This document shows, piece after piece, positions 1-44,417 of a stretch of DNA of 44,417 nucleotides; positions within the stretch are counted from its first letter, which is position 1, and the number at the start of each line of letters is the position of its first letter. The position numbers and the translations under genes are program-made. Source of the stretch: Escherichia phage jat. Location of the stretch: the sequence record NC_073076.1. One strand, given 5' to 3'. The notes below the pieces were generated by a model. The model worked only from the letters and a program-made list of their open reading frames with translations, made no database searches and had not been told where the DNA came from.

Positions 1-1
1 T

Positions 2-271
2 AAGCCACGCGGTCGCATAGACTACCCTGCGGACCACGATTTCTGCAAGCGCCTGGACCGTAACGACAAGGCCCGCCGTGAGTTGCGGGCTAAGTATGAC
101 GCGTTCAAACTAACTGTTACCGGCGTGCTGGATATACACAATACCGATAAGAAGCTGATCAAGGCATGGCCCGAAGTTGAGCAATTCATCCCTTACCAGG
201 ACAAGCCAAAATCCACGGCGGTGGCGCTGGATGTGAAAACACTCAACGAGATTTGCGGCATTCCTCGCTAA
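2..271 (+). CDS. hypothetical protein, 5'-truncated at window start (C-terminal part)
   Basis: Frame open from nt 2 to TAA at 269-271; same frame as the 3'-truncated ORF 43942-44417 if the window is circularly joined; followed by hairpin terminator. Confidence 0.4.
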   Translation, partial: KPRGRIDYPADHDFCKRLDRNDKARRELRAKYDAFKLTVTGVLDIHNTDKKLIKAWPEVEQFIPYQDKPKSTAVALDVKTLNEICGIPR

Positions 272-275
272 CGGA

Positions 276-299
276 AAAGGGGCCATTACGGCCCCTTAA
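276..299. terminator. bidirectional rho-independent terminator-like hairpin
   Basis: ggggcc/ggcccc 6-bp stem (279-284 / 290-295) flanked by A-run upstream and T-rich tract downstream; lies between convergent genes. Confidence 0.45.
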
Positions 300-525
300 T
301 TATTTGCTGCAACTCCAACACCTGCGCCCTCAGCTTCGCCCCGCATTCCATATTTTTCACGTCAATCATCAAATCTTCGTCGGGGTCCGCAGACGGGTTA
401 TCGAACTTGCACGGCGGTCGCAGTGCCGACTCCGTTAGCGGCATCAACGGCACGCTGCTTGATCCGCACGCGCTCAGCGTCAAAACTACAATCAGGGCGG
501 TTAGGGCGCGTAACATATTTAACAA
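286..525 (-). CDS. o-spanin-like outer membrane lipoprotein (Rz1-like)
   Basis: 79 aa; N-terminal signal peptide with lipobox LTLSAC, Pro-rich mature part; start embedded out of frame in the i-spanin-like gene and extending past its end. Confidence 0.5.
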   Translation of the reverse strand: MLNMLRALTALIVVLTLSACGSSSVPLMPLTESALRPPCKFDNPSADPDEDLMIDVKNMECGAKLRAQVLELQQIIKGP

Positions 526-757
526 CCTCTTTTGTGATAGTCCGGTATTCCACGTCGCGGGCTTGTTCTGCCTGCACGGAGCGCTCGATTACTTTAGTTT
601 GCTGCCGTTGGGCTTGGGCTTGCGCTTCTTGCGCCGCCTCCGCCACTACGCCAGCGCGATAGGAGTCACCTAGCCAGAATCCTACCGCCAGACCGATAAC
701 CAGTCCAATCGCTGCATATTTAATCACGCCATAACCCCCGGTTTTTAAGCTGTGCAA
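398..757 (-). CDS. i-spanin-like protein (Rz-like)
   Basis: N-terminal transmembrane helix (IKYAAIGLVIGLAVGFWLG) followed by Gln/Ala-rich coiled-coil region; track start is TTG at 757, an alternative GTG at 727 with GGGGG SD is plausible. Confidence 0.5.
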   Translation of the reverse strand: MHSLKTGGYGVIKYAAIGLVIGLAVGFWLGDSYRAGVVAEAAQEAQAQAQRQQTKVIERSVQAEQARDVEYRTITKEVVKYVTRPNRPDCSFDAERVRIKQRAVDAANGVGTATAVQVR

Positions 758-1823
758 TAGTCATCAGTTCGCCAGAATCGGTGAACATCTTCGGCACTTT
801 CATGCCGCGCATAATCTGGTCGGCGCGTTGCACTCCATATAATTCTTCCAGGATATGGCGCGGCTGGCGCTGCACCCATGAGAAGAAATCAGTCTGCGCG
901 TCGACCTGCTCACTCAGCAATCTGCCTGCGTCAGCCTTCAGTGCCGGACGCTTACCACTGGGCCAATCTTCCATACCTTTGACTTTCCACGTCTCCGTCG
1001 AACGGCAGCAATAATGCAGCTTGCCCGGACCAGCGCCATATTGTGACCCCGCCACCACTTTCCCGCCGCGCTTTCCTTTGGTGTCGGGGGTAACATCAAC
1101 CGGATAAAACAGGCGATCGCGTAGCTGGCACATGGGAGAAGTATGCGTGTCCAATGTAGCCAACCATTGGCGACCTTCGAGAATATCGTCATTAGCTTTT
1201 ACCATTAATTCGCGGGCGGTCGCCGCATAGTGGTTGACCGCGGACTTAACAACGCTTGAGATTGCTTGCGCACTACGACCGCCTAGCGCGCGCCTCACAT
1301 CCGCGATAATTTCCATCGTCGGCTTGCCCTGGATGAATCCAGCGCGCACCTGATTGCCGATCTGCGTCCTAGTCCACTCGGAAAGTGAATCAGGCCATTG
1401 CATCATGGTGTTTCCCTGGAACGGGTTTTTCATTGCAGTCGCTGCAATCTGCGCGCCCGTAACTACACCCACCACCTCAACCGCTGGTACAGCGACCGCG
1501 GGCTGGATCGCTGCCGTTAGTGTGTCCGCGAGATAATCAGCCTCGGTGTCGGCGAACTCCTGAAGGCTCTCCGCCAGCACTTTAAACTCGGCGCGCAGTT
1601 CCGTTTTGACGGTCTTGTCGATTTGGGTTAACAGTGTGGTAAGTGCCTTGTTGCTCATGGACTTTTTGCCATCAAGTAACTCGGTCAGCTTACCAAGTAA
1701 AGTGGGCCGGAACTTCTCCCACATAGCCAGCACCCTCCGCGCCTGATCATTGCTCAGGCGCTGGGTGAAGATGTGACGGCGAATCATTCGATCCGCCAAA
1801 TGTTGATTAATTGTCTTCGCCAT
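720..1823 (-). CDS. head morphogenesis protein (Mu F / SPP1 gp7-like)
   Basis: 367 aa; position immediately downstream of portal; overlaps portal stop; assignment by gene order and size. Confidence 0.6.
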   Translation of the reverse strand: MAKTINQHLADRMIRRHIFTQRLSNDQARRVLAMWEKFRPTLLGKLTELLDGKKSMSNKALTTLLTQIDKTVKTELRAEFKVLAESLQEFADTEADYLADTLTAAIQPAVAVPAVEVVGVVTGAQIAATAMKNPFQGNTMMQWPDSLSEWTRTQIGNQVRAGFIQGKPTMEIIADVRRALGGRSAQAISSVVKSAVNHYAATARELMVKANDDILEGRQWLATLDTHTSPMCQLRDRLFYPVDVTPDTKGKRGGKVVAGSQYGAGPGKLHYCCRSTETWKVKGMEDWPSGKRPALKADAGRLLSEQVDAQTDFFSWVQRQPRHILEELYGVQRADQIMRGMKVPKMFTDSGELMTIAQLKNRGLWRD

Positions 1824-3327
1824 TGTCCGCTACCTTGTCCGGGTCTTCTTCGGTAGATTCTACCGCATCAGGGGACATTTGAGGCAATGGATTCTGATTT
1901 CGCAATTCGTCTTCCACCTGCTCGACGGTTTGCGAGTCGTCGATGACACCCTGCGCCATCATCCACTTGATGAAGTCAGCCAGGCGGACCGTACCCGTCT
2001 GCACACCCGACATCATCGCGGTCATAAGCTGCGCATCAACCGTGATTTCGGTGTAGAACTTATTCAGCGTCACACGCTGGTCGGCGGTGTCGCCCGTGAA
2101 TAGCTGGACGATTTGCAGCGCACGGTTGAAAGCCTTCTCGACGTTACCGGCGATCAGTGACAGGATACTGTTATCAGTCTGCGCATCGTAGGCCGCTTCC
2201 GTTGCCGTCTTAGGTGCGGTCCCCTTCTCGACCAGGGCCGCGCCAAGTTTAGCCATTTGCAATTCGCGACGCTCACACAGTGCAACAGACAAGTTGCGCT
2301 CCTCCGCCTGGATCAGTTTAGCGTCCATGTTCTGGCCCAGGATAACGCCCTTAGTCGCACCGAGGGCAATGCCGCCCTTCAGGTTTTTGTCCGCCCATGA
2401 TTGAGTCAAGCCAGTTGCCACCAGAGTAGGCTGACCCACGATGTGCGCAATCTCGGCGACATCCGCTTCGGCGTTGTAGTGCTTAATGTTGATGGATGCG
2501 ATATCCGCCAGCGGAGCGGCGTCAGGCGTTGCGTTGTTGTCCACCGCACCACACCAGCAAAACGGAAGTTGTGTAAGCGCATTACCGGAGGCATCCACCA
2601 GCGGCACCAGGTCGGTGCGGGTGAATCCACGCGGCAAATCCATTTGCACCTCGGACGTGTCCGCGTTGTAGTACCAGCGGCGGGCGTGTGCCGCACCGTT
2701 AATCATGCGAAGCTCGGTCCAGATTGTTACTTCGTGGTTTGCGAAGTCGTCCGGGTCTTCGGTGCTGATTTCGTCCGTTTCCTTCAGCACAATTAGCGTA
2801 TCGACGCCGTGGGTCTGCCGCCAGTTGATGATCTGTTCTGCCGTGTACAGGCGGATAAGCGGGCGGTGTGACGCCATCTCGGCGGCTGTCTGCGGAACTA
2901 CGTTACCCAGTTCATCAAAATGCGCCTGGCGATCGTAGTCCACCATAAAGCCCGCACGGCCTGATTGCAGCACTTCCGACATAGCACCGCGCAGTAGTTG
3001 CGGCAGAGGCATACCGCTGCCGTCTACGTCGTCAATCAGGTCAGCCATCGCCCCGGAAAGGTCCAGACTTACCGGTTTAGCAAAGGCAACGCCTAACAGC
3101 GCGTTAAGTGTGCGGGCGGTGGCGTTCAGGAATACAGCGCGTTGCTTGTACGCCTTATACCGCGCCCGTGCTTTCGGGTCCGTATTGTCGCCACTGGCGG
3201 GATGAGGCAAGTACAAGGGGCCGCACGCCTTCACGGCGCGCTCCCCTGCCACACAATCGCGGATCATTTTCCACTCTGGCGCGATGCGCGCATAGAGCGG
3301 GTGCTGGTTGTCAACGTTAACGGTCAT
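1807..3327 (-). CDS. portal protein
   Basis: 506 aa ORF directly downstream of terminase large subunit; AAGGA SD before ATG at 3327; assignment by synteny and size. Confidence 0.65.
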   Translation of the reverse strand: MTVNVDNQHPLYARIAPEWKMIRDCVAGERAVKACGPLYLPHPASGDNTDPKARARYKAYKQRAVFLNATARTLNALLGVAFAKPVSLDLSGAMADLIDDVDGSGMPLPQLLRGAMSEVLQSGRAGFMVDYDRQAHFDELGNVVPQTAAEMASHRPLIRLYTAEQIINWRQTHGVDTLIVLKETDEISTEDPDDFANHEVTIWTELRMINGAAHARRWYYNADTSEVQMDLPRGFTRTDLVPLVDASGNALTQLPFCWCGAVDNNATPDAAPLADIASINIKHYNAEADVAEIAHIVGQPTLVATGLTQSWADKNLKGGIALGATKGVILGQNMDAKLIQAEERNLSVALCERRELQMAKLGAALVEKGTAPKTATEAAYDAQTDNSILSLIAGNVEKAFNRALQIVQLFTGDTADQRVTLNKFYTEITVDAQLMTAMMSGVQTGTVRLADFIKWMMAQGVIDDSQTVEQVEDELRNQNPLPQMSPDAVESTEEDPDKVADNGEDN

Positions 3328-3337
3328 GGTCGTTTCC

Positions 3338-4723
3338 TTAGTAGAAGTCTACAGTTGGAACAACGGCGATCGGACGAATCACTGGGAACAGGTGCGCAAT
3401 TGGGTATCCCGCGGCATCGTTCATGTGGTCCACACCGGCGGTCTTATCCGGCTCGCCTTTCTTCAGGTCGTAAACCTGCTGTTCCAGACATTTCGCTAGT
3501 GTAGGGCATTTATCCAGGTTGACAAAATACTGGCGCACGCCCTTCGAGTTGCACATCATCGTATTCATCGCGATCAATCGGTCTTTCACAGGCGGGTTAA
3601 CGCTGTCATACTCCACCTCGAAGCCCGCGTCTTCCAGTTGCGCGATATCTGACGACGATGCGTTGACAGTCTTGCGAGACTTGCCGCTGCTATCCGGGTA
3701 AACGACGACCCGACCGGCGGCACAATGATCGGGGTAGCGCTCCTCGATCGCCTCAATCATAGCCGGGGTATCAAACAGGTCTACGAATTCATCCACTGCG
3801 TGAATCTCGTCGCGGAACTCCTTGTTTTCGGTGATGCGCTGCCGTCTGACGTACACGACCGCCGCCATCTTCGTGACGTTAAAGTCCATACCGATAATCA
3901 GCGTGTCGTCCGGTTGCACTTCTTCGGTGCTGGCGTTCTCCTCGCGGTTGAACATCTTGTACACCGCGCCCGACGTAAGGTTGACAAACAGGCCGTTCAG
4001 GTACGCATCTATCAGGTTAGCCGGGTACTGACTGCGCAGCGTGTCGATAAAGTCTGCCGGTAAATGGTGGTTGTCCGTGGTCTTCGCCCGGATCAAGCGT
4101 TTCTGGTTGTCTTTCTCCACCTCGAAAATTTGGTACATCGCCCGGTAGCCTTCAGGCGTTGACACGATGACGAACTGGCGGACGAAGCCAGCACGCAGAC
4201 GACCGAGCAATTTGTGATATGCCGCCAGCGCGACGTCTTGCTTCGTGGTATCGAACTCGTCGGCAACAATCCACGCGGCATTAACCCCGATCAGGCGGGT
4301 ATAGTTCTCCATTGACTCACAGATAACGCGGGTCCATTTGCCTTTCACAAGCACGTTATAGATCTTGTCCTGCTTATTGAACTTCCACCGGAAGCCCGCC
4401 TCGTCGAATGCCTTTTCCAATTCCGGATACATGATTTTAACCAGGAGGGGAATCGTCGGTTCTGTTACGATGCCATCATGACCGGGGTTTAGTGTTAAAA
4501 GCTGGATGACCTTTCTCGCCGCGACCCATGACTTACCGCCGCCGAAGCCGGAACACAGGCCGAGGATTTTAGTCTTCGTGTCACGCAGTAGTTCAACCTG
4601 GTGCGGCAAGCAATCAGGCTGGTAAAGGCGGACGGCCTGCGCAACGCGTGTCGGGCGCGGCGGTCGGTTTCGCTTTGCGATCGCTCGTTCAAGGGCACGA
4701 TGTTCTGCCGCATAGTTACGCAT
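3338..4723 (-). CDS. terminase large subunit
   Basis: 461 aa; Walker A-like GFGGGKS near N-terminus, acidic nuclease-like C-terminal half; start overlaps TerS stop (TTAATG). Confidence 0.8.
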   Translation of the reverse strand: MRNYAAEHRALERAIAKRNRPPRPTRVAQAVRLYQPDCLPHQVELLRDTKTKILGLCSGFGGGKSWVAARKVIQLLTLNPGHDGIVTEPTIPLLVKIMYPELEKAFDEAGFRWKFNKQDKIYNVLVKGKWTRVICESMENYTRLIGVNAAWIVADEFDTTKQDVALAAYHKLLGRLRAGFVRQFVIVSTPEGYRAMYQIFEVEKDNQKRLIRAKTTDNHHLPADFIDTLRSQYPANLIDAYLNGLFVNLTSGAVYKMFNREENASTEEVQPDDTLIIGMDFNVTKMAAVVYVRRQRITENKEFRDEIHAVDEFVDLFDTPAMIEAIEERYPDHCAAGRVVVYPDSSGKSRKTVNASSSDIAQLEDAGFEVEYDSVNPPVKDRLIAMNTMMCNSKGVRQYFVNLDKCPTLAKCLEQQVYDLKKGEPDKTAGVDHMNDAAGYPIAHLFPVIRPIAVVPTVDFY

Positions 4724-5274
4724 TAATCACCCTGGCCTTTGCCGGTAGGTTCCACAACGACGTCGCCGTTATCATCTTCGTCGTCATCCAGCGGTACATC
4801 GTCCCTGACGCCGTGGTTAGCTTTAAGCAGGAAGGTAGCGAAGCCCGCCGCGATGGTCACGCCGCCAGCTTCCATCAGGAAGGTTTTTTGTAACTCCATT
4901 GCGTCCGCCATCGCCTCAGCGAACTCCTCATGCGCACGCGCCCAGCGATACAGGCAAGCTACGCCCACGCCGATTTCCGCGGCAAATCGACCGAAGGTTG
5001 GCATTTTGTTGCGGGGGATTACTTGCGCAGCGCCTTTATCAGAGTAGTTTACCTGCCAGGCGTCGGCGTCGGCAAAATAGCGGCGAAGCTGGTCGCAGTA
5101 AACGGATCGGTAGTCAGTAGGGCGTCCACATTTGCCGCCTTTACGGCGCTTTCCGTACTCGATTTCAGGTCCGAGATTGGTATGTTCTGTTTGCTCGCCT
5201 GGTTTACGGCGCGGGGTAACTGCTACTCGTCCGTCCAGTTTGGCGCGTCGGCCCTTTACTTTAATTTCTGCCAT
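4723..5274 (-). CDS. terminase small subunit (putative)
   Basis: 183 aa from ATG at 5274 (track ORF extends to 5373 but that would cover an upstream terminator hairpin); HTH-like segment TFGRFAAEIGVGVACLYRWARAHEEF; acidic C-terminus; immediately upstream of TerL. Confidence 0.5.
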   Translation of the reverse strand: MAEIKVKGRRAKLDGRVAVTPRRKPGEQTEHTNLGPEIEYGKRRKGGKCGRPTDYRSVYCDQLRRYFADADAWQVNYSDKGAAQVIPRNKMPTFGRFAAEIGVGVACLYRWARAHEEFAEAMADAMELQKTFLMEAGGVTIAAGFATFLLKANHGVRDDVPLDDDEDDNGDVVVEPTGKGQGD

Positions 5275-5356
5275 GATATAAGCCCTTTTGTGCATATGCG
5301 CCGACCATCGGCAACATAGGAGACGGCCCTGCCATCTAAGGTGGATTATAACAGGC

Positions 5357-5392
5357 ACAAAAAAGCCCACCAAATCGGCAGGCTGGGTGGCT
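5357..5392 (-). terminator. rho-independent terminator (minus strand)
   Basis: gcccacc / gggtggc imperfect stem (5365-5391), followed on minus strand by U6 (plus-strand A-run 5359-5364); just downstream of stop of 5405-6547 gene. Confidence 0.45.
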
Positions 5393-5404
5393 TACTGGCT
5401 GCCG

Positions 5405-6547
5405 TTACTTCAACATTTCCGGGCTAATGGTTAAGCGCGCTACTTCGCCGTAGTTGGCGCTGTAGGTAATGACGTTGGCGCTGCGACCGGACATCCAACC
5501 GCCACGACTGGCGTAGGCGTCTTTCGCTGCGAGCGTCCTGTGCTGTTCAACAATCATGTTGCGGGATTCAACAATCTTCTGGTGGTGCAAATGGCCTACG
5601 TGCGCGTAGCTGTATTCGCTCGACCCGAACGCCTGTCTGAATTTAGCGATCATAACCTGCTCGATAACATCGAATCGCGCTTTGTGCCCGTGGTGGAAGA
5701 ACAGCGTTGTCTTGCCGTGCTGCACCATTTTGTATACGTCCGGGGATGTATCCACATCGACGCGCGGCTCGTTCTCGTACAGCGTATTGAACATTTCAGC
5801 CAGCCAAATCATGCCAGACTCGTCATGATTCCCCTGGACGATTAGCAGTTTGACTTTGTGGTGTTTTTGCAGCGCCAGTTCCACCACGTTGCGCACCATG
5901 CGAATCATGTAGCGGACCAGCTTCTGGTAGCGGGTATCCGCGTCCAGTACGTGACCACTTGCCGGTGTGACGGCATCAAGGCTATCAAAATGCGCCATAT
6001 CACCGAGGATATTAATTACGGCAGTGCCTGCGTCCGGTGCGCGTGCGAAGGCTTCGACAAACCAGCGGAAGAACAGGTCTTCGGCAATCGCCATATCCCA
6101 ATCCTCGCCAGTCTCCTCGCCCCAGGCCAACATGCCCAGGTGGAAGTCGGACACGGTGTACAGGTTGAGCAAGTCTAGCGCCTGGATCGGTACTGGCGGG
6201 GCGTTTACTGGCGCTGCCGGTGTGATTTCGCTGTTCATACCCTCGACAACAGCGCGCATAGCTTCGAGTTGGCGCTCCTTGTCCTGCTCAGTGATGACCC
6301 ACGACATGACCTCTTCGCCATTACCGCGCACCAGGGCCGATACGCGCTTAACCCCAAAGCCATCGGCAACGCGCTTACGGATCACGGCATCATTGCCATG
6401 ACCAATCCCCTTTTTCGACAGGCGGGCTTTGCGCATATAGACATTTCGAAGTGCAATGCCGTATTTCTTCGCAATCTCTTTAACCGTAGTCCCTGCCTGA
6501 ATTTCTGCGATCAATTGCTCATCGGTAATTTTAGTTTGCGGGTGCAT
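5405..6547 (-). CDS. HTH domain fused to calcineurin-like metallophosphoesterase
   Basis: 380 aa; N-terminal HTH-like TVKEIAKKYGIALRNVYMRKARL; phosphoesterase motifs DFHLG, GDMAHFD, GNHDE, HHGH, GHLHH in canonical order; AGGAG SD. Confidence 0.7.
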   Translation of the reverse strand: MHPQTKITDEQLIAEIQAGTTVKEIAKKYGIALRNVYMRKARLSKKGIGHGNDAVIRKRVADGFGVKRVSALVRGNGEEVMSWVITEQDKERQLEAMRAVVEGMNSEITPAAPVNAPPVPIQALDLLNLYTVSDFHLGMLAWGEETGEDWDMAIAEDLFFRWFVEAFARAPDAGTAVINILGDMAHFDSLDAVTPASGHVLDADTRYQKLVRYMIRMVRNVVELALQKHHKVKLLIVQGNHDESGMIWLAEMFNTLYENEPRVDVDTSPDVYKMVQHGKTTLFFHHGHKARFDVIEQVMIAKFRQAFGSSEYSYAHVGHLHHQKIVESRNMIVEQHRTLAAKDAYASRGGWMSGRSANVITYSANYGEVARLTISPEMLK

Positions 6548-6568
6548 ATTTAATTAACTCCTGATTAG

Positions 6569-6596
6569 TGGACCGTGGACAATATACCACGGTCCA
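6569..6596. promoter_or_regulatory. perfect 10-bp inverted repeat, candidate operator
   Basis: TGGACCGTGG-acaatata-CCACGGTCCA, located about 22 nt upstream of the ATG of the HTH-phosphoesterase gene on the minus strand. Confidence 0.35.
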
Positions 6597-6608
6597 TATG
6601 GCGGCGGG

Positions 6609-6689
6609 CTATATCAATTCGCAAATAACCATGCCGATAAAAGCCGCGGTGGTCCAGATCGCTAATACCCAAATATCTTTACGTGCCAT
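6609..6689 (-). CDS. small hydrophobic peptide (26 aa)
   Basis: MARKDIWVLAIWTTAAFIGMVICELI; strong SD GAGAGGAG 7 nt upstream of ATG; below the 60-aa ORF-track cutoff. Confidence 0.3.
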   Translation of the reverse strand: MARKDIWVLAIWTTAAFIGMVICELI

Positions 6690-6750
6690 CTTGATTACTC
6701 CTCTCGTTGATTGGTTGCGGTATGGCCTCTATGTTGGTTGCGAGTCAAGC

Positions 6751-6778
6751 AATAAAAAGCCCGGTTAATTCCGGGCTT
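6751..6778 (-). terminator. rho-independent terminator-like hairpin
   Basis: agcccgg/ccgggct 7-bp stem with ttaatt loop, flanked by A5 upstream (U-run on minus strand) and T-rich downstream. Confidence 0.45.
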
Positions 6779-6784
6779 AATTGT

Positions 6785-6952
6785 TTACGCTGCGGGGCCA
6801 GATTCCTCCTGCGGTGGTGGGCTTGGCAGCTTCGCATCGAAGACCCCGGCGTGGTTGATAGAGTCCGCGATGATAGCGCGTGCGCCTGGGTCTTCGGTTT
6901 TAGCCAGTGCGGCAAGCGCGTCCGCATTATGATCAAGAATACTTTTTAACAT
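6785..6952 (-). CDS. hypothetical small protein (55 aa)
   Basis: MLKSILDHNADALAALAKTEDPGARAIIADSINHAGVFDAKLPSPPPQEESGPAA; GAGGTG SD; directly downstream of lysozyme gene and followed by terminator. Confidence 0.35.
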   Translation of the reverse strand: MLKSILDHNADALAALAKTEDPGARAIIADSINHAGVFDAKLPSPPPQEESGPAA

Positions 6953-6968
6953 ATCGTGTCACCTCGTA

Positions 6969-7460
6969 TTATGCAGCGTTACGACCGATTCGTTCGGCAA
7001 CGTCCCACTGCTTACCATCAAACAACGCCTGTCTGCCGATTGCACGGCGTACCAGACCCTTAAGCACTTCGCCACCTTGCTTGCGGAACTGCGGCAGCGT
7101 AGCACGGACCTTCGCCCAGTCGCCCAAGCGCACCGCGTCGTCGAAATCATTCGCGACGTCATCCGGTACGATCGGACCAGGACCGGCGTTGATTACCAGG
7201 TCCACCAGCGCGTCAAATTGCGCCTGGTTAATGCTCTTATGAGCGTATTTGTTCACCCAATCCTCGGCATACGCCACATCGCGCTTGAGCAGGGCCAGCG
7301 CTTCCTCGCGGGTAATGCTTCGAGGCGGATTAGTGCCGGTATGACCATAACCCCAGGTGTACAGGCCGCGGGCCTGCTCTTTCTTGGTCGCGAAATACGG
7401 CACCGGGCTGAAAGCCTCCCATGCTGCCGTGAATCTTAGACCGTTGTCACTGAATCGCAT
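6969..7460 (-). CDS. endolysin, T4/P22 gp19-type lysozyme (GH24)
   Basis: 163 aa; SDNGLRF...E..., TWGYGHTG and NQAQFDALVDLVINAG match the conserved blocks of P22 gp19 / T4 lysozyme family. Confidence 0.85.
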   Translation of the reverse strand: MRFSDNGLRFTAAWEAFSPVPYFATKKEQARGLYTWGYGHTGTNPPRSITREEALALLKRDVAYAEDWVNKYAHKSINQAQFDALVDLVINAGPGPIVPDDVANDFDDAVRLGDWAKVRATLPQFRKQGGEVLKGLVRRAIGRQALFDGKQWDVAERIGRNAA

Positions 7461-7692
7461 GTTTTACCCCATTCAAAACAGCATTACGCAGTGTGCGCAA
7501 TGCAAACAGCCAGATTAACGCTGTCCAGGTGGCATCTGATACGTCTCCTGTTTGCAACAATCCGATAATACAGACCATTGCCGTTAACAGATACAGCACC
7601 CGACCGAAAATGCCATCCTTGACGGACGGCGCATACACGTTAAACAGGGACGAAGCCCCTATGATAACAAACAACAGGACGGAGATAATCAT
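7447..7692 (-). CDS. holin-like small membrane protein
   Basis: 81 aa, two to three predicted hydrophobic helices; stop overlaps lysozyme start. Confidence 0.5.
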   Translation of the reverse strand: MIISVLLFVIIGASSLFNVYAPSVKDGIFGRVLYLLTAMVCIIGLLQTGDVSDATWTALIWLFALRTLRNAVLNGVKHAIQ

Positions 7693-7979
7693 TTTGCGCC
7701 CCCCGGAAGTCGGAACGACTCAATAGTCTCCCTGATCCGGGCGGCTATTGGCATCCAGAAGATTGCAGTTACGAACCCCAAACCGGCGACAGTGCGCTCA
7801 CCAGATAAGCCCGCCCACTCGGCAATCGCTGGAGCGCCAAAAACGGCACACAAGAAGCCGACCACGATATATAAAACGAAGTTTAGCAGTCCCTTCGTAG
7901 CCTCGCCGTGAATGCGGGCGCCAACAAAGCCACCAGCAAGACACGCGAGGGCGAATAACCACTCGTTTAGCTTATCCAT
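7689..7979 (-). CDS. holin-like small membrane protein
   Basis: 96 aa, three hydrophobic helices; ATGA-type overlap with downstream holin-like gene. Confidence 0.5.
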   Translation of the reverse strand: MDKLNEWLFALACLAGGFVGARIHGEATKGLLNFVLYIVVGFLCAVFGAPAIAEWAGLSGERTVAGLGFVTAIFWMPIAARIRETIESFRLPGGAK

Positions 7980-8031
7980 AAAAAAGTCCCAGTAAGTTTT
8001 AGCTCACTGGGACTATATCACGCTTGCATAA

Positions 8032-8331
8032 TTAATCGAAAATGGACCACTTGCCGACGCCTTTCCACTCCCACCCTTCCGATCGGACGGCCTCGAACAT
8101 TCGCCCGCCGATCATATCGCGATACCACAGCCACCACATGCGCAACCTGGTCGGGTGCTCCGTGATCCCGCGGCGCTTGTATACCTCGAACGTCATGCGG
8201 GTAATACTGGCGGCTTCCACTGCAGGCCATACGACGAACATCAGGATGCCCAACAGCACCGCGGTAAGCAGGCATAGCCCGCAGATCAAACCAAACCAAT
8301 AAATCACATCATGAATCATAATCTGCCCCAT
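8032..8331 (-). CDS. membrane protein, hypothetical
   Basis: 99 aa; N-terminal hydrophobic helices, Trp/Arg-rich C-terminus. Confidence 0.4.
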   Translation of the reverse strand: MGQIMIHDVIYWFGLICGLCLLTAVLLGILMFVVWPAVEAASITRMTFEVYKRRGITEHPTRLRMWWLWYRDMIGGRMFEAVRSEGWEWKGVGKWSIFD

Positions 8332-8417
8332 AGGTATTTAACCAGACTAATAACCGACGCCAACAGCACCAGGGCCGCCAGACTACCGCCACATACTACC
8401 GCGAAGACGTATAGCAT
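8316..8417 (-). CDS. small hydrophobic peptide (33 aa)
   Basis: MLYVFAVVCGGSLAALVLLASVISLVKYLWGRL; strong SD GAGGGGG upstream; not in ORF track (below size cutoff). Confidence 0.25.
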   Translation of the reverse strand: MLYVFAVVCGGSLAALVLLASVISLVKYLWGRL

Positions 8418-8538
8418 CGAATTGCCCCCTCTGGTTTGCCAATATGGCGCGCCCATGCACGCGCCACGAAGTAATTGCGAAACACCCGACCGCCGATCTC
8501 AAAGCGGTTGTGCATCAGCATATCACGGATAGACGCAC

Positions 8539-9096
8539 TCATTTCAGAATCACCGAGCGCGGGTCGATGGCCTTCATGCTGCCGTCTGGTTCGACACGGA
8601 TAAATCCCACACCGTATTCCCGCGCCTGGCGCTGTGCATTCGTGACGGCATCAAAGCGATTGACGATTTCGTGTACGGCACGGCCCATCTTCGCTTGCAC
8701 TTGGTGGGCGTCGTAGGTTGCGTAGGCGGGCTGCGACTTGCGGAACTCAACGCGCTCATGCGGCTGGCGGTCACGAAGGCTGTATTTGCGACCCACTCGC
8801 TCGTAATTTACGAGGCCGAAGTAAGTCATACCGGCTACGCCATCCTTGCGGGATTGCATACGCAGGCCATGAAGCCCGACATACTCGACGATCCACATAC
8901 TGCCGTCGCGAATATCACGCAGCACATCGCCGCGCTCGATATCGTGGGCGTGTACCGTGAAGAACTGAGGCAGCGTGCTTGTTGGCGCGCGGAATACTTT
9001 TTTGTTTGCCGGTTGTTGTAGGCGCACGTATGCGTCCTGGGTCTGTATCGGCTTAAGAATGCGCCCGTCCGATTTGCGGCGGAATAGTAATTTCAT
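8539..9096 (-). CDS. hypothetical protein
   Basis: 185 aa ORF, ATG start with ATGA overlap to upstream small ORF; no recognisable motif. Confidence 0.5.
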   Translation of the reverse strand: MKLLFRRKSDGRILKPIQTQDAYVRLQQPANKKVFRAPTSTLPQFFTVHAHDIERGDVLRDIRDGSMWIVEYVGLHGLRMQSRKDGVAGMTYFGLVNYERVGRKYSLRDRQPHERVEFRKSQPAYATYDAHQVQAKMGRAVHEIVNRFDAVTNAQRQAREYGVGFIRVEPDGSMKAIDPRSVILK

Positions 9097-9236
9097 TGCT
9101 CTGTCTCCTCAATATCATCGGCAGTTTTTGTGTCGCCATCGCATACAGTAGCGATGCCGTCCATCTCATAATCTGCTATGCAGGCATCAACAGAAATAAA
9201 CTTCTGCGAGAATCCCGCCATTAGTGCTGGTGTCAT
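9093..9236 (-). CDS. small acidic hypothetical protein (47 aa)
   Basis: MTPALMAGFSQKFISVDACIADYEMDGIATVCDGDTKTADDIEETEQ; ATGA overlaps at both ends suggest translational coupling. Confidence 0.3.
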   Translation of the reverse strand: MTPALMAGFSQKFISVDACIADYEMDGIATVCDGDTKTADDIEETEQ

Positions 9237-9502
9237 TTGCTCAGTCTCCAGTGTTTGCCTACCCGCTCAACGGCGGGCTTCCGGCGTAATGTAATACGAA
9301 TCCCCATTGGTTGCAAGGAAGTCCGCACCCTGAAATCGTGTTGTGCTGCAAACTGGTGCAAGTAGCGCGTCTGCGTCAGTGGCTTTACGTCGCCGCGATA
9401 GCACCAGAATACCGATTCGCCCTCAACCGCATTCTTAGCCCATATTCGTATGCAATGCAGGGGGATATGCCACGAAAGCTGTTTTGCTCGCCTACGTCCC
9501 AT
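9233..9502 (-). CDS. small basic hypothetical protein
   Basis: 89 aa, Arg/Trp/His-rich; ATG 9 nt after the stop of the upstream gene; ATGA overlap with downstream ORF. Confidence 0.35.
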   Translation of the reverse strand: MGRRRAKQLSWHIPLHCIRIWAKNAVEGESVFWCYRGDVKPLTQTRYLHQFAAQHDFRVRTSLQPMGIRITLRRKPAVERVGKHWRLSK

Positions 9503-9511
9503 TTTGGCCCC

Positions 9512-9991
9512 TTATTTCGCAAGCTGGGCGAATAGCTCACGCTGGGCTTTAATCCTGGCGACGTTTGTCACTGCCTTCTCGCCAATACCGAAGCGATAAG
9601 CCAGGCGCTCACGGGAGAATGCCAGCGCGTATTCATGGATTGCCTTACGCAGCGGACCCAGGTCATCCATGCTGGCGTCCATATCGTCTAGCGCACACAT
9701 GATTGACTGGTATGCCAGTGTCGCAAACTGGCGCGCACGGTCTACGTTGCCGTTCAGCGCCTTCGCTTCGTTCAGCTTTGCCAGGGCCAGTGAGTAATTC
9801 CAGATTAGTGCTCTCATTGTTCGGTCCTTCTTAGTGTTGTCGTCAACAATCGAGGCTTTACCGGAATTAACACGAATCATCACATCGTCCAGGGTAGACA
9901 TGCAAGTCGCCCCGCTTTCATAGGTGCCCGGGTCGTTGCTGGTGAAGGTGATAGTTGATTTACCGTCTTTGATGGTTACTGGAAATTTCAT
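9512..9991 (-). CDS. hypothetical protein
   Basis: 159 aa ORF; first gene downstream of the 9992-10473 intergenic region. Confidence 0.5.
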   Translation of the reverse strand: MKFPVTIKDGKSTITFTSNDPGTYESGATCMSTLDDVMIRVNSGKASIVDDNTKKDRTMRALIWNYSLALAKLNEAKALNGNVDRARQFATLAYQSIMCALDDMDASMDDLGPLRKAIHEYALAFSRERLAYRFGIGEKAVTNVARIKAQRELFAQLAK

Positions 9992-10206
9992 TTTGTTTGG
10001 TCCTCTCGTTGGTGTGCAACCAATCTAGCAGGGTGCCAGGCTGAATGCAACCAATATTAATCATGCGTATGAAAAAGTTGATCGCTATCTGCTGTGGCTG
10101 CAAACTGCATTTCCCGCCCGCCATTCTGCAACTCGCATTGGTTGCCTAGTTCACCGACGACCGCAATTTACATCATGTTGCCGTGTATTATGCAATCCCC
10201 GGATTT

Positions 10207-10372
10207 TATTCAGTCTCAGACGAGGGGGGCCATTGACCCCCGTCTAGTCTGAAAGACTGGGCTTTGTCCCGCTTGTCCCGCTCCTCTGGAAGCCGCGCCA
10301 TCCGGGGCGGGACGGGGGTGCTGTCCCGCTTTGTCCCGCCCCTTGTTTGTCCCGCTTTTTGTCCCGCTCAGT
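10207..10372. repeat. iteron element copy A: long imperfect hairpin plus six TGTCCCGC octamers
   Basis: Hairpin cagtctcagacgaggggggccattgacccccgtctagtctgaaagactg (10212-10259) followed by TGTCCCGC at 10265, 10274, 10323, 10334, 10349, 10361 and one inverted copy GCGGGAC at 10309; about 85 percent identical to 37643-37802. Confidence 0.65.
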
Positions 10373-10473
10373 TTATTCAGTTTTATTGCATAACTATTCA
10401 TTATACTCACACTACACGGCAACCAATACGACCAGATAAAAACACTCAAAATGGCAACCAATGCGCGCAAAAT

Positions 10474-12738
10474 TTAATCTTTTAAGTCGTCGTCGGTCGC
10501 CGAAAGCGTGATTGGTATGCTTGTTTTTATGACGATATTTGACGACCCATAGATGGCCCCGGTGTGCGGATCGGTATAAAAACCGAGTACGCCGCGCTCG
10601 ACCATATCGTCGATTGCCTTCGTCGACGTGCCACCTTTCGCCAGTCCAGCCTGGCGGACAATTGCCGATTTGCTGAATCCGGTATGGTCCGGGTTATCTT
10701 CCATCAGTTTTTCCAGTGCTGCATAAAGCACTTTCTCTTTTTCGTTGCGCGGCCCTGCGGCGTTCTCTTCCTTAACTGCTGCTTTGCCCGCGGCCTTCGC
10801 CTGTTCAATAGCGAACGGTGCCAGGGCAACCGGTACGAGGTAGAGAGTCTCGTCGCGTGGCGTGGAGGCAATCGGCTTGACGTCCCATCCGGCAACCACG
10901 TCGCCGAAGTCTGGCCCGGTGCTGGTGGACTGGTGCACCTCGAACGCTTCTGACTTGCGGAGATCCACCTTCACCTTGCACTTGAGCAGGACGAAGCCGC
11001 GCGGCGCTTGCTTGATGCCGTTACGTGACTTTTCGTGATACAGGTTCAATTGTCCGGGCTGGTTGTCGTCCGGCTGTTCCAGGAAGAACGCAGAATCGAC
11101 AGCACCATGCAGCGCGCCGGATCCGCGTGGGGTTCTGCTGCCGTTGGCACCCTTCGCCGGGTGGTGGATGACGCCCGCACTGCCACCTGTATTTTCCGCA
11201 ATGGCTTTCAGCGCTTTGACCACTTCACCCATATCGCTGGCGTTGTTCTCGTCGAACGGTTTGGCATCGGCGGACCGCAGCGCAACCGTCTGGTTGAGTG
11301 AGTCGAACGCCACCAGGCCAACCGGTTCGCCGTTAGCGGTGCGGTTGATGAAGCTGATAACTTCACGCAAGCCGGATTTGCTGGTGATATCCCAGCCGCG
11401 TGATTGCAGATCGATAATGTGCAGCTTGTCGAGGTCGTGCTCGTATTTGATCTGCAATGCTTCCTTACGCTGGTTGGAGGCTTCGCCACCTTCCGCGTCG
11501 AAATAGAAGCAATGGGACTGGACGACCTTCGCACCGCCGAACGGAATCCCCGCGGCAACCGCACCCATTTGCCCCAGCACGTAGAAAGACTTACCGATAT
11601 TCGACTCACCCGCCATGTACCAGGTCGATTTAAAGTTGACCAGGCCTTCTATGATCGGGTCGTGCTTACTGAACAGCGCAACCGGCTCGTTGTCCAGGTC
11701 AGCGTCGGTACATACGCCGTACTCGTCGCCGTCTCCGACCGCATCAACGATATGTTCATAGCACGATTCCACTTCCTCGTCGTCCAGCCCCGGAAGGATG
11801 GCGGCGATTTGCTTACGTGACATGTTGTGTGGCTCGACGTTCAGGTGGTCCGGGATCCCGATAAGACGTAGCGCCAGGTGCTGGTGTCTGTTCAGTTCCG
11901 AGCAACACTCGTTGCCGGTGTGCATACACTTGAAACGGATCTCGCCATCCTTAACCATGATAGCGGTGGACCCTTCGCCGCTGTGCAGGTGTTCGTTCGG
12001 GCATGGCACTTCATAACCACGACCAGACGACAGCGGTTCGAATCCCGCCTGGAAGCACCAATCCAGAATACCGTCCGCCACACCATCATCGCCCTGGGTC
12101 AGTTCGCGGCGTACTTCCTCTTTCTCGACTCCCAGCTTGTCCGCCAGGCGGAGCAGACGACGGACGCGGGCGCGCTTGCCGTAGTGGCACTTAACGACAG
12201 ACTGCTGATGTGGCAGGTACATAAGGCGGTTTGTGTCTTTTGTACAGTCGTCGAAGTCCACATCTGACAGACCCAGTTGGTGTAATAGTGCATACTGGAC
12301 GCGGCCCAGGTCTTCAGCCGGTACAGGCTTGTCCGTGAGCACCAGGAAACGGGCGCAACGCGTGCCCCCTTTCAGCGGGTGGCGGTCGCCGGTGGTGGTG
12401 TGAAATACGTGTTCCAGACCCGCGTCGATGAACGCCTTACGGCAGCGGCGAAGGGTGCGGGTGTCGGTGCGGTCAATATCGAAGAACAGGATCGAGCGGT
12501 CCACGGCACTGGTCTTGCGGCGCAGCCCATCACTGGTATAAGCCACAATGCCATCAGCCTTACGCTTACGGCGGGCGTACTCGGCTTTATCTTCCGTCTT
12601 GTTGATATGCACCGAGGAGATTTCTTTCGCATCATTGATAAATTCGAAAAACTCTTCGGTAGTCATCTGGAAGTTTTCCGCCCTGGCTTTTTCGCCTTTT
12701 TTAGCGGGTCGTGTTACTGCGAATTTAATTAAGCTCAT
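10474..12738 (-). CDS. primase-helicase (prim-pol-like N-terminus, Zn-ribbon, RecA-like ATPase)
   Basis: 754 aa; DIDRTD acidic motif in N-terminal domain, Cys/His cluster CPNEHLH...CMHTGNEC, Walker A GESNIGKS and Walker B-like LVAFDSL. Confidence 0.7.
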   Translation of the reverse strand: MSLIKFAVTRPAKKGEKARAENFQMTTEEFFEFINDAKEISSVHINKTEDKAEYARRKRKADGIVAYTSDGLRRKTSAVDRSILFFDIDRTDTRTLRRCRKAFIDAGLEHVFHTTTGDRHPLKGGTRCARFLVLTDKPVPAEDLGRVQYALLHQLGLSDVDFDDCTKDTNRLMYLPHQQSVVKCHYGKRARVRRLLRLADKLGVEKEEVRRELTQGDDGVADGILDWCFQAGFEPLSSGRGYEVPCPNEHLHSGEGSTAIMVKDGEIRFKCMHTGNECCSELNRHQHLALRLIGIPDHLNVEPHNMSRKQIAAILPGLDDEEVESCYEHIVDAVGDGDEYGVCTDADLDNEPVALFSKHDPIIEGLVNFKSTWYMAGESNIGKSFYVLGQMGAVAAGIPFGGAKVVQSHCFYFDAEGGEASNQRKEALQIKYEHDLDKLHIIDLQSRGWDITSKSGLREVISFINRTANGEPVGLVAFDSLNQTVALRSADAKPFDENNASDMGEVVKALKAIAENTGGSAGVIHHPAKGANGSRTPRGSGALHGAVDSAFFLEQPDDNQPGQLNLYHEKSRNGIKQAPRGFVLLKCKVKVDLRKSEAFEVHQSTSTGPDFGDVVAGWDVKPIASTPRDETLYLVPVALAPFAIEQAKAAGKAAVKEENAAGPRNEKEKVLYAALEKLMEDNPDHTGFSKSAIVRQAGLAKGGTSTKAIDDMVERGVLGFYTDPHTGAIYGSSNIVIKTSIPITLSATDDDLKD

Positions 12739-12748
12739 TGCCGTTGCC

Positions 12749-13078
12749 TTACTTAGACGTTTTATTATTGCGTACCCATGAGCGCACGGTGCTCTGATTA
12801 ATTCCGGTTAACTCGGCGATCATTGCCCATGACTTTCCCTCATTGCGCAAACGGATAACCTGCTTTTTGTATTCTTCCATTTCTTCATTGTGTTTTTGCA
12901 GCTTGCTTGCTGCCGTGCCGTTGAGCAATTCCAGCTTCGCGGTAAGCTCCTTCTCAGCACGCGATAATCTGGACACTTCAAATAACAGAGTATCCACCGC
13001 ATTTGTGTAATACCAGGATTTACCCGCTTCGCCGCGGATTGCATTAGATAACACTTCAATTGCTTCTTTGATATTCAT
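12749..13078 (-). CDS. HTH DNA-binding protein, putative transcriptional regulator
   Basis: 109 aa; C-terminal HTH GKSWAMIAELTGINQSTVRSWVRN; AGGAGA SD; sits at a divergent regulatory region. Confidence 0.5.
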   Translation of the reverse strand: MNIKEAIEVLSNAIRGEAGKSWYYTNAVDTLLFEVSRLSRAEKELTAKLELLNGTAASKLQKHNEEMEEYKKQVIRLRNEGKSWAMIAELTGINQSTVRSWVRNNKTSK

Positions 13079-13207
13079 AATTCAGTCTCCTGTTGGTTAA
13101 TGACCAACGAAACTACACCCAAAACTGCACGGTGTCAAGTCCTTTGGTTATTGAAACGGGCGCGCACGCGTGTAATAATAATTCCCGTCTCATTGTCTCT
13201 TATTGGT

Positions 13208-13244
13208 TAGCGCCGGTGCATTTTGCCTCGGCGCTTTTTTTTTA
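13208..13244 (+). terminator. rho-independent terminator-like hairpin
   Basis: gcgccg/cggcgc stem (13210-13234) followed by T9. Confidence 0.45.
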
Positions 13245-13253
13245 AATTAGTTG

Positions 13254-13283
13254 TTGACACCCATCCTGCAACCAATCTATCAT
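13254..13283 (+). promoter_or_regulatory. sigma70-like promoter for the early plus-strand genes
   Basis: TTGACA (13254-13259), 18-bp spacer, TATCAT (13278-13283); spacer contains the recurring TGCAACCAAT motif. Confidence 0.4.
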
Positions 13284-13479
13284 TCACTCCGTCGACAGGA
13301 TGCAGGACGCAAACTGGAGAGGGGCAACGCAGGGGCCGGATCGAAGTGTCAGGATTCCCAACCGTGATTATATAACCAGGTCCACTACCCGAACGGGAGA
13401 ACGCGTAACCTGGCAATATGTTAAGGCCACCGACGAAGTTAACTGCCGACACCTAAACTTAACCAATCGGAGATATACC

Positions 13480-13923
13480 ATGTTTGAGCAAATCGTAAAC
13501 CTGATCACTCGCGGCGTAGTAGCACTGGAAGTCATAGCTAAGCATTATGAAACTGCTGGCGCTGCCGTTGGTAAGCAGGAAGACAAGAAGCCGTCTAAGT
13601 CCAAAAAAGAAGTCGTAGAAGATGACGACGACGAAGACGAAAAACCGGCTAAATCTAAAAAAGCACCGGCTAAATCTAAAAAAGCACCGGCGAAAGGCAA
13701 AGGTAAGAAAGATGCCGATCCGCTGGCAGAGATGCGCGACGAAATCAAACAGTATGCCGCGATTATTGCCGGTGGCGATGATGACGACGCGAACGACGAA
13801 TTTGATGACCTGCTGGAAGCGTTCGAGATCAAATCAATCGCCAAGCTGGAAGATGACGACGTCGAAGACTTCCACAAAGAGCTAAAAGAAATCGTCGAAA
13901 CTTATTTCGAACTGGAAGATTAA
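13480..13923 (+). CDS. low-complexity protein with Lys-rich AKSKKAPAK repeats and strongly acidic C-terminal half
   Basis: 147 aa from ATG 13480 (GGAGA SD); track ORF starts earlier at 13300 but without SD; runs of D/E (DDDDEDE, DDDDANDEFDD, EDDDVED). Confidence 0.5.
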   Translation: MFEQIVNLITRGVVALEVIAKHYETAGAAVGKQEDKKPSKSKKEVVEDDDDEDEKPAKSKKAPAKSKKAPAKGKGKKDADPLAEMRDEIKQYAAIIAGGDDDDANDEFDDLLEAFEIKSIAKLEDDDVEDFHKELKEIVETYFELED

Positions 13924-13927
13924 TATC

Positions 13928-14053
13928 ATGGACTATGAAATGAGAATCATGCTCGATTTCATAGCGGAAAATTGGGCGGCATTCACCGCCTTCTGCGAAG
14001 AAAGAGGCGACGACCCGGACGAGGTTTATAGACAACTCGGCGGTGAAGATTAA
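13928..14053 (+). CDS. small acidic hypothetical protein (41 aa)
   Basis: MDYEMRIMLDFIAENWAAFTAFCEERGDDPDEVYRQLGGED; followed immediately by terminator. Confidence 0.3.
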   Translation: MDYEMRIMLDFIAENWAAFTAFCEERGDDPDEVYRQLGGED

Positions 14054-14059
14054 TATTAT

Positions 14060-14089
14060 CCGGCCCGCTAATCTGCGGGCCTATTTTTA
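14060..14089 (+). terminator. rho-independent terminator
   Basis: ggcccgc/gcgggcc stem with taatct loop followed by TATTTTT. Confidence 0.5.
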
Positions 14090-14101
14090 GAGGACGAGAC
14101 A

Positions 14102-14353
14102 ATGGCACGCTTCACGCTAATCGAGGCGGTGGACTCCCGCGACCAGCGCCCGTACTATTGGCTATTCGAACGCATCGGCAGCTTTCAGTCACGCGTTGCC
14201 GTAATAGATAAACGCCGTAACACCCCCGCGCAAATTAAGCGCACCACCTTTATTAATCCCGACTTTTATATTTGGGCGGATTCCAATCTGGAATATGTTC
14301 GCTTCGCAGTTGCATCCGAAGCAAAAACAATTGACCGCTGGGAGACAAAATAA
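14102..14353 (+). CDS. hypothetical protein
   Basis: 83 aa; GAGGA SD upstream of ATG. Confidence 0.45.
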   Translation: MARFTLIEAVDSRDQRPYYWLFERIGSFQSRVAVIDKRRNTPAQIKRTTFINPDFYIWADSNLEYVRFAVASEAKTIDRWETK

Positions 14354-14542
14354 ATGGCTATATTCTTTGTTTTATTTCGTTGCCGTATTACCGGCGACGA
14401 GCAACCCGAAATCGTTATGAATCAAAACTGGAATTGCTGCTGGATGCAAGCTCGAGGACTGGCGGCTACCATGAACAATGCCGCGAAGCGGGCCAATGTT
14501 GAACACGATTATTACATTGCTCAATTTTCAAGGGTGGAATAA
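14354..14542 (+). CDS. hypothetical protein
   Basis: 62 aa; start abuts previous stop. Confidence 0.3.
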   Translation: MAIFFVLFRCRITGDEQPEIVMNQNWNCCWMQARGLAATMNNAAKRANVEHDYYIAQFSRVE

Positions 14543-15972
14543 TGGCGATTAAACCGAAGCGCAAAACACAATCCGGTAGTAATACGGAACATTCATTACT
14601 TGGGCCATCTGGATCTAAAAAATGGATGGGGTGCCCTGCCGCCCTGGTGGTCGAAAAAGATATCCCGAACGAATCCGGGCAAGCTGCGATTAACGGTACG
14701 AGTATGCACACTGTATCAGAGGTCGTGCTAAACCGCATCATTGCCGGGGAAAAGCTGATAACCGCAAAAACGTACAAAGGGTGCTACGTCGAGAATGAAG
14801 GCAAGGGGCCAGTAAAGGCGCACCCGAAAGCGCCGAAAGGCGGCGTACTGGTCAACGACGACATGGTGAAACAGTGCGACGCGTACATCGACCACTGGCG
14901 ACCGCTCCTCGAAGTGGCGGAGTTTGTTCAGCTTGAGATGCGCGCCGATCTCACCCGCGTCCTACACTCTGGCTTCGAGATCGACGGCAACCGGGTTAAG
15001 ACGTTCGGCACTGCGGATATGGTCATGGTCATGAAGAAGACCGACGGCACGTACATGCTGATTGTTGGCGACCTGAAGACGGGGCGGCATAAGGTCGAGG
15101 CGAAAGAAAACAAACAGCTTATGTTGTATGCGCTGGGCCTGCTGCGCAAGCTGAAAACTATGTACGACATTACGACCGTGCGCCTGGTTATCTTCCAGCC
15201 GTATTGCGGCGGGGCGTCGGAGTGGGATATTTCGGTAGAAGCCCTGGAGATATTCGCTAAGTTTGCGTCAAAGCGTGCTATCGCCGCCCTGGAAGCGTAC
15301 GCCCGCGGCAAAAAGGGACTCACCCGTGCCGACTTCCGACCGAGCGTTGATGCGTGTCAGTGGTGCAGATTTGCGGATCAGTGTAGCGCCCGCGCTAAGG
15401 CTGCAATCGACACGATGACCCCACCAACGGCAACAGACGAAGACCTGGGCGACGACGTAAGTATTGCGACAGAGGAAGAATGCGCCAATCACGACCGCAA
15501 TATGGCCCGCGAAGCCCGCAAAGCGGCACGACGTGCGAAGCGTGGCAAGAAAGAAGCGGCCCCAGGCGCTATGAGCGCTGCGGAACTGCGCAAGGCTTAT
15601 GAAGGCCTGGACGCAATGCGCCAGCACATCAAAGCTATCGAGTCCGCGGTATTCAAAGCGGTAATGGCGGGCGATGGCGAATCGCTGGGCCTCAAGATGG
15701 TTGCCGGTAAGGAAGGGATCCGTAAGTGGGCGGACGAGAGCGAAGTTATTGAAATCTTCACGAAGGCCCGGATCAAGCGCGATGTGATGTACAAAGAAAC
15801 ATTGCTCAGCCCTACGGATGCCGAGAAGGTACTGAAGGACGAAAAACCGAAAGTGTGGGCGAAGCTGTGTGATAAAATCACGCGCGCACCAGCCAAACCG
15901 GTGTTAGCACCAATCGACGACCCGCGCCCTGCGTGGTCGGAAGCTACTGACGAGGACTTAAGCAATGAATAA
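14542..15972 (+). CDS. PD-(D/E)XK nuclease with C-terminal Cys cluster (DUF2800 / Cas4-RecB-like)
   Basis: 476 aa; D...D-x-K core in FGTADMV...VGDLKTGRHK...QLMLYALGL and CQWCRFADQC cluster; sits beside the SSB-like and PolA genes. Confidence 0.6.
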   Translation: MAIKPKRKTQSGSNTEHSLLGPSGSKKWMGCPAALVVEKDIPNESGQAAINGTSMHTVSEVVLNRIIAGEKLITAKTYKGCYVENEGKGPVKAHPKAPKGGVLVNDDMVKQCDAYIDHWRPLLEVAEFVQLEMRADLTRVLHSGFEIDGNRVKTFGTADMVMVMKKTDGTYMLIVGDLKTGRHKVEAKENKQLMLYALGLLRKLKTMYDITTVRLVIFQPYCGGASEWDISVEALEIFAKFASKRAIAALEAYARGKKGLTRADFRPSVDACQWCRFADQCSARAKAAIDTMTPPTATDEDLGDDVSIATEEECANHDRNMAREARKAARRAKRGKKEAAPGAMSAAELRKAYEGLDAMRQHIKAIESAVFKAVMAGDGESLGLKMVAGKEGIRKWADESEVIEIFTKARIKRDVMYKETLLSPTDAEKVLKDEKPKVWAKLCDKITRAPAKPVLAPIDDPRPAWSEATDEDLSNE

Positions 15973-16207
15973 AGTATTCGCAATATTATTGATGTTTGTT
16001 ATCGGCGCGCTGGGCTTTATCCTGCATTGTGTGCATGGCGTGTTAATGGTGGCGTGGATGATTCGGCATCCGACCCGCTGGCTGGATGACGGTTATAGCG
16101 AAGCTGCCGCCGATTGGGTGGCGAAGAATATCGACCGCCCGCCATTAAGCTGGATCGAGAACGCTACCGACTACGTTACCAGAAATCTTTTTAATGAAAA
16201 TGCTTGA
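15965..16207 (+). CDS. small membrane protein, hypothetical
   Basis: 80 aa; N-terminal hydrophobic helix FAILLMFVIGALGFILHCVHGVLMVAWMI. Confidence 0.4.
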   Translation: MNKVFAILLMFVIGALGFILHCVHGVLMVAWMIRHPTRWLDDGYSEAAADWVAKNIDRPPLSWIENATDYVTRNLFNENA

Positions 16208-16297
16208 CCGCTTAGGCGCAACCAAGTAAATTGGCAACCAAGCCGAACGGGGTGGCTTCCAATAACCCCGATACATGTGAAAATGAGGAATTGGAAA

Positions 16298-17080
16298 ATG
16301 GCTAAAGTCAACCTGAAAAATGTGCGCGTATGCTTCCTGAAAATTTGGGAACGTGATACCCCTAAACAGGATGGACAAAAACCGGCATACCGTGCCGTGA
16401 TTCTTCTGGATAAAGAAGATCCGCAGGTGGACAAAGTGGAAGCGGCAGCGCGCGCAGTGCTCACCGACAAGCTGAAATCCGAGAAGAATGCCGATAAGTG
16501 GATGGACCGCCACTACGCCCAGGATTCTAAGGAATGCGCAGTTCGCGACGGCGACGAGCGCGATGAAGTAACCGAAGAATTCGAAGGCATGTTGTATATC
16601 AACGCCAAATCGTTCAAACAACCAATCATTCAAACGTCACTCGGCGAGAAGCAGACTGAACAAGGTCTGACCATCGACGGCGACGAGATTGAAGGCCAGG
16701 AGATCTACTCTGGTTGTTATTGCAACGTGTCCCTTGATATTTGGGCGTGGAACAACACCAACGGCAAGGGACTCGGTGCTGGCTTGCTGGGTTTACGCTT
16801 CCGTGATGACGGTGAAGCCTTCGGCGGTGGCGGGTCTTCTTGCTCCGATGAAGACCTGGACAACGACGACGAAGACGAAGCACCGCGCAAGGCTAAGAAG
16901 TCAAAACGTCGTGATGACGATGATGAAGATGACAAGCCGCGCAAGTCCAAGAAATCCAAGCGCCGCGATGACGACGACGATGAGGAAGATGAAAAACCTC
17001 GCAAACGTCGTAAGCCACGCGATGACGAAGATGAGGACGACGACGAAGACGAAGCACCACGCAAACGTCGCCGCCGTTAA
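16298..17080 (+). CDS. single-stranded DNA-binding protein-like (T7 gp2.5 / DUF2815-like) with repetitive charged C-terminal tail
   Basis: ATG 16298 with GAGGA SD (track uses GTG 16277); block IYSGCYCNVSLDIWAWNNTNGKGLGAGLLGLRFRDDGEAFGGGG resembles gp2.5-type SSB core; three repeats of acidic run + PRK(S/A)KKSKRR. Confidence 0.5.
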   Translation: MAKVNLKNVRVCFLKIWERDTPKQDGQKPAYRAVILLDKEDPQVDKVEAAARAVLTDKLKSEKNADKWMDRHYAQDSKECAVRDGDERDEVTEEFEGMLYINAKSFKQPIIQTSLGEKQTEQGLTIDGDEIEGQEIYSGCYCNVSLDIWAWNNTNGKGLGAGLLGLRFRDDGEAFGGGGSSCSDEDLDNDDEDEAPRKAKKSKRRDDDDEDDKPRKSKKSKRRDDDDDEEDEKPRKRRKPRDDEDEDDDEDEAPRKRRRR

Positions 17081-17097
17081 GGGCAAAGCCCACTATT

Positions 17098-17124
17098 CAA
17101 GCCCGCTTAATGCGGGCTTTTTAA
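17098..17124 (+). terminator. rho-independent terminator
   Basis: agcccgc/gcgggct stem with ttaat loop followed by T5. Confidence 0.6.
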
Positions 17125-17138
17125 TAGGACAATGAAAA

Positions 17139-17309
17139 ATGCGTATTAAAGCCAGCGAAGTAAAAGTCGGGATGAAAGTATGGTCCAAGCTACTGGGGGA
17201 ATATTTCACAGTTGCCGAGATTCGCAACAACGGCGAAGAAATCGCCCTGTCCGACGGCATCTTCTCCATGATCGGCAGCGCTGACGCCGTAGTGAGGATA
17301 AAGCAATGA
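17139..17309 (+). CDS. small hypothetical protein (56 aa)
   Basis: MRIKASEVKVGMKVWSKLLGEYFTVAEIRNNGEEIALSDGIFSMIGSADAVVRIKQ; stop overlaps PolA start (ATGA). Confidence 0.4.
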   Translation: MRIKASEVKVGMKVWSKLLGEYFTVAEIRNNGEEIALSDGIFSMIGSADAVVRIKQ

Positions 17310-19597
17310 AAGACTTCGAACGTCTGTTTCTCGACACCGAGACATTTAGCGGGGTGGACCTGAAGAAAGTGGGGGCGTACGCCTACGCAGAGCACCCAAC
17401 CACCGAGATTATGATTTGCACCTACGCCATCGACGAGGGCCGCGTGCAGACATGGGATTGCACTGAATCCCCCACAATGCCGCGTGAACTGCGCAAGGCG
17501 CTCCGCCATGTTTCCCGCAAGAAAGCAAAAATAGTGATGGCTAACGGCCTCCTGTTTGACCGCCTGGTTATCCGTGAGAAGTGGGGCATCGACCTGCCGG
17601 TAAGCCAGATCGAAGACACCATGATTATGGCATTTCGCCACGCGCTGCCCGGTAGCCTCGATATGCAGTGCCAGGTGCTGGGCGTTGACGCAGAGCACGC
17701 GAAGGATAAGGCAGGCAAGGCGCTGATTAAACGATTCTGTAAGCCCACCCCTAAGACCTACAAAATCCGCCGCTACACACGCGAGACGCACCCCGAAGAA
17801 TGGGCCAAATTCTTGCGCTATGCCGCGCTGGATATTGTTGCCATGCGTGAAGTCTACTGGCGCATACCGGACTGGGGCAACTCACCGAAGGAAGATGAAA
17901 TCCTGCTCATCGACCAGTTGATTAACGACCGCGGCTTCTACGTTGACGTTGACCTGGCGAACGCCGCGATCAAAGCGGTGCAGGCGCATAAGGAAGAATT
18001 GAAGGAAGAAGCCTGGGAGCGGTTTGGCGGTAAGCTGACCGGCAATGACTTCCTGCCAATCCTGCGTGATATTGCGCCAGCATTCACGATACACAACGCG
18101 CAGAAATCCACACTTAACGACCTGCTTGAAGACCCGGACTTCCCCGACGAAGGCAAAGCGCTTATCGAAATGCGCCTCGGTGCGTCATCAACGGCATCGA
18201 CTAAGTACAATCCGCTAGTTAACGGCTTATCCGCAGATGGTCGCCGCCGTGGGTGTCTTCAGTATGGTGGCGCAAAGCGCACGCTGCGCTGGGCTGGTAA
18301 AGGCTTCCAGCCTCAAAACCTGGCACGCGGCGAGTATAGCGACGATCACGAAGGGAAGATTAAGCGCCGCGAAGGCGAGAGCGACGTTGCTTTTTGGGTC
18401 CGGTCGCACATGCTCACCAACGGCATCAATTCCCTGTTACGCGGGACCGCGCACTGGGCGTATGACATATCTAAGCTAACAGCCTCGACCGTTCGCGGGT
18501 GCATTATCCCGGCTAAGGGCAAGAAGTTTGTCGTAGCGGACTACTCTAACGTGGAAGGGCGTGGCCTCGCCTGGATCGCTGGTGAGAAAACCGCGCTAAT
18601 GGTGTTTAGGGCCGGTCGCGATATTTATTGTGAAACTGCCGGTAAGATGTTCGGCCTTGACCCGGAATACATTAAAGCCAACCGCAAAGACCTACGCCAG
18701 ATTGGTAAGGCGTGTGAGTTGGGACTTGGCTATGGCGGCGGCGTGGCTGCGTTCTTGCAGTTCGCTAAAAACCTGGGCCTCGACCTTTACGCGATGGCGG
18801 ACGTCATGAAGGGCACATTCCCCGATCACATTTGGGCAGCGGCTAAACGGGGTTATGAGTACGCCCGCATTAACGAAGCGAAGCGACCGCCGAAGCCGGG
18901 CAAGAAGGACGAGCGCCCGACTTACATACTGACTAAAAACGTTTGGCTGACCTGCGACGCGATCAAACGCATGTGGCGTGAGGCCCACCCGAAGACGGTA
19001 GCCTTTTGGGCCGAGCTTGAGGACGCGGTGTTGTGTGCAATCCGCAATCCTGGCAAAGCGTACTGGGCTGGCGCGAGCGTTCGCCCGGATGGTAAGAAAG
19101 CGCTCAAGATAGTCCGCACGAAGGCGAAGCATGACCCAACCTTCGACGAGGAACGCGACGACCCGAACGCCGCGGGGTGGTGGTTGAAAATTGAGTTGCC
19201 GTCGGGGCGTATTATGAGTTATCCGGGCATTGCGCTGTCTGTCACTACCGAGATCGACGAAGATACTGGCAAGAAACGCACCAGCACCCGCATTAAATAT
19301 CAGGGCGAGAATCAGACGACCCGCCAGTGGGGCTTCCAGTACACCTACGGCGGCAAACTCACGGAAAACATCGTACAGGCGCTGTGTCGCGATATCCTCG
19401 CATGGTCCATGCCTGGCGTTGAAGCTGCGGGATATGAGATCGTACTGTCCGTACACGATGAACTGATAACCGAAGTTCCGGATACTGACGACTACACAAC
19501 CGAGGAGTTGTGCGCGCTGATGTGCGACCTGCCTGTTTGGGCGAAAGGCTTCCCGCTTGCCGCGGAAGGCGACATTATGTACAGGTACAGGAAATAA
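17306..19597 (+). CDS. DNA polymerase, family A, with 3'-5' exonuclease domain
   Basis: 763 aa; exo motif LFLDTETFSG; motif A DYSNVEGR, motif B RQIGKACELGLGYGGG, motif C SVHDEL. Confidence 0.9.
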   Translation: MKDFERLFLDTETFSGVDLKKVGAYAYAEHPTTEIMICTYAIDEGRVQTWDCTESPTMPRELRKALRHVSRKKAKIVMANGLLFDRLVIREKWGIDLPVSQIEDTMIMAFRHALPGSLDMQCQVLGVDAEHAKDKAGKALIKRFCKPTPKTYKIRRYTRETHPEEWAKFLRYAALDIVAMREVYWRIPDWGNSPKEDEILLIDQLINDRGFYVDVDLANAAIKAVQAHKEELKEEAWERFGGKLTGNDFLPILRDIAPAFTIHNAQKSTLNDLLEDPDFPDEGKALIEMRLGASSTASTKYNPLVNGLSADGRRRGCLQYGGAKRTLRWAGKGFQPQNLARGEYSDDHEGKIKRREGESDVAFWVRSHMLTNGINSLLRGTAHWAYDISKLTASTVRGCIIPAKGKKFVVADYSNVEGRGLAWIAGEKTALMVFRAGRDIYCETAGKMFGLDPEYIKANRKDLRQIGKACELGLGYGGGVAAFLQFAKNLGLDLYAMADVMKGTFPDHIWAAAKRGYEYARINEAKRPPKPGKKDERPTYILTKNVWLTCDAIKRMWREAHPKTVAFWAELEDAVLCAIRNPGKAYWAGASVRPDGKKALKIVRTKAKHDPTFDEERDDPNAAGWWLKIELPSGRIMSYPGIALSVTTEIDEDTGKKRTSTRIKYQGENQTTRQWGFQYTYGGKLTENIVQALCRDILAWSMPGVEAAGYEIVLSVHDELITEVPDTDDYTTEELCALMCDLPVWAKGFPLAAEGDIMYRYRK

Positions 19598-19875
19598 TGA
19601 CACCAGAAGGCAAGATTCAAAGTCACTTGATGAGACGGGTGAAAGCCGTCGGCGGATTCTGCCGCAAAGTTGCTTGGGAGGGGCGCGCAGGTGCTCCCGA
19701 TCTGATTATCATCATCAACGGCAGAATAGTTTTCGTCGAAGTGAAGCGCCCCGGAGGCAAACCGAAGCCGCACCAGGTACGAGAACATGAGCGGATGGCC
19801 CGCCGCGGTGCGGACGTTCGCGTCATCGACAACATAGCCGACTGTGATTTATTGGTTGCTGAATTGGTCGCTTAA
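19597..19875 (+). CDS. VRR-NUC domain nuclease
   Basis: 92 aa from ATG overlapping PolA stop (TAATG); PDL...EVK...Q pattern of PD-(D/E)XK VRR-NUC. Confidence 0.65.
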   Translation: MTPEGKIQSHLMRRVKAVGGFCRKVAWEGRAGAPDLIIIINGRIVFVEVKRPGGKPKPHQVREHERMARRGADVRVIDNIADCDLLVAELVA

Positions 19876-19916
19876 CAGTATAGTGAGCAGGTTAGCACTA
19901 ACGAGGATTTTAGAAA

Positions 19917-20089
19917 TGATTGAAGAAAAACGCTGCAGTAATTGCGGTTGCATCAAGCCGTTATCCCAGTTCCACAAATACACCGGTAAGACTGCGCGAA
20001 GTCCAGACGGGTATCGGGCCGAGTGCAAATCATGCCGCAATAAGAAAGAGCGCGAACGGCAGCGCCGCTACCGCGCAGCGCAAGAATAA
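19917..20089 (+). CDS. small Zn-ribbon protein
   Basis: 57 aa; CSNCGC ... CKSCRNK pairs of cysteines, basic C-terminus. Confidence 0.4.
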
Positions 20090-20095
20090 TTAATA

Positions 20096-20120
20096 CGGCG
20101 GGCTTGTCCCGCCATTTTTG
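20096..20120 (+). terminator. rho-independent terminator
   Basis: ggcggg/cccgcc stem with cttgt loop followed by ATTTTTG; stem-loop contains TTGTCCCGCC, the octamer of the iteron arrays. Confidence 0.5.
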
Positions 20121-20132
20121 GGAGACATGACG

Positions 20133-20351
20133 ATGAAAGAACACTACCGACTCACCACACTGGGCGAATGCAAACCAGGCGATCGCGTATGGTTTATCGC
20201 GGGCATGAACTACCCGCTGCCGTTGACGGTGTGCTGGCAAAAATTTAAGAGCTTCCGGGCGACCGGCGTGCACATCGGACACGCCACCAACTACGACGCC
20301 ACAAAAAGGAACTGGAACAGTGAAACCGAAGTCTGGAAAAAGGCGGAATAA
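20133..20351 (+). CDS. hypothetical protein
   Basis: 72 aa from ATG 20133 (GGAGA SD 7 nt upstream); track ORF begins at TTG 20118. Confidence 0.4.
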   Translation: MKEHYRLTTLGECKPGDRVWFIAGMNYPLPLTVCWQKFKSFRATGVHIGHATNYDATKRNWNSETEVWKKAE

Positions 20352-21780
20352 AGAAATGGCACGATTCCGACGCCGCGAATATCAGAAGTTGATAACCGCG
20401 TTCATCCTCAAGCATAAGCGCTGCAATATTTGGGCGACAATGGGGTCGGGTAAAACCGGCGCGACCATGTGGGCGCTGAATAAAATGTTCCAGACCGGCA
20501 TCCTGTCCAACCAGGATGACCGCGTACTGGTGCTGGCCCCGCTGCGCGTTGCGTCCGGTACATGGCCCCCGGAACAGGAGAAATGGCGCTTCCCAGCCTT
20601 GCTGGTAGTAGACGGCACTGGGTCAGAGAAGGACCGCATCGCTGCGCTTGAGAGCGACGCTAACGTGGTTTGTATTAACTATGATGTAGTTGAGTGGCTT
20701 GTCGAGTATTGCGGCGACGAGTGGCCCTTTACGGTCGTGGTTGCCGATGAATCCACTAAGCTGAAAGGATATAGAAGCAAGCAGGGAAGTAAGCGCGCCC
20801 GTGCGCTGGCAGCGATCGCACATAAGCACGTCAAGCGCTGGATTAACCTTACCGGCACACCCGCACCGAACGGGCTGAAAGACCTATGGGGCCAGACGTG
20901 GTTTGTCGACGGCGGCGAACGCCTCGGCAGTAGCTATAAGGCGTTCACGGACCGCTGGTTTATTAGCAAGCCTGTTAAGCCTGGCAGCTTCACGATGCAG
21001 CACGCCCCGCTTAAGAACTCCGAGAAAGAAATACAACAACGTCTGTCAGATGTATCCCTCACCGTTGACGCGGCGGAATACTTCGGGTGCGACAAGCCAA
21101 TCTATACGCCGGTTGTTGTGGACCTGCCGAAGAAAGCGCGCAAGATTTATGACCAGTTTGAAAGCGAGCTATTTGCCGAACTGGAAAGCGGAACAGTGGA
21201 AGCGGCGAACGCGGCATCGAAGACAATTAAGTGCCTTCAGCTTGCATCCGGGGCCGTGTATAAGGTGGACGAAGACGGCGAACGGACCGACGAGTGGGTG
21301 AAGATTCACGACGCGAAGCTGGACGCGCTGGAAAGTATCGTGGAGGAGTTGAACGGTGCGCCGTTGCTCGTTGCGTATCAGTACAAGCATGACCTGGCAC
21401 GTCTTAAGAAGAAATTTCCGCACGGCGTTGCGCTGGGTAAAGGTAAGCAGGGAAATAAGGATATGGAAGCGTGGAACAGAGGCGAGATCCCCATCATGTT
21501 TGCGCACCCGGCATCGGCGGGCCACGGCCTTAACTTGCAGGACGGCGGTCATCACCTGGCAATCTTCTCCGATACCTGGAACTTTGAGCACTTTTCGCAG
21601 ATCGTTGAACGTATCGGGCCGGTTCGCCAGATGCAAGCAGGACACCCCCGTCCGGTATTCGTCTACATTATCCAGGCGCGCGGAACACTGGACGAACTGG
21701 TCGCCGAGCGTCGCGACAGTAAGCGGGATATTCAGGACGACTTGATGGAATACATGAAAGCTAAGAAGGCGCGCAAATGA
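20320..21780 (+). CDS. SNF2-family helicase / ATPase
   Basis: 486 aa; Walker A-like GSGKTG, DEAH-like VVADESTKLK; probable true start ATG 20356 (MARFRRREYQ) after SD. Confidence 0.75.
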   Translation: MKPKSGKRRNKEMARFRRREYQKLITAFILKHKRCNIWATMGSGKTGATMWALNKMFQTGILSNQDDRVLVLAPLRVASGTWPPEQEKWRFPALLVVDGTGSEKDRIAALESDANVVCINYDVVEWLVEYCGDEWPFTVVVADESTKLKGYRSKQGSKRARALAAIAHKHVKRWINLTGTPAPNGLKDLWGQTWFVDGGERLGSSYKAFTDRWFISKPVKPGSFTMQHAPLKNSEKEIQQRLSDVSLTVDAAEYFGCDKPIYTPVVVDLPKKARKIYDQFESELFAELESGTVEAANAASKTIKCLQLASGAVYKVDEDGERTDEWVKIHDAKLDALESIVEELNGAPLLVAYQYKHDLARLKKKFPHGVALGKGKQGNKDMEAWNRGEIPIMFAHPASAGHGLNLQDGGHHLAIFSDTWNFEHFSQIVERIGPVRQMQAGHPRPVFVYIIQARGTLDELVAERRDSKRDIQDDLMEYMKAKKARK

Positions 21781-22472
21781 TAATCTGGTCATTGTTTGAC
21801 GGCAGCGGCTTGATGATTGAGCGTGCTGCCGAGATGGGGCATAAGTGTTATTGCTTCAACTATTCCGAAGCCGATCACGGGTCTTACCTTGACTACCGGA
21901 TTTATGGTCGCGGAATCCGATATCGCAATGAGTTTATAGATATGGACTTTGTGGACCGCGCGATGAATGGCGATTTCGGTACGCCGGATATCATCTATGC
22001 ATTCCCTCCGTGTACGGATCTGGCAGTGAGCGGCGCGCCAGCTTTCCCGCGCAAGCGTGCGAAAGACCCAGCCTTTCAGCTTAAGGCGGTGCGCACCGCG
22101 AAGATCGCCGCTTACCTGGGTGACTTCTTCGAAGTGCCATATATGATTGAGAATCCGCGCAGTGTGCTCTCCACCCAGTGGCGCAAGCCAGACCACTCGT
22201 TTGATCCGTGGGAGTATGGGGGCTATCTGCCGGAGGATGACGTACACCCGCTCTTCCCGGAATACATCAACGCCCGCGATTCATATCCGAAGCGGACCTG
22301 CTTATGGACCGGCAACGGCTTTCGTATGCCAGAGAAAAAGCCTGTATTCGTTGAAAAAGGGTACTCGAAGCAGTATAGTCGCCTCGGAGGCAAATCAGCC
22401 CGCACCAAATTAATCCGGTCGCTCACCCCGCGCGGCTTCGCGATAGCGGTCAATGAGGAAAATTTAAAATGA
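21777..22472 (+). CDS. C5-cytosine methyltransferase-like protein (compact)
   Basis: 231 aa; motif I-like LFDGSG, motif IV-like FPPCTDLAVSGA (Pro-Cys), motif VI-like ENP; ATGA overlap with helicase stop. Confidence 0.45.
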   Translation: MIIWSLFDGSGLMIERAAEMGHKCYCFNYSEADHGSYLDYRIYGRGIRYRNEFIDMDFVDRAMNGDFGTPDIIYAFPPCTDLAVSGAPAFPRKRAKDPAFQLKAVRTAKIAAYLGDFFEVPYMIENPRSVLSTQWRKPDHSFDPWEYGGYLPEDDVHPLFPEYINARDSYPKRTCLWTGNGFRMPEKKPVFVEKGYSKQYSRLGGKSARTKLIRSLTPRGFAIAVNEENLK

Positions 22473-22792
22473 ATACTACATTCGAAGCCATTGATTTTTC
22501 GGTTGCAATGACTAACCAGTTATTCTCCTACGACAGCAAAACCGGCGTCATTCGTCTGAAGTCCACCGGCTGCAAAATTGGCAACCTTAACACTGCCGAT
22601 GGCGGCACGCGCATCGAATGCAACGGCAAAACTCTATCGGGCGCACGCGTGGCGTGGATTATCGCGACCGGCAATACAATTCCTCCAGGCTACGCCGTTG
22701 TGTGCCGCCAGCGAACACCAGGCCACTACGGCAACCGAATCAGCAATCTGTATCTGGTAGACGTTGCACGCGACCCAAATTTTTATTCGTAA
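22469..22792 (+). CDS. hypothetical protein, possibly degenerate HNH-like endonuclease
   Basis: 107 aa; weak resemblance to HNH_3-type homing endonuclease core (ARVAWIIATGNTIPPGYAVV...HYGNRISNL); ATGA overlap with methyltransferase-like gene. Confidence 0.25.
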   Translation: MNTTFEAIDFSVAMTNQLFSYDSKTGVIRLKSTGCKIGNLNTADGGTRIECNGKTLSGARVAWIIATGNTIPPGYAVVCRQRTPGHYGNRISNLYLVDVARDPNFYS

Positions 22793-22827
22793 ATTGGTTG
22801 CATAATTAGATTGGTTGCATTATCTTA

Positions 22828-22858
22828 AGGGTGTCCGGTTGGACGCCTTTTTTTTTTA
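22828..22858 (+). terminator. rho-independent terminator
   Basis: ggtgtcc/ggacgcc stem (one G-U) with ggtt loop followed by T10. Confidence 0.55.
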
Positions 22859-22876
22859 ATACCGGGAGACAACACG

Positions 22877-23119
22877 ATGAAATCATTATTTTTCGACTAC
22901 GACGGCGACCTTCGATTTTGGGTGATACTCACCCTCATGTTTGCCGTTTGTATTTGCGTTCCTACCGCTGCTATTTACTACACGGAACGCTACGGGTGCA
23001 AGACCGTGTACCCTGAGCAAACAGGCCGTAACACACAATGGCGATACGGTGTCTGCTGGGTTGAAATGGATGGCAAATTGATTCCTCGCGATGAGATTCG
23101 CACAACGGAGATTAAATAA
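22877..23119 (+). CDS. small membrane protein, hypothetical
   Basis: 80 aa; hydrophobic helix WVILTLMFAVCICVPTAAIYY. Confidence 0.4.
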   Translation: MKSLFFDYDGDLRFWVILTLMFAVCICVPTAAIYYTERYGCKTVYPEQTGRNTQWRYGVCWVEMDGKLIPRDEIRTTEIK

Positions 23120-23584
23120 ATGAAAATTTTACAAGAAGAGAAAAATTACTGGGCTGCGCAATGCCTCGAAGCCCGCGAACAGGCCGAACGTGCGAACGCG
23201 CTGGCAGATACCTACCTGTCAAGCTATGAAACGGAAGAAAAGCGCCGCATGGAGTTAGAGGAGCGCTTCGAACTGCTTTTCGAATTGATGGGGATTATGC
23301 AGCGCACCGGATATACAACCAGCGTTGCACTAAACCGCGTCACGGCTGATGCGTTGCGGGAGCACTGTAAACGTGCGGAGGAGTACGTGCGCCCGAAGGG
23401 CCGCCAGTCTTCGATCGCCCGGAAAGACCTTGTGCTTATGGCGTGGCGCAACCCTACAAACGGCAGCTTCTACCCGGACGCGCGCCCGCTTAGCGCCGAG
23501 GAATCAAAGCGCGTGCAGCGCGTCATCAAAAAAGGCGATAAGATCCCACTTTATGCGATAGACACCGACCATGACGAAGAATGA
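23120..23584 (+). CDS. hypothetical protein
   Basis: 154 aa, charged, coiled-coil-like N-terminus. Confidence 0.45.
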   Translation: MKILQEEKNYWAAQCLEAREQAERANALADTYLSSYETEEKRRMELEERFELLFELMGIMQRTGYTTSVALNRVTADALREHCKRAEEYVRPKGRQSSIARKDLVLMAWRNPTNGSFYPDARPLSAEESKRVQRVIKKGDKIPLYAIDTDHDEE

Positions 23585-24056
23585 GCAGAAAGATAGCTGG
23601 CGCACACCGCCAGCTTTATTTAAACCGCTTCGTCGGAAGTACCGATTCCGTTACGATATGGCGGCGAGCGACGCCAACCACCTGCTACCGCGTTACTTCA
23701 CGGCAGAGCACAGCGCGCTTGATGTGGACTGGGCAGAGTTGAAAGGGTGGAAGTGGTGCAATCCGCCGTATTCCGACCCGCTGCCGTGGGTGGAATGCGC
23801 AGCGCACGGACGCCGGACTGTCATGCTACTGAACCAGGACACGTCGACGAAGTGGGCGAAGCTGGCCCGGAAGACTGCAAACCTGATAATTCTTCTGGAC
23901 TGGCGGATTAGATTCATTCACGCCGTCACCGGCGAAGTCGGGCCGAGCAATAACAAGTGCCAGCAATTGATAATCTTTGACGAAGCGCCGCCAATCGGCA
24001 GCGCACGAATTGAAATAATGAGCGAAGGAGAACTCCTTGAATATCTTAATCGTTGA
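23571..24056 (+). CDS. DNA N6-adenine methyltransferase (phage Dam-type)
   Basis: 161 aa; SWRTPPALF...DMAASDANHL...WCNPPYS signature of phage Dam methyltransferases. Confidence 0.8.
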   Translation: MTKNEQKDSWRTPPALFKPLRRKYRFRYDMAASDANHLLPRYFTAEHSALDVDWAELKGWKWCNPPYSDPLPWVECAAHGRRTVMLLNQDTSTKWAKLARKTANLIILLDWRIRFIHAVTGEVGPSNNKCQQLIIFDEAPPIGSARIEIMSEGELLEYLNR

Positions 24057-24261
24057 CCGCGACCCTGCGGTAGTAGACCGAATGCAAAGAGACTATAACA
24101 TAGACCCGCGCCGCGATCGTGTGAAGCGAGTGTCACGTCCAGAATATATCCTGGGTATGGACCTCACCGGCTGGCTTGTCATAACCGCAAATTGGCATCT
24201 TGTGTGTAACAAGTTTTCCGCCAGAGTTGTTCGTTCGGATTTGGTTGAGGAATTAAAATGA
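24037..24261 (+). CDS. hypothetical protein
   Basis: 74 aa ORF overlapping neighbours at both ends. Confidence 0.35.
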   Translation: MNILIVDRDPAVVDRMQRDYNIDPRRDRVKRVSRPEYILGMDLTGWLVITANWHLVCNKFSARVVRSDLVEELK

Positions 24262-24728
24262 AACTACTGATTTGTGATTTGGATGGCGTTATTAATGGTT
24301 CGAGTGATGCACGCGCCGACCTGGTTCCGGGTATAAAAACCAAATCAACATTTTGGGCGAAGTGGCACAAAGCGCACGTACGCGAAGACCTGAACATGGA
24401 TATGCTGCCGCTGCTGCGCATGTACAAAGAGCAAGGCTTCGAGATCGCTTATCTGACAAACCGGCAGCGAGAATGCTGGGAGACTACCGTCGAGCAATTG
24501 GAGGTCTTCCCGGTGGGCCGGTTGTTTATGCGCCACATGCTGGACGACACCCCGCCGCCAGAGTTTAAGGCGTGCGCCGTGTTCAAAATGGTCTGCTATG
24601 CAGACGTGTCGGAACTGGTCATCATTGAAGATTGCGAGAAGAACATCGCGGCAATTCGTCGGGCGTGCAGCGATCTGGTCCCGAAAATTTACGCAATAAA
24701 TGTTGCAAAATTCACTTGCAACCAATAG
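24258..24728 (+). CDS. HAD-superfamily hydrolase-like protein
   Basis: 156 aa; N-terminal DLDGVI motif (HAD motif I DxDG[TV]). Confidence 0.5.
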   Translation: MKLLICDLDGVINGSSDARADLVPGIKTKSTFWAKWHKAHVREDLNMDMLPLLRMYKEQGFEIAYLTNRQRECWETTVEQLEVFPVGRLFMRHMLDDTPPPEFKACAVFKMVCYADVSELVIIEDCEKNIAAIRRACSDLVPKIYAINVAKFTCNQ

Positions 24729-24739
24729 GTTGGTTGCAC
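24716..24739. promoter_or_regulatory. palindromic TTGGTTGCA motif pair, candidate operator/promoter
   Basis: TGCAACCAA-tagg-TTGGTTGCA perfect 9-bp inverted repeat directly upstream of gene 24791; possible -35 TTGCAA and -10 TATAGT. Confidence 0.4.
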
Positions 24740-24790
24740 TATAGTTAACGCGTCGGGGCAATATGGCCCCACGCTTAGAAGGACAACATA

Positions 24791-25345
24791 ATGAAAGCAT
24801 ACGAATACTGCAAAAACGCCGCCACCACTATGGAACAGCGCGGGAAAGAAAATGGCTATGACAACGCGAAAGAGGAACGCAGTGCTAAGCAGATCGCTGC
24901 CGTGTTTAATGCGCTTACCGGTCGCGACCTGACCGAGCAAGAAGCCTGGACCTTCCTGATCTGCCTAAAACTGGTACGCCAGCACCGTAAACACCAGGAT
25001 GATAACATCGTGGACCTGGTAGCGTATGCGGCCTTGCTGGGCGAGTCGTACATGACCGTACACGACGAGATTCAGGTCGATACAACGGCAGAACAGTTTG
25101 AAAGCCTCAAAGATCTGTCCGTGCGTCTTGACGGCGAGAATAATGCGTATAACAGTGCAATGCACGTTACCGAGGATATGGCGGCTTCGTTCAGGAAGAC
25201 CGTTAAAGCTGCCGATTTCGGCGTCGTAGACCAGGACGTCCAGCCTATGGTCGTGCTCACCGGCGAAGATGGGTCCAAAATACTTATGACGCCGGAAGAC
25301 TTCCGTAACATGGAAAAAACACTGGTGACTGGCGCACTTAAATAA
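24791..25345 (+). CDS. hypothetical protein
   Basis: 184 aa. Confidence 0.45.
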   Translation: MKAYEYCKNAATTMEQRGKENGYDNAKEERSAKQIAAVFNALTGRDLTEQEAWTFLICLKLVRQHRKHQDDNIVDLVAYAALLGESYMTVHDEIQVDTTAEQFESLKDLSVRLDGENNAYNSAMHVTEDMAASFRKTVKAADFGVVDQDVQPMVVLTGEDGSKILMTPEDFRNMEKTLVTGALK

Positions 25346-25387
25346 TTCTAATAGCGGGCTTCGGCCCGCATCAATGAGGACCACACA

Positions 25388-25963
25388 ATGTACGGCGAAT
25401 ATGAAATATCCGGTAAACAATTCCACCTGGCGGCAATGATAGCAAGCATCGAGTTTGATCAATGGCGCTTAAAGTCCGACGCGTGCAAGCAAAGCCGTCT
25501 TGTTGGTGTGCTGGGCGAGATGTTTGCAGGAATGTACCTTGAGGGTCAAGCGGGCGGGCGTAGTTGCATACCGCAAGGCTTACTAATGCGTACCGGCCTG
25601 TTTAGCGCCAATACCATCGACCGCGGCGATATCATCATGGTCGGCAAGCGCAAGGTAAAGTCCGGTCCAGACTTCCGCGAGCATGTGATCGATGCCGTAT
25701 GGACCTACGAGGTTAAGGCCACCAGCGGCATCCGTCGAGGGCTGGTAGAGGCGCGTTGCGCTCGCGAATATCTATCACGTCGCGTTGCCGGCGTTATCCT
25801 GGTGGGTGTATCGTTCTGTCAGCACAGCGCGCATGGCGTGATTGAGGATATCGCAGAGCCATACGTGATTGTGAACGATTGGCCTTTGGTGGAAGTGGAA
25901 GGAAAGGAATATTACGAAAGCCCGCTGGTGCGGCGCAAAATGGACTGGGAAAACTCAAACTAA
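25388..25963 (+). CDS. hypothetical protein
   Basis: 191 aa; last gene of plus-strand block, followed by bidirectional terminator. Confidence 0.45.
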   Translation: MYGEYEISGKQFHLAAMIASIEFDQWRLKSDACKQSRLVGVLGEMFAGMYLEGQAGGRSCIPQGLLMRTGLFSANTIDRGDIIMVGKRKVKSGPDFREHVIDAVWTYEVKATSGIRRGLVEARCAREYLSRRVAGVILVGVSFCQHSAHGVIEDIAEPYVIVNDWPLVEVEGKEYYESPLVRRKMDWENSN

Positions 25964-25995
25964 AAAAGGGGCCGTATGGCCCCTCTCTTATTTCT
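25961..25995. terminator. bidirectional rho-independent terminator
   Basis: aggggcc/ggcccct 7-bp stem with gtat loop, A6 upstream and T-rich downstream, between convergent genes. Confidence 0.6.
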
Positions 25996-27418
25996 TCAAA
26001 TCTTCCGCCTGCTTCAACGCCGCGATCTCCGCCTTCAAATCCTCCACCTGCTTAATCGTATCCTGCAACGCTCGCATAGTGTCGAGTAACAGCGGCGCCG
26101 TATCCAGTTCAAGCTGGTGCACCAGCGGCCCGTTCAGTTCTTCGTTGTGGTATATGCGGTGCTTTACATACAGGGGGTCGATTTCTTCCAGTTCTTGCGC
26201 GATAACACCGCGGCGCTGCCGTTCCTGTTCGTCGTTGTTGAATACGAATGTGCGGAATCGCATAGCCTTAATGTTGTCGTATGCTGTGCTGCTGGTGTCA
26301 TCGGCAATATCGTGCTTAAGGTTGCGGTCCGACGCTGGCACTTGCTGGAATGACCCCGACCCCTCTGACCCCGCCGAGTAGGAGATAGTGCCTCGAAAGC
26401 TGAATCTGAACTGGGTCTGTCGGTCTATGTTACCAGCCGCGTCGCGGTCCATTGTGCCGACGGAAATCTGCGCAGTAGGCCAACTGGCCCCGCCAGTCGT
26501 CATCATGCCAAACGCAACGCCACTGGAAAAGCCGTACCCGGAAGTGCCAACCGCGCCGCCTACCAGAGATTGGTAGTTTTCCACGCCGTTGTCCGCAAGC
26601 CAGGCAGGGCCACGGAATAGCGCGCCTGACCACAATTGGCTATAGCCCATGTTTGTTTTCGTAGCCGTGAAATTTTGGGCGGTGACCTGCGACGGGGTTC
26701 GCCAATCTGACGCGTCGAAGTTATACACAAATTGTGTTGGGTATCCACCCTCAGTGCCGAGCGGCATAACATACATCCCCGGAGGCGACACGCCGTCGGG
26801 CATGAGCATTAACAGCGACGCCCTTACTTCTGCGGTCCCCCAGCTATTCCCGTCCCACGTAGCCCGTCCTGCTTGGATACGCGCGTTGGTGACTAGTCGG
26901 TTGACGGTAACGTTATCCGTCGGCCCGATGCCTAAGTGACCGCGCGCTGCCGCGGGGTCATCAACGTCGCTAAGGTTGTTGGACTTAGCCAGAAATTTCG
27001 ACGGGTCGATCTGCTTCATTAGCTGCGACAGATAGCCCCATGACATGCCCTGCATAACCTGCCCGTTAGGTAACGACACTGTTATTTCTTCAGCGTCGCC
27101 GAAGATTGCACGCCAGTTGTTTTCATCTGCGATCATCAAGCGCAATGCTTTTTGGGCCTGTACGGTAACGCCCATCGTTGCCAGTGACATGGTATCGCGC
27201 TTAACGCCATCCCACGCAAGGCCGGTTGCCGTCGGGCCGTCGAACGGCAACACCAGCGTGAGCGCGGTTGCGCTTTCAATGGACGCGATTGCCACGGTGT
27301 AGGGGACTTGCCCTACCACCAGCGTTAAGAAGTCGCCAGCTTTAAACGCGGTAAACGTCGTGTCAACCCCTTCAACCGCCTTGCTGTTATTCGTTACGGA
27401 TAGTGTGCCCGCTGCCAT
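25988..27418 (-). CDS. tail fiber protein with C-terminal intramolecular chaperone (peptidase S74-like) domain
   Basis: 476 aa; Gly/Ser/Thr-rich body; C-terminal SDRNLKHDIADD ... GVIAQELEEIDPLYV ... coiled-coil tail typical of autoproteolytic IMC domains. Confidence 0.65.
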   Translation of the reverse strand: MAAGTLSVTNNSKAVEGVDTTFTAFKAGDFLTLVVGQVPYTVAIASIESATALTLVLPFDGPTATGLAWDGVKRDTMSLATMGVTVQAQKALRLMIADENNWRAIFGDAEEITVSLPNGQVMQGMSWGYLSQLMKQIDPSKFLAKSNNLSDVDDPAAARGHLGIGPTDNVTVNRLVTNARIQAGRATWDGNSWGTAEVRASLLMLMPDGVSPPGMYVMPLGTEGGYPTQFVYNFDASDWRTPSQVTAQNFTATKTNMGYSQLWSGALFRGPAWLADNGVENYQSLVGGAVGTSGYGFSSGVAFGMMTTGGASWPTAQISVGTMDRDAAGNIDRQTQFRFSFRGTISYSAGSEGSGSFQQVPASDRNLKHDIADDTSSTAYDNIKAMRFRTFVFNNDEQERQRRGVIAQELEEIDPLYVKHRIYHNEELNGPLVHQLELDTAPLLLDTMRALQDTIKQVEDLKAEIAALKQAEDLKK

Positions 27419-27497
27419 AGCTAAATCCTCGTAATTGGTTGCAATCCTGGTTGAGAGGTGTAATACTAAAACTCAACCAAATATAGGAGATGATAAC

Positions 27498-27716
27498 ATG
27501 AAAACTTTAATTATGATTTGTGCGGTTCTTCTGTCCGGTTGTGCCGGTATGCCGTCTAAAATCTGCGACGCGACATATATGAATAGCGGTATGGAGTATT
27601 CTGTACCAGTGTTCGGTGTCGCCGACTTTAGCGGGCACAAAATGCTCAAGGCGGGGTATCCGTTCAACTTCCAGTATGTGTCGGTCGACCACTTCAAAAG
27701 CACCACCTGCAAATAA
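27498..27716 (+). CDS. small lipoprotein, Cor/Llp-like superinfection exclusion candidate
   Basis: 72 aa; signal peptide with lipobox LLSGC; AGGAGA SD; opposite strand to the flanking tail fiber genes. Confidence 0.5.
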   Translation: MKTLIMICAVLLSGCAGMPSKICDATYMNSGMEYSVPVFGVADFSGHKMLKAGYPFNFQYVSVDHFKSTTCK

Positions 27717-27736
27717 GCCCCTTTCGGGGCTTTCTT
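27714..27736. terminator. terminator-like hairpin
   Basis: agcccc/ggggct stem with tttc loop followed by TTCTTC; between convergent gene ends. Confidence 0.4.
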
Positions 27737-28410
27737 CAATCATAATTGGCCGTGTTAATCGCCATAATCGCGTTGCCGTTGTTAGTATACCCCACCACAT
27801 CCCCCGTGGCGTTCCCCGACGACGCTGCTGATATACGCGTTCGCGACCCATCAAATCTGGCCCCCGTGTACGCCGTTACCGATATTACTTGCGGCTGGCC
27901 CTGCACAAAAAACCGGATCAGCGTAGACCCCAATATGCCCGGAGCGACGGCGTAGCTGCCATTTAGCGTCTGGTCAATGTTAATCCCCCCGTTAGCGCCA
28001 GGAGATCCGACGGTAACTAAATCGCTTAGTACGCGACTCTCATTAGTAAGTACTAGCTTCCCCGTCTTATCCCAAATAGCGAAGCCCCACCGCGGAAGGG
28101 TCTGTGGGAATATGGCAAAGATGTAAGCCGTCATCGTGAAGCCTCGCCCGAATGGATTGCTGGCGCTCACCTTCACCACATTACCAACGCGAGAAGACCC
28201 TACGACGGTCGGCTGGGCGGTGTGCGTAGTTTTCACAAACGCTATTGCCGGGTAGTCACCACCCAAATTAATATCGGCAGCCGCCGACTGCGCAGTGCCG
28301 TTTGCCGAAGACCCAACAACCACACGGCGGAATAGACAAAACGGCGTCGATTCTGGCGTGATAAACGGGTTGCCGTTTGGTAAGTCAATCAACGCGCCGT
28401 AATTAGCCAT
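27736..28410 (-). CDS. tail-associated hypothetical protein
   Basis: 224 aa, Gly/Thr/Asn-rich; between J-like gene and tail fiber gene. Confidence 0.4.
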   Translation of the reverse strand: MANYGALIDLPNGNPFITPESTPFCLFRRVVVGSSANGTAQSAAADINLGGDYPAIAFVKTTHTAQPTVVGSSRVGNVVKVSASNPFGRGFTMTAYIFAIFPQTLPRWGFAIWDKTGKLVLTNESRVLSDLVTVGSPGANGGINIDQTLNGSYAVAPGILGSTLIRFFVQGQPQVISVTAYTGARFDGSRTRISAASSGNATGDVVGYTNNGNAIMAINTANYD

Positions 28411-28712
28411 TATGCTCGCTCCACAAAAACAATAACGTCACATTCAGATGCGGAGTAAACCCCGCCACCTACCGCACTTGCCGCGGAAACCGTGATAGTG
28501 TTCCCGCTGGCGGTTATTCTGCGGCCTGGCCCGACCGCGCCTTTATCCAGTGCGACCACGTATCCGACCTTCATCCCCGCCGGTACAGGGAATGACCATG
28601 CGCCTGATTTTTGTCCTTCCGCAAGATGAATCCTTCCGATCACGCTTACCGGTTTAATGCCGTAGTTGTTTGGGCGTCCTTGCGCGTCCCACGTTGCGAT
28701 ACCGAATGCCAT
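28410..28712 (-). CDS. hypothetical protein
   Basis: 100 aa; ATGA-type junction with downstream gene. Confidence 0.4.
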   Translation of the reverse strand: MAFGIATWDAQGRPNNYGIKPVSVIGRIHLAEGQKSGAWSFPVPAGMKVGYVVALDKGAVGPGRRITASGNTITVSAASAVGGGVYSASECDVIVFVERA

Positions 28713-28723
28713 AAATAACCTCG

Positions 28724-28746
28724 TTAAAAAGGGGCCGAAGCCCCTA
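28724..28746 (-). terminator. rho-independent terminator (minus strand)
   Basis: aggggc/gcccct stem with cgaa loop; U5 on minus strand (plus A-run 28726-28730); just downstream of J-like stop. Confidence 0.5.
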
Positions 28747-28748
28747 TA

Positions 28749-31700
28749 CTACCAGCTACCAGTAAGCTCACCAATCTGCACGCGGAGAACGCCGTTTCCG
28801 TCCTTCACGCTTATTCTTGTGTTCGTCTGTTTCATCCCGCCGCCGCTACCGGTGCCCAGGTTGATAAACGTTCCATCTTTCCCTAAGCGCCAGCCGCGCG
28901 TGCTGCCGTCGTAGTTATTCGATTGCAGCGTGTCTGTTATCTGCGCGAAGTTGATGGACGCGTTCTTGATGCGTGCCGTGTCGATATACACCGCGCCACC
29001 GTCCACAATAAACGCAGACGACAGCGTCCCATTGGACGGATGCATGATGTAGAACTGGTCCGCCTTGAACGCAATACGCGATTTAACCGCGTTGCCAGAC
29101 GTCACAACGGAAAGCTGCATACCCGCATCATAATAAGTCCCGTTATATGTCACGCCAGCCTTAAGGCTATACGTGGCGCTACCACCAGAGTGGTTAAACG
29201 AGGACGTCATCTTCTGCTCGATAGCGGCGGACTGCTGACCGAACTGTGCAGCGACCTGGGTCTTATATTCCGCCAGCGCTCCCGCCACGTCTGCGGTTGC
29301 CGTTTGTACCTGCTGGATGGCGGCTTCTTGTTCCCCGAACTTAGCGGCAACAGTTTGCTGATACTGGGCGAACGCTTGTTCCTGTGTGCTCTGCGCGGTC
29401 TGCAACGTGTGGATCGCAGCTTCCGCGTCATCAAGTCGCGTGCCGATCAACGTCTCCAGTTGAGCGACCGCCTTGTGGGCGTCCGCCGCCGCGTTATACG
29501 CGACCGAGATTTCCGCATAAATACCCTTGTACTCGGCGCGGGCGTTGAACAATTGCTGCGCGTCGGTGAGCATCGCCTCGTAAATACCCTGCGGGATCGT
29601 GTTGATTGCTTCCTGGAAGCGTTTACCATCCTCGGAAGTCAAGAACTCGTCATCAAGCCCCTTCATGTACTCGTCAACTTTGTCACTCACCTGCCCTTCA
29701 AACGGGGCCGACCAGTCCGACAGGTTGCCGATTTTATCCGCTACACGGGCGCGCAACTGCTGGTAAATTCCGAACTCCAGCGATGTTTGCGCATACTCCG
29801 CCCCCGGATATGGGACGTTGGTAAGGAATTTCCATTCAGTCTCACCGGTCTTGCGCACTTCAAGCTCGGTGTACGAGATATCAGTAGCGGCGTTGTTGTG
29901 GTTCCACTTCCACAAGATCTGGTGAAGGCCCGAAATAGCGTTGGTGATGATTGGTGCGTTAAGCCCACCGAGACGACCTTCCACCGGCGTGATGGCGGAC
30001 GACACCCACGGAGATGAAATCTCGCCCATACCGATCGCGCGGACGCGTGCCTGATAGTTACCGGAGAACACGTTGGGGATGTGCGCGCCGTTCGACGCCG
30101 TGCGTGGGATATTCACCCAGTCGTTACCCCACTGGATTTCCATATTCTGCAAGCTGGTACGTCGCCACTGGATTTCATACACCACGGCATCCTTCACCGG
30201 AGGGAATACAATATCCACGTTGGTGATTAGCTGGCCTTGCGATGAAATCTGCGACGGGGTGATGGTCACGGATTCCGGCCCCTTCATTACACCGTCAGGC
30301 ACTTGCGTAAAGATGCCAGGGTCAAGGCGAGCGCCATTATCAACGGCATCATACTTGCTATCGTTGTATTCAATCCCGCGCACCGAGAAAGTGCTCGTAG
30401 AGTCGTCATATTCCAGGTCGGTGATGCGGAATTTTTGCAACTGGATATCGTCGCCATCAACGCAAAACGGCTGGTCTGGAATCGGGTCGGCATCAAGTGC
30501 GGTTTTTAGCGTAACCTTGTTGCCGTTGACGCTGGCGATCTCGCGAGTCTCCACATTACCGCTATCGGTGCGTACCAGGAACTTATCGCCAGGGCGGAAT
30601 GTGATTTCGCTGTCCGTGTTCAGCACGGTACGCGTTCCAGGGTCCGACAACAGGCGACCGCCACGAGTCTCGAATCCGCCAGAAATATTAGTATCTGCGA
30701 TCGCAACTACGCTACCGGGGATAAAGAATAACCCCTCCATGCCCACCTTAAAACTAACTTGCTGGTCAAGCTGGTTTGAGATTAGCGCCCAGTGCCCCCG
30801 GCGTTGCGCTTCAGATTCACGCGTACAGCCGATCGCCGTAATATCAAGACGGTTAATCTTATGGCGGCGTACCAGTTCGACACGTTGCCCCGTTGCGATA
30901 GCATCTTCATAGTGGTTTTTCGGATTGCCGTATGCTACCGCGAATGTGGAATAGCGCGTTTTCTGGCTACCAGATGCGTAGTCGAATCGCCCATCAATTA
31001 CCGAGGCGTTGGTGATAGTGTGCGACACCGCCGCGACCGGTTGGTCACTGACGATATTCAACATCTGGTTACCCCACCAGGTCATTCCGGCGAAGATGGC
31101 CGCCAAATCCTTAAGCACGGTCCAGGCGTCTGTCTGCGACTGGATGTACATATCATTCTTAAAGCGGATTTCTCGACCACCGTTGCCGTCGCTGACCAAC
31201 TGATCGCAGCGCTGCGCAATCTGGTAGAGCGCGTACCGGTTTAACATTTGCGGTTTGATACGCCGACCGAGGCCGAAGCGCTCAGTAATACAAATATCGT
31301 ACCAGTGCCACGCAGGGTTATCCGTCCATGCGCGTTTAAACGTGCCGTCCCAGTCCCCGGAATAGGTATGATTAATCGGGTCGTAGTTGTTCGGTATTAG
31401 AACTTTACGGCCTTTGCACTTGATGGACACGCGCGGGATGTTCTGGAACGCTTTGGCGTCGAACTCCACAAACAACAGCGCGGTTAGCGGGTAACGCAGG
31501 CGGGCGTCAATAATCTCAGTGATGGACTGCACCCGGATATCATTAACCACTTTCGCCGATGTGGAGTCTGCCGTTATGCGGTGCACCTCCACGCGCCAGC
31601 CGGTGTTAACGTTCGGAGGTAATTCGATGCGGTGGTCGCGCTCATATAGCGACATTGTTTTACCAACGGCGGCGAATCTGAACTCACGCGGGTCGGCGTT

Positions 31701-32168
31701 ATCCGTATACACAACTATCTTATAGTCGATGCGCCCGCCCACCAGGTCGCCATTATCTTCGTTAGTGTACAGGGCTGGAATGCCGATGCGAATGCGAACA
31801 GCGTCCAGACTGGTATCGTTAATCTGGCGCACCCACGGCGTGCCGTTTTCCAGTTTTACGCCGACAGATTGCTCACTTTCCACCGCTGAAAATCCGTGGA
31901 TCACATCCTGGTGCTGTGTGCCGGGGCGGAACTCCACACGCGCGCCAGGGAAGTTTTCGGACAGGTCAGCGTTCTGGATCGGTGTTCCGTCCAGGTAAAC
32001 ACGCTGCCGCAATTCGCTGGCGCTGGTAATACTTTCGAATTCACCCTCGCCCAGTGCAAGCAAGATGCGGATTTTAGCCAGCGAATGCAGGCTATCTGGC
32101 GTCTCCTGTGGGGTGTGCTGTTTGCCGCCGCCGCCTTTATGCCCTGTGACGTCGTAGATAATCGTCAT
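28749..32168 (-). CDS. tail tip / host specificity protein (lambda J-like)
   Basis: 1139 aa; size and position after I-like gene match lambda gpJ. Confidence 0.8.
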   Translation of the reverse strand: MTIIYDVTGHKGGGGKQHTPQETPDSLHSLAKIRILLALGEGEFESITSASELRQRVYLDGTPIQNADLSENFPGARVEFRPGTQHQDVIHGFSAVESEQSVGVKLENGTPWVRQINDTSLDAVRIRIGIPALYTNEDNGDLVGGRIDYKIVVYTDNADPREFRFAAVGKTMSLYERDHRIELPPNVNTGWRVEVHRITADSTSAKVVNDIRVQSITEIIDARLRYPLTALLFVEFDAKAFQNIPRVSIKCKGRKVLIPNNYDPINHTYSGDWDGTFKRAWTDNPAWHWYDICITERFGLGRRIKPQMLNRYALYQIAQRCDQLVSDGNGGREIRFKNDMYIQSQTDAWTVLKDLAAIFAGMTWWGNQMLNIVSDQPVAAVSHTITNASVIDGRFDYASGSQKTRYSTFAVAYGNPKNHYEDAIATGQRVELVRRHKINRLDITAIGCTRESEAQRRGHWALISNQLDQQVSFKVGMEGLFFIPGSVVAIADTNISGGFETRGGRLLSDPGTRTVLNTDSEITFRPGDKFLVRTDSGNVETREIASVNGNKVTLKTALDADPIPDQPFCVDGDDIQLQKFRITDLEYDDSTSTFSVRGIEYNDSKYDAVDNGARLDPGIFTQVPDGVMKGPESVTITPSQISSQGQLITNVDIVFPPVKDAVVYEIQWRRTSLQNMEIQWGNDWVNIPRTASNGAHIPNVFSGNYQARVRAIGMGEISSPWVSSAITPVEGRLGGLNAPIITNAISGLHQILWKWNHNNAATDISYTELEVRKTGETEWKFLTNVPYPGAEYAQTSLEFGIYQQLRARVADKIGNLSDWSAPFEGQVSDKVDEYMKGLDDEFLTSEDGKRFQEAINTIPQGIYEAMLTDAQQLFNARAEYKGIYAEISVAYNAAADAHKAVAQLETLIGTRLDDAEAAIHTLQTAQSTQEQAFAQYQQTVAAKFGEQEAAIQQVQTATADVAGALAEYKTQVAAQFGQQSAAIEQKMTSSFNHSGGSATYSLKAGVTYNGTYYDAGMQLSVVTSGNAVKSRIAFKADQFYIMHPSNGTLSSAFIVDGGAVYIDTARIKNASINFAQITDTLQSNNYDGSTRGWRLGKDGTFINLGTGSGGGMKQTNTRISVKDGNGVLRVQIGELTGSW

Positions 32169-32782
32169 TCGTTCAAGTCCTCGGTTACGATTCCGGCTGA
32201 AATAATAGCGCCGCCGATCTCACGCTCGCCCCATAATACACCAAGAGCCGTGCCTTGCGCGGTAGTGTTTACTGGGCCGCCGAACGCATACGACGCCTTG
32301 TTATCCACGTCCTGCCTTGTCTGCAATCCCTTCGGTTGTGGCGACAGCAATTGCATAACGCCACCCAGCGCCATCGACATCCCGAACGAAAACGTCGCCG
32401 TCCCGATAGCGGCAGCGGTTGCAGCCGAAGCCCCGAAAGCGGCAGTAGCAAGTCCGCCCGTATAGAACGACGCCACTACGATCGCGACACCCGCCAGCAA
32501 TTGGCCCAGTCCGCTTTTTGCCCCAGTCATAACCGGCGCGATTGTTACTACGCGGTTGCCGTGGAACTCGCCCAGCTCATCGTAGCCGGTCATTGTGTGA
32601 TTGCCCTTGCGCACTTTGAACATCATGTTGTCCAGGTGGGCCGACATTAGAAAGTCCTGTAAGCCGGGTAACTTCACGCACAGGCCGGTGATGCCTTCGC
32701 CTGGTGTGAAACAGTCCAGCTTATGCACTTTACCAAAACGACGTCCTAAGACGCCGTACAATTTAAATGTGGTCATTGCCAT
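32165..32782 (-). CDS. tail assembly protein (lambda I-like)
   Basis: 205 aa; Gly/Ala-rich central region; position between K-like and J-like genes. Confidence 0.65.
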   Translation of the reverse strand: MAMTTFKLYGVLGRRFGKVHKLDCFTPGEGITGLCVKLPGLQDFLMSAHLDNMMFKVRKGNHTMTGYDELGEFHGNRVVTIAPVMTGAKSGLGQLLAGVAIVVASFYTGGLATAAFGASAATAAAIGTATFSFGMSMALGGVMQLLSPQPKGLQTRQDVDNKASYAFGGPVNTTAQGTALGVLWGEREIGGAIISAGIVTEDLNE

Positions 32783-33513
32783 TCTGTGATATTCCCCGGT
32801 AGGTCTTTATGACGTACCCATTTAACCACATTGTCCCGGAAAAATCCCGCCCGGAAGGGAACGACGCTCGACAGGCTGCCGTAGATATGGTGTAGTAGTT
32901 GGTTGCCCGGAAGGTAGATTCCAGCGTGGTTTGGCACTGGTGCGCTGATCTGCATGATGACCATCGCCCCTGGCGTATTCTCCTCACACTCCCGGAAGCC
33001 CGCGCCATACCAATTGTCCATATACAGGTTTTCGCCTGTCTCCCACCAGTTGTACGGTACGCGGAAGTCTGGCAGGTTTACGCCCTGCTTTTTATGCCAG
33101 TCCATAACGAGGCCATAACAATCCGTAATTCCGAGAACAAATCGGCGACCTACCAGCGGCGGGTCTTCCGGGTCGATCTCGATAAAGTCGCCATATTCGT
33201 TAGTGATGGTCCAGACGACGCCGCTGCCGTTGCATCCATTAACGTCGCCCAATGACGGTGTTAGCTCGCGCTGACCGGGGTGCGAGTGGACTACGCGCAC
33301 AACGTCGCCCATATCCTCGGCATCCATCCAGGCCATATCACTAATTGTAAACGCGTCCTTTCGCGAGCGCGCGCCGGTTGGGTCTTCGAAGACGTTCAGG
33401 CACGGGATAAACACTTGTTTGCGGCCCACCATGACGACCAGCCCGCACGCTTCTTCCGGCAGACATGCCGCAACGTGTGCGGCGATATCGCGTTTAACCT
33501 TCTTCGTTAACAT
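32773..33513 (-). CDS. tail assembly protein (lambda K-like; MPN/JAMM plus NlpC/P60 domains)
   Basis: 246 aa; E..CG and HSHP..S..D JAMM-like motif followed by Cys (DCYG) and His (NHAGIY) of NlpC/P60-like domain. Confidence 0.85.
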   Translation of the reverse strand: MLTKKVKRDIAAHVAACLPEEACGLVVMVGRKQVFIPCLNVFEDPTGARSRKDAFTISDMAWMDAEDMGDVVRVVHSHPGQRELTPSLGDVNGCNGSGVVWTITNEYGDFIEIDPEDPPLVGRRFVLGITDCYGLVMDWHKKQGVNLPDFRVPYNWWETGENLYMDNWYGAGFRECEENTPGAMVIMQISAPVPNHAGIYLPGNQLLHHIYGSLSSVVPFRAGFFRDNVVKWVRHKDLPGNITEWQ

Positions 33514-33515
33514 GA

Positions 33516-34304
33516 CTACCCCTTAATTAATCTGGACCCTGGAAAGCCGCCGAAGTCCAACACTGCGGCTTTGGGATCCGCAAGACCTTGACCAAAACGA
33601 AGATAGCAGTCGGACAAACAGCCGCCGCATCGGTCCATATTCATCGCGATGACTTCATTACCCCGCTCGTCGTAATACTTGATACCTGGCTTCGCAAGGT
33701 TCCAAGTGCACCCGTCCCCGCTGGCGTACTTCCCATTTAACGCCCATTCGCACATATTCATGATTTGGCGGCGGGGAACTACTTGCCCCTCCATATCCGC
33801 AGGAGAGGATAGTGCGAAGGTGATTTGCTTGCCAGGATTGCGCCCGACCTGCGAGTCAATGTAATACTCCTGAACTCGTTTCTGCGTCGGGTCTGGATCT
33901 GTCCCGTTGTCCAGGAACTTCGCGAACGTATCAATGATCTCAACCTTCGCGCCCAGTAGCTGGTCGTGATTCAGCGACAGCCGGGTTATTATGCCGCCAA
34001 TATCGACGATTGTTAGTTGCGGTTCTGCGGCCGTTGATGTGGAGAAGTTGAGGCCGGACAAATCGAAGGGCCAAAATTCGAACTCCTGCCCGCCGAAGAA
34101 GATGGATTTAGGTTTTAGCTTGTCCTCGTCACCGCCTGCGGCGGCAATATCCTCGGCAGTGTGCGGGATAAAGCAATAGTGAAAATAGTGATGACCCGCG
34201 CCGATCGCGCCGTCGCCGGGCTCCACGTCCTGCGCGTCAATGTGAATCAGGCGAACGCGTCCCGATGGGTCAAAGCGCGTCGCCTCGCGATATAGTTTAT
34301 TCAT
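33516..34304 (-). CDS. minor tail protein (lambda L-like)
   Basis: 262 aa; C-terminal Cys cluster CGGCLSDC as in gpL. Confidence 0.7.
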   Translation of the reverse strand: MNKLYREATRFDPSGRVRLIHIDAQDVEPGDGAIGAGHHYFHYCFIPHTAEDIAAAGGDEDKLKPKSIFFGGQEFEFWPFDLSGLNFSTSTAAEPQLTIVDIGGIITRLSLNHDQLLGAKVEIIDTFAKFLDNGTDPDPTQKRVQEYYIDSQVGRNPGKQITFALSSPADMEGQVVPRRQIMNMCEWALNGKYASGDGCTWNLAKPGIKYYDERGNEVIAMNMDRCGGCLSDCYLRFGQGLADPKAAVLDFGGFPGSRLIKG

Positions 34305-34939
34305 CTTACGAATCCAATAGCAGTCTTAAGGGTGGCGGATACCGTTGCCGTGTAGTGCCCGTTGTCAGTGTACGACAAGCTCGAACGCTCGACCACGAAT
34401 AAACCTGTTTCGCCATCCGGCGCGGTGACGACAAACGGTTTGACGAAGTGCCCGCGAAGGAAGTTGTAAACCAGTTTAGGGTTGCACCACTTGTCAGTAG
34501 TCAGTCCGATGAATTGCACGGGGAACTGTTTCGTTTCGGCGTTCGGGCCGTCCGCGATGTTCTGACCGTAACCGTTACCAAACTGCAATTCCTCGGACCG
34601 GAAAGCCAACTGCACGTCTCCGCCGCCTTGCAATTGCATGTGCCAGTAATAGGGCCATTCGTTTGATCGCGGGTCGTGCGCTTCGATTAGCTCATAAGCT
34701 GCACCGGCTTTTGTCGGTCCGGCCCAGTTATCCGCCAGGGTGATGACGGTGTTAGAGTTGAATGCCGCAATTTTTCCGGTGTAGTCGTTGCCGTCGATGC
34801 GGGTAAATACGCTGACCTTCCCGATCTCGCTCAGGAACGCGGTTCCCACGCCTGTGATGGTCTTACTTCCCTTAGTTAGTGTGATTGTACCTTGCGCCAT
34901 AAAAAAGCCCCCACGTTGTAGTGAGGGCCATTTTATCAT
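34301..34939 (-). CDS. minor tail protein (lambda M-like C-terminal domain with N-terminal extension)
   Basis: 212 aa; C-terminal block FGNGYGQ...FIGLT resembles gpM; ATGA overlap with tape-measure stop; alternative ATG at 34900 preceded by a hairpin. Confidence 0.65.
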   Translation of the reverse strand: MIKWPSLQRGGFFMAQGTITLTKGSKTITGVGTAFLSEIGKVSVFTRIDGNDYTGKIAAFNSNTVITLADNWAGPTKAGAAYELIEAHDPRSNEWPYYWHMQLQGGGDVQLAFRSEELQFGNGYGQNIADGPNAETKQFPVQFIGLTTDKWCNPKLVYNFLRGHFVKPFVVTAPDGETGLFVVERSSLSYTDNGHYTATVSATLKTAIGFVR

Positions 34940-37578
34940 CGTTTGTAAAGTACACCACCCGGTTTCGTCGCCTTCACGATCTCGGCCTTGACCGACTCGG
35001 TGATTTGCTTTCCGAACGCCTGCGCGGTGCGCAGGTCTGGACCGCTAACACTGGTATCCGTCTTACCGGTCCCCATGTTAACGTTGGTCGTTACAATCAT
35101 CCCTCCGCCTACACCGGCAGCGACAACGCCCAGTTTGCCGTCCGGGCCGCGCTTCAGTGGCATGATGGCCTCGGGTCCGGCCTCCCCCATCAATCCCGCG
35201 CCCTTTGCGAACGCCTGGACGCCGTAACTGAAAAAGGTGGGCTGGCTTACCACTTGCCCCGAATAGGCCGCGAGATTGCCCCCTGCGTACGCTCCTCCGT
35301 CCGCATTCTTAGTTAGGCCAGAGAAGATAGCGCCGAACAATCCGTTTTTGCCGCCGTCGCCACCGAAAGCGCTAACGATGGACTTGAATGCCTGCGAGGT
35401 AGCCAGCTTGATTAATTCGCTCAGGATGGACTTAACCATATCCTTTGCGTTCAGCTTGCCAGTCTCGAAAAACTCGTTCATCGTGTCCTGCATAGCGCCG
35501 AACGTGAATTTTGTGAGTGACGTCATCTGCGTGTAGCCGTTACCCATTTCATCCACGCTATCCTTAAGCCCGCGGCTGAAGCCATCCCATAGCGAGGCGT
35601 TAGCACCGGTCTGTGCTTCCTGCACTTCGCGCAGCTTAGACACCGCCAGGTCAATATCGGTATCGTTAGCACCAACGCGCTTAAGGCGGTCAATCAGCTG
35701 TAATTCTTCGCGCAGGTTAGCCGCTTCGCGAGTGGAAAGCGCATAGCCCGCCGCGGTGGCTTTTAGCTCGGCGTTCTGGTTCTTAACGAAGGCGTCGATC
35801 TGCGCGTGCGCCTTGACCTGCTTCTCTTTCGCGTCCAGCAATTTGGCTTCTTCGACGATCTGCTCGCGTACTTCCTTCACGCGTCCGAATTCGACCATCT
35901 GCTGCTTTTCTGCTGCCGTTAGTGCTCTTTCTTTGCTTGCTGCGATTAACTGCTCATTATCCGCGATCAGCTTGTTTAGGGCCGCCTGCGCGCGTTGCGT
36001 GCGGGTCTGCGTCGATGCGTTGGCTTCGATCTGCTTGCCGGATTCTCGAAGCTGGGCCAGTTCGCTCCGTGCTACTTCCAGCATTTTCAGCCCGGCATCG
36101 ACTCGAACAGCGGCGGCCTTCTTCGGGGCGGGGTCTTTGTACCGCTCGTTGACCTGCTTCACCGCCTCGGCAAGCTCTTTCTCGTCAATCACGCCACGCT
36201 TATTAAGCAAATTGAGGCGGGCGATCTCGTCGGCGCGCCTCTTCGCGTTGGTTGCGTACTCCTTCTCAAACGCGGCGCGGTCGCGGGCGGTGCGGTTTGC
36301 CTCTTCGTTCGCCTTTGCTGCTTCGTCAGCGGCACTTGCGTTGTCTCGCTCTGCACGGTTGCGCAGGGTGAGCGACGCCACTACTTTTTCCTGGGCTACC
36401 AGTTCGCTGTAAAGCATGTTAATACGCGCTTTCTGCGCTTCGGGCATCACCCCACCGGCAGCGTTTACCGCTTTCATCTCGGCATAGTAAGCCGTGGTCA
36501 GTCGCTGCAATGATTCACGCGCTTTCATCTCTGACTCATTCGAGGACTGCGCGCGCCCGACATCCAGGATGGCATCCCACATAGATTTAGCTGCCGATGT
36601 AACGACGTTCATCGACCGCTCAAGCGTACCCATGTTGGACTTGATCTCATTGGTCATAGTGGTAAACGACGCTGCGGCTGTTTTGTTAGCCAGCGCCACC
36701 GCTTCGGTTTCGCGACCAGCCGTCACTAGTGACTGCACCTGCTGGATCTGCGCTTCGTTTACGACGTGATACTTATCCGCCAGCGCACGCAGTCCGCCAA
36801 CGGGGTCGGTTGACAGCTTCGCCACCGCCGCTACCACATCCTCGATCGGCTGGCTGGACGCCTTCGCAAAGTCATTAGCTACCTTAGCCAATGCGCCGAA
36901 GTCACCACCCGCTTTCACACCCGCCGCCGCCAGCGCCTGGATTGTGTCACGCGTCTTGCGGAATGATCCGCCCATGCGCTCGGCGTTCTCGGATAACACC
37001 AGGATCTGGTTTGCAGTGAGGCCGGAAATGTTACCTGACAGCGCCAGCGTCTTGTTAAGCGCGGCGACCTGGTTCTCTGCGCGGGACGTAATTGCCACGC
37101 CCACGCCTAACGTTGCCGTTACGGCGGCGAGGCCGATCCCTACTGGGCCGAGGAAGCCCGCAACATAACGCAGCGTGTTACCCAGTCCACCGAACGCCCC
37201 AGTTAGCTGCGGTAACTGCTGAAGCATGACGCGGTGAACCGGCATCCCCATCTCAAGCGTTACCGCAATATCCTGTAGCTGGAATGCGGCGTTACGCGAG
37301 GCAAAGCCCAGGTTTTTAGTCGACATCCCTAACCTGTTGGCGAGTCGCTCCTGTTTCGTCATGCCATCGGCGGCGCGCTGCGATTCGTTTGCCAGCTTTT
37401 CCATTCCGCCCGCGGCGTCACTCGTCACCTTTTTGGATTTGCCGAGGGTGTCGTTTAATTTCTTAACCTTGTTTTCTGTGTTCTCGGATTTCTGTGCGAA
37501 GGAGTCCAGCACAGTATTTGCCGTTCTGATTTGTGCAACATCAGCCTTTAGCGTGATGCCTGCTGCCTGATCTGCCAT
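34936..37578 (-). CDS. tail tape measure protein
   Basis: 880 aa, Ala/Lys/Glu-rich coiled coil with Gly-rich C-terminal region; longest gene after J. Confidence 0.8.
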   Translation of the reverse strand: MADQAAGITLKADVAQIRTANTVLDSFAQKSENTENKVKKLNDTLGKSKKVTSDAAGGMEKLANESQRAADGMTKQERLANRLGMSTKNLGFASRNAAFQLQDIAVTLEMGMPVHRVMLQQLPQLTGAFGGLGNTLRYVAGFLGPVGIGLAAVTATLGVGVAITSRAENQVAALNKTLALSGNISGLTANQILVLSENAERMGGSFRKTRDTIQALAAAGVKAGGDFGALAKVANDFAKASSQPIEDVVAAVAKLSTDPVGGLRALADKYHVVNEAQIQQVQSLVTAGRETEAVALANKTAAASFTTMTNEIKSNMGTLERSMNVVTSAAKSMWDAILDVGRAQSSNESEMKARESLQRLTTAYYAEMKAVNAAGGVMPEAQKARINMLYSELVAQEKVVASLTLRNRAERDNASAADEAAKANEEANRTARDRAAFEKEYATNAKRRADEIARLNLLNKRGVIDEKELAEAVKQVNERYKDPAPKKAAAVRVDAGLKMLEVARSELAQLRESGKQIEANASTQTRTQRAQAALNKLIADNEQLIAASKERALTAAEKQQMVEFGRVKEVREQIVEEAKLLDAKEKQVKAHAQIDAFVKNQNAELKATAAGYALSTREAANLREELQLIDRLKRVGANDTDIDLAVSKLREVQEAQTGANASLWDGFSRGLKDSVDEMGNGYTQMTSLTKFTFGAMQDTMNEFFETGKLNAKDMVKSILSELIKLATSQAFKSIVSAFGGDGGKNGLFGAIFSGLTKNADGGAYAGGNLAAYSGQVVSQPTFFSYGVQAFAKGAGLMGEAGPEAIMPLKRGPDGKLGVVAAGVGGGMIVTTNVNMGTGKTDTSVSGPDLRTAQAFGKQITESVKAEIVKATKPGGVLYKR

Positions 37579-37642
37579 TATGCAGTCCCCTTTTTTATGC
37601 AGTTGCCGATGGATATTGTATCAGCGATTTCAAAACAAACCT

Positions 37643-37960
37643 TATTCAGTCTCAGACGAGGGGGCCATTGACCCCCGTCTAGTCTGAAAGACTGGGGTGC
37701 TGTCCCGCTGTCCCGATCGGCTGAAAACCGCGGCAGCACTGGCTGGGACGGGGTGCTGTCCCGCTTTGTCCCGCCTAGTGTTTGTCCCGCTTTTTGTCCC
37801 GTTTGTTTTATGCACGAAAACCGAATACGTATGCACTTTTGTGGGGTGGGACAAAACGGGACGTCCCGCTTGTCCCGCTTTTATATTATGCAATGGAAGT
37901 GAGTAGGTATGCAGTTTCACATGGGTGGGACAAAACGGGACGTCCCGTTTTGTCCCGCTT
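37643..37960. repeat. iteron element copy B plus two 45-bp direct repeats containing GGGACGTCCC
   Basis: Hairpin 37648-37694 and TGTCCCGC/TGTCCCGT octamers at 37701, 37709, 37757, 37767, 37783, 37795; direct repeats 37831-37880 and 37909-37960, each with palindrome GGGACGTCCC followed by TGTCCCGC. Confidence 0.65.
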
Positions 37961-37962
37961 CA

Positions 37963-38639
37963 TTATGCGGGGTTCTGCTGCGCCATCTCATCAAGCGCGA
38001 TTCGTTCCATTAGCTTGATATCTTTAAACGCGCGCTGCTCGTTTTCGATACCGTGCATCTTAAATAACCACTCCAGCACGCCGTAGTCGATGCCGTATGC
38101 GCCACCAAATCCGGTGCGCCATTGCGTGGCGCAATCTGTGAAGACTGCGACTACCTTCGCGTTGTCAGGCCACAGCGCAACAGGCGGACAAACATCTTCG
38201 GGGGTCGCACCCCATAAACTTGCGGCTAAATCTTCGGAGGGTGGCGGCGGGCCATAAAAGCGTCGCGCCGCCTCAATTAGTTTTTTTCACGCAATCCCAT
38301 CAGTTCGAGATAGTACGACGTGTGGAACACACCGAACGCGCGTGGATAGTTGACCACCAGGCGGCGGACGTTCTCCGCGTTAAATTCGTCCGGCAGATTC
38401 CAGCCTTCTGCGACGTGCATGATGGCCTCGACCATAACGTTAAAGCCGTCCGGGTCATTGTCGTCATATTCCGACAGCTTTCGTTCGGTGTCCTGCATGG
38501 TCTGCGAAAACTCGTCGATCGGGCGGTGGCGTACGGTAAACGTCATCTTGCCTGGTTCGCTCTCACCAGGGCGCGGGATCTCAATCGGCAGCTTAAATGT
38601 TGGCTTAGGGTCAAGTGTGAAGAGTGGTGCTTTAGCCAT
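37963..38639 (-). CDS. tail assembly chaperone frameshift product (lambda GT-like), programmed -1 frameshift
   Basis: Heptamer A_AAA_AAC (plus 38280-38286) immediately before the G stop; -1 frame stays open for about 104 codons to TAA at 37963-37965. Confidence 0.55.
38277..38639 (-). CDS. tail assembly chaperone (lambda G-like)
   Basis: 120 aa from ATG 38639 (GGAGA SD; track start 38654 is TTG inside a terminator A-run); ends REKN* within slippery sequence. Confidence 0.6.
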   Translation of the reverse strand: MAKAPLFTLDPKPTFKLPIEIPRPGESEPGKMTFTVRHRPIDEFSQTMQDTERKLSEYDDNDPDGFNVMVEAIMHVAEGWNLPDEFNAENVRRLVVNYPRAFGVFHTSYYLELMGLREKN

Positions 38640-38652
38640 TGTAGTATTCTCC

Positions 38653-38680
38653 AATAAAAAAGGGGCCGTGCCGGCCCCAT
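38653..38680 (-). terminator. rho-independent terminator (minus strand)
   Basis: ggggccg/cggcccc 7-bp stem with 3-nt loop; U7 on minus strand (plus A-run 38655-38661); downstream of major tail gene. Confidence 0.6.
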
Positions 38681-38708
38681 ATTATCACTCGCTATCTAAG
38701 CGACCAAA

Positions 38709-39434
38709 TCAAGACAACGCCTCGACCCGATCCTTACGGTAGATAACCATATCAGACTGCATGGTCAGAGTGGACTGCACCGTTTCCACGTTGTTTACTT
38801 CAGCGGAAGGAATCTTCTGGAAAGATACCTTTGCCGGGTAAATACGGATCTCACCTTTGCCGCTTGCTGCCGCTGGGTTAGTGAACTTGATCACAGTGGT
38901 TTTCTGTGTGTCGTCCAGGTCTTCCAGGATTGGGCGGATCGGGTCTTCTTCGTCGTGGGTGAAGGTGTAAGTCTGTACCAACGGGTTTTTCGTGGTGTTC
39001 AGACTGATCGCGGTATTCACCTGCAACGGCTGGAAGGTGGTGGTCTGCTGGTCGCCACCAGACACGGCAACGTTAGTGATAAACGGGAAGTCGATAAAGC
39101 TCGACACCTTCACCACTTCGCCCGGCGTGCCTACGCCGAAAGCGCCGGTAGGGTATTTTGTGACGTCTTGAGTATCGAAGCGCGCCAGCGTCACGTCGTT
39201 AGTATCCACTTTACCCACGATGAACGCGCGGTTAAGCGCTCGGACCCACGGGGTTTTAGTGAACATAACAACGTCGCCAACAACCAGACCATGCGAAGCC
39301 GCGCAGGTAATTACGCAACCTTGCGTAAGGTTGGAGATCGACGCGGCGGCGTTGGTAGCTGCCGTAACCGCGATGCCGCTGCCTAATACGGACCCGATCT
39401 GGACGCTGGACCCGTTGGGAAGTTGATAACCCAT
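38709..39434 (-). CDS. major tail protein (putative)
   Basis: 241 aa; position upstream of G/GT and followed by strong terminator. Confidence 0.6.
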   Translation of the reverse strand: MGYQLPNGSSVQIGSVLGSGIAVTAATNAAASISNLTQGCVITCAASHGLVVGDVVMFTKTPWVRALNRAFIVGKVDTNDVTLARFDTQDVTKYPTGAFGVGTPGEVVKVSSFIDFPFITNVAVSGGDQQTTTFQPLQVNTAISLNTTKNPLVQTYTFTHDEEDPIRPILEDLDDTQKTTVIKFTNPAAASGKGEIRIYPAKVSFQKIPSAEVNNVETVQSTLTMQSDMVIYRKDRVEALS

Positions 39435-39494
39435 AATAAAGCTCCTGTTTAGATATACGGTTTAATGATACAGCACGCGCAGAATTGCGCCAAA

Positions 39495-39917
39495 TCAGGC
39501 GCAACAGGTGTAGGGTACTGTAACCACGATGCGGGCGCGATCAACATCCTCAATCACCGAACTGGTGTATGGCGCGTCTTGAAGCTGGAACGCAGCGCCG
39601 GTAAGCCTTACGGCCTGCCACTTGTCAGACGTCGCGATGGCGTCCGCCAGTTCGCTCGCATACTGTGTGCCAGTGCCAGCAGGAAATACCACAGCGACCT
39701 GATACACGCCTGCATAGATCCGGCCCTTCTGCTGGAAGCCCACAAACTGGGTCGGGGCCGGAAGCAGATATGGTTCCAGGTAGACACCGCTGCCGTTTGC
39801 GTGGTCTCCGCTCACATTCTCCCAGTTAACCTTTATCGGGCGCGTGCTAGTGCTCAGGCTTACCGATAACTCTTCTACTACGCTGTTAAGCGCCTTGCGG
39901 ATTAGAGTATTGCTCAT
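39495..39917 (-). CDS. tail terminator / tail completion protein (putative)
   Basis: 140 aa; assignment by position only. Confidence 0.35.
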   Translation of the reverse strand: MSNTLIRKALNSVVEELSVSLSTSTRPIKVNWENVSGDHANGSGVYLEPYLLPAPTQFVGFQQKGRIYAGVYQVAVVFPAGTGTQYASELADAIATSDKWQAVRLTGAAFQLQDAPYTSSVIEDVDRARIVVTVPYTCCA

Positions 39918-40510
39918 TATTTCACCTTCGAATTGATTTCTGCCGCTACGACGCGAACAATCCCCGCGGGCGCTTGTTTACTCCAGCCATACTCGAGTCG
40001 CTGCGCATACGGCACATTGTTAGTAAACCAGATAGACCCGTATTCACCGGAATCGTAATGCGCCAGCACTTCACGCCCTGCGGCTAATGTTGCCGTTCCT
40101 GCCTTGTCCACGCGGTCAATAGCGCCGACAGCCGGGCGGTCGAACGTAACCTGCCAGTTTCCCCGGAAGCGTCCGCCGGTGTAATTCTTCGCAGCCCAGC
40201 CACGCTGGCGGAACGTGACGTTGCCGTTTTTAGTTTTGAATGAGATGAGCACACTGGCGTGCTTCTTCTGCCCGCGCTTCAGTTTGCCGCCATTCTTGCG
40301 GCGCTGCGCGGCGTTCACCTTGTTCGCGTGTTCGCGTGCAAGCGCGTAGGCCTTGTTAATCTTCCACCGGCGTGGGTCGCCTACCGGGGAGATCTCGATC
40401 AGGCGTCCGAGTATTTGCATACCGTACGCCCGCACCGCCTTGTCGTTGTTCTCCTTCGTCTTATCCACCCACGTAGCAATAGTGGCGGCGAACGAGTAGA
40501 CTTCAGCCAC
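39917..40510 (-). CDS. head-tail joining / tail completion protein (putative)
   Basis: 197 aa; assignment by position only. Confidence 0.35.
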   Translation of the reverse strand: MAEVYSFAATIATWVDKTKENNDKAVRAYGMQILGRLIEISPVGDPRRWKINKAYALAREHANKVNAAQRRKNGGKLKRGQKKHASVLISFKTKNGNVTFRQRGWAAKNYTGGRFRGNWQVTFDRPAVGAIDRVDKAGTATLAAGREVLAHYDSGEYGSIWFTNNVPYAQRLEYGWSKQAPAGIVRVVAAEINSKVK

Positions 40511-40511
40511 G

Positions 40512-40871
40512 TTAGCCCCTTAGCTGTAGTTGAAACAGCATGGTCTGGCCCGCCGGTTGCAGGGGGTTGGGATTGATAACCCGGTAGTCTGTATTGTTCA
40601 GGCTAACCAAATCCCCGACCTTTACCTGCTTGACGGCCTGACACAAAAACTTCACATCACCGGCAACGATACGCGTCCCGTCGATCTCGCTCGGCTTGTA
40701 CTCCTCTCGAAGACCGATGACGTCGAACGACGTTGGCGGGATTATCACTTCGTCGCCGTCTACGCGGTCAACCGACCCCGGACGCGTCACCGTAGCCATC
40801 ATGCCGAACTTTTTAATCAGCGGATTGACTTTCCGCTTTAACCCCGCGTAATTAAAGCCCGCCATTATCAT
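40512..40871 (-). CDS. head-tail connector protein (putative)
   Basis: 119 aa; assignment by position only. Confidence 0.35.
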   Translation of the reverse strand: MIMAGFNYAGLKRKVNPLIKKFGMMATVTRPGSVDRVDGDEVIIPPTSFDVIGLREEYKPSEIDGTRIVAGDVKFLCQAVKQVKVGDLVSLNNTDYRVINPNPLQPAGQTMLFQLQLRG

Positions 40872-40969
40872 CCTCCTGTACCGGTGGTTCCGGTTCTGGC
40901 GCTGGTTCCGGTTCTGGTTGGCGTTTAGTATTTGCGGCGATTATCGCCGCGAGTAATGCAGGATTCATA

Positions 40970-41470
40970 TTACCCCCTGAATACTTCGAAATTGCCTGCG
41001 GCGTTGCCGCCTGAATCAACCCAGTGGCCTAACAAGCCATCCCACCACGGGAACGACACCCCGTTACCAATCGACGCCGGGTCATACTCCATCGTGATCG
41101 GGCCGACCGTTTCGCGAATAGTCTCTTTACCATCGCCGACCGGAGAAATATCGATCTCGTCCGCCACCAACATCGCCAACCGGTAAACAGCTTGCTCAAC
41201 GGCAACGGGGGTTGATGCGAAGTCTACGATCTGCCCGGCAGGCACTACCTCCACAACTTCAGTGAGCGTGTCCCGCACCGGCTTACCGTCTGACGGGTAA
41301 TTAATGCGGGGCCATGCGTCGATTCCGGTCTGGTCTGCTTGTTCGCCGATCCAGTTGATGCCGTTAAGGAAGTCGTTAACGATGGTAAGGTGTCGCGTTG
41401 CATCGCCTAGCGTAATTTCAACGCCTCGCGCAGCGGCATAATCGACAAAGGTTTGCGGGTCGCCATACAT
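40970..41470 (-). CDS. head completion / hypothetical protein
   Basis: 166 aa from ATG 41470 (GGAG SD); track ORF start at 41500 lies inside the upstream terminator hairpin. Confidence 0.35.
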   Translation of the reverse strand: MYGDPQTFVDYAAARGVEITLGDATRHLTIVNDFLNGINWIGEQADQTGIDAWPRINYPSDGKPVRDTLTEVVEVVPAGQIVDFASTPVAVEQAVYRLAMLVADEIDISPVGDGKETIRETVGPITMEYDPASIGNGVSFPWWDGLLGHWVDSGGNAAGNFEVFRG

Positions 41471-41482
41471 TGTATTCACTCC

Positions 41483-41510
41483 TATAAAAAAGGCGGGCAT
41501 AAGCCCGCCC
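41483..41510 (-). terminator. rho-independent terminator (minus strand)
   Basis: ggcgggc/gcccgcc 7-bp stem with ataa loop; U6 on minus strand (plus A-run 41485-41491); downstream of major capsid gene. Confidence 0.6.
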
Positions 41511-41528
41511 CTTTGGGATTTGCGCCCG

Positions 41529-42629
41529 TTAAGACGCGGTAGTCTCAGTCAGCGTAACCAGTACGCCAGCCGTTTCCTTGATGTGGCGGGTAGGCGCTTC
41601 CTGTGCGGCCTGGGTCTTACGACGGCCTTTAGTATCGCCATCCCCCACAGCGCCAACATCCTGCACGGTTGCCGGTGCGTTGTCTACCTGGCCCTGGTCC
41701 AGTTCCCAGTTAGCGGAAGTGGTGATATCGTCCAGCTTGAACGAGCGCACACCTTCGATCGGGGTACGAGCGGACGCCTTCAGACGGTAGCCTTTAACGG
41801 CCACGTTGAAGTCGAACTCGCCCTGCCACCAGCGTTCGATGTTCTCGTTACCGCCTTTCTCCTGCGCCAGCATATCGAGGCCGTTGGTGGTAACTGCAAC
41901 CGCGCCAGGAACCAGACCCAGCATGTTACCAGCGCCCATAGCATCGGCAGCGGCATCGGAGATAATGAATCGACGGCCCAGGCCATCACCCATTACCTGG
42001 AGATCGCCAATTGCGAATACCTGTTCAGCGGAAGGGAGTGCCTGGTACGCAATGAAGTTTGCCCAGGTAACGCCGTCCATAAACCAGGACTTAATCAAAG
42101 ACGCCTGATCGCCGAACTTAGAAGCCGCCAGCGGGAAGTCTGCCAGGGTCGGGAAGGTACGACCGCTAACGCCGTCAACGCGCGCCGGTTGGGTGTATTT
42201 TGCATCTGCGTTGCTTTCGATCGCCGCTTTACTTGCGCCGATACCCGCTTTCAGGTAGTGCAGCATAATCGCTTGAGTAGCCTGCGCCGCAATCTCAGCC
42301 GCAACGCTGTTAACGTTGGTTTCGATTTTAGCCATCATGGCCTTCGTAATTGCTACCGGACCCACTTTTGCGGAAAGGTTAACCGAGTTGGTCAGCATAC
42401 GCGCCAGCACTTTCGCGGTTGCCGGAGTGCCGACAGGGGCGTAGGCGTTACGGTCGGTAACGAGGTTGGCGATCAAGCCTACGGACATTTTCTCAATAAC
42501 ATCCTTCAGCACTTCACCAGTACCGAGAACAACAGCGCCATTGGCGGCGGCGTTGAAAACGTTCAGGTTGTCGGGGATCATTTGCGTAACCGCGGTAACG
42601 AGTTTACGCTGGAACACTGTTAAAGACAT
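41529..42629 (-). CDS. major capsid protein (putative)
   Basis: 366 aa; follows scaffold-like gene and precedes a strong terminator. Confidence 0.65.
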   Translation of the reverse strand: MSLTVFQRKLVTAVTQMIPDNLNVFNAAANGAVVLGTGEVLKDVIEKMSVGLIANLVTDRNAYAPVGTPATAKVLARMLTNSVNLSAKVGPVAITKAMMAKIETNVNSVAAEIAAQATQAIMLHYLKAGIGASKAAIESNADAKYTQPARVDGVSGRTFPTLADFPLAASKFGDQASLIKSWFMDGVTWANFIAYQALPSAEQVFAIGDLQVMGDGLGRRFIISDAAADAMGAGNMLGLVPGAVAVTTNGLDMLAQEKGGNENIERWWQGEFDFNVAVKGYRLKASARTPIEGVRSFKLDDITTSANWELDQGQVDNAPATVQDVGAVGDGDTKGRRKTQAAQEAPTRHIKETAGVLVTLTETTAS

Positions 42630-42726
42630 ATCGAAATCCTTTGAGTTGTGAGCATTCGCCCAGTGACGTTAATGTTACCTTAGATTTACGCGCTCGCAAA
42701 ATTGCCCGCTTTCGCGGGCAATCTGC

Positions 42727-43431
42727 TTACTCGTCGTCGCCCATCTTAGCGATGATTTCACCTGCCTGTTTCGTAAGGTCAGTGATACCGAAGCTGTGGC
42801 CCATAGTGATTTTCGACTTCACATCTTCGACAACCTGCGTCGGTTTGCTAGGCGCGCCGCCGGCTGGCGTGCCAGCCAGGACGGATGCAAAATCGGCGTT
42901 ATTACGGAACTCTTTTTCTAACTCTTCCATAGTCAGCGCGGACGGTTTGCCATCCTGCAAGACTCGCACTTTCAAGCTGCCGTCTTCGCCGTCTTCCAGC
43001 GTCAGGCGGTCCATAACGTGACGTTGCATGATGCCTGCATTCTTACCGAACAGCTTCGACGCCAGGTCTTTGGCAGCGCTGCCGATGGTTAGATCGTGGA
43101 TCTGCTTGCGGTAGGCTTCTATTTTTCCCGATGTATCTGCTTCGTGTTTAGCAAACTTATCTTTCCAGGACTTGTCGATCGCTTCGAGGTCGCCATTTTT
43201 GCGCGCAGCGGCTTCCTCTTTCTCTTTCGCAAGTCGCTCGGCTTCGGCGCGGCGTTCAGCTTCTGCTTTCTTCTCGCTCACCAGCTTCGCGTTGTTGTCT
43301 TTCAGACCCTTGATTTCCGCCTGTACTTCTTCTGCGGTCATGAAAGTTGATTTATACCCGTCGCCATCGGCAACAAAAAGCGCCTTCATACCTTCCGGCA
43401 ACGCGTCATATTCTGCTTTAGTAAGTTTCAT
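42727..43431 (-). CDS. scaffolding protein (putative)
   Basis: 234 aa from ATG 43431 (GGGGGA SD; track ORF extends to 43545); Ala/Glu/Lys-rich coiled coil AEAERRAEAERLAKEKEEAAARK; immediately upstream of capsid gene. Confidence 0.5.
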   Translation of the reverse strand: MKLTKAEYDALPEGMKALFVADGDGYKSTFMTAEEVQAEIKGLKDNNAKLVSEKKAEAERRAEAERLAKEKEEAAARKNGDLEAIDKSWKDKFAKHEADTSGKIEAYRKQIHDLTIGSAAKDLASKLFGKNAGIMQRHVMDRLTLEDGEDGSLKVRVLQDGKPSALTMEELEKEFRNNADFASVLAGTPAGGAPSKPTQVVEDVKSKITMGHSFGITDLTKQAGEIIAKMGDDE

Positions 43432-43520
43432 GCTATCCCCCTGGGATTGTGGCAGAGCAGGCCACCCGCTCGACTTCACGCTTCTAATATTATCAGCGAT
43501 AAAAATAATCGCAAAATTCG

Positions 43521-43560
43521 CTTGCATTGCGTATGTTGGTTGCATTATATTGGTTGCACA
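43521..43560 (+). promoter_or_regulatory. putative promoter region with two TTGGTTGCA motifs
   Basis: TTGCAT (43522-43527), about 18-bp spacer, TATATT; motif copies at 43535-43544 and 43549-43558; directly upstream of plus-strand gene 43587. Confidence 0.35.
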
Positions 43561-43586
43561 CCAACAGAGATATGAAGGAAAACAAA

Positions 43587-43901
43587 ATGACTAACATGAC
43601 CGTAGCAACTCCAGTAGACGCCGCAATGGCCCGTTTCAATAAAGCTACCGTAGCGAATACCTTTACCTTTCACGCAATGCGTAACGCGGAAGCGCTGAAT
43701 CTGTGCCAGAGCATGAATGCTTCCGAAGCGGCAAAAGCGGCGATCAACTCCGCAACATTCGATAATCCGGCTTGCGGCCTGGTTCCGGCATCTTTCATAA
43801 ACGCCCTGGTCGAAGCCTTTAACGATTTCATGTGCGTCGATGCCGTTGAAGCTGTATGTGCCCGCTTAACTTCCACCGGTGGCAACATCAAATTCAACTA
43901 A
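43587..43901 (+). CDS. hypothetical protein
   Basis: 104 aa from ATG 43587 (GAAGGA SD); track ORF begins at 43527. Confidence 0.45.
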   Translation: MTNMTVATPVDAAMARFNKATVANTFTFHAMRNAEALNLCQSMNASEAAKAAINSATFDNPACGLVPASFINALVEAFNDFMCVDAVEAVCARLTSTGGNIKFN

Positions 43902-43941
43902 ACCAATCGGGGGCGAAAGCCCCTAAAATGAGGACATAAAA

Positions 43942-44417
43942 ATGAGACTGACGAAAGACATTAAAAATCAGATTCTGGCTAACATCCTGCGCGACCACGA
44001 AATCGCAACCGAAGCCAAACAAATCATGATGGACTCACGCGATCTGGCGTACGCAATCACGCTTGACTGTATGCCGGAAGGCATTCGCACGTTCGCCGAG
44101 CTACTTGCGCGCATTGAAGCAATCGGCGATGACCCGTCGCAGATGTACGACGTTTGCGTATACACCAACAAGGCGACGTATAGTTATAACACCGACCGCC
44201 CGAAAGGTATCGGCAGCGTTTACGACGCCACTTTCGAAATCAACGCAGGCGGAAACGTTCGCACCTTGTCCTTGAGCGGTGACGGTTACCAATACCGCGT
44301 ACATCGCGGATACTGGGAATATAAATACATGAATAAGCTATCTCCCGATCTCGGCGATATCGTACCGGGGTTCGAGGAAGTTATGCTGGCTTCGGTGTGT
44401 GAAGTGGACAAGGACGG
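43942..44417 (+). CDS. hypothetical protein, 3'-truncated at window end
   Basis: ATG 43942 with GAGGA SD; frame open for 158 codons to the last base of the window; not in ORF track because there is no stop. Confidence 0.45.
   Translation, partial: MRLTKDIKNQILANILRDHEIATEAKQIMMDSRDLAYAITLDCMPEGIRTFAELLARIEAIGDDPSQMYDVCVYTNKATYSYNTDRPKGIGSVYDATFEINAGGNVRTLSLSGDGYQYRVHRGYWEYKYMNKLSPDLGDIVPGFEEVMLASVCEVDKD

Follow-up and report, generated by a model that had tools for sequence, protein, structure and literature searches.

An iteron-bearing hub beside the helicase-primase gene of a Dhillonvirus as a candidate replication origin with an adjoining probable promoter region

Described origins and the layout of the hub

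In P4, the ori and crr regions are separate and carry the same octamer iterons, and the helicase of the alpha protein is of the SF3 type. RSF1010 oriV combines iterons and an AT-rich segment with hairpin single-strand initiation signals for a dedicated primase. P4 alpha is a single polypeptide with a Toprim primase, a helicase, and, at the C terminus, a winged-helix origin-binding domain for repeats at the origin, and both P4 alpha and ORF904 of pRN1 act at sites beside their own genes (PMC4234260). ORF904 consists of an AEP prim-pol, a helicase, and a C-terminal winged helix, and an essential stem-loop, conserved in structure and variable in sequence, lies just downstream of its gene; the authors of that work remarked that some phages are organized likewise (PMC4234260). 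In SaPIs, the C-terminal winged helix of Rep binds iterons located directly downstream of rep, with an AT-rich center; the iterons are element-specific and occur in both orientations, and in SaPI5 the initiator-helicase is fused to a primase (PMC9371898). In our literature search, no paper turned up that maps an origin in Dhillonvirus or in its relatives, the Guernseyvirinae (Salmonella phages of the Jersey-like and Cornell-like groups). The GenBank record of a congeneric phage, Sodalis phage SO-1 (NC_013600), already marks the two loci discussed below as repeat regions A and B and notes direct, inverted, and palindromic repeats as well as similarity between the regions. That record is an annotation only, without binding protein, mechanism, or cross-genus comparison, and no paper describing the two regions was found.

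The window analyzed here is the whole genome of an E. coli phage of the genus Dhillonvirus (Escherichia phage jat, NC_073076.1; 44,417 nucleotides). The phage is a virulent siphophage. The hub (9992-10473) is non-coding and lies between the stop codon of the helicase-primase gene (10474-10476) and the next gene on the minus strand. Transcription at the hub runs right to left, and the earlier note's placing of gene and hub, with the gene upstream, is true on the minus strand only. Every repeat which that note listed in the hub was found in the sequence, above chance, and its description of the hub as non-coding also stands. An 84-codon open frame (10216..10470, minus strand), entered as a CDS in some records, lacks a coding signature: its variable columns number 44, 33, and 28 by codon position and it is interrupted in 4 of 15 phages, which rules it out as a protein. 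The same note saw in the hub the layout of a replication origin and equally allowed for a packaging or regulatory site. The origin reading is the best-supported one for the right two-thirds, but the left 200 bp resemble a promoter region for the operon that follows. The hub is most likely a composite in which the right two-thirds (∼10195-10473) and the left third (9992-10195) have different roles. On balance, we think it probable that the former is an origin with a self-loading initiator and the latter a promoter and leader.

By analogy, the arrangement of the right part appears to be of a known kind and matches those of origins with self-loading initiators (SaPI Rep, P4 alpha, and pRN1 ORF904). 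It shares with SaPI Rep and PriRep a helicase initiator, a predicted C-terminal winged helix, iterons right after the gene, and an AT-rich region. In contrast to SaPIs, the helicase is RepA-like (AAA_25, RecA fold) rather than SF3 or MCM-like, and iterons are 7-8 nt long where those of SaPIs have 5-6. The AT-rich tract borders the array instead of occupying its center, and this virulent siphophage also has a conserved hairpin and a second module at a distance of 17/27 kb. As with ori and crr of P4, there are two separated regions of iterons (10265-10367 and 37701-37958), but the primase is of the AEP and not the Toprim type, the helicase is not SF3, and P4 alpha gave neither a sequence match in the PDB nor a fold match to its origin-binding domain. 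The order of AEP primase, helicase, and C-terminal winged helix, with a stem-loop past the gene, resembles pRN1, whose helicase is SF3 and whose origin lacks iterons; in the hub, by contrast, iterons predominate, and its hairpin is shorter (∼55 nt versus 100). The RepA-like helicase also recalls RSF1010, in which three proteins (RepA, RepB', and RepC) stand in place of the single fused protein, iterons are 20 bp long and read by RepC rather than 8 nt, and two ssi hairpins are on opposite strands rather than one in each module. Unlike in lambda-type origins, no iterons are inside the gene of the candidate initiator; all are past the stop codon at 10474.

The helicase-primase and the iterons beside its gene

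The helicase-primase gene (10474..12738, minus strand) encodes 754 aa with an AEP PrimPol domain, a Cys/His zinc motif, an AAA_25 helicase, and a winged helix. The protein belongs to PHROG 3228 ("replicative helicase-primase"), residues 357-531 match Pfam AAA_25 (E 6e-19), and there is a weak profile match to RepA of RSF1010 (1g8y); the helicase core is RecA-fold and RepA-like, not SF3 or MCM-like. For a model of the N-terminal 350 aa (pLDDT 83), the closest structure is the AEP domain of cyanophage S-2L PrimPol (E 2.6e-5), followed by LigD-Pol and Prim-PolC, and DxD and His/Asp columns are invariant. The candidate reader of the iterons is the C-terminal winged helix (residues ∼664-740; 10519..10749, minus strand). 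An AF2 fragment model has a mean pLDDT of 62, with values of 84-91 for ∼70 residues only, which form the winged-helix region (∼664-734/740) in the order H-H-H-beta-beta. The top Foldseek matches of this domain in the PDB are all winged-helix DNA binders (MarR/MepR, ArsR-like, ScpB, histone H1, and an ORC/Cdc6-type chain; probability up to 0.99, E 0.01-0.3), and the P4 alpha origin-binding domain is absent from these top matches. A direct sequence search of the PDB with the helicase-primase gave no matches. We hold the predicted winged-helix assignment with moderate confidence. A profile match to BurrH at residues 677-719 was dismissed as a coincidence of composition or helical repeats.

The iteron array (10265..10367, minus strand) is located 107-209 nt past the helicase-primase stop codon and consists of six direct copies of GCGGGACA and one inverted copy (10306-10313). 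Read on the plus strand, the direct copies are TGTCCCGC starting at 10265, 10274, 10322, 10332, 10348, and 10360. This octamer occurs 14 times in the window against 2.6 expected, a number reached in 0 of 100 shuffles, and six of the remaining copies are in a second cluster (37701-37958). The six direct octamers and the inverted GCGGGAC that had been claimed are real, but GCGGGAC starts at 10307 and not at 10309, given that the inverted copy, GGGGCGGGAC, spans 10304-10313. Across the aligned Dhillonvirus loci of 15 phages, CGGGAC cores are invariant. The octamers are confined to the two modules, with none at promoters.

The arrangement extends beyond the genus. The hub is present in all 157 Dhillonvirus records with a match, nearly all of which have two copies of the module. 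Relatives with a 37-69% identical helicase-primase have the same layout past the stop codon, in the order direct and inverted iterons, TGAATAGTTATGCA box, hairpin, promoter, and next gene. In eleven other lineages, iterons occur at the same position and are distinct or shared. The iteron is AGGGATAA in L029, GGGGAGA in PhiSTP1, TCCGACA in L030, CGGACAA in L075, GGGGAT(G/A)A in L034, TTCCGCACA in Tsm2, CTCGCAA in L174 and L176, GGGGATC in L175, and again GCGGGACA in the closer relative L173. In PhiSTP1, L030, and L075, the lineage's own iterons flank the conserved box on both sides. Homologues in L025-L028, L031, and L032 have no iterons past the gene, and adjacency is therefore not universal.

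Within the helicase-primase, the winged helix is the fastest-diverging part. Between L029 and PhiSTP1, winged helices are 59% identical and the rest of the protein 86%; between PhiSTP1 and L030, the values are 48% and 83%. The iterons of L034 and L075 differ, and their winged helices are 43% identical versus 73% for the body of the protein. A small HTH protein encoded upstream was considered as the iteron binder and rejected because it is of the HTH_23 type in Dhillonvirus and the XRE type in relatives, hence not homologous across a common layout, and because the XRE proteins of L034 and L075 are identical over the stretch recovered for L075, HTH included, despite different iterons. Judged from these comparisons, iteron identity tracks the winged helix of the helicase-primase and not the upstream HTH protein, a link that spans ∼12 lineages and is confounded by phylogeny. 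Conservation of the layout in distant relatives, a predicted winged helix at the end of the adjacent protein, and divergence of that domain in step with iteron identity all argue for the origin reading of the right part.

Hairpin, AT-rich tract, and second module

Adjoining the iterons is an imperfect hairpin of ∼20 bp with bulges (10207..10262). Folded with RNA parameters, it reaches −33.1 kcal/mol on the plus strand (z −3.4) and −30.6 kcal/mol on the minus strand (z −2.4). The same hairpin sequence recurs at 37645-37697, and both copies have equal orientation relative to transcription. The stem is unchanged in 15 aligned loci, and loop variants are found in either copy, depending on the genome. 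Seven lineages have a hairpin at the matching relative position with different sequences, and compensatory changes are seen across genera. These hairpins are mostly more stable on the window's plus strand, and the strand opposite the mRNA is equally or more stable, in L030 by 10.5 kcal/mol.

These features bear on a transcriptional account of the hub. The hairpin would end or process the early transcript, as a terminator, an RNase III site, or a put-like antiterminator RNA; the octamers and the motif GCAACCAAT would be operators for regulators that activate the downstream lysis/structural operon; and the copy of the module in region A would boost the tape-measure and distal tail genes. The common orientation of the two hairpins fits this account, one deposited record annotates a terminator at the hairpin, and the hub separates the early helicase-primase gene from a block of small, lysis, and morphogenesis genes, all on the minus strand. 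An intrinsic terminator is ruled out, however, by the lack of a U-tract and of any match at 10207-10262 in a terminator scan. Rfam matched no family in the whole window at gathering thresholds; when E was relaxed up to 5, the two repeat regions gave chance hairpin matches only, nothing credible. The stability of the strand opposite the mRNA likewise speaks against this account, as do the absence of octamers from promoters and their covariation with the replication protein and not with upstream HTH regulators. We judge the transcriptional account unlikely.

On the other side of the iterons, the AT-rich tract that had been claimed (10373..10415) has the lowest stability in the hub. The 30-mers starting at 10370 and 10380 (−32.2 and −31.8 kcal/mol) are the hub's least stable and exceed the genome's 99th percentile of instability (−34.6 kcal/mol; mean −42.9, sd 3.4). 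Iterons do adjoin this tract, but it is at one edge of the array and not between sets of iterons: CGGGACA copies are on one side only, and copies of a different motif, ATTGGTTGCC, are on the other. A TATAAT within the tract has no acceptable −35 element at 16-18 nt, and a scan predicted no promoter in 9400-10900. Inside the tract is the cross-genus 14-mer TGAATAGTTATGCA (10387-10400, minus strand), which 14 of 15 Dhillonvirus loci share unchanged, with one substitution in the last (L018), and which is present in relatives with a 44% identical helicase-primase, either singly or as two copies 21 nt apart. An exact scan of IMG/VR for this 14-mer returned 120 loci, nearly all chance occurrences; those that also encode the helicase-primase are from Dhillonviruses and one relative (L075) only. 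The module is bracketed by inverted repeats. Their left arms are in GTTGCCGTGTATTATGCAAT (10177..10196), and the right arms of the ACACGGCAAC and TTATGCAAT repeats are at 10385-10393 and 10408-10423. The box TTATGCA occurs 14 times against 5.8 expected, with six occurrences in the two modules, and ACACGGCA(A/G)C is conserved in relatives too.

Two further leads were set aside. Compared by eye, TTATGCA, GATCAAC, and similar boxes each mismatch the consensus of a DnaA box, an IHF site, or a sigma-54 element. Cumulative GC skew changes with the direction in which genes are transcribed, tracks gene orientation only, and is uninformative on the origin.

From this arrangement we infer how the origin would act. 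The helicase-primase would bind CGGGACA iterons via its C-terminal winged helix, and several protomers would assemble on the six direct and one inverted copies. The adjacent AT-rich tract, bearing the TGAATAGTTATGCA box, would then melt, and the RepA-like helicase ring would load at the melted tract. The AEP primase domain would prime, and the conserved hairpin may be a signal for single-strand priming or assembly. The copy of the module in region A would function as a second origin or else as a partner acting in cis.

Module B has a core of 176 nt (10204..10379) that comprises a TG(C/A)ATAA box, the iterons, the hairpin, and another TG(C/A)ATAA box, and is duplicated in region A (37640..37814), between the genes for the tail assembly chaperone and the tape-measure protein. 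Around the circular genome, the modules are separated by 17 kb one way and 27 kb the other. In 14 genomes, the core is 175-177 nt long in both copies. Region A has in addition two palindromic iteron pairs (37843..37962), each with GGGACAAAACGGGAC joined to GTCCCG(C/T)TTTGTCCC, and between the pairs an AT-rich spacer that contains TGCATAA boxes; the least stable 30-mer of region A is at 37880-37909. A search for satellites or prophages found no copies of the module in E. coli chromosomes or plasmids. For an origin, it is unusual to have a second module within the tail operon, and this counts against that reading. A bolder version makes the origin bipartite: both modules of 176 ± 1 nt, including the one in the tail operon, would be read by one winged helix, the hairpin would be a single-strand priming signal on the non-coding strand, and GCAACCAAT-associated sites, among them 10094, would be places of site-specific ends or nicks in virion DNA. 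We regard this version as improbable; if true, initiation, late transcription, and formation of DNA ends would be tied to one small hub.

Left third of the hub and genome ends

The left third probably provides the operon downstream with its promoter and leader (10015..10145, minus strand), as read from the sequence and from its conservation in the alignment. Upstream of the ATG at 9991, TTGCAT (10045-10050) and TAGATT (10022-10027) are separated by 17 nt, a putative TTGCAT-17-TA(G/T)ATT promoter that scores below the threshold of our consensus scan, and two copies of ATTGGTTGC overlap it. A third copy of the motif is at 10137-10145. In the hub, GCAACCAAT is at 10016, 10047, 10419, and 10454 on the plus strand and at 10137 on the minus strand. 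The five copies counted in the earlier note are thus all present, but the motif is dispersed across the genome: the window has 14 copies against 0.56 expected, and outside the hub the motif is at 9 places, mostly promoter-associated. One copy is inside the genome's best sigma-70-like promoter (13254-13283) and another inside one at 24716-24745. The TGCAACCAAT motif is not an origin element peculiar to the hub; its 14 copies are spread over the genome in either orientation, most of them at promoters or in leaders. By this distribution, GCAACCAAT is a separate putative regulatory motif that is genome-wide, near promoters, and not origin-specific. Directly past the stop codon, two copies of CATTGGTTGCC (10453-10462 and 10418-10427, span 10418..10462, minus strand) are spaced 35 nt apart and near-invariant in 15 Dhillonvirus loci, except that L015 lacks the first. 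A 54-nt insertion in 5 of the 15 phages duplicates part of the hub and gives a third copy. The GCAACCAAT copies in promoters favor the transcriptional account, and with a left part that is probably regulatory, that account covers part of the hub and not the iteron module.

Deposited genome ends keep a packaging alternative in play. Exactly at position 10094 of the window, 13 of 156 deposited Dhillonvirus genomes start, and one of these, WF5505, has an exact terminal repeat of 2,026 bp that begins at this position. The depositors report having linearised contigs at the abrupt end of most reads (PMC6563267). Copies of GCAACCAAT in opposite orientation (10047 and 10137) flank the position. These starts inside the hub suggest that at least some of it has to do with packaging: the whole hub, or its left part alone, could be the pac site for the first headful cut, with repeats as sites for the small terminase subunit. 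Headful packaging has been predicted for the genus, and Opt-212 has been called headful (PMC9022532). In the window, TerL is of the Terminase_6 type, and TerS gives a weak P22 gp3/Sf6-like match below the curated cut-off. Pac sites are usually within or beside terS, but the terminase genes (TerL, 3338-4723; TerS, 4723-5373) are ∼5 kb from the hub. A distance of 110-270 bp separates the module of iterons and hairpin from the reported end, the module has a second copy in the tail operon, its iteron identity follows the winged helix of the helicase-primase, and GCAACCAAT is found mostly with promoters elsewhere. Most records are linearised by convention, and a PhageTerm run by another laboratory placed the ends of EE09 at window position 22822. 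As the function of the hub, packaging seems doubtful to us.

That two laboratories recorded abrupt read ends beside GCAACCAAT copies, at 10094 and 22822, would also fit a locus for recombination or site-specific DNA processing, with nicking or cleavage sites or a hotspot of module exchange, and no role in initiation. Cores of A and B show weak concerted evolution (identity of 0.858 within a genome versus 0.847 between genomes; permutation p 0.002), and hairpin loop variants that occur in either copy and the 54-nt insertion are in line with exchange. However, the sites have no linked nuclease, the two reported ends share no common sequence, and the strict 176-nt length, invariant iteron cores, and cross-genus layout argue for a protein-DNA machine tied to the helicase-primase. 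We consider such a locus very improbable.

Dhillonvirus and Guernseyvirinae are common in phage collections and in therapy and host-range work. If the right two-thirds of the hub is an origin, ∼280 bp and one gene would make up a compact, portable origin-initiator pair, and origins would be predictable from sequence across a large group of phages. The lineages would then represent a natural set of about ten iteron/winged-helix specificities in which to follow the evolution of initiator specificity. Engineering targets would include conditionally replicating phages, tests of origin incompatibility, and plasmid vectors driven by infection. As a separate genome-wide regulatory signal, GCAACCAAT deserves a study of its own.

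Gene layout around the hub

More than 100 Dhillonvirus Escherichia phages (HK578- and SO-1-like siphophages) match the 2-kb surroundings of the hub (9992-10473) at 90-95% identity, and phage UHP65 (44,416 bp) is collinear with the window. The window thus represents a single whole genome, circularly permuted. According to gene assignments made by comparison with annotated phage Bas84, - strand genes run from ~13,078 leftwards around the circle to ~26,000, in the order small HTH protein, helicase-primase (10474..12738; 754 aa), small and lysis genes, terminase genes (TerS, 4723..5373; TerL, 3338..4723), and head and tail genes. Other DNA-metabolism genes are on the + strand, from 13,300 to 25,963. 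The hub separates the helicase-primase stop codon from the ATG (9991) of a 159-aa ORF, with transcription from right to left. Some database records place small CDSs inside this gap. An 84-codon open frame was rejected as coding because its variable columns number 44, 33, and 28 by codon position, the opposite of a coding signature, and because it is interrupted in 4 of 15 phages. The hub is therefore non-coding.

Repeat modules of the hub and region A

All hub elements listed in an earlier note are present in the sequence. The TGTCCCGC octamer occurs six times in the hub, with six further copies clustered at 37701-37958; the window total of 14 (2.6 expected) was reached in none of 100 shuffles. 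An inverted iteron, GGGGCGGGAC, lies at 10304-10313, which puts the start of GCGGGAC at 10307 and not at 10309 as first placed. There are five hub copies of GCAACCAAT (14 in the window; 0.56 expected). The hairpin (10207-10262) folds well on both strands and, together with iterons, is repeated at 37640-37814. Within the hub, the 30-mer of lowest stability is that of the AT-rich tract (-31.8 kcal/mol; genome-wide mean of -42.9 kcal/mol, sd 3.4, 99th percentile -34.6). TTATGCA is also enriched (14 copies, 5.8 expected), and 6 of the 14 are inside the two modules.

Hubs from 15 Dhillonvirus phages were aligned as transcribed, with elements counted from the helicase-primase stop codon. Two CATTGGTTGCC copies come first (the first one is absent in one phage, L015), followed by the 14-mer TGAATAGTTATGCA within the AT-rich tract, which is near-invariant with one substitution in L018. 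Next are a TG(C/A)ATAA box, (G/A)CGGGACA iterons (four direct, one inverted, and two direct), the hairpin with an invariant stem and variable loop, and a second TG(C/A)ATAA box with ACACGGCA(A/G)C. The order ends with a third GCAACCAAT copy, the conserved segment GATAGCGATCAACTTTTTCAT, TTGCAT and TA(G/T)ATT separated by 17 nt and overlapped by two ATTGGTTGC copies, and a ribosome-binding site followed by ATG. Five of the 15 phages have three CATTGGTTGCC copies by way of a 54-nt insertion bearing its own palindrome. The insertion is directly after the stop codon (~5256-5320 in L010, L012, L016, L019, and L023; window ~10463) and duplicates the GCGCGCATTGGT(T/C)GCC module, while the palindrome that it adds is ATATGGG(G/A)ATTCCCATAT.

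Region A, preceding the tape-measure gene, repeats only the core (TGCATAA box, iterons, hairpin, and TGAATAA box) and, in the Dhillonvirus comparison, is without the 14-mer and GCAACCAAT. Several TGCATAA boxes and two iteron pairs that form perfect palindromes are additional to this core. Both copies of the core measure 175-177 nt in 14 of 14 genomes compared, and copies within one genome are slightly closer than copies between genomes (0.858 vs. 0.847; permutation p 0.002). The module fills the ~400 nt (37579-37962) that separate the tail assembly chaperone gene from the tape-measure gene, an unusual site for non-coding DNA; the palindromes there are zero-loop (37843-37885 and 37923-37962), and the same gap holds four TTATGCA boxes. 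The module is absent from the E. coli chromosomes and plasmids searched.

In GenBank, both loci are marked in the Sodalis phage SO-1 record as repeat_region features, 'region B' after helicase-primase and 'region A' before the tape-measure gene, described as 'direct, inverted and palindromic repeat sequences ... possible ...'. A literature search found no paper analysing these repeats. The existence of the repeats is thus already on record; their function is not.

Relatives outside the genus and the candidate reader

Homologues of helicase-primase, with 37-69% identity, are found in Guernseyvirinae-like phages (Cornellvirus PhiSTP1, FSL SP-031, and Serratia phage Tsm2) and metagenomic contigs. 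The gene is followed in 11 such lineages by ~300-650 nt of non-coding DNA, and most share an order of direct and inverted short repeats, TGAATAGTTATGCA once or twice (copies 21 nt apart), further repeats, the hairpin, TTATTCA..TTATGCA..ACACGGCA(A/G)C, a sigma-70 promoter of good quality, and then the following gene. Parts are missing in some lineages; Tsm2, for example, is without the 14-mer. The iteron itself varies by lineage: AGGGATAA in L029, GGGGAGA in PhiSTP1, TCCGACA in L030, CGGACAA in L075, GGGGAT(G/A)A in L034, TTCCGCACA in Tsm2, CTCGCAA in L174 and L176, GGGGATC in L175, and, in the 69% identical L173, GCGGGACA as in Dhillonvirus. The repeats of PhiSTP1 form a single cluster, only at the site after helicase-primase. 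A few more distant homologues (L025-L028, L031, and L032) have no repeats after helicase-primase and instead have a terminator and convergent genes. A stable layout with fast-changing short repeats is the signature expected of a protein and a DNA site that recognise each other specifically.

In Tsm2, the lineage's iteron recurs as a second inverted pair, TCCGCACA, flanked by a tail gene and the spanin gene (20383-20411), and four GCAACCAA copies lie inside the helicase-primase coding sequence, at its 3' end (9373-9494). The hub of L173 contains a (CACACG)n-like microsatellite, cacacgcacacgcacacgcacacg, at ~4080-4120, and two GGCAACCAAT copies after the stop codon in the orientation opposite to that of Dhillonvirus.

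Helicase-primase contains a Pfam AAA_25 (RepA-like) helicase core and gives a weak profile match to RSF1010 RepA. For the N-terminal 350 residues, the modelled structure (pLDDT 83) most resembles the AEP domain of cyanophage S-2L PrimPol (E 2.6e-5), with LigD-Pol and Prim-PolC next, and an invariant Cys/His cluster follows this domain. The C-terminal 220-residue model has low overall confidence (mean pLDDT 62), with ~70 residues at 84-91 folded as three helices and a beta-hairpin. Every top PDB match is a DNA-binding winged-helix protein (MarR/MepR, an ArsR-like regulator, ScpB, histone H1, and an ORC/Cdc6-type chain). A family profile also gave an unexpected match of residues 677-719, in the winged-helix region, to the TALE-like DNA-binding repeat protein BurrH (E 4e-5), which we take as coincidence.

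The winged helix is the fastest-diverging domain of helicase-primase. Identity in residues 1-600 vs. the winged helix is 86% vs. 59% between L029 and PhiSTP1 and 83% vs. 48% between PhiSTP1 and L030. Between L034 and L075, the body is 73% and the winged helix 43% identical. The window, L022, and L173 have CGGGACA in common, and their recognition helices, GGT(S/N)T(K/T)AI, are similar. These comparisons, confounded by phylogeny and drawn from ~12 lineages, point to the winged helix of helicase-primase as a candidate iteron reader.

The small HTH protein encoded upstream was rejected as the reader. It is an HTH_23-type coiled-coil in Dhillonvirus and L173 and an unrelated XRE type in others, with a DNA layout common to both; moreover, the XRE proteins of L034 and L075 are identical over the stretch recovered for L075, HTH included, while their iterons differ (GGGGATGA vs. 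CGGACAA). In the window this 109-aa protein (12749-13078, - strand) carries the database labels 'transposase' and 'nuclease inhibitor gamma' and resembles a coiled-coil with a C-terminal HTH (HTH_23/Sigma70_r4_2), with an XRE-type HTH at the same place in relatives. It is a candidate early regulator.

Promoter, ends, and hairpin in relation to a proposed replication origin

The GCAACCAAT motif had been counted among the elements of the hub, but it is not peculiar to this region. Beyond the hub it occurs in both orientations and is mostly intergenic: in the spacer of TTGACA-18-TATCAT (13254-13283), the genome's best sigma-70-like site, which belongs to the divergent early region; as a palindromic pair over TTGCAA-18-TATAGT (24716-24745); directly upstream of ribosome-binding sites at 6710 (6710-6741), 27434 (27434-27442), and 43549 (43535-43557); and as a pair at 22793 and 22810 (22793-22818) ahead of a strong terminator. 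Variants GCAACCAAC, CAGCCAAC, and GCTGCCAAC in Tsm2, L033, L034, L075, and L175 often adjoin the 14-mer or precede a ribosome-binding site. The motif is a family-wide promoter/leader motif and not origin-specific. Two of the hub copies overlap the downstream-operon promoter at its -35 and -10/start, and the left third of the hub is probably the promoter and leader of that operon. A purely transcriptional role for the entire hub would account for this third but not for the iteron module, and we consider it improbable.

Packaging is the alternative to which the physical ends are relevant. Among 156 Dhillonvirus genomes on deposit, 13 begin exactly at window 10094 (CAGCAGATAGCGATCAAC on the - strand), and WF5505 carries from this position, which is in the left part of the hub, an exact terminal repeat of 2,026 bp. 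Depositors opened contigs where most reads stopped abruptly (PMC6563267), and PhageTerm predicted headful packaging for Opt-212 (PMC9022532). For EE09, it assigned a 10-nt 5' cohesive end, ATCTTAAGGG (PMC10673088), in conflict with the headful prediction for the genus. The EE09 end corresponds to window 22822-22831, at a distance of 3 nt from a further GCAACCAAT/ATTGGTTGC pair and immediately ahead of a strong terminator (22827-22850). A small ORF ending at 22792 is an HNH endonuclease in the Bas84 annotation and has no Pfam match here. TerL is of the Terminase_6 type; TerS matches the small-terminase families of P22 gp3 and Sf6 only weakly, under the curated cut-off. These data conflict; a pac cut or nick at 10094 is possible, and a packaging role for the hub or its left part is, on balance, improbable.

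The hairpin was rejected as an intrinsic terminator, as no U-tract follows it and a terminator scan is silent there; no Rfam family matches it. Long imperfect hairpins of differing sequences occupy the same relative position in seven lineages and in five are more stable on the strand opposite the mRNA (the + strand of the window), by up to 10.5 kcal/mol (L030), because G-T pairs on that + strand become C-A mismatches on the other. In a small and partly ambiguous cross-genus alignment, two sub-helices have compensatory double changes at 5 of 10 and 7 of 13 predicted pairs (two strands). These changes and the shared position argue that a structure formed by single-stranded nucleic acid is conserved, and it does not resemble an mRNA terminator. 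The ssi hairpins of RSF1010 are essential cis elements. In pRN1, the essential cis element is a stem-loop of conserved structure that lies immediately past the AEP-helicase-winged-helix gene (PMC4234260). By analogy, a reasonable guess is that the hairpin serves as a single-strand assembly or priming signal. Some other kind of DNA processing at the hub is very improbable.

The earlier note read the iterons and AT-rich tract beside the primase-helicase as a replication origin. It named a packaging or regulatory site as an equal possibility. The origin reading is the best supported for the right two-thirds of the hub (~10195-10473) and does not extend to the left third. We lean toward the right two-thirds being an iteron origin, the reader of which would be the winged helix of the fused primase-helicase next to it, and we infer origin activity, binding, and priming. 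What was known already is the repeat annotation of SO-1 and an origin arrangement of this type, of which SaPI Rep/PriRep-ori (PMC9371898) and P4 alpha and pRN1 ORF904 (PMC4234260) are working relatives. Unlike these, the hub goes with a helicase of the RepA-like class in place of SF3, and it has its AT-rich tract at one edge of the array, a conserved hairpin, and a fixed-length core duplicated in the tail operon.

Follow-up and report, generated by a model that had tools for sequence, protein, structure and literature searches.

Escherichia phage jat is a Dhillonvirus, and the locus described here is best explained as the head of a rightward early/replication operon. The window, by which we mean the whole stretch of DNA that was analysed, is 44,417 nt long. 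An earlier note on this locus had listed a promoter, a 147-aa open reading frame (ORF) with a Lys-rich repeat, a 41-aa ORF, and a terminator, and we found each of these where it had been placed. That reading had missed a 196-nt leader upstream of the 147-aa ORF, and the RNA encoded in this leader is our main result. The features are as follows.

13254 to 13283, plus strand: sigma-70 promoter, TTGACA-18-TATCAT, matching the consensus at 11 of 12 positions
13288 to 13454, plus strand: conserved structured 5' leader RNA (from a covariance model, covariation, and helix coordinates)
13291 to 13298 with 13443 to 13450, plus strand: closing helix P1
13302 to 13310, plus strand: GGA-loop hairpin
13313 to 13314 with 13438 to 13439, plus strand: helix P1b
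13321 to 13325 with 13426 to 13431, plus strand: helix P2
13327 to 13365, plus strand: hairpin P3
13369 to 13420, plus strand: long interrupted hairpin P4
13469 to 13472, plus strand: Shine-Dalgarno sequence GGAG, read from the sequence, 7 nt 5' of the ATG of the 147-aa ORF
13480 to 13923, plus strand: gp19 (jat_19), 147 aa, 100% identical to "hypothetical protein jat_19"
13480 to 13572, plus strand: N-terminal amphipathic helix of gp19, aa 1 to 31 (from conservation and AF2)
13573 to 13710, plus strand: hypervariable charge-mixed spacer of gp19, aa 32 to 77, with a K/A/P repeat and a D/E run
13711 to 13920, plus strand: acidic three-helix bundle of gp19, aa 78 to 147 (from AF2, charge, and invariant residues)
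13928 to 14053, plus strand: putative accessory 41-aa acidic ORF, matching phrog_15754 (E = 1e-24)
14062 to 14089, plus strand: intrinsic terminator, with a stem of 7 G-C pairs, a 6-nt loop, and then TATTTTT

The near-consensus promoter and the clean terminator that had been described at the two ends of the unit, and the acidic 41-aa ORF ahead of the terminator, were all borne out. The promoter is the sole site in the 44.4-kb window, on either strand, to match the sigma-70 consensus at 11 or more of 12 positions, 0.35 such matches being expected by chance from sequences simulated with a first-order Markov model, and it would start transcription at about 13290. It is kept across the Dhillonviruses, with a spacer of 17 or 18 nt, and the HK578 record annotates a promoter at the corresponding site. 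The terminator (stem, 14062 to 14081) has the G+C-rich hairpin and following U tract of an intrinsic (Rho-independent) terminator, and terminators are annotated at the corresponding site in the CS16 and PTXU06 records. The earlier note also had the promoter driving the 147-aa ORF, which does lie downstream but not directly, as the 196-nt leader with its structured RNA stands between them. The unit had been called the first and the early one, a status that its position suggests.

The folded RNA in the leader is about 165 nt long and comprises several helices. The covariance model built for it (R1) found one copy in the window, with a score of 153 bits (E = 6e-35). On 26 sequences, in an alignment that was itself fitted to the covariance model, 94.4% of cells were paired, compared with 31 to 42% when the partners were slid. 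Compensatory changes were present in 22 of the 40 pairs and were specific to one strand, in a set of ~26 sequences that amounts to only about 6 to 7 independent lineages. The covariation score was 0.38, compared with 0.02 to 0.07 in controls, and was reached by none of 500 shuffles. One pair shows three variants (A-U, U-A, and C-G) in Dhillonvirus alone, and a G-U pair kept in 25 of the 26 sequences can form in the transcribed strand but not in its complement. Such strand-specific compensatory change above the level of controls is the mark of structured RNA, and we concluded that the predicted transcript begins with a conserved multi-helix fold whose closing helix lies at the very 5' end. The covarying stems are separated by invariant junction and loop blocks, and there are two invariant CAGGAU motifs, one of them displayed as the GGA hairpin loop. 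Variable sites make up 14 of the 167 positions (8%, versus 18% in the adjoining coding sequence) and show no codon periodicity (4/3/7).

Folded singly, the leader sequence reached a minimum free energy no better than that of shuffled sequences (z = +0.99), so that the structure of the leader rests on covariation. A loop-to-internal-loop pairing, AGUG with CACU, was not taken as support because both of its sides are invariant and leave no covariation to judge by. A 5-bp pairing of the extreme 5' end with the Shine-Dalgarno sequence can be drawn in jat and is missing in HK578 and other lineages. The 5' half of the leader is G-rich.

A search of Rfam 15 (4,227 families) returned no plus-strand match at E ≤ 10 within 13288 to 13454 of jat, no match whatever at E ≤ 10 for the copy of the RNA designated L012, and no match at the gathering score anywhere in the window; ARAGORN found no tRNA or tmRNA. 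Likenesses seen by eye to FMN, glycine, and cobalamin riboswitch cores, the sarcin-ricin loop, the kink-turn, and boxA were dropped, no tool supporting them. Literature searches on Dhillonvirus transcription, put-type RNAs, and Drexlerviridae structured RNA turned up no account of the leader RNA or the protein.

The RNA is found once per genome, directly after a promoter, in phages of the genera Dhillonvirus, Hanrivervirus, Warwickvirus, Murrayvirus, Sortsnevirus, and Jilinvirus. Across these six genera of enterobacterial siphophages, the promoter-plus-RNA unit occupies differing genome positions, and BLAST similarity between genera is limited to the unit itself. A -10-like hexamer ends 6 to 8 nt 5' of the element in every lineage, and the start of an ORF preceded by a Shine-Dalgarno sequence invariably lies 25 to 60 nt 3' of it; these ORFs are unrelated, belonging to different PHROGs that all lack an assigned function. 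The surroundings vary: a divergent region beside primase/helicase in Dhillonvirus, the position directly 3' of the primase gene in Jilinvirus, and a place among small early ORFs in Tempevirinae and Murrayvirus. Most lineages have a terminator 0.5 to 2 kb 3' of the element, and no intrinsic terminator was found within 2.4 to 3 kb downstream of it in Slyngel, Lumpael, IME279, and L286. The element is carried by only a minority of Drexlerviridae, and no copy was found in 5,426 E. coli genomes. A 16-mer scan of genome contigs gave 120 matches, one of which was the true element, on a phage-like contig, and the rest of which were chance matches. A gapped pattern, AGAACGC...GGCNNCCGACGA, proved too loose as a search for the element, and L158-L160 were rejected as members: they have a 21-mer in common with it but a covariance score of just 12.7 bits. 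Comparison of the sequences shows the promoter and the predicted RNA to be a cassette common to several unrelated genera, standing ahead of unrelated ORFs. A highly conserved, covarying RNA that heads the strongest promoter's transcript, shared across genera and not in Rfam, is a testable regulatory or host-interaction element, in phages of some practical weight: the coliphages isolated most often include the Dhillonviruses and T1-like phages, which are represented in the BASEL collection and among therapy candidates.

The first gene behind the leader encodes gp19, which belongs to phrog_3127 (PHROGs, unknown function; full-length profile match, E = 4.2e-48, 165 bits). This family includes Sodalis phage SO-1 gp46, HK578_044, and Edwardsiella phage eiAU Gp46; its members have the same three-part architecture and genomic position, and jat gp19 is an ordinary one among them. 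Proteins of this type are few: a set of 1.84 billion proteins yielded just 62 clusters of them (at 50% identity), with uniform architecture. An ortholog, EE09 CDS56, was found by mass spectrometry in infected cells, where no more than four phage proteins in all were detected. We concluded that gp19 is a phage-only, expressed protein.

The earlier note saw in gp19 a highly acidic, low-complexity protein with a Lys-rich repeat and a histone-tail-like segment. Its acidity is plain (41 D+E versus 25 K+R, pI 4.6, net charge -16), but the acidic part is a conserved, folded three-helix domain, and only residues 32 to 77 are of low complexity. The C domain carries a net charge of -21 over 70 residues (family median, -18), with invariant acidic positions, and its AF2 model, made from 36 sequences, has a pLDDT of 89.7 and a pTM of 0.74, with helices at domain residues 4 to 21, 25 to 37, and 48 to 65; this helical bundle is of a generic kind and has no informative structural neighbour. 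The AF2 model of full-length gp19 had a pLDDT of 51 and was too poor to use. At the N terminus, AF2 places a helix at residues 2 to 24 with low confidence, and L8, R11, V13, V14, A15, E17, and A20 are invariant in 16 homologs, down to 43% identity. Variable sites fall at codon position 3 in 33 of 38 cases in the C domain and in 10 of 14 in the N helix.

The Lys-rich segment is present, encoded by a 21-nt tandem repeat of 2.5 copies at 13644 to 13695, but it is not a conserved feature of the family. Across 139 homologs, the spacer that contains it (AF2 pLDDT below 50) ranges from 0 to 99 aa in length and from -13 to +6 in net charge, with a median of -2, and it is nearly gone in the 115-aa homolog P0097. 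The likeness to a histone tail was lost with it, and the conserved, net-positive K/A/P-rich segment of a histone H1-like protein is absent from the 139 homologs. Judged from these alignments, the conserved parts of gp19 are probably the N-terminal helix and the acidic bundle, with the lysine repeats as an apparently dispensable spacer. The question of what gp19 does is thereby narrowed to the helix and the bundle of an abundant protein tied to the replication module.

The operon genes near gp19 encode primase/helicase, an exonuclease, a Gp2.5-like SSB/annealing protein, and PolA. Synteny of gp19 with the replication genes is strictly kept, even in relatives of about 40% (38 to 44%) identity, in which the gene is also first in the replication operon and the leader RNA is missing or replaced by a different leader.

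As a joint best explanation, which we hold tentatively and at somewhat below an even chance, the RNA would be a cis-acting 5' leader and gp19 a stoichiometric acidic binder, together at the head of the operon. The leader RNA would set, in cis, the output of whichever early genes follow it. It may bind a conserved host component (RNA polymerase, the ribosome, an RNA-binding protein such as CsrA, or a small ligand), protect the 5' end of the transcript, or do both, and it would not be a metabolite switch tied to a single gene function. The likeness to riboswitch aptamers and other structured 5' leaders lies in the covarying stems, the invariant junctions, the closing P1, and the position between promoter and Shine-Dalgarno sequence. 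Unlike riboswitches, the leader has no Rfam match and no recognisable expression platform, no terminator being found directly after P1, and the genes downstream of it, in their different PHROGs, share no one pathway. Since those genes are mutually unrelated, no ligand can be inferred. A bolder reading, possible but doubtful, makes the RNA a new class of functional phage RNA, either an aptamer or riboregulator for a host component or a trans-acting takeover or anti-defence RNA, spread horizontally as a cassette, with gp19 as a new tethered acidic decoy.

Rather unlikely, though with appreciable weight, is that the RNA is a stable trans-acting noncoding RNA that ties up a host factor or defence component and moves between phages as an accessory cassette. 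The scattered positions in six genera with similarity restricted to the element, its presence in a minority of Drexlerviridae, and the downstream terminator of most lineages, which gives the look of a self-contained promoter-to-terminator accessory unit, all speak for such an RNA; the mobility of the cassette and the terminator are consistent with it just as they are with a cis-acting leader. The two CAGGAU motifs, which look like the CsrA consensus and the CsrB repeat, recall CsrB-type CsrA-sequestering RNAs. Unlike CsrB and CsrC, however, the leader has only two such sites and a far more elaborate conserved fold, and it gave no Rfam match to the CsrB/CsrC families. No terminator or known processing site directly follows the element, and the invariable ORF 25 to 60 nt beyond it also argues against action in trans.

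Processive antitermination has a smaller claim still, and we regard it as unlikely. The put RNAs of HK022 are cis-acting antiterminators of ~70 nt and two hairpins that lie just after early promoters; a put-like leader would act in cis on E. coli RNA polymerase, modifying it so that it passes the 14062 terminator and goes on into the replication genes. Like put, the jat RNA is structured and opens a phage early transcript, beginning at the predicted transcription start, with the -10 hexamer just before it in all lineages, and it is independent of which ORFs follow. There is, moreover, a strong terminator in jat 608 nt downstream of the leader, and no promoter-like site matching at least 10 of 12 positions occurs on the plus strand between that terminator and 22351, a stretch that nonetheless contains the exonuclease, SSB, and polymerase genes. 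Against this, the element is ~165 nt long, has a three-way junction as well as a closing helix, and is present in a single copy per genome; several lineages lack the downstream intrinsic terminator (the four named above), and elsewhere the terminator may simply mark where a short cassette naturally stops.

Action at the level of DNA or replication, whether as an origin or through a promoter-derived transcript that serves as a structured primer, we consider very improbable. It would suit the proximity to primase/helicase in Dhillonvirus and to the primase gene in Jilinvirus, the G-rich 5' half, and a local minimum of cumulative GC skew at 12 to 14 kb, but that minimum coincides with a switch of coding strand and is therefore uninformative on an origin, the element lies among small early ORFs in Tempevirinae and Murrayvirus, and the conserved G-U pair argues for folding of RNA over duplex DNA. 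That the leader is coding, the true product being a 207-aa ORF from the ATG at 13300, is scarcely credible: the frame is open from there in Dhillonviruses and is so annotated in PEC9, Teewinot, Opt212, and EE09, but it meets a TAG after 12 codons in the non-Dhillonvirus copies, the variable sites lack codon periodicity, the covariation tracks RNA helices, the GGAG favours the ATG at 13480 over the in-frame one at 13300, and relatives without the element begin at the equivalent Met. The conserved leader RNA explains why many GenBank records misannotate an ORF of 207 to 232 aa.

For gp19, the reading as a stoichiometric binder would make it nonenzymatic, with the acidic bundle engaging a basic, probably DNA-binding, partner, the N-terminal helix oligomerising or anchoring the protein, and the K-rich repeats serving only as a flexible tether. 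It would work in or alongside the replication/recombination module. The replication-gene synteny fits a replication/recombination accessory role as well as it fits a host-takeover decoy.

The first of these roles, in which gp19 is not host directed and is an accessory or scaffold of the replisome or of recombination (for instance, an adaptor among primase/helicase, SSB, and polymerase), is somewhat unlikely yet retains real standing. It draws on the strict first place of the gene in the replication operon, where it stays beside a divergent primase/helicase even in the 38 to 44% identity relatives with a different leader, and on a helix-tether-domain architecture that would be typical of adaptors. 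An extremely acidic domain on a dispensable tether matches no known replisome component, however, and neither Pfam nor the PDB-sequence profile search gave supporting homology.

Lambda gam and T7 5.9 adjoin recombination genes, and gp19 might likewise be a decoy for a DNA-handling host protein, either as a RecBCD inhibitor like Gam or gp5.9 or as a binder of H-NS or HU, that protects or frees replicating phage DNA. As with those RecBCD-inhibiting DNA mimics, a small acidic helical protein is encoded beside an exonuclease and an annealing/SSB gene; no recognisable Gam-type gene is present among the operon proteins scanned, the folded domain has invariant Asp/Glu positions, and the ortholog is abundant in infected cells. 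Still, gp19 shows no detectable similarity to Gam, to gp5.9, or to any other known inhibitor, and we judge such a decoy unlikely.

The main idea of the earlier note, that gp19 is a DNA mimic of the Ocr/ArdA type that blocks type I restriction, now seems improbable. Mimicry in the wider sense, which the note proposed from composition and position (as a DNA mimic, anti-restriction factor, or nucleoid-protein mimic), was neither established nor refuted by these analyses; the charge and invariant acidic positions of the C domain, the strong promoter, and the detection of the ortholog would all suit it. Like T7 Ocr (gp0.3) and ArdA, gp19 would be early, strongly expressed from behind the genome's strongest promoter, very acidic, and nonenzymatic, with abundance in infection indicated by the ortholog. 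Unlike them, it is modular (helix, tether, and small bundle) and embedded in a replication operon. Structure prediction gave a three-helix bundle and not the characteristic Ocr/ArdA fold, an elongated dimer mimicking bent B-DNA. A Pfam scan at E ≤ 1 returned only four unrelated sub-threshold families, a profile search of PDB sequences returned nothing at E ≤ 10, and neither these searches nor structure comparison tied gp19 to Ocr, ArdA, or Gam by sequence or fold. Dhillonviruses are not notably resistant to restriction-modification (R-M) either: the BASEL study (PMC8594841) describes Dhillonvirus phages, in which orthologs of gp19 occur, as sensitive to R-M systems of types I and II by comparison with Queuovirinae.

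The 41-aa ORF that follows gp19 is missing from HK578 and was present in just 3 of the 18 Dhillonvirus loci sampled, a distribution that marks this predicted ORF as accessory.

The interval from promoter to terminator lies within a divergent control region of the jat genome and shares 91-97% identity with ~170 Dhillonvirus genomes. Left of this region are an HTH gene and a primase/helicase gene; to its right, a rightward operon encodes a PD-(D/E)XK/DUF2800 exonuclease, a Gp2.5-like SSB/annealing protein, DNA polymerase A, a helicase, two DNA methyltransferases, and other functions. The earlier note had listed a near-consensus promoter, a 147-aa ORF, a 41-aa ORF, and a terminator, and we confirmed this observation, as every one of these elements is present in the sequence.

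10474-12738, primase/helicase gene
12749-13078, leftward, HTH gene
13254-13283 (+), promoter TTGACA-18-TATCAT, 11/12 consensus match
13288-13454 (+), structured leader RNA
13480-13923 (+), gp19 ORF (147 aa)
13928-14053 (+), 41-aa ORF
14062-14081 (+), stem of the intrinsic terminator, 7 G-C pairs, then TATTTTT
21777-22469 and 23571-24053, rightward operon, DNA methyltransferase genes (phrog_757, phrog_111)

The promoter, the sole site in the genome, on either strand, that matches at least 11/12 (0.35 expected from first-order Markov simulated sequences), is kept across Dhillonviruses with a spacer of 17 or 18 nt, and the terminator is independently annotated in the CS16 and PTXU06 records. The 147-aa product, gp19, matches "hypothetical protein jat_19" of Escherichia phage jat at 100% identity. 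The 41-aa acidic ORF, which matches phrog_15754, occurred in just 3 of the 18 Dhillonvirus loci sampled, and HK578 lacks it; it is an accessory gene of the presence/absence type, inserted between gp19 and the terminator.

The -10 hexamer and the gp19 ATG are 196 nt apart, and the leader between them holds a feature overlooked by the earlier note: a previously unannotated structured RNA, which is of greater interest than anything else in the interval. In distant BLASTN searches with the interval, other phage taxa matched solely within 13302-13462, a stretch without an annotated feature in all but one of their records. Among these phages were slyngel (Hanrivervirus), JLBYU07 (Warwickvirus), Lumpael (Murrayvirus), IME279 (Sortsnevirus), and KMI8; the Jilinvirus phages Arya and PT1 and the unclassified phage Alux-21 came from later searches. 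Every match occupies an intergenic gap of ~230-700 nt, on the same strand as the neighboring genes. When aligned, the leaders consist of long invariant blocks (GGAGAGG, ACGCAGGGGC, GGATTCCCAACCGTGA, CACT, AGAACGC, and CCGACGA) alternating with variable stretches. The architecture derived from RNAalifold and manual inspection comprises a closing helix, P1; a small GGA-loop hairpin; helices P1b and P2; and a three-way junction bearing the invariant hairpin P3 and a long interrupted hairpin, P4. We also noted two invariant CAGGAU motifs (13298-13304 and 13347-13353) at the same positions in all lineages, one of them exposed as a GGA hairpin loop, which are reminiscent of the CsrA-binding repeat of CsrB.

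A covariance model built for the leader (R1) found one copy per locus at 147-200 bits, including the copy at 13288-13454 (153 bits). In the R1 alignment of 26 sequences, which represent ~6-7 independent lineages and were fitted to the model, standard pairs filled 94.4% of cells versus 31-42% when the partners were slid by 1-3 columns, both-side changes were seen in 22 of 40 pairs versus 3-8, and the covariation score was 0.38 versus 0.02-0.07. None of 500 shuffles reached the observed score. One P4 pair exists in three versions within Dhillonvirus alone (CCAGG/CCUGG, CCUGG/CCAGG, and CCCGG/CCGGG), and P1 has at least five, among them GUCGACAG/CUGCCGAC in jat, GGGCGGCG/CGCCGCCC in Lumpael, GACGGGC/GCCCGUC in slyngel, and GACGG/CCGUC in KMI8. 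A G-U pair kept in 25 of the 26 sequences is compatible with the + strand only. The single-sequence MFE of the leader is unremarkable. Read from the alignment, the covarying stems and invariant junctions indicate that the leader would present a specific tertiary fold or binding surface.

The leader does not behave as coding sequence: the frame open from ATG 13300 in Dhillonviruses meets a TAG after 12 codons in the other lineages, and variable sites fall 4/3/7 by codon position, with no third-position excess, compared with 4/1/33 in the gp19 C domain. Overall, 8% of leader sites are variable versus 18% in the adjoining coding sequence. In several Dhillonvirus entries (PEC9_54, Teewinot gp47, Opt212 gp20, and EE09_56), an upstream in-frame ATG is annotated as the start of a 207- to 232-aa product; this start in the GenBank records is very likely a misannotation, with the extension (13300-13479) placed inside the leader RNA.

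In all lineages, a -10-like hexamer ends 6-8 nt 5' of the element, and P1 therefore starts within a few nucleotides of the 5' end; a good -35 often accompanies it (TTGACA-17-TATAGT at locus L016). An ORF with a Shine-Dalgarno sequence begins 25-60 nt past P1, and these ORFs belong to different PHROGs, all of unknown function. In most non-Dhillon lineages (loci L016, L022, L281, L033, L032, L019, L012, and L013), a strong intrinsic terminator lies 0.5-2 kb past the promoter and RNA, so that promoter, RNA, ORFs, and terminator together form a short self-contained unit. Since gp19 relatives with ~40% identity sit at the same place in the genome behind a short leader that has no element, the RNA and the protein are independent modules.

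A total of 168 of 50,697 phage records contained the element, and all 16 metagenome matches to a 21-base pattern were true elements. A search of 5,426 complete E. coli genomes found no copy, and just 1 of 120 chance-dominated matches in bacterial genome contigs was real, on a phage-like contig. No Rfam family matches the element, no tRNA or tmRNA was predicted, and no description of it was found in the literature searched. Three related high-GC viral contigs from IMG/VR (L158-L160, 29-81 kb) carry the 21-mer ACGCAGGGGC...ATCG.AGT, with AGAACGC, GACGAA, and GGATTGCCC nearby. They score just 12.7 bits with the model, and the resemblance is probably due to chance, a very distant variant of the element being possible.

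The element is independent of the gene that follows it, which speaks against a riboswitch specific to one pathway and favors either a role in trans or a generic one in cis; this could involve transcript stability, translation, RNA polymerase modification, or host factor capture. We rank a cis-acting leader first and a trans-acting accessory RNA second. Third is a put-like antitermination RNA, for which the layout in jat is suggestive, with a strong terminator 608 nt downstream of the leader and, past it, no promoter-like site of at least 10/12 before 22351; however, an intrinsic terminator is lacking within 2.4-3 kb downstream in four lineages, and elsewhere a terminator at 0.5-2 kb may merely close a self-contained accessory unit. 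A role at the level of replication ranks last.

The sole family match of gp19 is phrog_3127 (function unknown), with no Pfam family above the cut-off and no PDB sequence match, even by profile at E<=10. An exhaustive profile search among 1.84 billion proteins gave 62 clusters at 50% identity, all of 31-239 aa and the majority full length with the same layout. Three parts are evident in the family alignment: an N-terminal amphipathic helix (L8, R11, V13, V14, A15, E17, and A20 invariant), a spacer, and a C-terminal domain in which many acidic and hydrophobic positions are invariant. The spacer varies from 0 to 99 aa and from -13 to +6 in net charge, altering by repeat gain or loss even between near-identical phages. 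The lysine-rich repeat listed in the earlier note is present as a 21-nt tandem repeat in 2.5 copies. The "histone-tail-like" segment is a nonconserved tether rather than the functional core. The full-length AF2 model was poor (pLDDT 51), with a helix at residues 2-24, disorder at 25-80, and then three helices; the C domain modeled with 36 homologs was a confident three-helix bundle (pLDDT 89.7, pTM 0.74). The protein has 41 acidic versus 25 basic residues, and the C domain carries a net charge of -21 over 70 residues (family median, -18). Third codon positions account for 33 of the 38 variable sites in the C domain, a pattern that points clearly to purifying selection. In published proteomics of Dhillonvirus EE09, just four phage proteins were detected in infected cultures at 25 min, CDS56 among them (PMC10673088). 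CDS56 is the gp19 ortholog (83% identity apart from a spacer indel), and thus gp19 is made and is probably abundant.

These results neither confirm nor refute the functional interpretation of gp19 offered earlier. Our working model is that gp19 may be a charge mimic toward another basic partner, candidates being RecBCD, a nucleoid protein, or a phage replication protein. A replisome adaptor is about equally likely, because the synteny is invariant. Ocr/ArdA-type mimicry, the most specific form of the interpretation, is disfavored: family membership fails on both sequence and fold, Dhillonviruses are described as R-M sensitive relative to Queuovirinae in the BASEL study (PMC8594841), and the phage has two methyltransferases of its own, a more conventional means of anti-restriction.

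A second promoter-like site, TTGAAA-17-AATAAT (10/12, with an upstream TG), lies within 13151-13248 (+), and ~30 nt past it is a strong + strand terminator (stem GCGCCGG.../...CGGCGC, then nine T; -16.9 kcal/mol, z -3.5). Together, they would yield an sRNA-like transcript of ~60 nt between the divergent early promoters. Both + strand promoters are annotated in the HK578 record. A weak promoter-like site, TAGACA-16-TAATAT (9/12, 14029-14057), ends just 5' of the terminator stem at 14062-14081; a transcript from it would start inside the hairpin and therefore would escape termination, making the site a possible alternative route to expression of the downstream replication genes.

Follow-up and report, generated by a model that had tools for sequence, protein, structure and literature searches.

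An alternating acidic/basic C-terminal tail of variable module number on the T7 gp2.5/Enc34-type single-stranded DNA-binding protein of Escherichia phage jat and other Dhillonviruses

We find that the predicted SSB (single-stranded DNA-binding protein) of Escherichia phage jat, a Dhillonvirus, ends in a tail of 77 residues (16847-17077, 231 nt) composed of four modules, in each of which an acidic run of 7-11 Asp/Glu is followed by x-Pro and this by a basic run of 6-9 Lys/Arg. Judged from sequence, this tail stands in for the short acidic tail with a hydrophobic tip that is usual in the family. We propose, with moderate confidence, that it is an electrostatic, disordered segment of variable copy number through which the SSB modulates its DNA binding and self-association. 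Positions refer to the window, the whole stretch of 44,417 nucleotides that was analysed (NC_073076.1), and features lie on the plus strand unless stated otherwise.

The SSB gene (16298..17080) is an ORF of 260 aa plus a TAA stop codon (17078-17080). A Shine-Dalgarno sequence, GAGGA (16285..16289), can be read 8 nt 5′ of the ATG at 16298, and the family alignments likewise begin at M-A-K-V. The gene is 99.7% identical to that of phage slur06, and a near-identical gene is present in 153 phage records. An earlier reading, made from the sequence alone, had called the protein SSB-like, and the identification is borne out: the PF10991 HMM matches residues 3-193 (score 109 bits, curated cut-off 26, E = 2.8e-31), PHROG 112 (“Gp2.5-like ssDNA binding and annealing protein”) matches at E = 6e-55, and a profile built from 55 homologues matches 4jg2, 5odj, and 4klk with E-values of 1e-30 to 1e-33. 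AlphaFold2 and Foldseek delimit an OB-fold ssDNA-binding domain at aa 1-175 (16298..16822), modelled with a pLDDT of 94-98 over residues 1-170 as a barrel with a long capping helix (helices 43-59 and 62-72 after strand 30-38); the model matches 4klk, 5odl (the Enc34 SSB in complex with ssDNA), and 1je5 (T7 gp2.5) at E = 6e-13 to 5e-7 and probability 1.00, and thus the folds of both Enc34 ORF6 and T7 gp2.5. Profile and model together assign the jat protein to the SSBs of the T7 gp2.5/Enc34 type. W149 and N153 align with the Enc34 ssDNA-contact residues Trp150 (stacking) and Asn154 (kink); the position of Enc34 Tyr156 (stacking) is Asn in jat, with an extra Trp at 151, leaving two of the three contact residues in place. 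An indirect hint that the jat protein may preferentially bind ssDNA comes by analogy from the near-identical SECphi4/18 protein, which activates the ssDNA-based sensor Retron-Eco8. The domain is followed by a Gly/Ser hinge (GGGGSSCS, aa 176-183, 16823..16846), where the pLDDT falls to 70-64; the “FGGG” junction at the hinge is kept across the family.

The gene sits in the phage replication module and adjoins the family-A polymerase: the order is a DUF2800/PD-(D/E)XK nuclease (14542-15972), the SSB, and PolA (family-A DNA polymerase, 17306-19597), and L021 and L022 have the same nuclease-SSB-PolA order. Upstream of the SSB gene there is a promoter-like site (TTGACC-17-TAAATT, 16204..16232; 9 of 12 matches in a consensus scan), in a region where the total number of such sites is not above chance; for the SSB gene of SECphi4/6/18, mutations that escape Retron-Eco8 are reported to lie in “the promoter”, with which this site is weakly consistent. 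Downstream lies an intrinsic-terminator-like hairpin followed by a T-run (AAGCCCGC-TTAAT-GCGGGCTT, 17099..17123), which a simple terminator scan missed but folding shows to be strong (-24.8 kcal/mol, z = -4.83). Rfam and tRNA scans of the whole window gave no matches.

Module 1 (DEDLDNDDEDE-AP-RKAKKSKRR, 22 aa, 16847..16912) includes a proximal acidic DEDL motif that is retained in all relatives; a motif of the D-D-(F/L)-x-D-L type is found just past the hinge in short-tailed family members too, and AlphaFold2 places a one-turn helix at residues 184-187. Module 2 (DDDDEDD-KP-RKSKKSKRR, 18 aa, 16913..16966), detected as the 54-nt direct repeat D2 at 74% identity, is missing from HK578, EK99P-1, and Envy. 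Module 3 (DDDDDEEDE-KP-RKRRKPR, 18 aa, 16967..17020) is missing from BF9, EP23, and welsh. Module 4 (DDEDEDDDEDE-AP-RKRRRR, 19 aa, 17021..17077) supplies the basic C-terminus; its acidic part has 82% DNA identity to that of module 1 (repeat D1), and D1 is the junction of the welsh deletion. The C-terminal string of 71 aa quoted in the sequence-only reading is exactly residues 190-260 of this ORF, but what was described there as three tandem repeats is actually four modules, and the proposed repeat unit PRK(S/A)KKSKRR describes modules 1 and 2 and not module 3 (PRKRRKPR) or module 4 (PRKRRRR).

The periodicity that had been noticed in the DNA is present, at 54 nt and not at about 42 bp: the self-match at lag 54 is 0.563 over 16850-17077 and 0.554 over 16847-17077, against 0.32 at lag 42, and just 0.04% of codon shuffles attain the lag-54 value. 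In the protein the period is 18 aa, with a charge autocorrelation peak at lag 18 (r = 0.67). A direct repeat search detects the 54-nt spacing at 74-79% identity; Tandem Repeats Finder, run on 16200-17200, reported codon-level periodicities of 3, 6, and 9 nt and no 42- or 54-nt array, because the modules, which are 64-78% identical as DNA, are too diverged. By sequence, then, the array appears to be an old, diverged repeat.

The same 54-nt periodicity could mean that the DNA itself is the functional element (an origin or iterons, a hotspot of recombination, or a gene that overlaps in a different frame or on the opposite strand) and the protein repeat a by-product. Indeed, a long ORF runs through 16689..17135 in the +1 frame and another through 16717..17064 on the minus strand, and the reading of two database proteins passes into the +1 frame. 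Divergence between relatives points the other way: in ten pairs, dN/dS of the tail is 0.06-0.12, and dS is 0.12-0.94 in the tail versus 0.19-0.97 in the OB domain. Synonymous divergence in the tail keeps pace with that in the OB domain, whereas the amino acids are conserved, so it is the amino acids, and not the DNA, on which selection acts; purifying selection constrains the tail as a protein, and the tail is translated in the SSB frame. The modest DNA identity between the modules and the lack of an Rfam match also speak against a DNA-level element, as do the alternative ORFs themselves, which arise from runs of GAN/AAR/CGN codons alone, the +1 frame ending only past the terminator hairpin; we consider such an element extremely improbable. 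As genes, the antisense 115-aa Ser-rich ORF and the +1-frame 148-aa ORF were both rejected as by-products of codon runs, with selection on the SSB frame.

Of the 77 tail residues, 36 are acidic and 28 basic (charged fraction 0.83, net charge of -0.10 per residue), and their arrangement far exceeds chance: there are 8 sign runs, versus 32.5 ± 3.9 in 20,000 shuffles (minimum 17), and kappa is 0.53, versus 0.10 ± 0.04 in shuffles (maximum 0.26). From residue ~175 AlphaFold2 predicts coil without secondary structure, at a tail pLDDT of 49-64. In composition, in patterning, and in its predicted disorder, the tail has the properties of a blocky polyampholyte intrinsically disordered region. Other classes were considered and rejected: an ER/K-type single alpha-helix (AlphaFold2 predicts coil, there is Pro in every module, and the blocks are of 6-11 residues, not about 4), an AT-hook (the tail has no GRP core), and an NLS-like motif, which has no meaning in bacteria.

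A high charged fraction, near-neutral charge, and high kappa are polyampholyte features associated with electrostatic self-association, and the tail is in addition multivalent, with four acid and four basic stickers. It might drive self-coacervation of the SSB, or its co-condensation with ssDNA, and so build a phage replication compartment; the sequence-only reading had suggested phase separation, beside different interactions, as a role of the repeats. However, variants with one module are viable, 77 residues are short for a scaffold, and the literature that we searched holds no report of it; we regard a role as condensate driver as unlikely. The block lengths may also bear on translation. 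Long unbroken Asp/Glu runs destabilise translating E. coli ribosomes, and the acidic runs of the tail are limited to 7-11 residues, with x-Pro and a basic block always after them, as would be expected if the basic blocks split the acidic stretches and thereby allowed the ribosome to produce a long acidic tail. Yet there are family members with 20-30 mostly acidic residues and no basic blocks, and the conserved basic C-terminus and the length of the basic blocks would be left unexplained; this workaround is very unlikely.

As the sequence-only reading had anticipated, the number of repeats varies between isolates: among cultured Dhillonviruses (comparison genomes were taken from GenBank phage records), welsh has one module, EP23 two, HK578 and SECphi4 three, and others four. 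Its worry that the repeats might be an assembly artefact can be set aside, with the tail recurring in about 150 independently sequenced phage genomes. Plaque-forming isolates show at least eight indel configurations, all of them in frame, with both ends kept, and all ending in PRKRRRR; the APRKRRRR ending is constant in 17 of 17 complete Dhillonvirus genes compared (for example, EK99P-1 ends ...DKAPRKRRRR), and SECphi4, compared as a protein sequence, ends EKPRKRRRR. The junctions of deletions in the tail fall in repeated DNA, and two records carry a perfect duplicate of 54 nt; the tail gains and loses modules through recombination between its repeats.

Such turnover is what would be seen if slippage or unequal recombination had inflated a charged tail neutrally, its function being no more than that of a single acidic run. 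The one-module phage welsh is a plaque-forming isolate; since one-module isolates are viable, most of the tail must be non-essential, and its contribution may be small. The tails are also frameshifted in two deposited genomes (MZ234008 and MZ234014); if these frameshifts are genuine, the phage could do without even the basic terminus. On the other hand, the low dN/dS is maintained although dS reaches 0.9, the length variants keep the frame and both ends, the four-module length is kept in 41 of 50 evenly sampled Dhillonvirus genes, and the charge-block architecture and its x-Pro grammar persist in relatives whose OB domain is just 45-60% identical. A purely neutral expansion therefore seems improbable to us.

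Our first homologue search used the full protein and was biased to tails that share words with the query, so the census was redone with the OB domain alone. In this OB-domain-only sample of a family with 2,153 representatives, 132 of 144 complete ones (92%) have a short tail (median 24 aa) with no basic block, confirming the suggestion that the jat tail is unusual for its family; by a last-six-residue rule, 96 of these 132 tails are acid-ended and 36 other-ended. Charge-block tails are found in 9 of 31 OB clusters, and they recur in several sublineages. In the cluster that contains the jat SSB, 66 of 68 members have at least two basic blocks, with differing module sequences, and 55 of these 66 charge-block tails have a basic end, whereas distant charge-block tails end in DDDLPF, DDEIPF, DDDDVA, or DDDDDY; tips like DDDIPF are seen, for example, in the distant relatives P0076 (...DDDDDLPF) and P0070 (...EDDEIPF). 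The acid/x-Pro/basic grammar, which the sequence-only reading did not mention, is widespread in other sublineages of the family: Pro lies within three residues of 357 of 377 acid-to-basic transitions, versus 38 of 327 basic-to-acid transitions. An acidic C-terminal tail with an acidic/hydrophobic tip has been called characteristic of prokaryotic and phage SSBs (PMC5686142). The jat SSB does not have one, and a DDDIPF-like SSB-Ct tip is absent from it and from every Dhillonvirus gene compared. What is special to the jat clade is the end in a basic run, with the acidic/hydrophobic tip lost.

The clade-specific end raises the possibility that tip loss and the Arg-rich terminus re-target the SSB to the phage PolA, primase-helicase, or DUF2800 nuclease, and keep host SSB-tip clients or tip-sensing defences off phage ssDNA. 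Dhillonvirus SSBs are sensed by both Retron-Eco8 and type III Sir2-HerA, which suggests that they are under defence pressure. However, the DUF2800-SSB-PolA order is identical whether the tail is acid-tipped or basic-ended, T56P, the known mutation by which Retron-Eco8 is escaped, lies in the OB domain, and the T7 tail is dispensable for Retron-Eco8 sensing; we think partner switching or counter-defence quite unlikely.

Among known systems, the closest in family and fold is the SSB ORF6 of the Enterobacter/Hafnia phage Enc34 (PF10991, formerly DUF2815; 5odj/5odk/5odl), in which a charged, unstructured C-terminal segment likewise follows the OB domain, and which is encoded in a replication module with a family-A polymerase. 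Its tail, however, has about 29 residues, 16 of them acidic, no basic blocks, and an end that reads ...WDEDEV according to the cloning primer, whereas the jat tail has 77 residues in four acid/basic modules and an RRRR end. T7 gp2.5 shares with the jat SSB the T7-type OB fold and the long capping helix (match to 1je5 at E = 5e-7); besides binding ssDNA it anneals strands, the activity named in PHROG 112, and both it and the Dhillonvirus SSB trigger Retron-Eco8. Unlike that of jat, the T7 gp2.5 tail is purely acidic with an essential aromatic end (...DEDGDF), lacks basic blocks and repeats, and has no reported copy-number variation. Bacterial SSBs of the E. coli type are analogous in that a length-variable, low-complexity disordered segment follows the OB domain, and in distant PF10991 members the charge-block repeats lie between the OB domain and a DDDLPF/DDEIPF tip, which is the position of the bacterial linker. 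They differ in OB architecture (fold matches are weak, E > 0.8) and in their DDDIPF tip, absent in jat, and the E. coli SSB linker is Gly/Gln/Pro-rich and uncharged. T4 gp32 has a basic N-terminal segment (the Lys/Arg-Ser/Thr “LAST” motif) for cooperativity and an acidic C-terminal domain for partner binding and autoinhibition; PRKSKKSKRR of jat may be said to resemble the LAST motif in composition, but the fold of gp32 is unrelated, and its basic and acidic segments stand at opposite ends and are not interleaved repeats. The jat tail has its nearest likeness in charge pattern, without homology, in eukaryotic charge-block (blocky polyampholyte) regions and KEKE-type motifs, which are also highly charged, near-neutral, and segregated into tracts. 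A search of the literature for alternating acidic/basic or polyampholyte tails on SSBs, including phage SSBs, found no description, and we know of no charge-block region described for a phage SSB.

How such an electrostatic tail may work is suggested by the acidic tails of its relatives. Enc34 ORF6 without its acidic tail binds dsDNA, and its crystal structure shows the tail occupying the DNA groove of an adjacent molecule (PMC5686142); for T7 gp2.5, that paper cites competition between ssDNA and the disordered C-terminal tail for the cleft. The acidic blocks of the jat SSB could act like these tails, mimicking ssDNA and filling the basic DNA cleft of their own or an adjacent SSB, and would in this way tune DNA binding and the discrimination between ssDNA and dsDNA. 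The interleaved basic blocks and the basic C-terminus, we infer purely from their charge, would pair with the acidic blocks of neighbours and with the DNA backbone, and the resulting multivalent SSB-SSB and SSB-DNA contacts might support the cooperative coating of DNA, the annealing of strands, and possibly condensation. On this view the internal modules would be a dispensable spacer of tunable copy number, a functional analogue of the disordered linker of bacterial SSBs, and the contacts that cannot be dispensed with would be made by the invariant proximal DEDL motif and the terminal PRKRRRR. The AlphaFold2 model yields no contact information for the tail. The C-terminal tail of T7 gp2.5 is dispensable for Retron-Eco8 activation (PMC13402713), so the known defence-trigger phenotype is probably no readout of a jat-type tail.

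A stronger form of the proposal, which we think doubtful, is that the tail is a tunable array of electrostatic stickers that brings about cooperative ssDNA coating or condensation into a replication/recombination compartment, with the Arg-rich C-terminus taking over the partner docking of the acidic/aromatic tip. To our knowledge, this tip does the docking in every characterised bacterial and phage SSB; if true, the stronger form would mean a second, unrecognised way in which SSB tails organise the replisome, arisen repeatedly within PF10991.

The C-terminal tails of SSBs are hubs that recruit replication, recombination, and repair proteins, and the accepted picture is of an acidic tail with a hydrophobic tip. 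A well-populated group of model coliphages uses another design, in which acidic blocks alternate with basic ones and the end is basic; to this group belong the Dhillonviruses in the BASEL collection, and also SECphi4/18, with an SSB that is the known trigger of Retron-Eco8 and type III Sir2-HerA. Because one-, two-, three-, and four-module tails form a natural series in otherwise near-identical, easily grown phages, it can be tested directly how the number of charge blocks affects DNA binding, cooperativity, annealing, condensation, the recruitment of partners, and sensing by defence systems. If the tail were only a neutral spacer, it would still show how freely an SSB tail can change, and would be a warning to annotators that length differences and frameshifts are common in this gene.

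The SSB gene (16298..17080, + strand) encodes 260 aa, with GAGGA at 16285-16289 (+ strand) before the ATG, a TAA stop at 17078-17080, and repeats at its 3′ end. The sequence-only reading had called the product SSB-like, and correctly so: residues 3-193 match Pfam PF10991 (Enc34_ssDNA-bd, formerly DUF2815; score 109 bits, cut-off 26), and the protein matches PHROG 112 ("Gp2.5-like ssDNA binding and annealing protein") and the solved structures 4klk, 4jg2, and 5odj. In an AlphaFold2 model, built from an alignment of 55 homologues, pLDDT is 94-98 over residues 1-170 and 49-64 beyond, where there is no secondary structure; Foldseek with this model retrieved Enc34 ORF6 and T7 gp2.5. The phage is a Dhillonvirus, and its SSB gene, present in 153 phage records, shares 99.7% identity with the gene of Escherichia phage slur06. 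Genomes of ∼44.5 kb whose SSB gene shares 92-93% identity with the coliphage Dhillonvirus version are also deposited under other host names, as Acinetobacter phage NJ01 (OQ221563.1) and, in one record, as a "Campylobacter" phage; the stated hosts look questionable, unless these phages are contaminants.

The gene is flanked by a DUF2800/PD-(D/E)XK nuclease (14542-15972) and a family-A DNA polymerase (PolA; 17306-19597). Between nuclease and SSB lies an 80-aa ORF (15965-16207; phrog_11211) that shares 8 nt with the end of the nuclease gene, has no match in a Pfam scan, and is kept in every Dhillonvirus locus inspected; its label in one record, "mature oligodendrocyte transmembrane protein", is an obvious annotation transfer error. 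A promoter-like site (TTGACC-17-TAAATT, 16204-16232, + strand) immediately precedes the SSB gene, and 3′ of its stop there is a strong hairpin with a U-run (17099-17123, + strand; −24.8 kcal/mol, z = −4.8). A 56-aa ORF (17139-17309; phrog_10102) follows, overlapping the PolA start by 4 nt.

The tail (residues 184-260; 16847-17077) is preceded by a GGGGSSCS hinge and consists of four modules, each an acidic run, x-Pro, and a basic run: DEDLDNDDEDE-AP-RKAKKSKRR (22 residues), DDDDEDD-KP-RKSKKSKRR (18), DDDDDEEDE-KP-RKRRKPR (18), and DDEDEDDDEDE-AP-RKRRRR (19). The earlier reading, whose quoted peptide matches the protein exactly, had counted three PRK(S/A)KKSKRR repeats with a ∼42-bp period; the observation is real, though mis-counted, and that motif occurs in modules 1 and 2 but not in modules 3 and 4. 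The modules recur every 18 aa (54 nt): charge autocorrelation is maximal at lag 18 (r = 0.67), and the DNA matches itself at 0.55-0.56 when shifted by 54 nt (in two slightly different stretches) but at 0.32 when shifted by 42 nt. Only 0.04% of codon shuffles reach the 54-nt value. Because DNA identity between modules is 64-78%, Tandem Repeats Finder did not call the array, while a direct-repeat search detected the 54-nt spacing. With 36 acidic and 28 basic residues out of 77, the tail has 8 sign runs (32.5 ± 3.9 in shuffles) and a kappa, which measures charge segregation, of 0.53 (0.10 ± 0.04 in shuffles; maximum 0.26), so its charge pattern is far from chance.

Nei-Gojobori estimates for the gene against 17 complete Dhillonvirus genes gave dN/dS of 0.06-0.12 in the tail and 0.02-0.07 in the OB domain (the N-terminal ssDNA-binding fold), with dS of 0.12-0.94 and 0.19-0.97, respectively. 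The low dN/dS of the tail, at a dS like that of the OB domain, indicates selection on amino acids in the SSB frame; the repeats are therefore neither an artefact nor outside the coding sequence, the two outcomes that would have undone the earlier reading. Neutral low-complexity drift, which could also have made such a tail, is unlikely given this dN/dS and the long-term retention of the charge blocks. The tail DNA itself is under no constraint; we rejected the repeats as a DNA-level element, and an iteron or origin is ruled out by the same selection on amino acids. Two open frames overlap the tail, one of 148 aa in the +1 frame (16689-17135) and a Ser-rich one of 115 aa on the minus strand (16717-17064); runs of GAN/AAR/CGN codons can be expected to leave such frames open, and neither is supported as a gene, since selection acts on the SSB frame.

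Repeat number had been predicted to vary between isolates, and it does, from one to four modules among cultured phages: four in the window, slur05, SECphi18, rolling, YD-2008.s, and Gluttony; three in HK578, EK99P-1, Envy, BF9, GeorgBuechner, and SECphi4; two in EP23; and one in welsh (SSB of 202 aa), whose entire tail is GGGGSSCSDEDLDNDDEDEAPRKRRRR. Among 50 genes taken at even steps from the ranked Dhillonvirus matches and judged by gene length, 41 fall in the four-module class, 7 in the three-module class, and one each in the two- and one-module classes. At least eight indel configurations occur. None shifts the reading frame, and none removes the proximal acidic motif DEDL or the C-terminal PRKRRRR, which follows an Ala in all the genes compared apart from that of SECphi4 (EKPRKRRRR). 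The welsh deletion junction lies in near-identical GACGACGAAGACGAAGCACC(G/A)CGCAA stretches of modules 1 and 4, and in two other records, MZ234008 and MZ234014, module 1 has an exact 54-nt copy; thus, both loss and gain of modules by inter-module recombination are visible. Repeat collapse in short-read assemblies, possible in principle, is unlikely to explain the variants, because the modules have diverged. Phages can form plaques without the middle of the tail, and both ends are invariant.

Some database tails are irregular. In MZ234008 (vB_EcoS-22664B1, 301-1110) and MZ234014 (vB_EcoS-101114B2, 301-1116; window equivalent of both, 16850-17135), the tail is frameshifted at different points, in one by a 2-nt insertion after DDDLGD and in the other at a module junction; the annotations run through the +1 frame and stop past the terminator hairpin. 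Read in the correct frame, both would have three modules and the exact 54-nt copy of module 1 noted above, and the shifts may be sequencing or assembly errors or real. The metagenomic protein P0008 has a similar kind of frameshift, and the viral contig IMGVR_UViG_3300045988_003101 terminates within the tail (translation ...DDAVSYTHLRAHET) in what looks like sequencing-adapter read-through, not phage sequence.

Our first homologue search favoured proteins sharing tail words, because the whole protein was the query; in a second census only the OB domain was used, and 2,153 of 1.84 billion cluster representatives matched it at E ≤ 1e-3. Among the 144 complete proteins in the best 150 of these 2,153, 132 have a short tail (median 24 aa) without a basic block, in line with the suggestion that the jat tail is unusual; 96 of the 132 are acid-ended (typically ...DDLPF, ...DDDIPF, or ...EDDWLS), while 12 of the 144 have at least one basic block and six at least two. 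Charge-block tails are thus unusual but not unique: they occur in 9 of the 31 OB clusters of the combined set, with up to eight modules (e.g., P0095, a family protein) and basic blocks that vary by lineage (PRRRRSR, PKRGRSRSR, PAKKKKRPV, RGSRSRSR). Family-wide (P0001-P0268), a Pro lies within three residues of 357 of 377 acid-to-basic transitions and of 38 of 327 basic-to-acid ones, a polarity common to lineages despite their differing basic blocks. Distant charge-block tails retain an acidic/hydrophobic tip (DDDDVA, DDDDDLPF, DDDDDY), their repeats occupying the linker position between OB domain and tip. In the window's cluster, charge blocks are found in 66 of 68 members, and 55 of these 66 have a basic end; what sets this clade apart is thus an SSB whose last residues are arginines, without the acidic tip. 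The gene order DUF2800-SSB-PolA is identical for both tail types.

An acidic tail has been termed characteristic of all prokaryotic and phage SSBs by the Enc34 authors, whose ORF6 has a disordered tail of purely acidic character (16 acidic residues among the final 29) that occupies the DNA-binding sheet of a neighbouring molecule in the crystal, and without which the protein binds dsDNA as well as ssDNA (PMC5686142). We found no mention in the literature of an acid/basic repeat architecture. The jat tail is a predicted disordered, charge-segregated, modular extension of a T7-type SSB, constrained at the protein level. If it behaves like the tails of gp2.5 and Enc34, and like polyampholytes in general, its acidic blocks would vie with DNA for the basic cleft of their own or a neighbouring molecule, while the basic blocks and the Arg-rich terminus would contact neighbours' acidic blocks and the DNA backbone; such multivalent contacts could adjust cooperativity, the discrimination between ssDNA and dsDNA, annealing, and perhaps condensation, with module number setting reach and valency, as for the disordered linker in bacterial SSB. 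We give this electrostatic mechanism as a whole roughly even chances. A putative role as a dedicated condensate driver seems improbable, and the idea that basic blocks avert ribosome problems on long acidic runs is speculative.

SSBs of Dhillonvirus are also known to phage defence. The SSB of SECphi4/6/18 triggers Retron-Eco8 (the SECphi18 and jat genes share 95.7% identity), and a Dhillonvirus SSB likewise triggers type III Sir2-HerA. Retron-Eco8 escape mutations of the SECphi4/6/18 gene include T56P and changes in "the promoter", or upstream intergenic region, and these lie outside the tail; the authors leave the "flexible C-terminal residues" undisplayed, and the T7 gp2.5 tail is dispensable for activation (PMC13402713). 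That losing the tip let the SSB switch partners or evade defence is, in our judgement, very unlikely. Other SECphi4 and SECphi18 escapers, mutated in the 56-aa ORF or the intergenic region just upstream, including ATTAA to TTAAT, share a block of Table S2 with Borvo polymerase escapers (bioRxiv 10.1101/2022.08.27.505566). From the polymerase mutations listed alongside, we infer that these escapers belong to Borvo. The intergenic region upstream of the 56-aa ORF (17081-17138) contains the post-SSB hairpin, and the ATTAA change is probably an inversion of its loop.

Versions with one, two, three, and four modules occur naturally in tractable model phages, which adds to the value of the finding.

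Follow-up and report, generated by a model that had tools for sequence, protein, structure and literature searches.

The 231-residue open reading frame at positions 21777..22472 of Escherichia phage jat (NC_073076.1), a Dhillonvirus or HK578-like coliphage, is very probably the gene for a DNA cytosine-C5 methyltransferase (MTase), SAM-dependent and active, which belongs to a widespread compact phage family and would methylate the replicating phage DNA as a protection against cytosine-sensitive restriction. The evidence obtained directly here covers the reading frame, its motifs, the fold of the protein and its homology to a tested enzyme, and from these we infer the activity of the jat MTase itself. 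All positions refer to the window, which is the whole 44,417-nt stretch analysed, and all the features described lie on its + strand.

The MTase gene is placed between a gene for a 486-residue SNF2-family helicase (20320..21780; PF00176 SNF2-rel_dom, 1.5e-11; phrog_62, 2.1e-156), the TGA stop of which lies inside the overlap with the MTase ATG, and an HNH_3-like ORF of 107 residues (22469..22792). A preliminary description of this DNA had given the same three reading frames, with coordinates in exact agreement with the ORF list, and had reported translational overlaps at both ends of the MTase gene; these can be read in the sequence as two ATGA junctions of 4 nt each, one with the helicase gene (21777-21780, context cgcaaATGAtaatc) and one with the HNH-like ORF (22469-22472, context ttaaaATGAatact). 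Shine-Dalgarno-like motifs, GAAGG for the MTase and GAGGA for the HNH-like ORF, are found 6-9 nt 5' of the respective starts, and both 4-nt overlaps recur in the relatives Oekolampad and SECphi4. Using a consensus scan, we located a terminator-like hairpin with six G-C pairs (20097..20113), which closes the upstream unit and is the putative 5' boundary of the helicase-MTase-HNH unit, and a strong intrinsic-terminator-like hairpin with a 10-bp stem followed by a run of 10 T (22827..22860), which ends it. The MTase would be translated as the middle cistron of this unit between the terminators, that is alongside replication genes; the replication module also carries, nearby, a Dam-type DNA methyltransferase gene and a Lar-like restriction-alleviation ORF.

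A functional tie between the MTase and SNF2 helicases as a family-wide rule was considered and rejected after comparison of the neighbourhoods of relatives. Jerseyvirus is the only other group that shares the MTase-linked helicase (67% identity), with the genes in the opposite order; the helicases found close to the MTase gene in Drexlerviridae and Vequintavirinae are unrelated to that of jat, and no helicase was found near the MTase gene of phage 9NA.

The weak HNH-like features previously noted in the 107-residue ORF were also seen in our searches, with a sub-threshold score for Pfam HNH_3 (13.2 bits for a cut-off of 24.8) and a match to phrog_99, 'HNH endonuclease', at 2e-16. A possible H86/N93/N104 motif can be read in its sequence, as can the scaffold 'ARVAWI...GNxIPPG...H..GN...NL' of the HNH_3/NUMOD4-type phage homing endonucleases (phrog_99); the AF2 model, obtained from six near-identical sequences, was unusable (pLDDT 44.5). 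Unlike these endonucleases, the ORF has no extra DNA-binding domain, and whereas mobile homing endonucleases are sporadic, this one occupies a single fixed locus in practically every Dhillonvirus and hardly occurs elsewhere: about 156 Dhillonvirus records contain it, in each case following the MTase gene, and it forms only five protein clusters among 5.8 billion proteins. It belongs to the fixed core gene set of Dhillonvirus and is no general companion of the MTase.

The MTase matches phrog_757 over residues 1-229 (6e-83), and phage enzymes of this type are labelled 'Dcm-like' in the BASEL annotations. The family comprises 2,902 homologues, nearly all of 210-260 aa, and the full-length representatives of its 855 clusters at 50% identity are almost all within the same range; short length is a family trait. 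To our knowledge these enzymes of about 230 aa are among the smallest C5-MTases, and we know of no solved structure for them. Pfam scans of longer relatives (290-450 aa) revealed no informative fused domains.

Comparison with C5-methyltransferase families by profile or by structure had been suggested in the preliminary description, and this comparison gave, besides the phrog_757 match, the Rossmann fold of class I SAM-MTases, with C5-MTases as the nearest structural relatives. In sequence searches the MTase had no match in Pfam or NCBIfam, PF00145 being absent at E<=1, although weak PF00145 matches (best 6e-4) appear in 14 of 70 relatives; phmmer against the PDB returned nothing but a spurious kinase match. 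The family profile recovered M.HaeIII (E=0.085) and DNMT2 (E=0.22) from PDB sequences, in register and not significantly, and hhalign of the family with E. coli Dcm gave E=0.19. The possibility of a DNMT2-type enzyme that methylates cytosine C5 in RNA (tRNA) is the least probable of those considered here: DNA enzymes score higher (DNMT3B 14.0, M.HhaI 11.7), the gene is part of a module for DNA replication that has a Dam-type DNA methyltransferase close by, and a homologue, described below, methylates the DNA part of msDNA.

With Dcm and the M.EcoRII-type and M.HhaI-type enzymes, the DNA methyltransferase that we propose for jat shares the fold and the order of motifs I, IV and VI at comparable spacing, but it has 231 residues where Dcm has 472 and M.HhaI 327 and, unlike PF00145 enzymes, it has no PF00145 match, no canonical target-recognition domain (TRD) and a K-x-T in place of QxRxR. 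Its catalytic core is most like that of DNMT3A and DNMT3B (for example PDB 6u8p, 5yx2 and 2qrv), at about 14% identity. DNMT3 is some 55 residues longer, with a genuine TRD loop, a motif IX and RxR in motif VIII, and it works as an oligomer with DNMT3L on CpG targets; the likeness may be a case of convergent minimisation and not necessarily of close ancestry.

The FxGxG-like, Pro-Cys and ENV-like motifs first noticed in the jat protein are present and conserved throughout the family. Motif I, F7-D-G-S-G11 within LFDGSG (21795..21809), is invariant among close homologues and was aligned in register with M.HaeIII, DNMT2, Dcm and DNMT3A. Motif IV, P77-P-C79-T-D81 in FPPCTD (22005..22019), carries the catalytic nucleophile Cys79, which aligns with the PC of M.HaeIII, DNMT2 and DNMT3A, while motif VI, E125-N-P127 (22149..22157), is an ENV variant with V replaced by P that aligns with the ENV of Dcm and DNMT3A. 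Residues F7, G9, S10, G11, P77, P78, C79, T80, E125, N126 and P127 are all invariant in 38 close homologues; in an alignment of 70 diverse members, where the mean column identity is 35%, C79, E125 and P127 are still invariant and P77, T80 and N126 are kept in at least 90%. Judged from this conservation, the motifs are not chance matches. By analogy with the C5-MTase paradigm, motif I, probably with a C-terminal block, would bind SAM, the target cytosine would be flipped out of the DNA, Cys79 of the PPC would attack C6, Glu125 of the ENP would protonate N3 and the methyl group would be transferred to C5.

Motif VIII is less orthodox. Its canonical QxRxR arginines, which are important in M.HhaI, are replaced, and the family shows P-K172-(K/R/L)-T174-C-L-W177 (consensus PKKTCLW) with no conserved arginine pair. 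The strand K172-R-T174-C-L-W177 (22290..22307), in which K172, T174 and W177 are invariant, is the likely motif VIII equivalent, and the invariant R136, for example, may compensate for the replaced arginines. The loss of these arginines and the absent PF00145 match would fit a protein that has the fold without catalysis, a subunit in the manner of DNMT3L that regulates or binds DNA and might, for example, modulate the adjacent helicase, as would the tight coupling of the two genes and the presence in BFVD of a helicase fusion containing the MTase fold. We regard this as very improbable, since even very diverged members keep Cys79, Glu125 and the glycines of the SAM site without exception, which is unexpected for a pseudoenzyme, since the helicase linkage is not family-wide and since 5mC is made in vivo by a 54%-identical homologue that has the same K-x-T in motif VIII, and not by the active-site mutant of that homologue.

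The 54% identity is to the 'Dcm' of phage KarlJaspers (Bas06), which the jat MTase matches over its full length (231 of 236 aa, E=3e-87). The protein P0023 fits the K42 residue numbering but is Sasha-like and not the KarlJaspers copy. The K42 orthologue of KarlJaspers Dcm deposits 5mC on the msDNA of retron Ec86 (Eco1), as established by LC-MS with a product equal to the 5mC standard, and triggers the Ec86 defence, while its active-site mutant leaves no 5mC in vivo (Wang et al., bioRxiv 10.1101/2023.08.16.553469; later Cell Rep 2024;43:114857). Residues C82, E128, K175 and K176 of the K42/KarlJaspers enzyme correspond to C79, E125, K172 and R173 of jat, so that among the residues mutated in the inactive K42 enzyme the first three are identical in jat and the fourth, K176, is an arginine, a position occupied by L in many other Dhillonviruses; K175 and K176 had been chosen as substrate-binding residues by Wang et al. 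Both enzymes are orphan MTases of small siphoviruses that also encode a Dam-type MTase; KarlJaspers is a member of the Drexlerviridae whose MTase gene has no helicase overlap, whereas the jat gene overlaps its helicase gene.

The K42 product likewise argues against transfer of another group, or one step of a hypermodification such as carboxymethylation or the making of a 5mC precursor that is later oxidised or glycosylated. Such a role in base modification had been raised as an option for the jat protein, and it is not supported here: no genes of the TET/JBP-type oxygenase, glycosyltransferase, CmoA-like or hydroxymethylase kinds appear in a complete Dhillonvirus genome annotation, the neighbouring jat ORFs in the window likewise include no such partner, and PDB 8yf3 is an ordinary C5-MTase-fold match, one among many. 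We therefore consider this reading highly unlikely, and Dcm-type enzymes and the K42 homologue form the same reaction product, plain 5mC.

In the C-terminal half of the jat protein only about 25 residues separate W177 from a conserved C-terminal block, and about 18 of these form a hypervariable loop of variable length (approximately residues 186-203; 22332..22385) at the topological position of the TRD. This loop has the highest entropy of the C-terminal half and is an insertion hot spot, with up to about 15 extra residues after positions 194-196, and in the predicted model its pLDDT is at least 90. It is a candidate minimal target-recognition element, presumably the part of the protein that reads the DNA sequence. 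The conserved block, L203-GGKSARTKLIRSLTPR-G220 (22383..22436; family pattern LGGKxxxTKxIRSLTPRG), is followed by a terminal helix and is probably the equivalent of motif X that closes the SAM pocket, a point on which sequence alignment gave no proof: hhalign of the C-terminal half with DNMT3A aligned only motif VI (ENP with ENV, E=0.11). Some equivalences with DNMT3A can be proposed by eye only, 'KRTCLWTGN' with 'RARYFWGN' and 'IRSLTPRG' with 'GRSWSVPV'. The initial impression that the protein is too short for a normal TRD and for motifs IX and X was thus right about the TRD, in whose place there is only the loop of about 18 residues, and has to be qualified for the rest, as the conserved block is present and probably fulfils the motif X function.

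It is precisely in this loop that the jat MTase differs from the tested K42 enzyme: 'KEDDKDNPGWAKT' in K42/KarlJaspers is 'VEKGYSKQYSR' in jat, and specificity may differ. The CCWGG target of K42 Dcm was assumed by analogy and not mapped (Wang et al., bioRxiv 10.1101/2023.08.16.553469), and the 'CCTGG' of the msDNA is an imperfect half-site with one unpaired G. The host in that work was dcm+ MG1655, and its msDNA was still low in 5mC when the phage enzyme was absent (bioRxiv 10.1101/2023.08.16.553469). Our literature searches found no mapped specificity for the compact family, and the CCWGG count in the window (151 for 160.6 expected) shows no avoidance and is uninformative on specificity. CCWGG is a reasonable guess for the target of the jat MTase, with a chance of being right that we put at slightly below even. 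The label of minimal Dcm-type enzyme, proposed from the sequence at first, accordingly holds for the chemistry; for the specificity, CCWGG is an assumption.

As a tentative proposal, which we consider possible but rather doubtful, the compact family could be a minimal natural version of a sequence-reading C5-methyltransferase, with a DNMT3-like core, a hypervariable loop of 15-30 residues in place of the TRD and Lys/Thr in place of the arginines of motif VIII; specificities, possibly relaxed or half-site ones, would then vary with the flavour of the loop, and the Dhillonvirus enzyme, with its GYSxQ loop, would not be the CCWGG enzyme assumed for K42, with its DNPGW loop. If true, this would account for the methylation of an imperfect msDNA site by the phage enzyme and apparently not by the host Dcm, and pressure from methylation-sensing defences would explain recurrent natural knock-outs.

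Methylated replicating phage DNA would escape cytosine-sensitive restriction in hosts that lack matching methylation, and the same methylation could give the phage away to defences that sense methylation, retron Ec86/Eco1 among them. Concerning the latter, SECphi4, whose MTase is 97% identical to the jat copy (with R219C and R173L), was one of 12 phages in a panel in which Ec86 stopped a single phage. T5 is reportedly the phage that Ec86 blocks; no member of the MTase family was detected by tblastn or by the family HMM in positions 1-87,000 of T5, the last 35 kb of which we take to be late structural genes and the terminal repeat copy.

An anti-restriction role for the jat MTase is suggested by the usual interpretation of orphan phage MTases, and by a module that also contains a Dam-type MTase and a Lar-like restriction-alleviation ORF. 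The enzyme could instead be an active C5 DNA MTase selected for something else, such as the marking of replicated or packaged DNA, phage gene regulation or host manipulation. In BASEL, resistance to restriction shows no simple relation to the MTase genes that phages carry, and Dhillonvirus phages stay restriction-sensitive; E. coli K-12 hosts already methylate CCWGG, which would make a Dcm copy redundant there, and the gene, co-transcribed with replication genes, is dispensable in nature, as natural knock-out alleles of it show. We nevertheless find a selected role other than protection from restriction unlikely, although it is the least improbable of the alternatives to our reading.

The jat MTase gene is in itself an ordinary and already known one. 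The consequences for annotation are small, since in GenBank a C5-cytosine methylase label is already attached to the gene in more than 100 deposited Dhillonvirus genomes and one family member is known as the trigger of retron Ec86; this label reflects a remote similarity missed by Pfam and NCBIfam, and the fold and homology described here place it on firmer ground. The compact family offers a tractable model for minimal DNA-target reading and possibly a small enzyme for use as a tool. The activity can shield the phage from restriction and can also give it away to methylation-sensing defences, so that the presence, loss and loop variants of the MTase may help to predict host range in Dhillonvirus, a genus often considered for phage therapy.

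The sequence represents all or nearly all of the genome of a Dhillonvirus, an HK578-like coliphage, and its region 19500-24100, covered by more than 140 database records, shares 93-95% nucleotide identity with Maverick, CS16 and UHP65. Three plus-strand ORFs lie exactly where the preliminary description had placed them: a SNF2-type helicase (20320-21780; PF00176, 1.5e-11; phrog_62, 2e-156), a 231-aa methyltransferase (MTase; 21777-22472; phrog_757 'DNA methyltransferase', 6e-83 over the whole length) and a 107-aa HNH-like ORF (22469-22792). The two ATGA start/stop overlaps it had noted, helicase/MTase and MTase/HNH-like ORF, were both read, and identical overlaps are found in Oekolampad and SECphi4. 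Together with a 77-aa ORF, these genes form a unit between terminator-like hairpins at 20097-20113 on the 5' side and at 22827-22850 on the 3' side, the latter consisting of a 10-bp stem and, behind it, a stretch of 10 T. The best sigma-70-like match of the 8.5-kb region scanned (22351-22379, plus strand, TTGAAA-17-TATAGT, 10/12) falls within the 3'-terminal part of the MTase gene, precedes the HNH-like ORF by 90 nt and could allow independent expression of the latter; the number of such sites in the region is not above the shuffled expectation.

The three motifs first recognised in the MTase, FDGSG, PPCTD and ENP, proved invariant in 38 homologues (57-84% identity), and C79, E125 and P127 are invariant across a 70-sequence alignment with a mean column identity of only 35%. 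Scans of the protein against Pfam and NCBIfam gave no match. The compact phage 'Dcm-like' family to which it belongs has 2,902 homologues in a collection of 5.8 billion proteins and occurs in 1,510 phage records, whose lineages are highly diverse and include Dhillonvirus, Drexlerviridae (with Tls and Webervirus), Jerseyvirus, Vequintavirinae (rV5, PVP-SE1) and 9NA, as well as large myoviruses and phages of Vibrio, Roseobacter and Pectobacterium. An exhaustive HMMER scan yielded 855 clusters at 50% identity, nearly all of 210-260 aa, so the small size characterises the whole family and does not result from truncation.

Judged from sequence, the relationship of this family to canonical C5-MTases is remote: its profile aligned weakly with M.HaeIII and DNMT2 (E=0.085-0.22, motif I on motif I and PC on PC) and with E. 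coli Dcm (E=0.19, motif I and PC in register), PF00145 gave weak matches in 14 of the 70 members, and the catalytic domain of human DNMT3A (the sequence used was verified to be identical to 5yx2_A) aligned at E=4e-5 over motifs I-IV. In the more distant members from 9NA (L007 2995-3681) and Klebsiella phage GH-K3 (L009 2007-2726), P-D-C or P-S-C replaces P-P-C in motif IV and the variable loop carries FFWGW/FFWAW; such variants mark sub-families, possibly of different specificity.

Experimental support comes from Wang et al., who isolated escapers from retron Ec86 in K42, a KarlJaspers-like Drexlerviridae phage, and found that all four carried lesions inside a 711-bp 'dcm' gene or immediately ahead of it. 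Expression of this gene caused toxicity only when the retron was there as well; LC-MS detected high 5mC on msDNA when the wild-type gene of K42 was supplied, whereas the C82A/E128A/K175A/K176A mutant did not produce it (bioRxiv 10.1101/2023.08.16.553469; later Cell Rep 2024;43:114857). KarlJaspers itself (MZ501090) has a 711-bp gene annotated 'Dcm-like C5 cytosine methyltransferase', the product of which is 54% identical to the window enzyme over its full length (E=3e-87), and the four mutated residues of K42 correspond to C79, E125, K172 and R173. This identity and the matching active-site residues place the window gene in a family with a demonstrated 5mC-forming member. Its initial reading as a minimal C5-cytosine methyltransferase is supported.

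Motifs I, IV and VI of the window enzyme are canonical or nearly so. At the position expected for motif VIII (QxRxR) the family has P-K172-x-T174-C-L-W177, in which K, T and W are invariant and there is no arginine pair, and after only about 25 residues the K172-W177 strand is followed by an invariant block near the C terminus (LGGKxxxTKxIRSLTPRG) and the terminal helix. Residues ~186-203, the most variable stretch of the C-terminal half and an insertion hot spot (up to ~15 residues), are confidently modelled in the predicted structure; we infer that this loop of ~18 residues is a minimal target-recognition domain (TRD), because its topological position is that of the TRD. The protein had been considered too short for a normal TRD plus motifs IX and X. 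A normal TRD is indeed lacking, as motif IX probably is. By eye, the C-terminal block looks like motif X of DNMT3A, and the protein likely has an equivalent of that motif; the doubt over motifs IX and X is nonetheless only partly answered, since ENP/ENV was all that hhalign matched in the C-terminal half.

For the window enzyme, 'CCWGG' is a candidate specificity at most, and several observations weaken the case for simply carrying it over. MG1655 is a dcm+ strain. The K42 experiments were performed in MG1655, yet msDNA 5mC was low without the phage enzyme, and CCWGG was taken from the host Dcm, its sole support being the loss of defence on changing CCTGG in the msDNA stem (bioRxiv 10.1101/2023.08.16.553469). 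This msDNA is the only demonstrated substrate of the family. When we folded as DNA the 86-nt sequence that we take to be the Ec86 msd (48 E. coli genomes, BLR(DE3) among them, have a locus 100% identical to it), CCTGG paired with CAAGG, the fourth base being unpaired; the substrate is therefore an imperfect half-site and not a canonical duplex CCWGG. Moreover, the window and KarlJaspers enzymes differ precisely in the hypervariable loop ('GYSxQ' versus 'DNPGW' flavours). The window has 151 CCWGG sites against 160.6 expected, which is neither avoidance nor enrichment and is uninformative for specificity. Of the 12 phages in the panel of the original retron study, SECphi4 among them, Ec86 blocked a single one. 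SECphi4 is a Dhillonvirus and carries a full-length MTase copy 97% identical to that of the window (L010 1809-2504), with R173L and with R219C at a position invariant among close homologues; either SECphi4 has a weakened allele or the Dhillonvirus enzyme is no Ec86 trigger. The single phage blocked was reportedly T5, which cannot serve to test the loop-flavour idea, as no family member was found in its positions 1-87,000.

Among the lineages compared, the helicase linkage is common only to Dhillonvirus and Jerseyvirus. Jerseyvirus has the same module of PolA, VRR-NUC, MTase and SNF2 helicase (67% identical), but in Salmonella phage LP31 (L006 2998-5098, against window 20320-22472) the MTase lies upstream of the helicase and overlaps it, opposite to the arrangement in Dhillonvirus. 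In Drexlerviridae and Vequintavirinae the MTase has unrelated helicases nearby, 9NA has no helicase near its MTase, and a 1,397-aa protein from an uncultured phage (BFVD A0A6J5SE15), labelled a helicase, contains the compact MTase fold. We see the coupling as joint expression with the replication module and not as a mechanistic partnership.

The HNH-like features, described as weak, correspond to a match to phrog_99 'HNH endonuclease' (2e-16), yet fail to reach the HNH_3 threshold of Pfam; H86, N93 and N104 may form a compact motif, and the AlphaFold model (pLDDT 44.5) is too poor to judge. Relatives form only five protein clusters, and the ORF is present at 80% identity or more in ~156 Dhillonvirus records, where it invariably follows the MTase directly; it is thus a fixed core gene specific to the genus, rather than a mobile, sporadically occurring homing endonuclease or a partner that generally accompanies the widespread MTase family.

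Enzymes extending 5mC to a hypermodified base were neither annotated in one complete Dhillonvirus genome nor found among the ORFs neighbouring the MTase. A compact Dam-type N6-adenine MTase of 161 aa (23571-24056, plus strand; PF05869, 5.9e-36) gives this phage two small orphan MTases ~1.1 kb apart. Just upstream of the helicase unit and adjoining the VRR-NUC gene, a small Cys-rich zinc-ribbon ORF (CxxC...CxxC; 19844-20089, plus strand) has matches to phrog_5558 ('Lar-like restriction alleviation protein', 8.6e-18) and to zinc ribbons of the endonuclease VII-like kind; the ORF may add another anti-restriction gene to the module, and both the Dam-type and the Lar-like gene fit an anti-restriction theme. 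The 154-aa ORF at 23120-23584 (plus strand), which overlaps the start of the Dam-type gene by 14 nt, matches phrog_10530 'DNA ligase' (1e-94), a label that is probably a propagated error, as the protein is far too small for a ligase and has no Pfam domain. Palindromes show strong biases. CCWWGG is wholly absent from the 44,417 bp (12.1 expected), which points to selection in the past by a restriction system of the StyI type; CTAG (18 observed, 50.7 expected), GGCC (165, 242) and GATC (158, 208) also fall short of expectation.

The MTase gene is dispensable, natural knock-out alleles being present in otherwise intact Dhillonvirus genomes (L004:2762-3447; L005:3001-3447). In L004, a 44.7-kb wastewater metagenome contig, slippage between direct GCGAT repeats has deleted 10 bp (window 21965-21974), which frameshifts the gene before motif IV, and the truncated protein occurs on two further contigs (three in all). 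In other assemblies, in-frame deletions between short repeats remove PPC or ENP (P0004, P0012, P0121, P0196). These knock-outs may reflect selection by methylation-sensing defences, or those from Logan contigs could be artefacts of assembly.

Since the BASEL annotation already names a Dhillonvirus copy 'Dcm-like C5 cytosine methyltransferase', with similar names in many other records, and the family is experimentally anchored, the novelty of the gene is low.

Follow-up and report, generated by a model that had tools for sequence, protein, structure and literature searches.

The closest described counterparts of the gene discussed here are the phage lipoproteins Llp and Cor. Llp, from phage T5, is a small outer-membrane lipoprotein whose target is FhuA; its gene is divergent from that of the receptor-binding protein pb5, and a promoter is annotated for it. 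[quoted passage not shown] Whereas the interaction of Llp with FhuA is known from a crystal structure, that of Cor with FhuA is proposed from models (bioRxiv 10.64898/2026.03.26.714494); an AF3 model of FhuA with the Cor protein of the T1-like phage KanT1 has an ipTM of 0.84. Models of Cor and Llp have a common fold (bioRxiv 10.64898/2026.03.26.714494), and others have concluded from the models that the two proteins probably share a mechanism (PMC13164509; bioRxiv 10.64898/2026.03.26.714494). In temperate phages, cor is a lysogenic-conversion gene that is expressed from the prophage (bioRxiv 10.64898/2026.03.26.714494). The Rtp45-type lipoproteins of LptD-dependent siphophages, in which a periplasmic lipoprotein disables the phage's own receptor (PMC12685063), follow a logic that parallels that of Cor.

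Here, we describe a gene which, with high confidence, we assign to the Cor family of superinfection-exclusion lipoproteins, in a virulent, FhuA-dependent Dhillonvirus. The gene itself adds nothing new: its family, its cassette and its genus are known, GenBank records that are 90–100% identical already label it as cor, and published work has connected the cor cassette of Dhillonviruses with FhuA.

Genome and gene order

The window (the whole 44,417-bp stretch of DNA that was analysed) is the complete genome of a Dhillonvirus, a virulent E. coli siphophage of the HK578/SO-1-like kind. It is colinear with Escherichia phage UHP65, with a 1-base offset and 94% nucleotide identity across 37 kb, and phages welsh and EC115 are 98.5% identical to it at positions 27300–27900. 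The head and tail genes form a minus-strand block that runs from 25988 to ~43545 (17.6 kb). A preliminary description had presented cor as the sole plus-strand gene in a 17-kb minus-strand tail block, and this holds because the annotation of colinear UHP65 places every other CDS at 25989–43544 on the minus strand, cor being the only one on the plus strand. The UHP65 annotation contains neither an integrase nor a repressor, and its lysis genes (lysin and holin) correspond to ~6969–7979, 20 kb from cor.

Two further features of the genome may be mentioned. Where the lateral fibre gene on the minus strand and the early block on the plus strand both end, a strong hairpin, GC-rich and with T runs on either side, lies between them (25961–25990); it is likely to be a bidirectional terminator bordering the two gene blocks. 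The DNA polymerase gene of Sodalis phage SO-1, of the same genus (30312–33500 in that genome), contains, according to its annotation, a self-splicing group I intron that encodes an HNH endonuclease; the polymerase ORF of the window (17306–19597), unlike the SO-1 gene, runs without interruption.

The cor gene and its product

The cor gene occupies 27498–27716 on the plus strand, from an ATG at 27498 to a TAA at 27714–27716, and encodes a 72-residue prolipoprotein that begins MKTLIMICAVLLSGC followed by AGMPSK. A Shine–Dalgarno sequence, AGGAG, can be read at 27485–27489 (plus strand), 8 nt 5′ of the ATG, and relatives keep GGAG or GGGG. A longer ORF beginning at an in-frame TTG at 27435 was considered and is unsupported; the homologues all begin MKTL or MKKL.

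The signal peptide and lipobox (Leu12-Ser13-Gly14-Cys15) are encoded by 27498–27542 on the plus strand, the codon for Cys15 being 27540–27542. The N-terminus, with Lys2, a hydrophobic core of 10 residues, the lipobox LSG before Cys15 and an alanine at +2, is that of a textbook lipoprotein signal peptide (MKTLIMICAVLLSG immediately before Cys15). In 84 family members Cys15 is invariant and Gly14 is at least 90% conserved. Cleavage by LspA is predicted before Cys15. The residue at +2 of a lipoprotein governs its sorting, according to an established rule, and the alanine found here predicts that Cor is sorted to the outer membrane.

The protein matches the curated NCBIfam equivalog model NF047972 (‘phage exclusion lipoprotein Cor’) with a score of 62.8 bits, the cut-off being 31 bits, and with residues 2–71 aligned to profile positions 2–76 of 78. 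A full-length match is also obtained to PHROG 1119, ‘Cor superinfection exclusion protein’ (E 5e-28). No Pfam model matches the protein, which is uninformative because both NCBIfam and PHROGs do. A word-indexed protein search returned 6 close relatives only, and a profile search of a 5.8-billion-protein collection was then used; it gave 333 clusters, mostly from enterobacterial prophages, many of which are named ‘phage exclusion lipoprotein Cor’. With tblastn, annotated Cor proteins were found in 244 phage records, identity being 100% for EC115, 56% for aalborv, 49% for T1 (annotated ‘lysogenic conversion protein Cor’), 45% for HK75 and 42% for N15 gene 24, and near-identical phage records carry the annotation ‘super-infection exclusion protein cor’. 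Across the 84 Cor sequences, Cys15, Cys23, Gly53, Phe66 and Cys71 are invariant, while Ala52, Pro55, Phe56 and Val61 are at least 90% conserved. The family motifs AGYPF.. and F..(S/T)TC are present, as are the two cysteines near the ends of a mature protein of ~57–60 residues.

Amongst five Dhillonvirus alleles, dN/dS for cor is 0.07–0.20, with dS of up to 0.8. This is purifying selection, and cor is therefore a protein-coding gene under constraint; positive selection is ruled out by the same values. It might be argued from its shortness (72 codons) and its orientation, opposite to all its neighbours, that the ORF arose by chance, antisense to a non-coding spacer. The chance of this is negligible: hundreds of Cor proteins are homologous to the ORF over its full length, its Shine–Dalgarno sequence and start codon are conserved, and selection has acted on it at dS of up to 0.8, so that the homologues, the NF047972 match, the profile search and dN/dS together refute such a reading. 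The preliminary description had taken the 72-codon ORF with its strong Shine–Dalgarno sequence, signal peptide and lipobox to be a genuine gene, and all of these features are borne out, the lipobox by the invariance of Cys15 in the homologues.

A small lipoprotein encoded amongst tail genes could also serve some purpose other than exclusion, for instance as an o-spanin-type lysis protein or as a tail-fibre assembly factor, but we regard this as extremely improbable, the equivalog model for Cor being one that the protein satisfies. With regard to lysis in particular, the lysin and holin genes are the 20 kb distant pair noted above, the Rz-like spanins of SO-1 are annotated beside the head genes and not at the position of cor, and no i-spanin gene that could be its partner is present near 27.5 kb; the protein is thus outside the lysis cassette and is not placed amongst the o-spanins (Rz1-like proteins). 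As for the fibre, an exported lipoprotein cannot chaperone an assembly process that takes place in the cytoplasm.

Predicted structure and relationship to Llp

The mature domain lies between the invariant residues Cys23 (27564–27566) and Cys71 (27708–27710), that is, 27564–27710 on the plus strand, as defined by the invariant columns of the alignment and by an AlphaFold2 model. This model, made with the 84-sequence alignment, has a pLDDT of 83, rising above 90 for residues 21–70, and is a five-stranded small barrel. Cys23 and Cys71 are predicted to form an intramolecular disulfide of this small β-barrel.

When the model was compared with the PDB using Foldseek, the sole full-length match was T5 Llp from its complex with FhuA (8A60, chain B; TM 0.53/0.61, the higher value being for the target length). 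This match ranked second and has an rmsd of 3.0 Å over 59 columns (59 of 62 residues) with 24% identity; its E-value is only 0.039, and small barrels of the Tudor/chromo type score alike. The modest statistics reflect the tiny size of the domain. Matches in BFVD were to lipoproteins of T5-like phages and to a ‘receptor-blocking protein’. By sequence, 8A60 chain B was the top PDB match, but with an E-value of 0.31; identity is 26% in an alignment with the cysteines matched, and at ~24–26% identity the resemblance of Llp to Cor is not significant by sequence alone. Cys23 and Cys71 align with the cysteines of Llp; the predicted fold and the cysteine pair both have equivalents in the T5 protein.

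The Cor/Llp-like, receptor-blocking character originally proposed for the protein is supported by NF047972, PHROG 1119, the position of its gene in the cassette (see below), the Llp-like predicted fold and direct comparison with Cor sequences (the 49% and 42% identity to T1 Cor and N15 Cor given above).

The receptor-binding cassette and FhuA

The gene order around cor is J, 100-aa gene, 224-aa gene, cor and lateral tail fibre, all but cor being on the minus strand. The J-like central tail fibre or tip attachment protein (28749–32168) has the Pfam domains FNIII-A_GpJ, Phage-tail_3 and Phage_Tail_Tip. The 100-aa protein (28410–28712), which is the second small gene product of the locus, belongs to PHROG 557 (E 1e-32) and is 73% identical to N15 gp22 and 54% identical to T1 orf32. 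The 224-aa protein (27736–28410) belongs to PHROG 425 (E 1e-69), is part of the receptor-binding locus, which is of the FhuA type, and is 64% identical to N15 gp23 and 52% identical to T1 orf31; the locus is regarded as a bona fide receptor-binding protein locus (PMC8594841). [quoted passage not shown] The lateral tail fibre gene (25988–27418), divergent from cor, encodes a protein with a C-terminal intramolecular chaperone (Peptidase_S74, PF13884, E 1e-12; PHROG 1980) and 31% identity to N15 gp25.

The cassette is common to T1, aalborv, N15, HK75 and Erwinia phage Midgardsormr38; in SSU5, the two small genes and cor come after a tail fibre/adhesin pair, which takes the place of J. The position of cor beside the receptor-binding genes, which had been likened at the outset to that in known Cor phages, is indeed the same as in T1, N15 and HK75. 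The Cor proteins of T1 (orf30, AAP49969) and of other virulent Drexlerviridae such as aalborv are 49–56% identical to the present one over the full length, and share its lipobox and cysteines. In these phages the order is likewise J, a gene of ~100 codons, a gene of ~212–229 codons and cor, the last being on the opposite strand and convergent, with a GC hairpin in between. They differ in that recombination genes come after cor, where the present phage has the lateral tail fibre gene; cor here is therefore truly embedded in the tail block, unlike in T1 and aalborv. The region 5′ of cor is also unrelated in T1 and aalborv, except for a TTGCAA hexamer resembling a −35 element in T1. The Cor proteins of the temperate phages N15 (gene 24), HK022/HK75, phi80 and the mEp phages are 40–45% identical and share the invariant residues. 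As here, the temperate-phage cassette includes a lateral fibre gene, which lies 3′ of cor (the 31% identical gene 25 of N15), but in temperate phages cor is on the strand of the tail genes and its product has a 3-residue insertion after the lipobox that is absent here. T5 differs in having one large receptor-binding protein, pb5, as against the two small proteins of the present phage.

The receptor of the phage is almost certainly FhuA. This assignment is made by proxy from JLBYU60, whose dependence on FhuA has been shown by experiment (PMC10373560); J, the 100-aa protein and the 224-aa protein are 99.3%, 99% and 99.6% identical, respectively, to those of JLBYU60, and the two Cor proteins are 89% identical. 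Amongst the Drexlerviridae and Dhillonvirus phages of the BASEL collection, the cor cassette co-occurs with the use of FhuA, and the full three-gene cassette is found in FhuA users only (PMC13164509); its link to FhuA-dependent phages, Dhillonviruses included, has been made in several studies (PMC13164509; PMC8594841; PMC11990801).

It is nonetheless conceivable that a lipoprotein with the Cor fold blocks a different outer-membrane receptor, such as BtuB or another TonB-dependent transporter. Cor-like proteins have been reported in BtuB-dependent Markadamsvirinae and in one Tempevirinae species (PMC13164509), T5-like phage lipoproteins are amongst the BFVD matches to the model, and cor diverges more in its mature part (83–87% nucleotide identity) than do the neighbouring genes. 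We consider a target other than FhuA to be very unlikely for the present phage, given the 99% identity of J and the receptor-binding locus to those of JLBYU60, the 89% identity of its Cor, and the restriction of the full cassette to FhuA users noted above.

Proposed function of Cor

For the Cor protein described here, we adopt an Llp-type mechanism of FhuA blocking, by analogy with the structural work on T5. The cor gene would form a transcription unit of its own, with a σ70-like promoter and a closing hairpin, which should free its expression from that of the late tail operon that it interrupts. The precursor would be exported, lipidated at Cys15 and cut by signal peptidase II, whereupon the 57-residue, disulfide-clamped β-barrel may bind the periplasmic face (the plug) of the TonB-dependent transporter FhuA. 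Binding would then force the extracellular loops of FhuA over the phage-binding site, as has been shown for T5 Llp, so that FhuA would cease to bind the receptor-binding proteins of the phage itself and also those of other FhuA phages. In consequence, superinfection would be prevented, and progeny would not be wasted on the debris of lysed cells. In this scheme the promoter and its timing, lipidation and sorting, the binding of FhuA and the allosteric mechanism are all inferred. The simple one-to-one Llp model may be incomplete, a reservation prompted by the title of Arguijo-Hernandez et al.

The same block of FhuA can be read with a different emphasis, in which the benefit selected in this strictly lytic phage is not the exclusion of competitors but an ‘anti-suicide’ function, whereby released progeny are spared irreversible adsorption to FhuA in the envelope fragments of lysed cells. 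According to the authors of the BASEL study, Cor in T1 and Llp in T5 are encoded by virulent siphophages to keep offspring from adsorbing to debris (PMC11990801), the KanT1 paper says likewise, and the annotation of the colinear genome lacks an integrase or repressor. Such a benefit is compatible with superinfection exclusion, however, since both follow from one receptor block, and the sequence holds nothing that separates the two; we would put the prospect that protection from debris is what has been selected at slightly short of evenly balanced. Whichever benefit has been the more important, the practical value of the locus is predictive: cor and the adjacent genes indicate the use of FhuA, and infected cells should therefore resist phages of the T1, T5 and phi80 types, a predicted cross-resistance that bears on the design of phage cocktails.

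Transcription and orientation of cor

A putative σ70 promoter for cor lies at 27439–27467 on the plus strand, and is composed of a −35 hexamer TTGCAA (27439–27444), a spacer of 17 nt and an extended −10 element, TG-t-AATACT (27459–27467). It was missed by the promoter scanner because its score of 8 out of 12 is below the threshold of 9. Six Dhillonviruses and SO-1 have kept it unchanged, and at the equivalent place T1 has TTGCAA-17-TACAAT.

Downstream, between the convergent cor and 224-aa genes, the GC-rich hairpin AAGCCCC-TTTC-GGGGCTT (27715–27732) dominates the centroid fold. It is kept in six Dhillonviruses, with a two-sided change from G-C to T-A in JLBYU37, and its T1 counterpart is annotated as a rho-independent terminator. 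A simple terminator scanner made no call at 27715–27732, yet the hairpin is likely to be a terminator that works in both directions. Terminator hairpins had been proposed on both flanks of cor. The downstream one stands, on the evidence of the fold and its conservation, but the upstream one, TGGTTGAG...CTCAACCA (27449–27478), does not. This AT-rich element has a loop of 14 nt and lacks a T tract, it folds no better than shuffled sequences do (z-score −0.9), and relatives carry substitutions that disrupt its pairs, none of them compensated.

The orientation of cor separates the phages in which it is found. In the temperate phages N15, HK75, Midgardsormr38 and SSU5, cor and the tail genes share one strand, whereas in the virulent phages T1 and aalborv, and in all Dhillonviruses examined, cor is inverted, so that it converges on the 224-aa gene (or its counterpart), with the GC hairpin between them. 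The inversion would give a lytic phage an independent cor transcription unit, which would suit a protein that is needed before the late tail operon is switched on; the inverted unit is probably expressed early.

A minus-strand promoter-like site (27537–27510; CGGACA-16-CATAAT, 9 out of 12) is present within the signal-peptide codons of cor and faces the lateral fibre gene. Without it, transcription of the lateral fibre gene would be read-through across cor in the antisense direction. The site might be part of the reason that phages with a different exclusion gene have also conserved this segment.

A genus-wide intergenic repeat

The motif that had been noticed in front of cor, TTGGTTGCA at 27435–27443 on the plus strand, overlaps the putative −35 hexamer and proves to be over-represented, as a copy of an intergenic repeat found across the genus (on the basis of counts against shuffled sequences and synteny with SO-1). 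With up to one mismatch allowed, TTGGTTGCA has 24 sites, as against 11.7 ± 3.8 in shuffles, none of which reached 24. The 8-mer TTGGTTGC has 21 copies in the window, against an expectation of ~1.4–1.8, and SO-1 has 21 copies at syntenic sites, 15 of them in the intergenic 6.5% of the genome (p 5e-14). Copies of TTGGTTGC(A) are frequently paired, 14–35 bp apart, and occur in both orientations; examples from the 21 are those at 6711, 6734, 10023, 10054, 10426, 10461, 16225, 16241, 22794, 22811, 24725/24730, 27435, 43536 and 43550. Five copies are found in the 480-bp gap at 9991–10474, which matches the annotated ‘repeat region B’ of SO-1.

The repeat is probably an operator for a regulator. It does not behave as a fixed promoter element, given that it lies anywhere from ~1 to 18 nt from −10-like hexamers and faces the downstream gene in some cases and away from it in others; a σ54 reading, judged from the sequence, does not fit the GG/GC spacing either. 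A literature search on the TTGGTTGC motif string returned unrelated primer sequences only.

Proposed exchange of the exclusion cassette

Comparison of the window with SO-1 reveals where homology is interrupted. It covers the N-terminus of the fibre and the intergenic region, extends 49 nt into cor, ends at 27546, and returns at 28877, at the last ~43 codons of J (28749–28876, which belong to the swappable cassette). The segment that differs is thus 27547–28876 in the window and 20301–21622 in SO-1, where it encodes a 321-aa protein and a 73-aa lipoprotein. The latter (gp24) agrees with Cor at every one of residues 1–16 and is unrelated to it thereafter: gp24 occupies the same Dhillonvirus slot, behind the same promoter region and with the same 16-residue signal peptide, but its mature domain is dissimilar and BLASTP aligns residues 1–16 only. 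Its partner receptor-binding protein is the single 321-aa protein, encoded on the strand of the lipoprotein. From its size and arrangement, the SO-1 cassette appears to be of the LptD type. Of 60 Dhillonvirus-type records, sampled so as to be spread out, ~25 are homologous only as far as ~27541–27549, ~13 as far as the hairpin and 18 throughout; with ~25 of the 60 breaking there, the junction immediately after the lipobox is recurrent.

These junctions lead us to the tentative proposal, which we hold to be somewhat more doubtful than probable, that the Dhillonvirus backbone provides a fixed ‘socket’ for an exclusion gene, that a 1.3-kb cassette is swapped as a unit, and that TTGGTTGC acts as an operator which times the exclusion gene with the early genes. 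The socket may be made up of promoter, 5′ UTR and the codons for the signal peptide and lipobox. The cassette would comprise the mature domain of the exclusion protein, the receptor-binding protein or proteins that match it, and the last ~43 codons of J. The cassette junction in the signal peptide and the conserved intergenic repeat could aid the engineering of receptor swaps in small siphophages.

Divergence is uneven across the locus. Mature cor is amongst the more divergent segments, the 83–87% nucleotide identity mentioned above comparing with 98–100% in the adjacent receptor-binding genes. For 27546–27716, dS amongst Dhillonviruses is 0.35–0.8 (0.12 in one closely related pair), whereas for the 224-aa and 100-aa genes (27736–28712) it is 0–0.09, about ten-fold lower, and the change occurs at the hairpin. 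Because divergence differs in this way across the hairpin, its two sides are suggested to have had separate histories of recombination or selective sweeps.

Follow-up and report, generated by a model that had tools for sequence, protein, structure and literature searches.

The 384-bp gap between the GT tail chaperone and tape-measure genes of Escherichia phage jat (region A) carries one of two copies of a module of short repeats and a bulged hairpin. We propose, with a probability of roughly 45%, that this is a cis-acting, replication-origin-type module of the iteron/hairpin kind, like oriL/oriR of SPP1 or ori/crr of P4. The window analysed was the whole 44,417-nt stretch of NC_073076.1, in which the other copy lies directly downstream of the helicase-primase gene (region B). 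We document here the repeats and their excess over chance, the paralogy of the two loci, their conservation across genera, the adjacency of a replication gene, and the predicted architecture of the protein that this gene encodes.

An old non-coding gap interrupts the tail operon

The source genome belongs to Dhillonvirus (HK578/SO-1-like) and shares 99% identity with phage Oekolampad. The 3′ end of the G gene consists of a slippery run, GAAAAAAAC (38280-38288), and the -1 frame runs on from there to a stop at 37963; therefore, the gap is exactly 37579-37962 (Table 1). No reading frame was open from end to end, and a 92-codon ORF (37642-37920, minus strand) was found to be built of repeat units and broken by 1- to 11-bp indels among relatives, confirming that the 384 bp are non-coding, as the initial annotation had proposed. 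The same annotation had seen an insert here, splitting a junction at which the GT stop normally abuts the tape-measure gene. The interruption itself was borne out, as the related Guernseyvirinae phage Tsm2 lacks a gap at this junction. If a recent event was meant, the word insert does not fit, since the same architecture was found in 157 of the 157 database relatives matched, and the gap is also present in a lineage with a 68% identical helicase-primase and in Eiauvirus. Judged by this distribution, region A is an old, maintained feature.

It is also already known as a GenBank repeat region, paired with region B in phage SO-1 (NC_013600 / GQ502199). Repeat regions A and B of SO-1 are the same element as that described here: region A fills the 384 bp that separate the tape-measure gene from gp16, the T part of GT, and region B follows the helicase-primase gene. 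The SO-1 record calls them 'direct, inverted and palindromic repeat sequences' and similar to each other, which is an annotation note only, and no published analysis of or experiment on them was found in the literature searched.

Table 1. Coordinates of regions A and B, their repeat elements and the neighbouring genes in the window
Feature	Position	Strand	Basis or remark
Region A, non-coding gap from GT stop to tape-measure start	37579..37962		Conserved in Dhillonvirus; SO-1 NC_013600 annotation
Tape-measure gene	34936..37578	-	Pfam TMP_2, E 2e-43
Tail chaperone G and -1 frameshift extension T	37963..38654	-	G = 38277-38654, Phage_TAC_4
Region A module common to region B (hairpin and octamers)	37642..37814		E 8e-50
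Bulged hairpin, region A	37647..37694		Folding, relatives' alignment
Region A octamer array	37701..37802	+	Motif counts, repeat search
TGTCCCGC copies in array	37701, 37757, 37767, 37783	+	
TGTCCCGA copy in array	37709	+	
TGTCCCGT copy in array	37795	+	
Inverted core GGGAC in array	37745		Within 48-bp interval
Tandem unit 1: TATGCAC-N15-TATGCAC, then GGGACAAAACGGGACGTCCCGCTTGTCCCGC	37802..37880		Near-palindrome 37848-37876
Tandem unit 2: TATGCAA-N15-TATGCAG, then palindrome with halves GGGACAAAACGGGAC and GTCCCGTTTTGTCCC	37880..37960		Perfect 30 bp, 37927-37956
Two further TATGCAG motifs, by tape-measure start and Shine-Dalgarno	37579..37601	+	At 37579 and 37596; invariant in relatives
Region B, non-coding gap directly downstream of helicase-primase gene	9992..10473		Paralogous module; SO-1 'region B'
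Region B module	10206..10379		Hairpin (about 10213-10255), octamers, inverted core
A+T-rich segment, candidate unwinding element	10372..10411		Adjoins region B octamers, helicase side
Helicase-primase, 754 aa	10474..12738	-	RepA-like helicase core, predicted C-terminal winged helix
Small HTH protein, 109 aa, first gene of helicase-primase operon	12749..13078	-	Alternative candidate octamer binder

Region A combines an octamer array with a bulged hairpin and palindromes

Region A was found to hold the bulged hairpin, 16 GTCCC/GGGAC cores, two ~79-bp tandem units and six TATGCA motifs. The octamer TGTCCCGY occurs 16 times in the whole genome against 3.5 expected, a count that none of 100 shuffles reached. 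All copies are on the plus strand, and 13 of the 16 fall within two loci in a single orientation (seven in region A and six in 10265-10367). The pentamer GTCCC/GGGAC occurs 60 times genome-wide, of which seven are in the second locus. The array thus holds more than three copies of a short repeat, beyond chance, as in an iteron-type origin. A short-repeat array next to a hairpin had been called initially, and octamer excess and folding agree with it, the array being significant. Of the six octamers described at 9-12 bp spacing, the number stood and the spacing did not: the copies are 8, 48, 10, 16 and 12 bp apart, and one of them reads TGTCCCGA. Likewise, two direct repeats are present, and the 45-bp extent given for them was too short, each being part of a ~79-bp tandem duplication. 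Each unit has a GGGACGTCCC-centred palindrome, in which the GTCCC/GGGAC cores are 10 bp apart, and bears one TGCATA-N15-TGCATA pair; two such pairs in region A compare with 0.01 expected. The perfect palindrome of the second unit folds at -16.6 kcal/mol (z -6.6).

The hairpin stem is formed by AGACG(A)GGGG and CCCCCGTCT at 37654-37680, and is flanked by CAGTCT (37647-37652) and AGTCT-GAA-AGACT (37681-37693). Folded as DNA, the hairpin gave -12.5 to -13.2 kcal/mol with z of -2.8 to -3.4. Among about 30 distinct copies the stem was fixed and the loop was free to vary, and one compensatory change of the stem, from A-T to G-C, was detected in L052. Column-wise counting of pairs was abandoned, as variable lengths of the C-runs move the right arm by one column, and the compensatory change was taken directly from the hairpin sequences instead of the alignment columns. 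A part of the 22-nt right arm served as the search pattern for the IMG/VR set and is for that reason necessarily invariant there. This part was also invariant in genomes retrieved via the flanking genes, except in phage Kente, which has lost it to a deletion at the record end.

A second copy of the module follows the helicase-primase gene

Pairwise alignment of the two loci showed that the 173-bp module is 86% identical between them, in agreement with the likeness of about 85% to the ~10.2-kb locus first claimed for the hairpin and octamer half; no further copy was found elsewhere in the genome. The octamers of region B are at 10265, 10274, 10322, 10332, 10348 and 10360, with an inverted core at 10309. 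On its helicase side, the array adjoins a 40-mer of 78% A+T, compared with 45.5% for the genome and only 65-70% for the most A+T-rich stretches of region A. This segment includes the block AATAGTTATGCAA, which is also present in a Salmonella Jersey-like phage. Region B is further flanked by inverted 13-16-nt repeats. A second motif found genome-wide, TTGGTTGC, also populates region B and both gaps of eiAU, and these gaps are therefore composite regulatory regions and not pure origins.

Both regions were conserved in every Dhillonvirus examined. Between relatives, changes fell in the spacers and the hairpin loop, with the cores, the hairpin stem and the TATGCA motifs fixed; when 16-19 relatives were aligned, 71-74% of core positions were invariant versus 35-52% elsewhere. 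At each of the two loci, the hairpin and GCGGGAC cores were also kept in the lineage with the 68% identical helicase-primase. Moreover, both gaps are present in the separate genus Eiauvirus, where a different, G+C-rich repeat is common to the two. The eiAU gaps share the block AAATCGCCCCG..GCCCGCCCC..GGGGCA and hold six of the 18 CGCCCCG copies, and eiAU keeps the same hairpin core including the bulged T. In Jersey-like phages, GGGGGAGA or TTCCGCACA repeats follow the same gene, that of the helicase-primase. A repeat that is common to both loci of a genome and differs between genera is a pattern that fits co-evolution with one trans-acting binder. Tandem duplications were observed in some records (UDS3lw, TH11).

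The helicase-primase is predicted to end in a winged helix

The gene order small HTH protein, helicase-primase, repeat region held in all lineages examined. The core of the helicase-primase is of the AAA_25/RepA type, placing it with the RepA-family helicases of IncQ/RSF1010-type oriV. Its N-terminal domain has invariant DxD and H motifs and a Cys/His cluster. Searches of the N-terminal, middle and C-terminal pieces against Pfam gave no matches even at E 10, and its assignment as primase-type rests for this reason on PHROG names and the invariant DxD/H motifs. Sequence and profile searches of the PDB returned only a weak RepA match and a spurious BurrH match; P4 alpha was absent from the PDB sequence-search results. 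The C-terminal 75 residues are predicted to form a winged helix (pLDDT 80-92), for which the best matches were the winged helices of MarR, IclR, ArsR, histone H1 and Rio2, with probabilities up to 0.99 and weak E values of 0.03-0.3.

The small HTH protein has sigma-70 region-4-like similarity. Its counterparts in Eiauvirus and Guernseyvirinae are not orthologous to that of Dhillonvirus, and the octamer binder can therefore not be assigned by covariation. As a guide to the binder, covariation also failed with the helicase-primase, since the lineage with the 68% identical protein keeps the same octamer. Escape mutants of HK578 against the OLD defence map to the helicase-primase and to the promoter of its operon (bioRxiv 10.64898/2026.07.10.737580), which links these genes to replication initiation.

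An origin-type function is favoured

The initial annotation had left open whether the octamers mark a replication origin, a terminase recognition site or an operator array. We favour an origin-type site because region B directly follows the helicase-primase gene, is flanked by the 78% A+T segment and lies beside a gene whose product has a predicted winged helix; a terminase site is disfavoured, and an operator or promoter array would be a less probable alternative. The module consists of GTCCCG(C/T) cores in direct and inverted orientation, the conserved bulged hairpin and A+T-rich spacers bearing TATGCA. In the mechanism we propose, a phage DNA-binding protein would coat the octamer arrays; the C-terminal winged helix of the helicase-primase is the most likely binder and the small HTH protein the alternative. 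The hexameric RepA-like helicase might then load at the adjoining A+T-rich DNA, and the extruded hairpin may serve the primase domain as a structure-specific entry or priming signal. Region B would be the primary origin, and region A, in the tail operon, a second origin or a cis-acting partner.

Several observations do not favour this proposal. Region A has no very A+T-rich segment and is remote from any replication gene: region B begins at the helicase-primase stop codon in all lineages, whereas region A sits inside the tail operon. Relative to transcription, the two modules point the same way, as would also be expected of an element acting at the level of transcription or RNA. GC skew was uninformative on an origin, tracking only gene orientation and transcription direction. 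We also tried a DnaA box: TTATGCACG fits eight of nine positions, and with ~0.3 such matches expected per 384 bp this is within chance. No mapped origin was found for any Dhillonvirus in the literature searched.

Dhillonviruses are model and therapy-candidate coliphages, including HK578, SO-1 and several phages of the BASEL collection, and our analysis supplies two precise candidate origin loci and one candidate binding domain for them. Should these sites be confirmed, they would define the group's minimal replicon, explain the defence escape mutants mapping to the helicase-primase operon, and give a second bacterial-virus case of an origin split between replication and late genes.

Comparison with known origin systems

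The virulent Bacillus siphophage SPP1 has two similar regions bound by its origin protein, oriL and oriR, of which one is in the replication gene cluster and the other far off among late genes. It differs from the system here in that its origin is bound by a separate protein, G38P, used alongside a loader and a helicase of the DnaB type; its repeats are unrelated, and oriL is inside gene 38.

Ziegelin and Lanka reportedly described, in 1995, P4 ori and crr as two separate cis loci with the same octamer in direct and inverted orientation. Two cis loci with one common octamer, as in a P4-type bipartite origin, are found here as well. P4 alpha joins a primase, a hexameric helicase and a C-terminal winged helix that binds the origin repeats in one polypeptide, and the layout predicted for the helicase-primase is similar (PMC2777425, PMC4234260). 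The likeness is one of organisation only, and homology between the two proteins was not found: the P4 protein pairs a Toprim primase with an SF3 helicase, whereas the protein here has a RecA/RepA-type core and a DxD/H primase domain. The P4 repeat is TGTTCACC, the two systems share no sequence homology, and P4 lacks a conserved bulged hairpin.

In RSF1010, iterons are combined with ssi hairpins that its own primase recognises (PMC4234260, PMC2777425). The IncQ oriV of this plasmid is served by three separate proteins (RepC, which has 20-bp iterons, the RepA helicase and the RepB' primase), and its two ssi hairpins (ssiA and ssiB) are on opposite strands of one origin, in contrast to one hairpin per locus, both on the same strand, here. 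No ssi-type pair of opposite-strand hairpins was found beside the iterons at either locus, and a plasmid search with the module gave no match.

For pRN1, the proposed origin is an essential stem-loop immediately after orf904, a gene that itself follows a small DNA-binding gene (PMC4234260, PMC2777425), and this gene arrangement has also been noted in some phages (PMC4234260). The orf56/orf904 order matches that here, with a small DNA-binding gene, a primase-helicase-winged-helix gene and then a stem-loop. pRN1 differs in being an archaeal plasmid with an SF3 helicase and a single locus, a ~100-nt stem-loop without iterons.

On a stricter version of the origin proposal, the tail-operon copy would be an obligatory cis partner of the copy beside the helicase-primase gene in a bipartite, P4 ori/crr-like origin, with one primase-helicase-winged-helix protein bridging arrays 17 kb apart and priming at the bulged hairpin. 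We regard this version as distinctly unlikely. If true, it would bring IncQ/P4-style self-contained initiation, so far from plasmids and satellites, to common lytic coliphages (HK578 and several BASEL phages among them), and it would couple the start of replication physically to the late operon.

Alternative functions of the module

The octamer arrays might instead be bound, as operators or activator sites, by a regulator of the phage such as the 109-aa HTH protein, which would time or attenuate the late genes after region B and the tape-measure and distal tail genes after region A by activation, roadblock or insulation. We consider this somewhat unlikely. It would suit the placement of both modules in one long minus-strand unit with the same orientation relative to it, the position of region B exactly at the early-to-late boundary, the sigma-70 region-4-like protein encoded nearby and the excess of TGCATA pairs in region A. 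In lambda-like tail operons, it also makes biological sense for expression to fall once the major tail and chaperone genes have been passed. However, sigma-70 scans of the two loci gave one and zero sites versus 0.7 and 1.1 expected, the -10-like bases beside TGCATAA vary among relatives, and no conserved -35/-10 pair overlapped by the repeats was found. The known promoters of the phage bear another motif, TTGGTTGCA, which is absent from region A, and Guernseyvirinae run the same tail operon without a gap here. A sigma-54 reading of TTGGTTGCA was rejected because its spacing misfits. A sigma-70-like candidate promoter with TTGGTTGCA, TTGCAT-17-TAGATT, was read by eye ~170 bp downstream of the region B hairpin and was not reported by the promoter scan; if it is real, the module need not itself be the late promoter. 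Neither is the conserved hairpin an intrinsic terminator, because runs of U or T are absent from both of its strands. In the terminator scan, the terminator-like matches of the gap were all on the antisense (plus) strand, at the palindromes, and the sense strand gave nothing above chance.

The stable folds, together with the conserved stem, free loop, single compensatory change and retained bulge, could also point to an element of the minus-strand mRNA that acts on RNA polymerase or on processing, like the antitermination RNAs putL/putR of HK022 or an RNase III processing site, at the start of the late operon and before the tape-measure gene. The two similar loci and their fixed orientation relative to transcription would agree with this. 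We judge it quite improbable, given that a scan of the whole genome against Rfam 15 found no family at gathering score and that short cores in both orientations with 10-bp phasing are typical of double-stranded DNA-binding sites. The hairpin flanks, too, are invariant in sequence and not just in pairing, and compensatory events number only one.

Short repeated motifs are also typical of TerS sites, and the arrays might be pac sites at which a headful packaging series starts, which we find very improbable. In P22-, Sf6- and SPP1-type phages, pac sites lie in or beside terS; here one locus is 4.6 kb upstream of terS (4723-5373) and the other about 12 kb downstream of it, and two such sites would be unusual. 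For phage UDS3lw, both ends of the GenBank record fall within region B, at about 10093 in the coordinates used here, and the authors of that record described packaging as headful 'with a preferred pac site' (PMC13348001). Breaks within region A were seen in several further records. Such breaks are, however, expected from assemblers at repeats, and record starts are unreliable as physical ends because the BF9 record starts inside a tail gene. Other read-terminus analyses of Dhillonvirus phages reported plain headful packaging (PMC9022532, PMC10059673), and one reported a cos end of 10 nt, ATCTTAAGGG (PMC10673088), located at 22822 here, outside regions A and B. Both the distance from terS and the published cos location thus disagree with a pac/cos signal, which would lie beside terS and have virion ends mapping to it.

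That the module is a selfish or decaying repeat without function for the phage, MITE-like or spread by gene conversion, hardly deserves credence: its two copies per genome, the duplications in UDS3lw and TH11, the inverted repeats flanking region B and hairpin loops that are identical at the two loci in some genomes would fit, but position and architecture are kept across genera in compact 43-46-kb lytic genomes, cores are far better conserved than spacers, and neither extra genomic copies nor a plasmid match was found. The identical loops suggest gene conversion between the loci in those genomes. The repeats also break short-read assemblies and give rise to spurious small ORFs and record ends in many GenBank entries.

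Results

Region A is a non-coding gap built of repeats

The window was identified as a complete, circularly permuted Dhillonvirus genome (HK578/SO-1-like E. coli siphophages); in a database search, a tested 801-bp stretch was present in 157 phage records and 99.1% identical to Oekolampad (Bas18). Genes around region A, the gap between the GT stop and the tape-measure start, lie on the minus strand throughout. The initial annotation had delimited this gap at 37579-37962, and these boundaries are exact, because the -1 frame of G, entered at the programmed frameshift site GAAAAAAAC directly before the G stop codon, stays open through the T extension, which stops at 37963. In many GenBank records T is annotated as a small ORF of its own or as DUF1799. 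The gap had also been called non-coding, and indeed no conserved reading frame was found in it. Indels of 1-11 bp among relatives would disrupt its longest ORF, and GenBank annotates varied small 'hypothetical proteins' there, or none.

Features of the window and of related phage records
Feature	Coordinates	Strand	Remark
Major tail protein	39434-38709	-	
Chaperone G	38654-38277	-	Phage_TAC_4
G/GT -1 frameshift run GAAAAAAAC	38280-38288		
Tape-measure protein	37578-34936	-	TMP_2 and lambda C-terminal domains
Longest ORF in region A	37642-37920	-	built from repeat units
Shared module, region A	37642-37814		
Shared module, region B	10206-10379		
Hairpin	37647-37694		
Palindrome	37927-37956		perfect 30-mer
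HNH endonuclease gene	22469-22792		
ATCTTAAGGG	22822-22831		single occurrence
Plus-strand gene	43530-43901	+	ATG at about 43587
TTGGTTGC 8-mers	6711, 6734, 9307, 10016, 10047, 10138, 10419, 10454, 13268, 16218		
TTGGTTGC 8-mers, further	16234, 19852, 22794, 22811, 24718, 24730, 27435, 43536, 43550		
(G)AATAGTTATGCA, window	10385-10400		
(G)AATAGTTATGCA, vB_SenTO17 (L008)	about 12925-12940		
(G)AATAGTTATGCA, 68% lineage (L052)	about 2655-2670		
Antisense ORF P858_54, eiAU (L025)	42365-42718		118 aa
Antisense ORF, 68% lineage (L052)	2865-3245		126 aa
SO-1 'region A'	11214-11597		384 bp, between gp16 and tape-measure gene
SO-1 'region B'	40178-40657		after helicase-primase gene

The octamer TGTCCCGY occurs 16 times in the window against 3.5 expected, a count reached in 0/100 shuffles, and always on the plus strand, with seven copies in region A and six at 10265-10367. 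Its core GTCCC/GGGAC is found 60 times in the genome, 16 of them within the 384 bp of region A. Alignment of the hairpin and octamer array with its counterpart in region B, the repeat region after the helicase-primase gene, gave 86% identity (E 8e-50), close to the initial estimate of about 85 percent; similarity search found no third copy in the window. The proposed hairpin folds as DNA at -12.5 to -13.2 kcal/mol (z about -3). However, octamer spacing is not 9-12 bp but 8, 48, 10, 16 and 12 bp, and the 48-bp interval contains an inverted core. The 45-bp direct repeats are real, yet each is part of a unit of about 79 bp that is duplicated in tandem and carries a TGCATA-N15-TGCATA pair (2 seen, 0.01 expected). 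The palindrome holds four cores, two per orientation, spaced 10 bp within each arm.

Both loci are conserved in Dhillonvirus

The region A element is real and has been known as annotation since the RefSeq record of Sodalis phage SO-1, in which both loci are repeat regions with 'direct, inverted and palindromic repeat sequences' and A and B are noted as mutually similar. Phage rolling likewise has a repeat_region feature at this position. No published analysis of the two regions was found in the literature searched. 'Insert' was a misleading term: the element is old, and the tail-operon copy is common to Dhillonvirus and Eiauvirus.

Eight genomes, obtained via flanking genes, showed the same architecture at both loci, with region A of Kente cut by a deletion at the record end. 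GTCCCG cores, hairpin stem and TATGCA motifs were fixed while spacers drifted. Two larger sets, one of 16 and one of 19 distinct copies, had 71-74% of core positions invariant versus 35-52% of the remainder; by construction, the 22-nt pattern used for the search cannot vary in them. The stem was identical in about 30 distinct hairpin copies, and the loop took at least ten forms.

The repeats upset assemblies in several records. UDS3lw (PQ658967) has the region B hairpin and octamers tandemly duplicated and ends within region B; TH11 (MT446389, unverified) duplicates region A plus part of the GT gene; three further records (L004, L005, L020) start or end inside region A.

Repeat loci differ between genera

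At both loci, a metagenomic lineage whose helicase-primase is 68% identical retains the hairpin, GCGGGAC cores and the GGGACGTCCC palindrome; in region A of this lineage the stem-foot base pair is altered on both sides (AGACG..CGTCT to GGACGG..CCGTCC). Edwardsiella phage eiAU (Eiauvirus) has both gaps, one of 1116 bp ahead of the tape-measure gene and one of 897 bp behind the helicase-primase gene. A 50-bp block present in both contains a G+C-rich repeat, (A)TCGCCCCG, unlike that of Dhillonvirus. The bulged hairpin core, GACGGGGG..CCCC(T)CGTC, is the same as in Dhillonvirus and stands just ahead of the eiAU tape-measure gene. Guernseyvirinae carry other repeats after the helicase-primase gene (TTCCGCACA in Tsm2, GGGGGAGA in SenTO17), and in Tsm2 GT directly adjoins the tape-measure gene. 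Repeats after the helicase-primase gene in all of these lineages indicate, by sequence comparison, that this locus is ancestral to the whole group. Repeats are the same at both loci of one genome and different between genera, a pattern that one trans-acting, sequence-specific binder co-evolving with its sites would yield.

Despite their different iterons, Dhillonvirus region B, the 68% lineage (in region A) and vB_SenTO17, a Jersey-like Salmonella phage, have in common the block (G)AATAGTTATGCA, which in sense direction lies directly upstream of the first iteron. Several GCGGGAC cores are preceded by TGCATAA and then an A-rich run. Antisense ORFs lie before the tape-measure gene in eiAU and the 68% lineage, and TTGGTTGC motifs in these gaps could act as their promoter; no such ORF precedes the tape-measure gene in the window.

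The neighbouring helicase-primase and HTH protein

PHROGs names the 754-aa protein a replicative helicase-primase. Across 42 homologues it has a Walker A motif, an N-terminal domain modelled with confidence in which D87xD89 and H120 are invariant, and a Cys/His cluster at residues 246-285 (invariant C246, H252, C271, H273, C279 and H285), probably a zinc-binding module, between the primase-like domain and the helicase. Pfam gave no family over the N-terminal 350 or C-terminal 115 residues. Upstream in the same operon lies the gene of a 109-aa HTH protein, replaced in eiAU and Guernseyvirinae by an unrelated Cro-like HTH. HK578 mutants escaping OLD defence map to the helicase-primase and the operon promoter, which their authors read as affecting replication initiation (bioRxiv 10.64898/2026.07.10.737580).

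The shared module as a candidate origin

We tentatively take the module for an origin-type assembly site (probability roughly 0.45), because gene order resembles pRN1, protein organisation resembles P4 alpha, RSF1010 offers a parallel and region B has an A+T-rich flank, a 78% A+T segment adjoining the octamer array. We infer all the steps: a phage protein would coat the octamers, the helicase would be loaded at the A+T-rich flank, and the hairpin would serve as a structure-specific priming or entry signal, with region B as primary origin and region A as second origin or cis partner. SPP1 oriL/oriR and P4 ori/crr are two-locus precedents. The order of small DNA-binding gene, primase-helicase-winged-helix gene and repeat/hairpin region is that of pRN1, whose essential stem-loop directly downstream of orf904 is a proposed origin; P4 alpha, with the same protein organisation, binds origin repeats through its winged helix; and RSF1010 combines iterons, RepA helicase and hairpins recognised by its own primase (PMC4234260, PMC2777425). 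The region A element is best filed as a putative new member of the iteron/hairpin origins. The Dhillonvirus origin can be tested directly at two exactly placed loci and with a candidate binding domain. About 170 bp downstream of the region B hairpin there may be a further, sigma-70-like promoter with a motif of its own; it was read by eye, and the promoter scan did not report it.

A transcription control region, which would fit the fixed orientation of the modules and their position at the early-to-late boundary, is rather unlikely, as sense-strand scans gave neither promoters nor terminators above chance. We consider a put-like or processing RNA improbable: the conserved stem with free loop suits it, but helically phased short cores in direct and inverted orientation do not, and Rfam gave no match. 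Slightly less probable still is a pac site; the UDS3lw record starts inside region B, but the modules are distant from terS and published terminus analyses give headful packaging or the cos end ATCTTAAGGG, which maps to 22822. The initial caution on function was appropriate. The evidence favours the origin-type reading and disfavours pac. Selfish repeat DNA is very improbable given a position conserved across genera and the footprint of fixed cores and drifting spacers.

ATCTTAAGGG is the 10-nt 5′ cohesive end predicted by PhageTerm for Dhillonvirus EE09 (PMC10673088), and in the window it lies just after the HNH endonuclease gene, beside a TTGGTTGCA pair. Since headful packaging is reported for other Dhillonvirus phages (PMC9022532, PMC10059673), the packaging mode is inconsistently described across papers.

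A second motif and a plus-strand gene

The motif TTGGTTGC, one form of which is the dyad TTGGTTGCACACCAA, occurs 21 times in the window (2.0 expected), mostly paired, intergenic and at promoter-like sites; region B has five copies on the flanks of its module, region A has none. In eiAU the same motif (GCAACCAA) occurs 23 times (1.8 expected), mostly within its two gaps. Its probable role is that of operator for a regulator that these genera have in common. The plus-strand gene within the minus-strand head module, annotated in SO-1 as RusA-like and a 'possible moron', has two TTGGTTGCA motifs upstream, and the leader CACCAACAGAG precedes both this gene and the first gene after region B.
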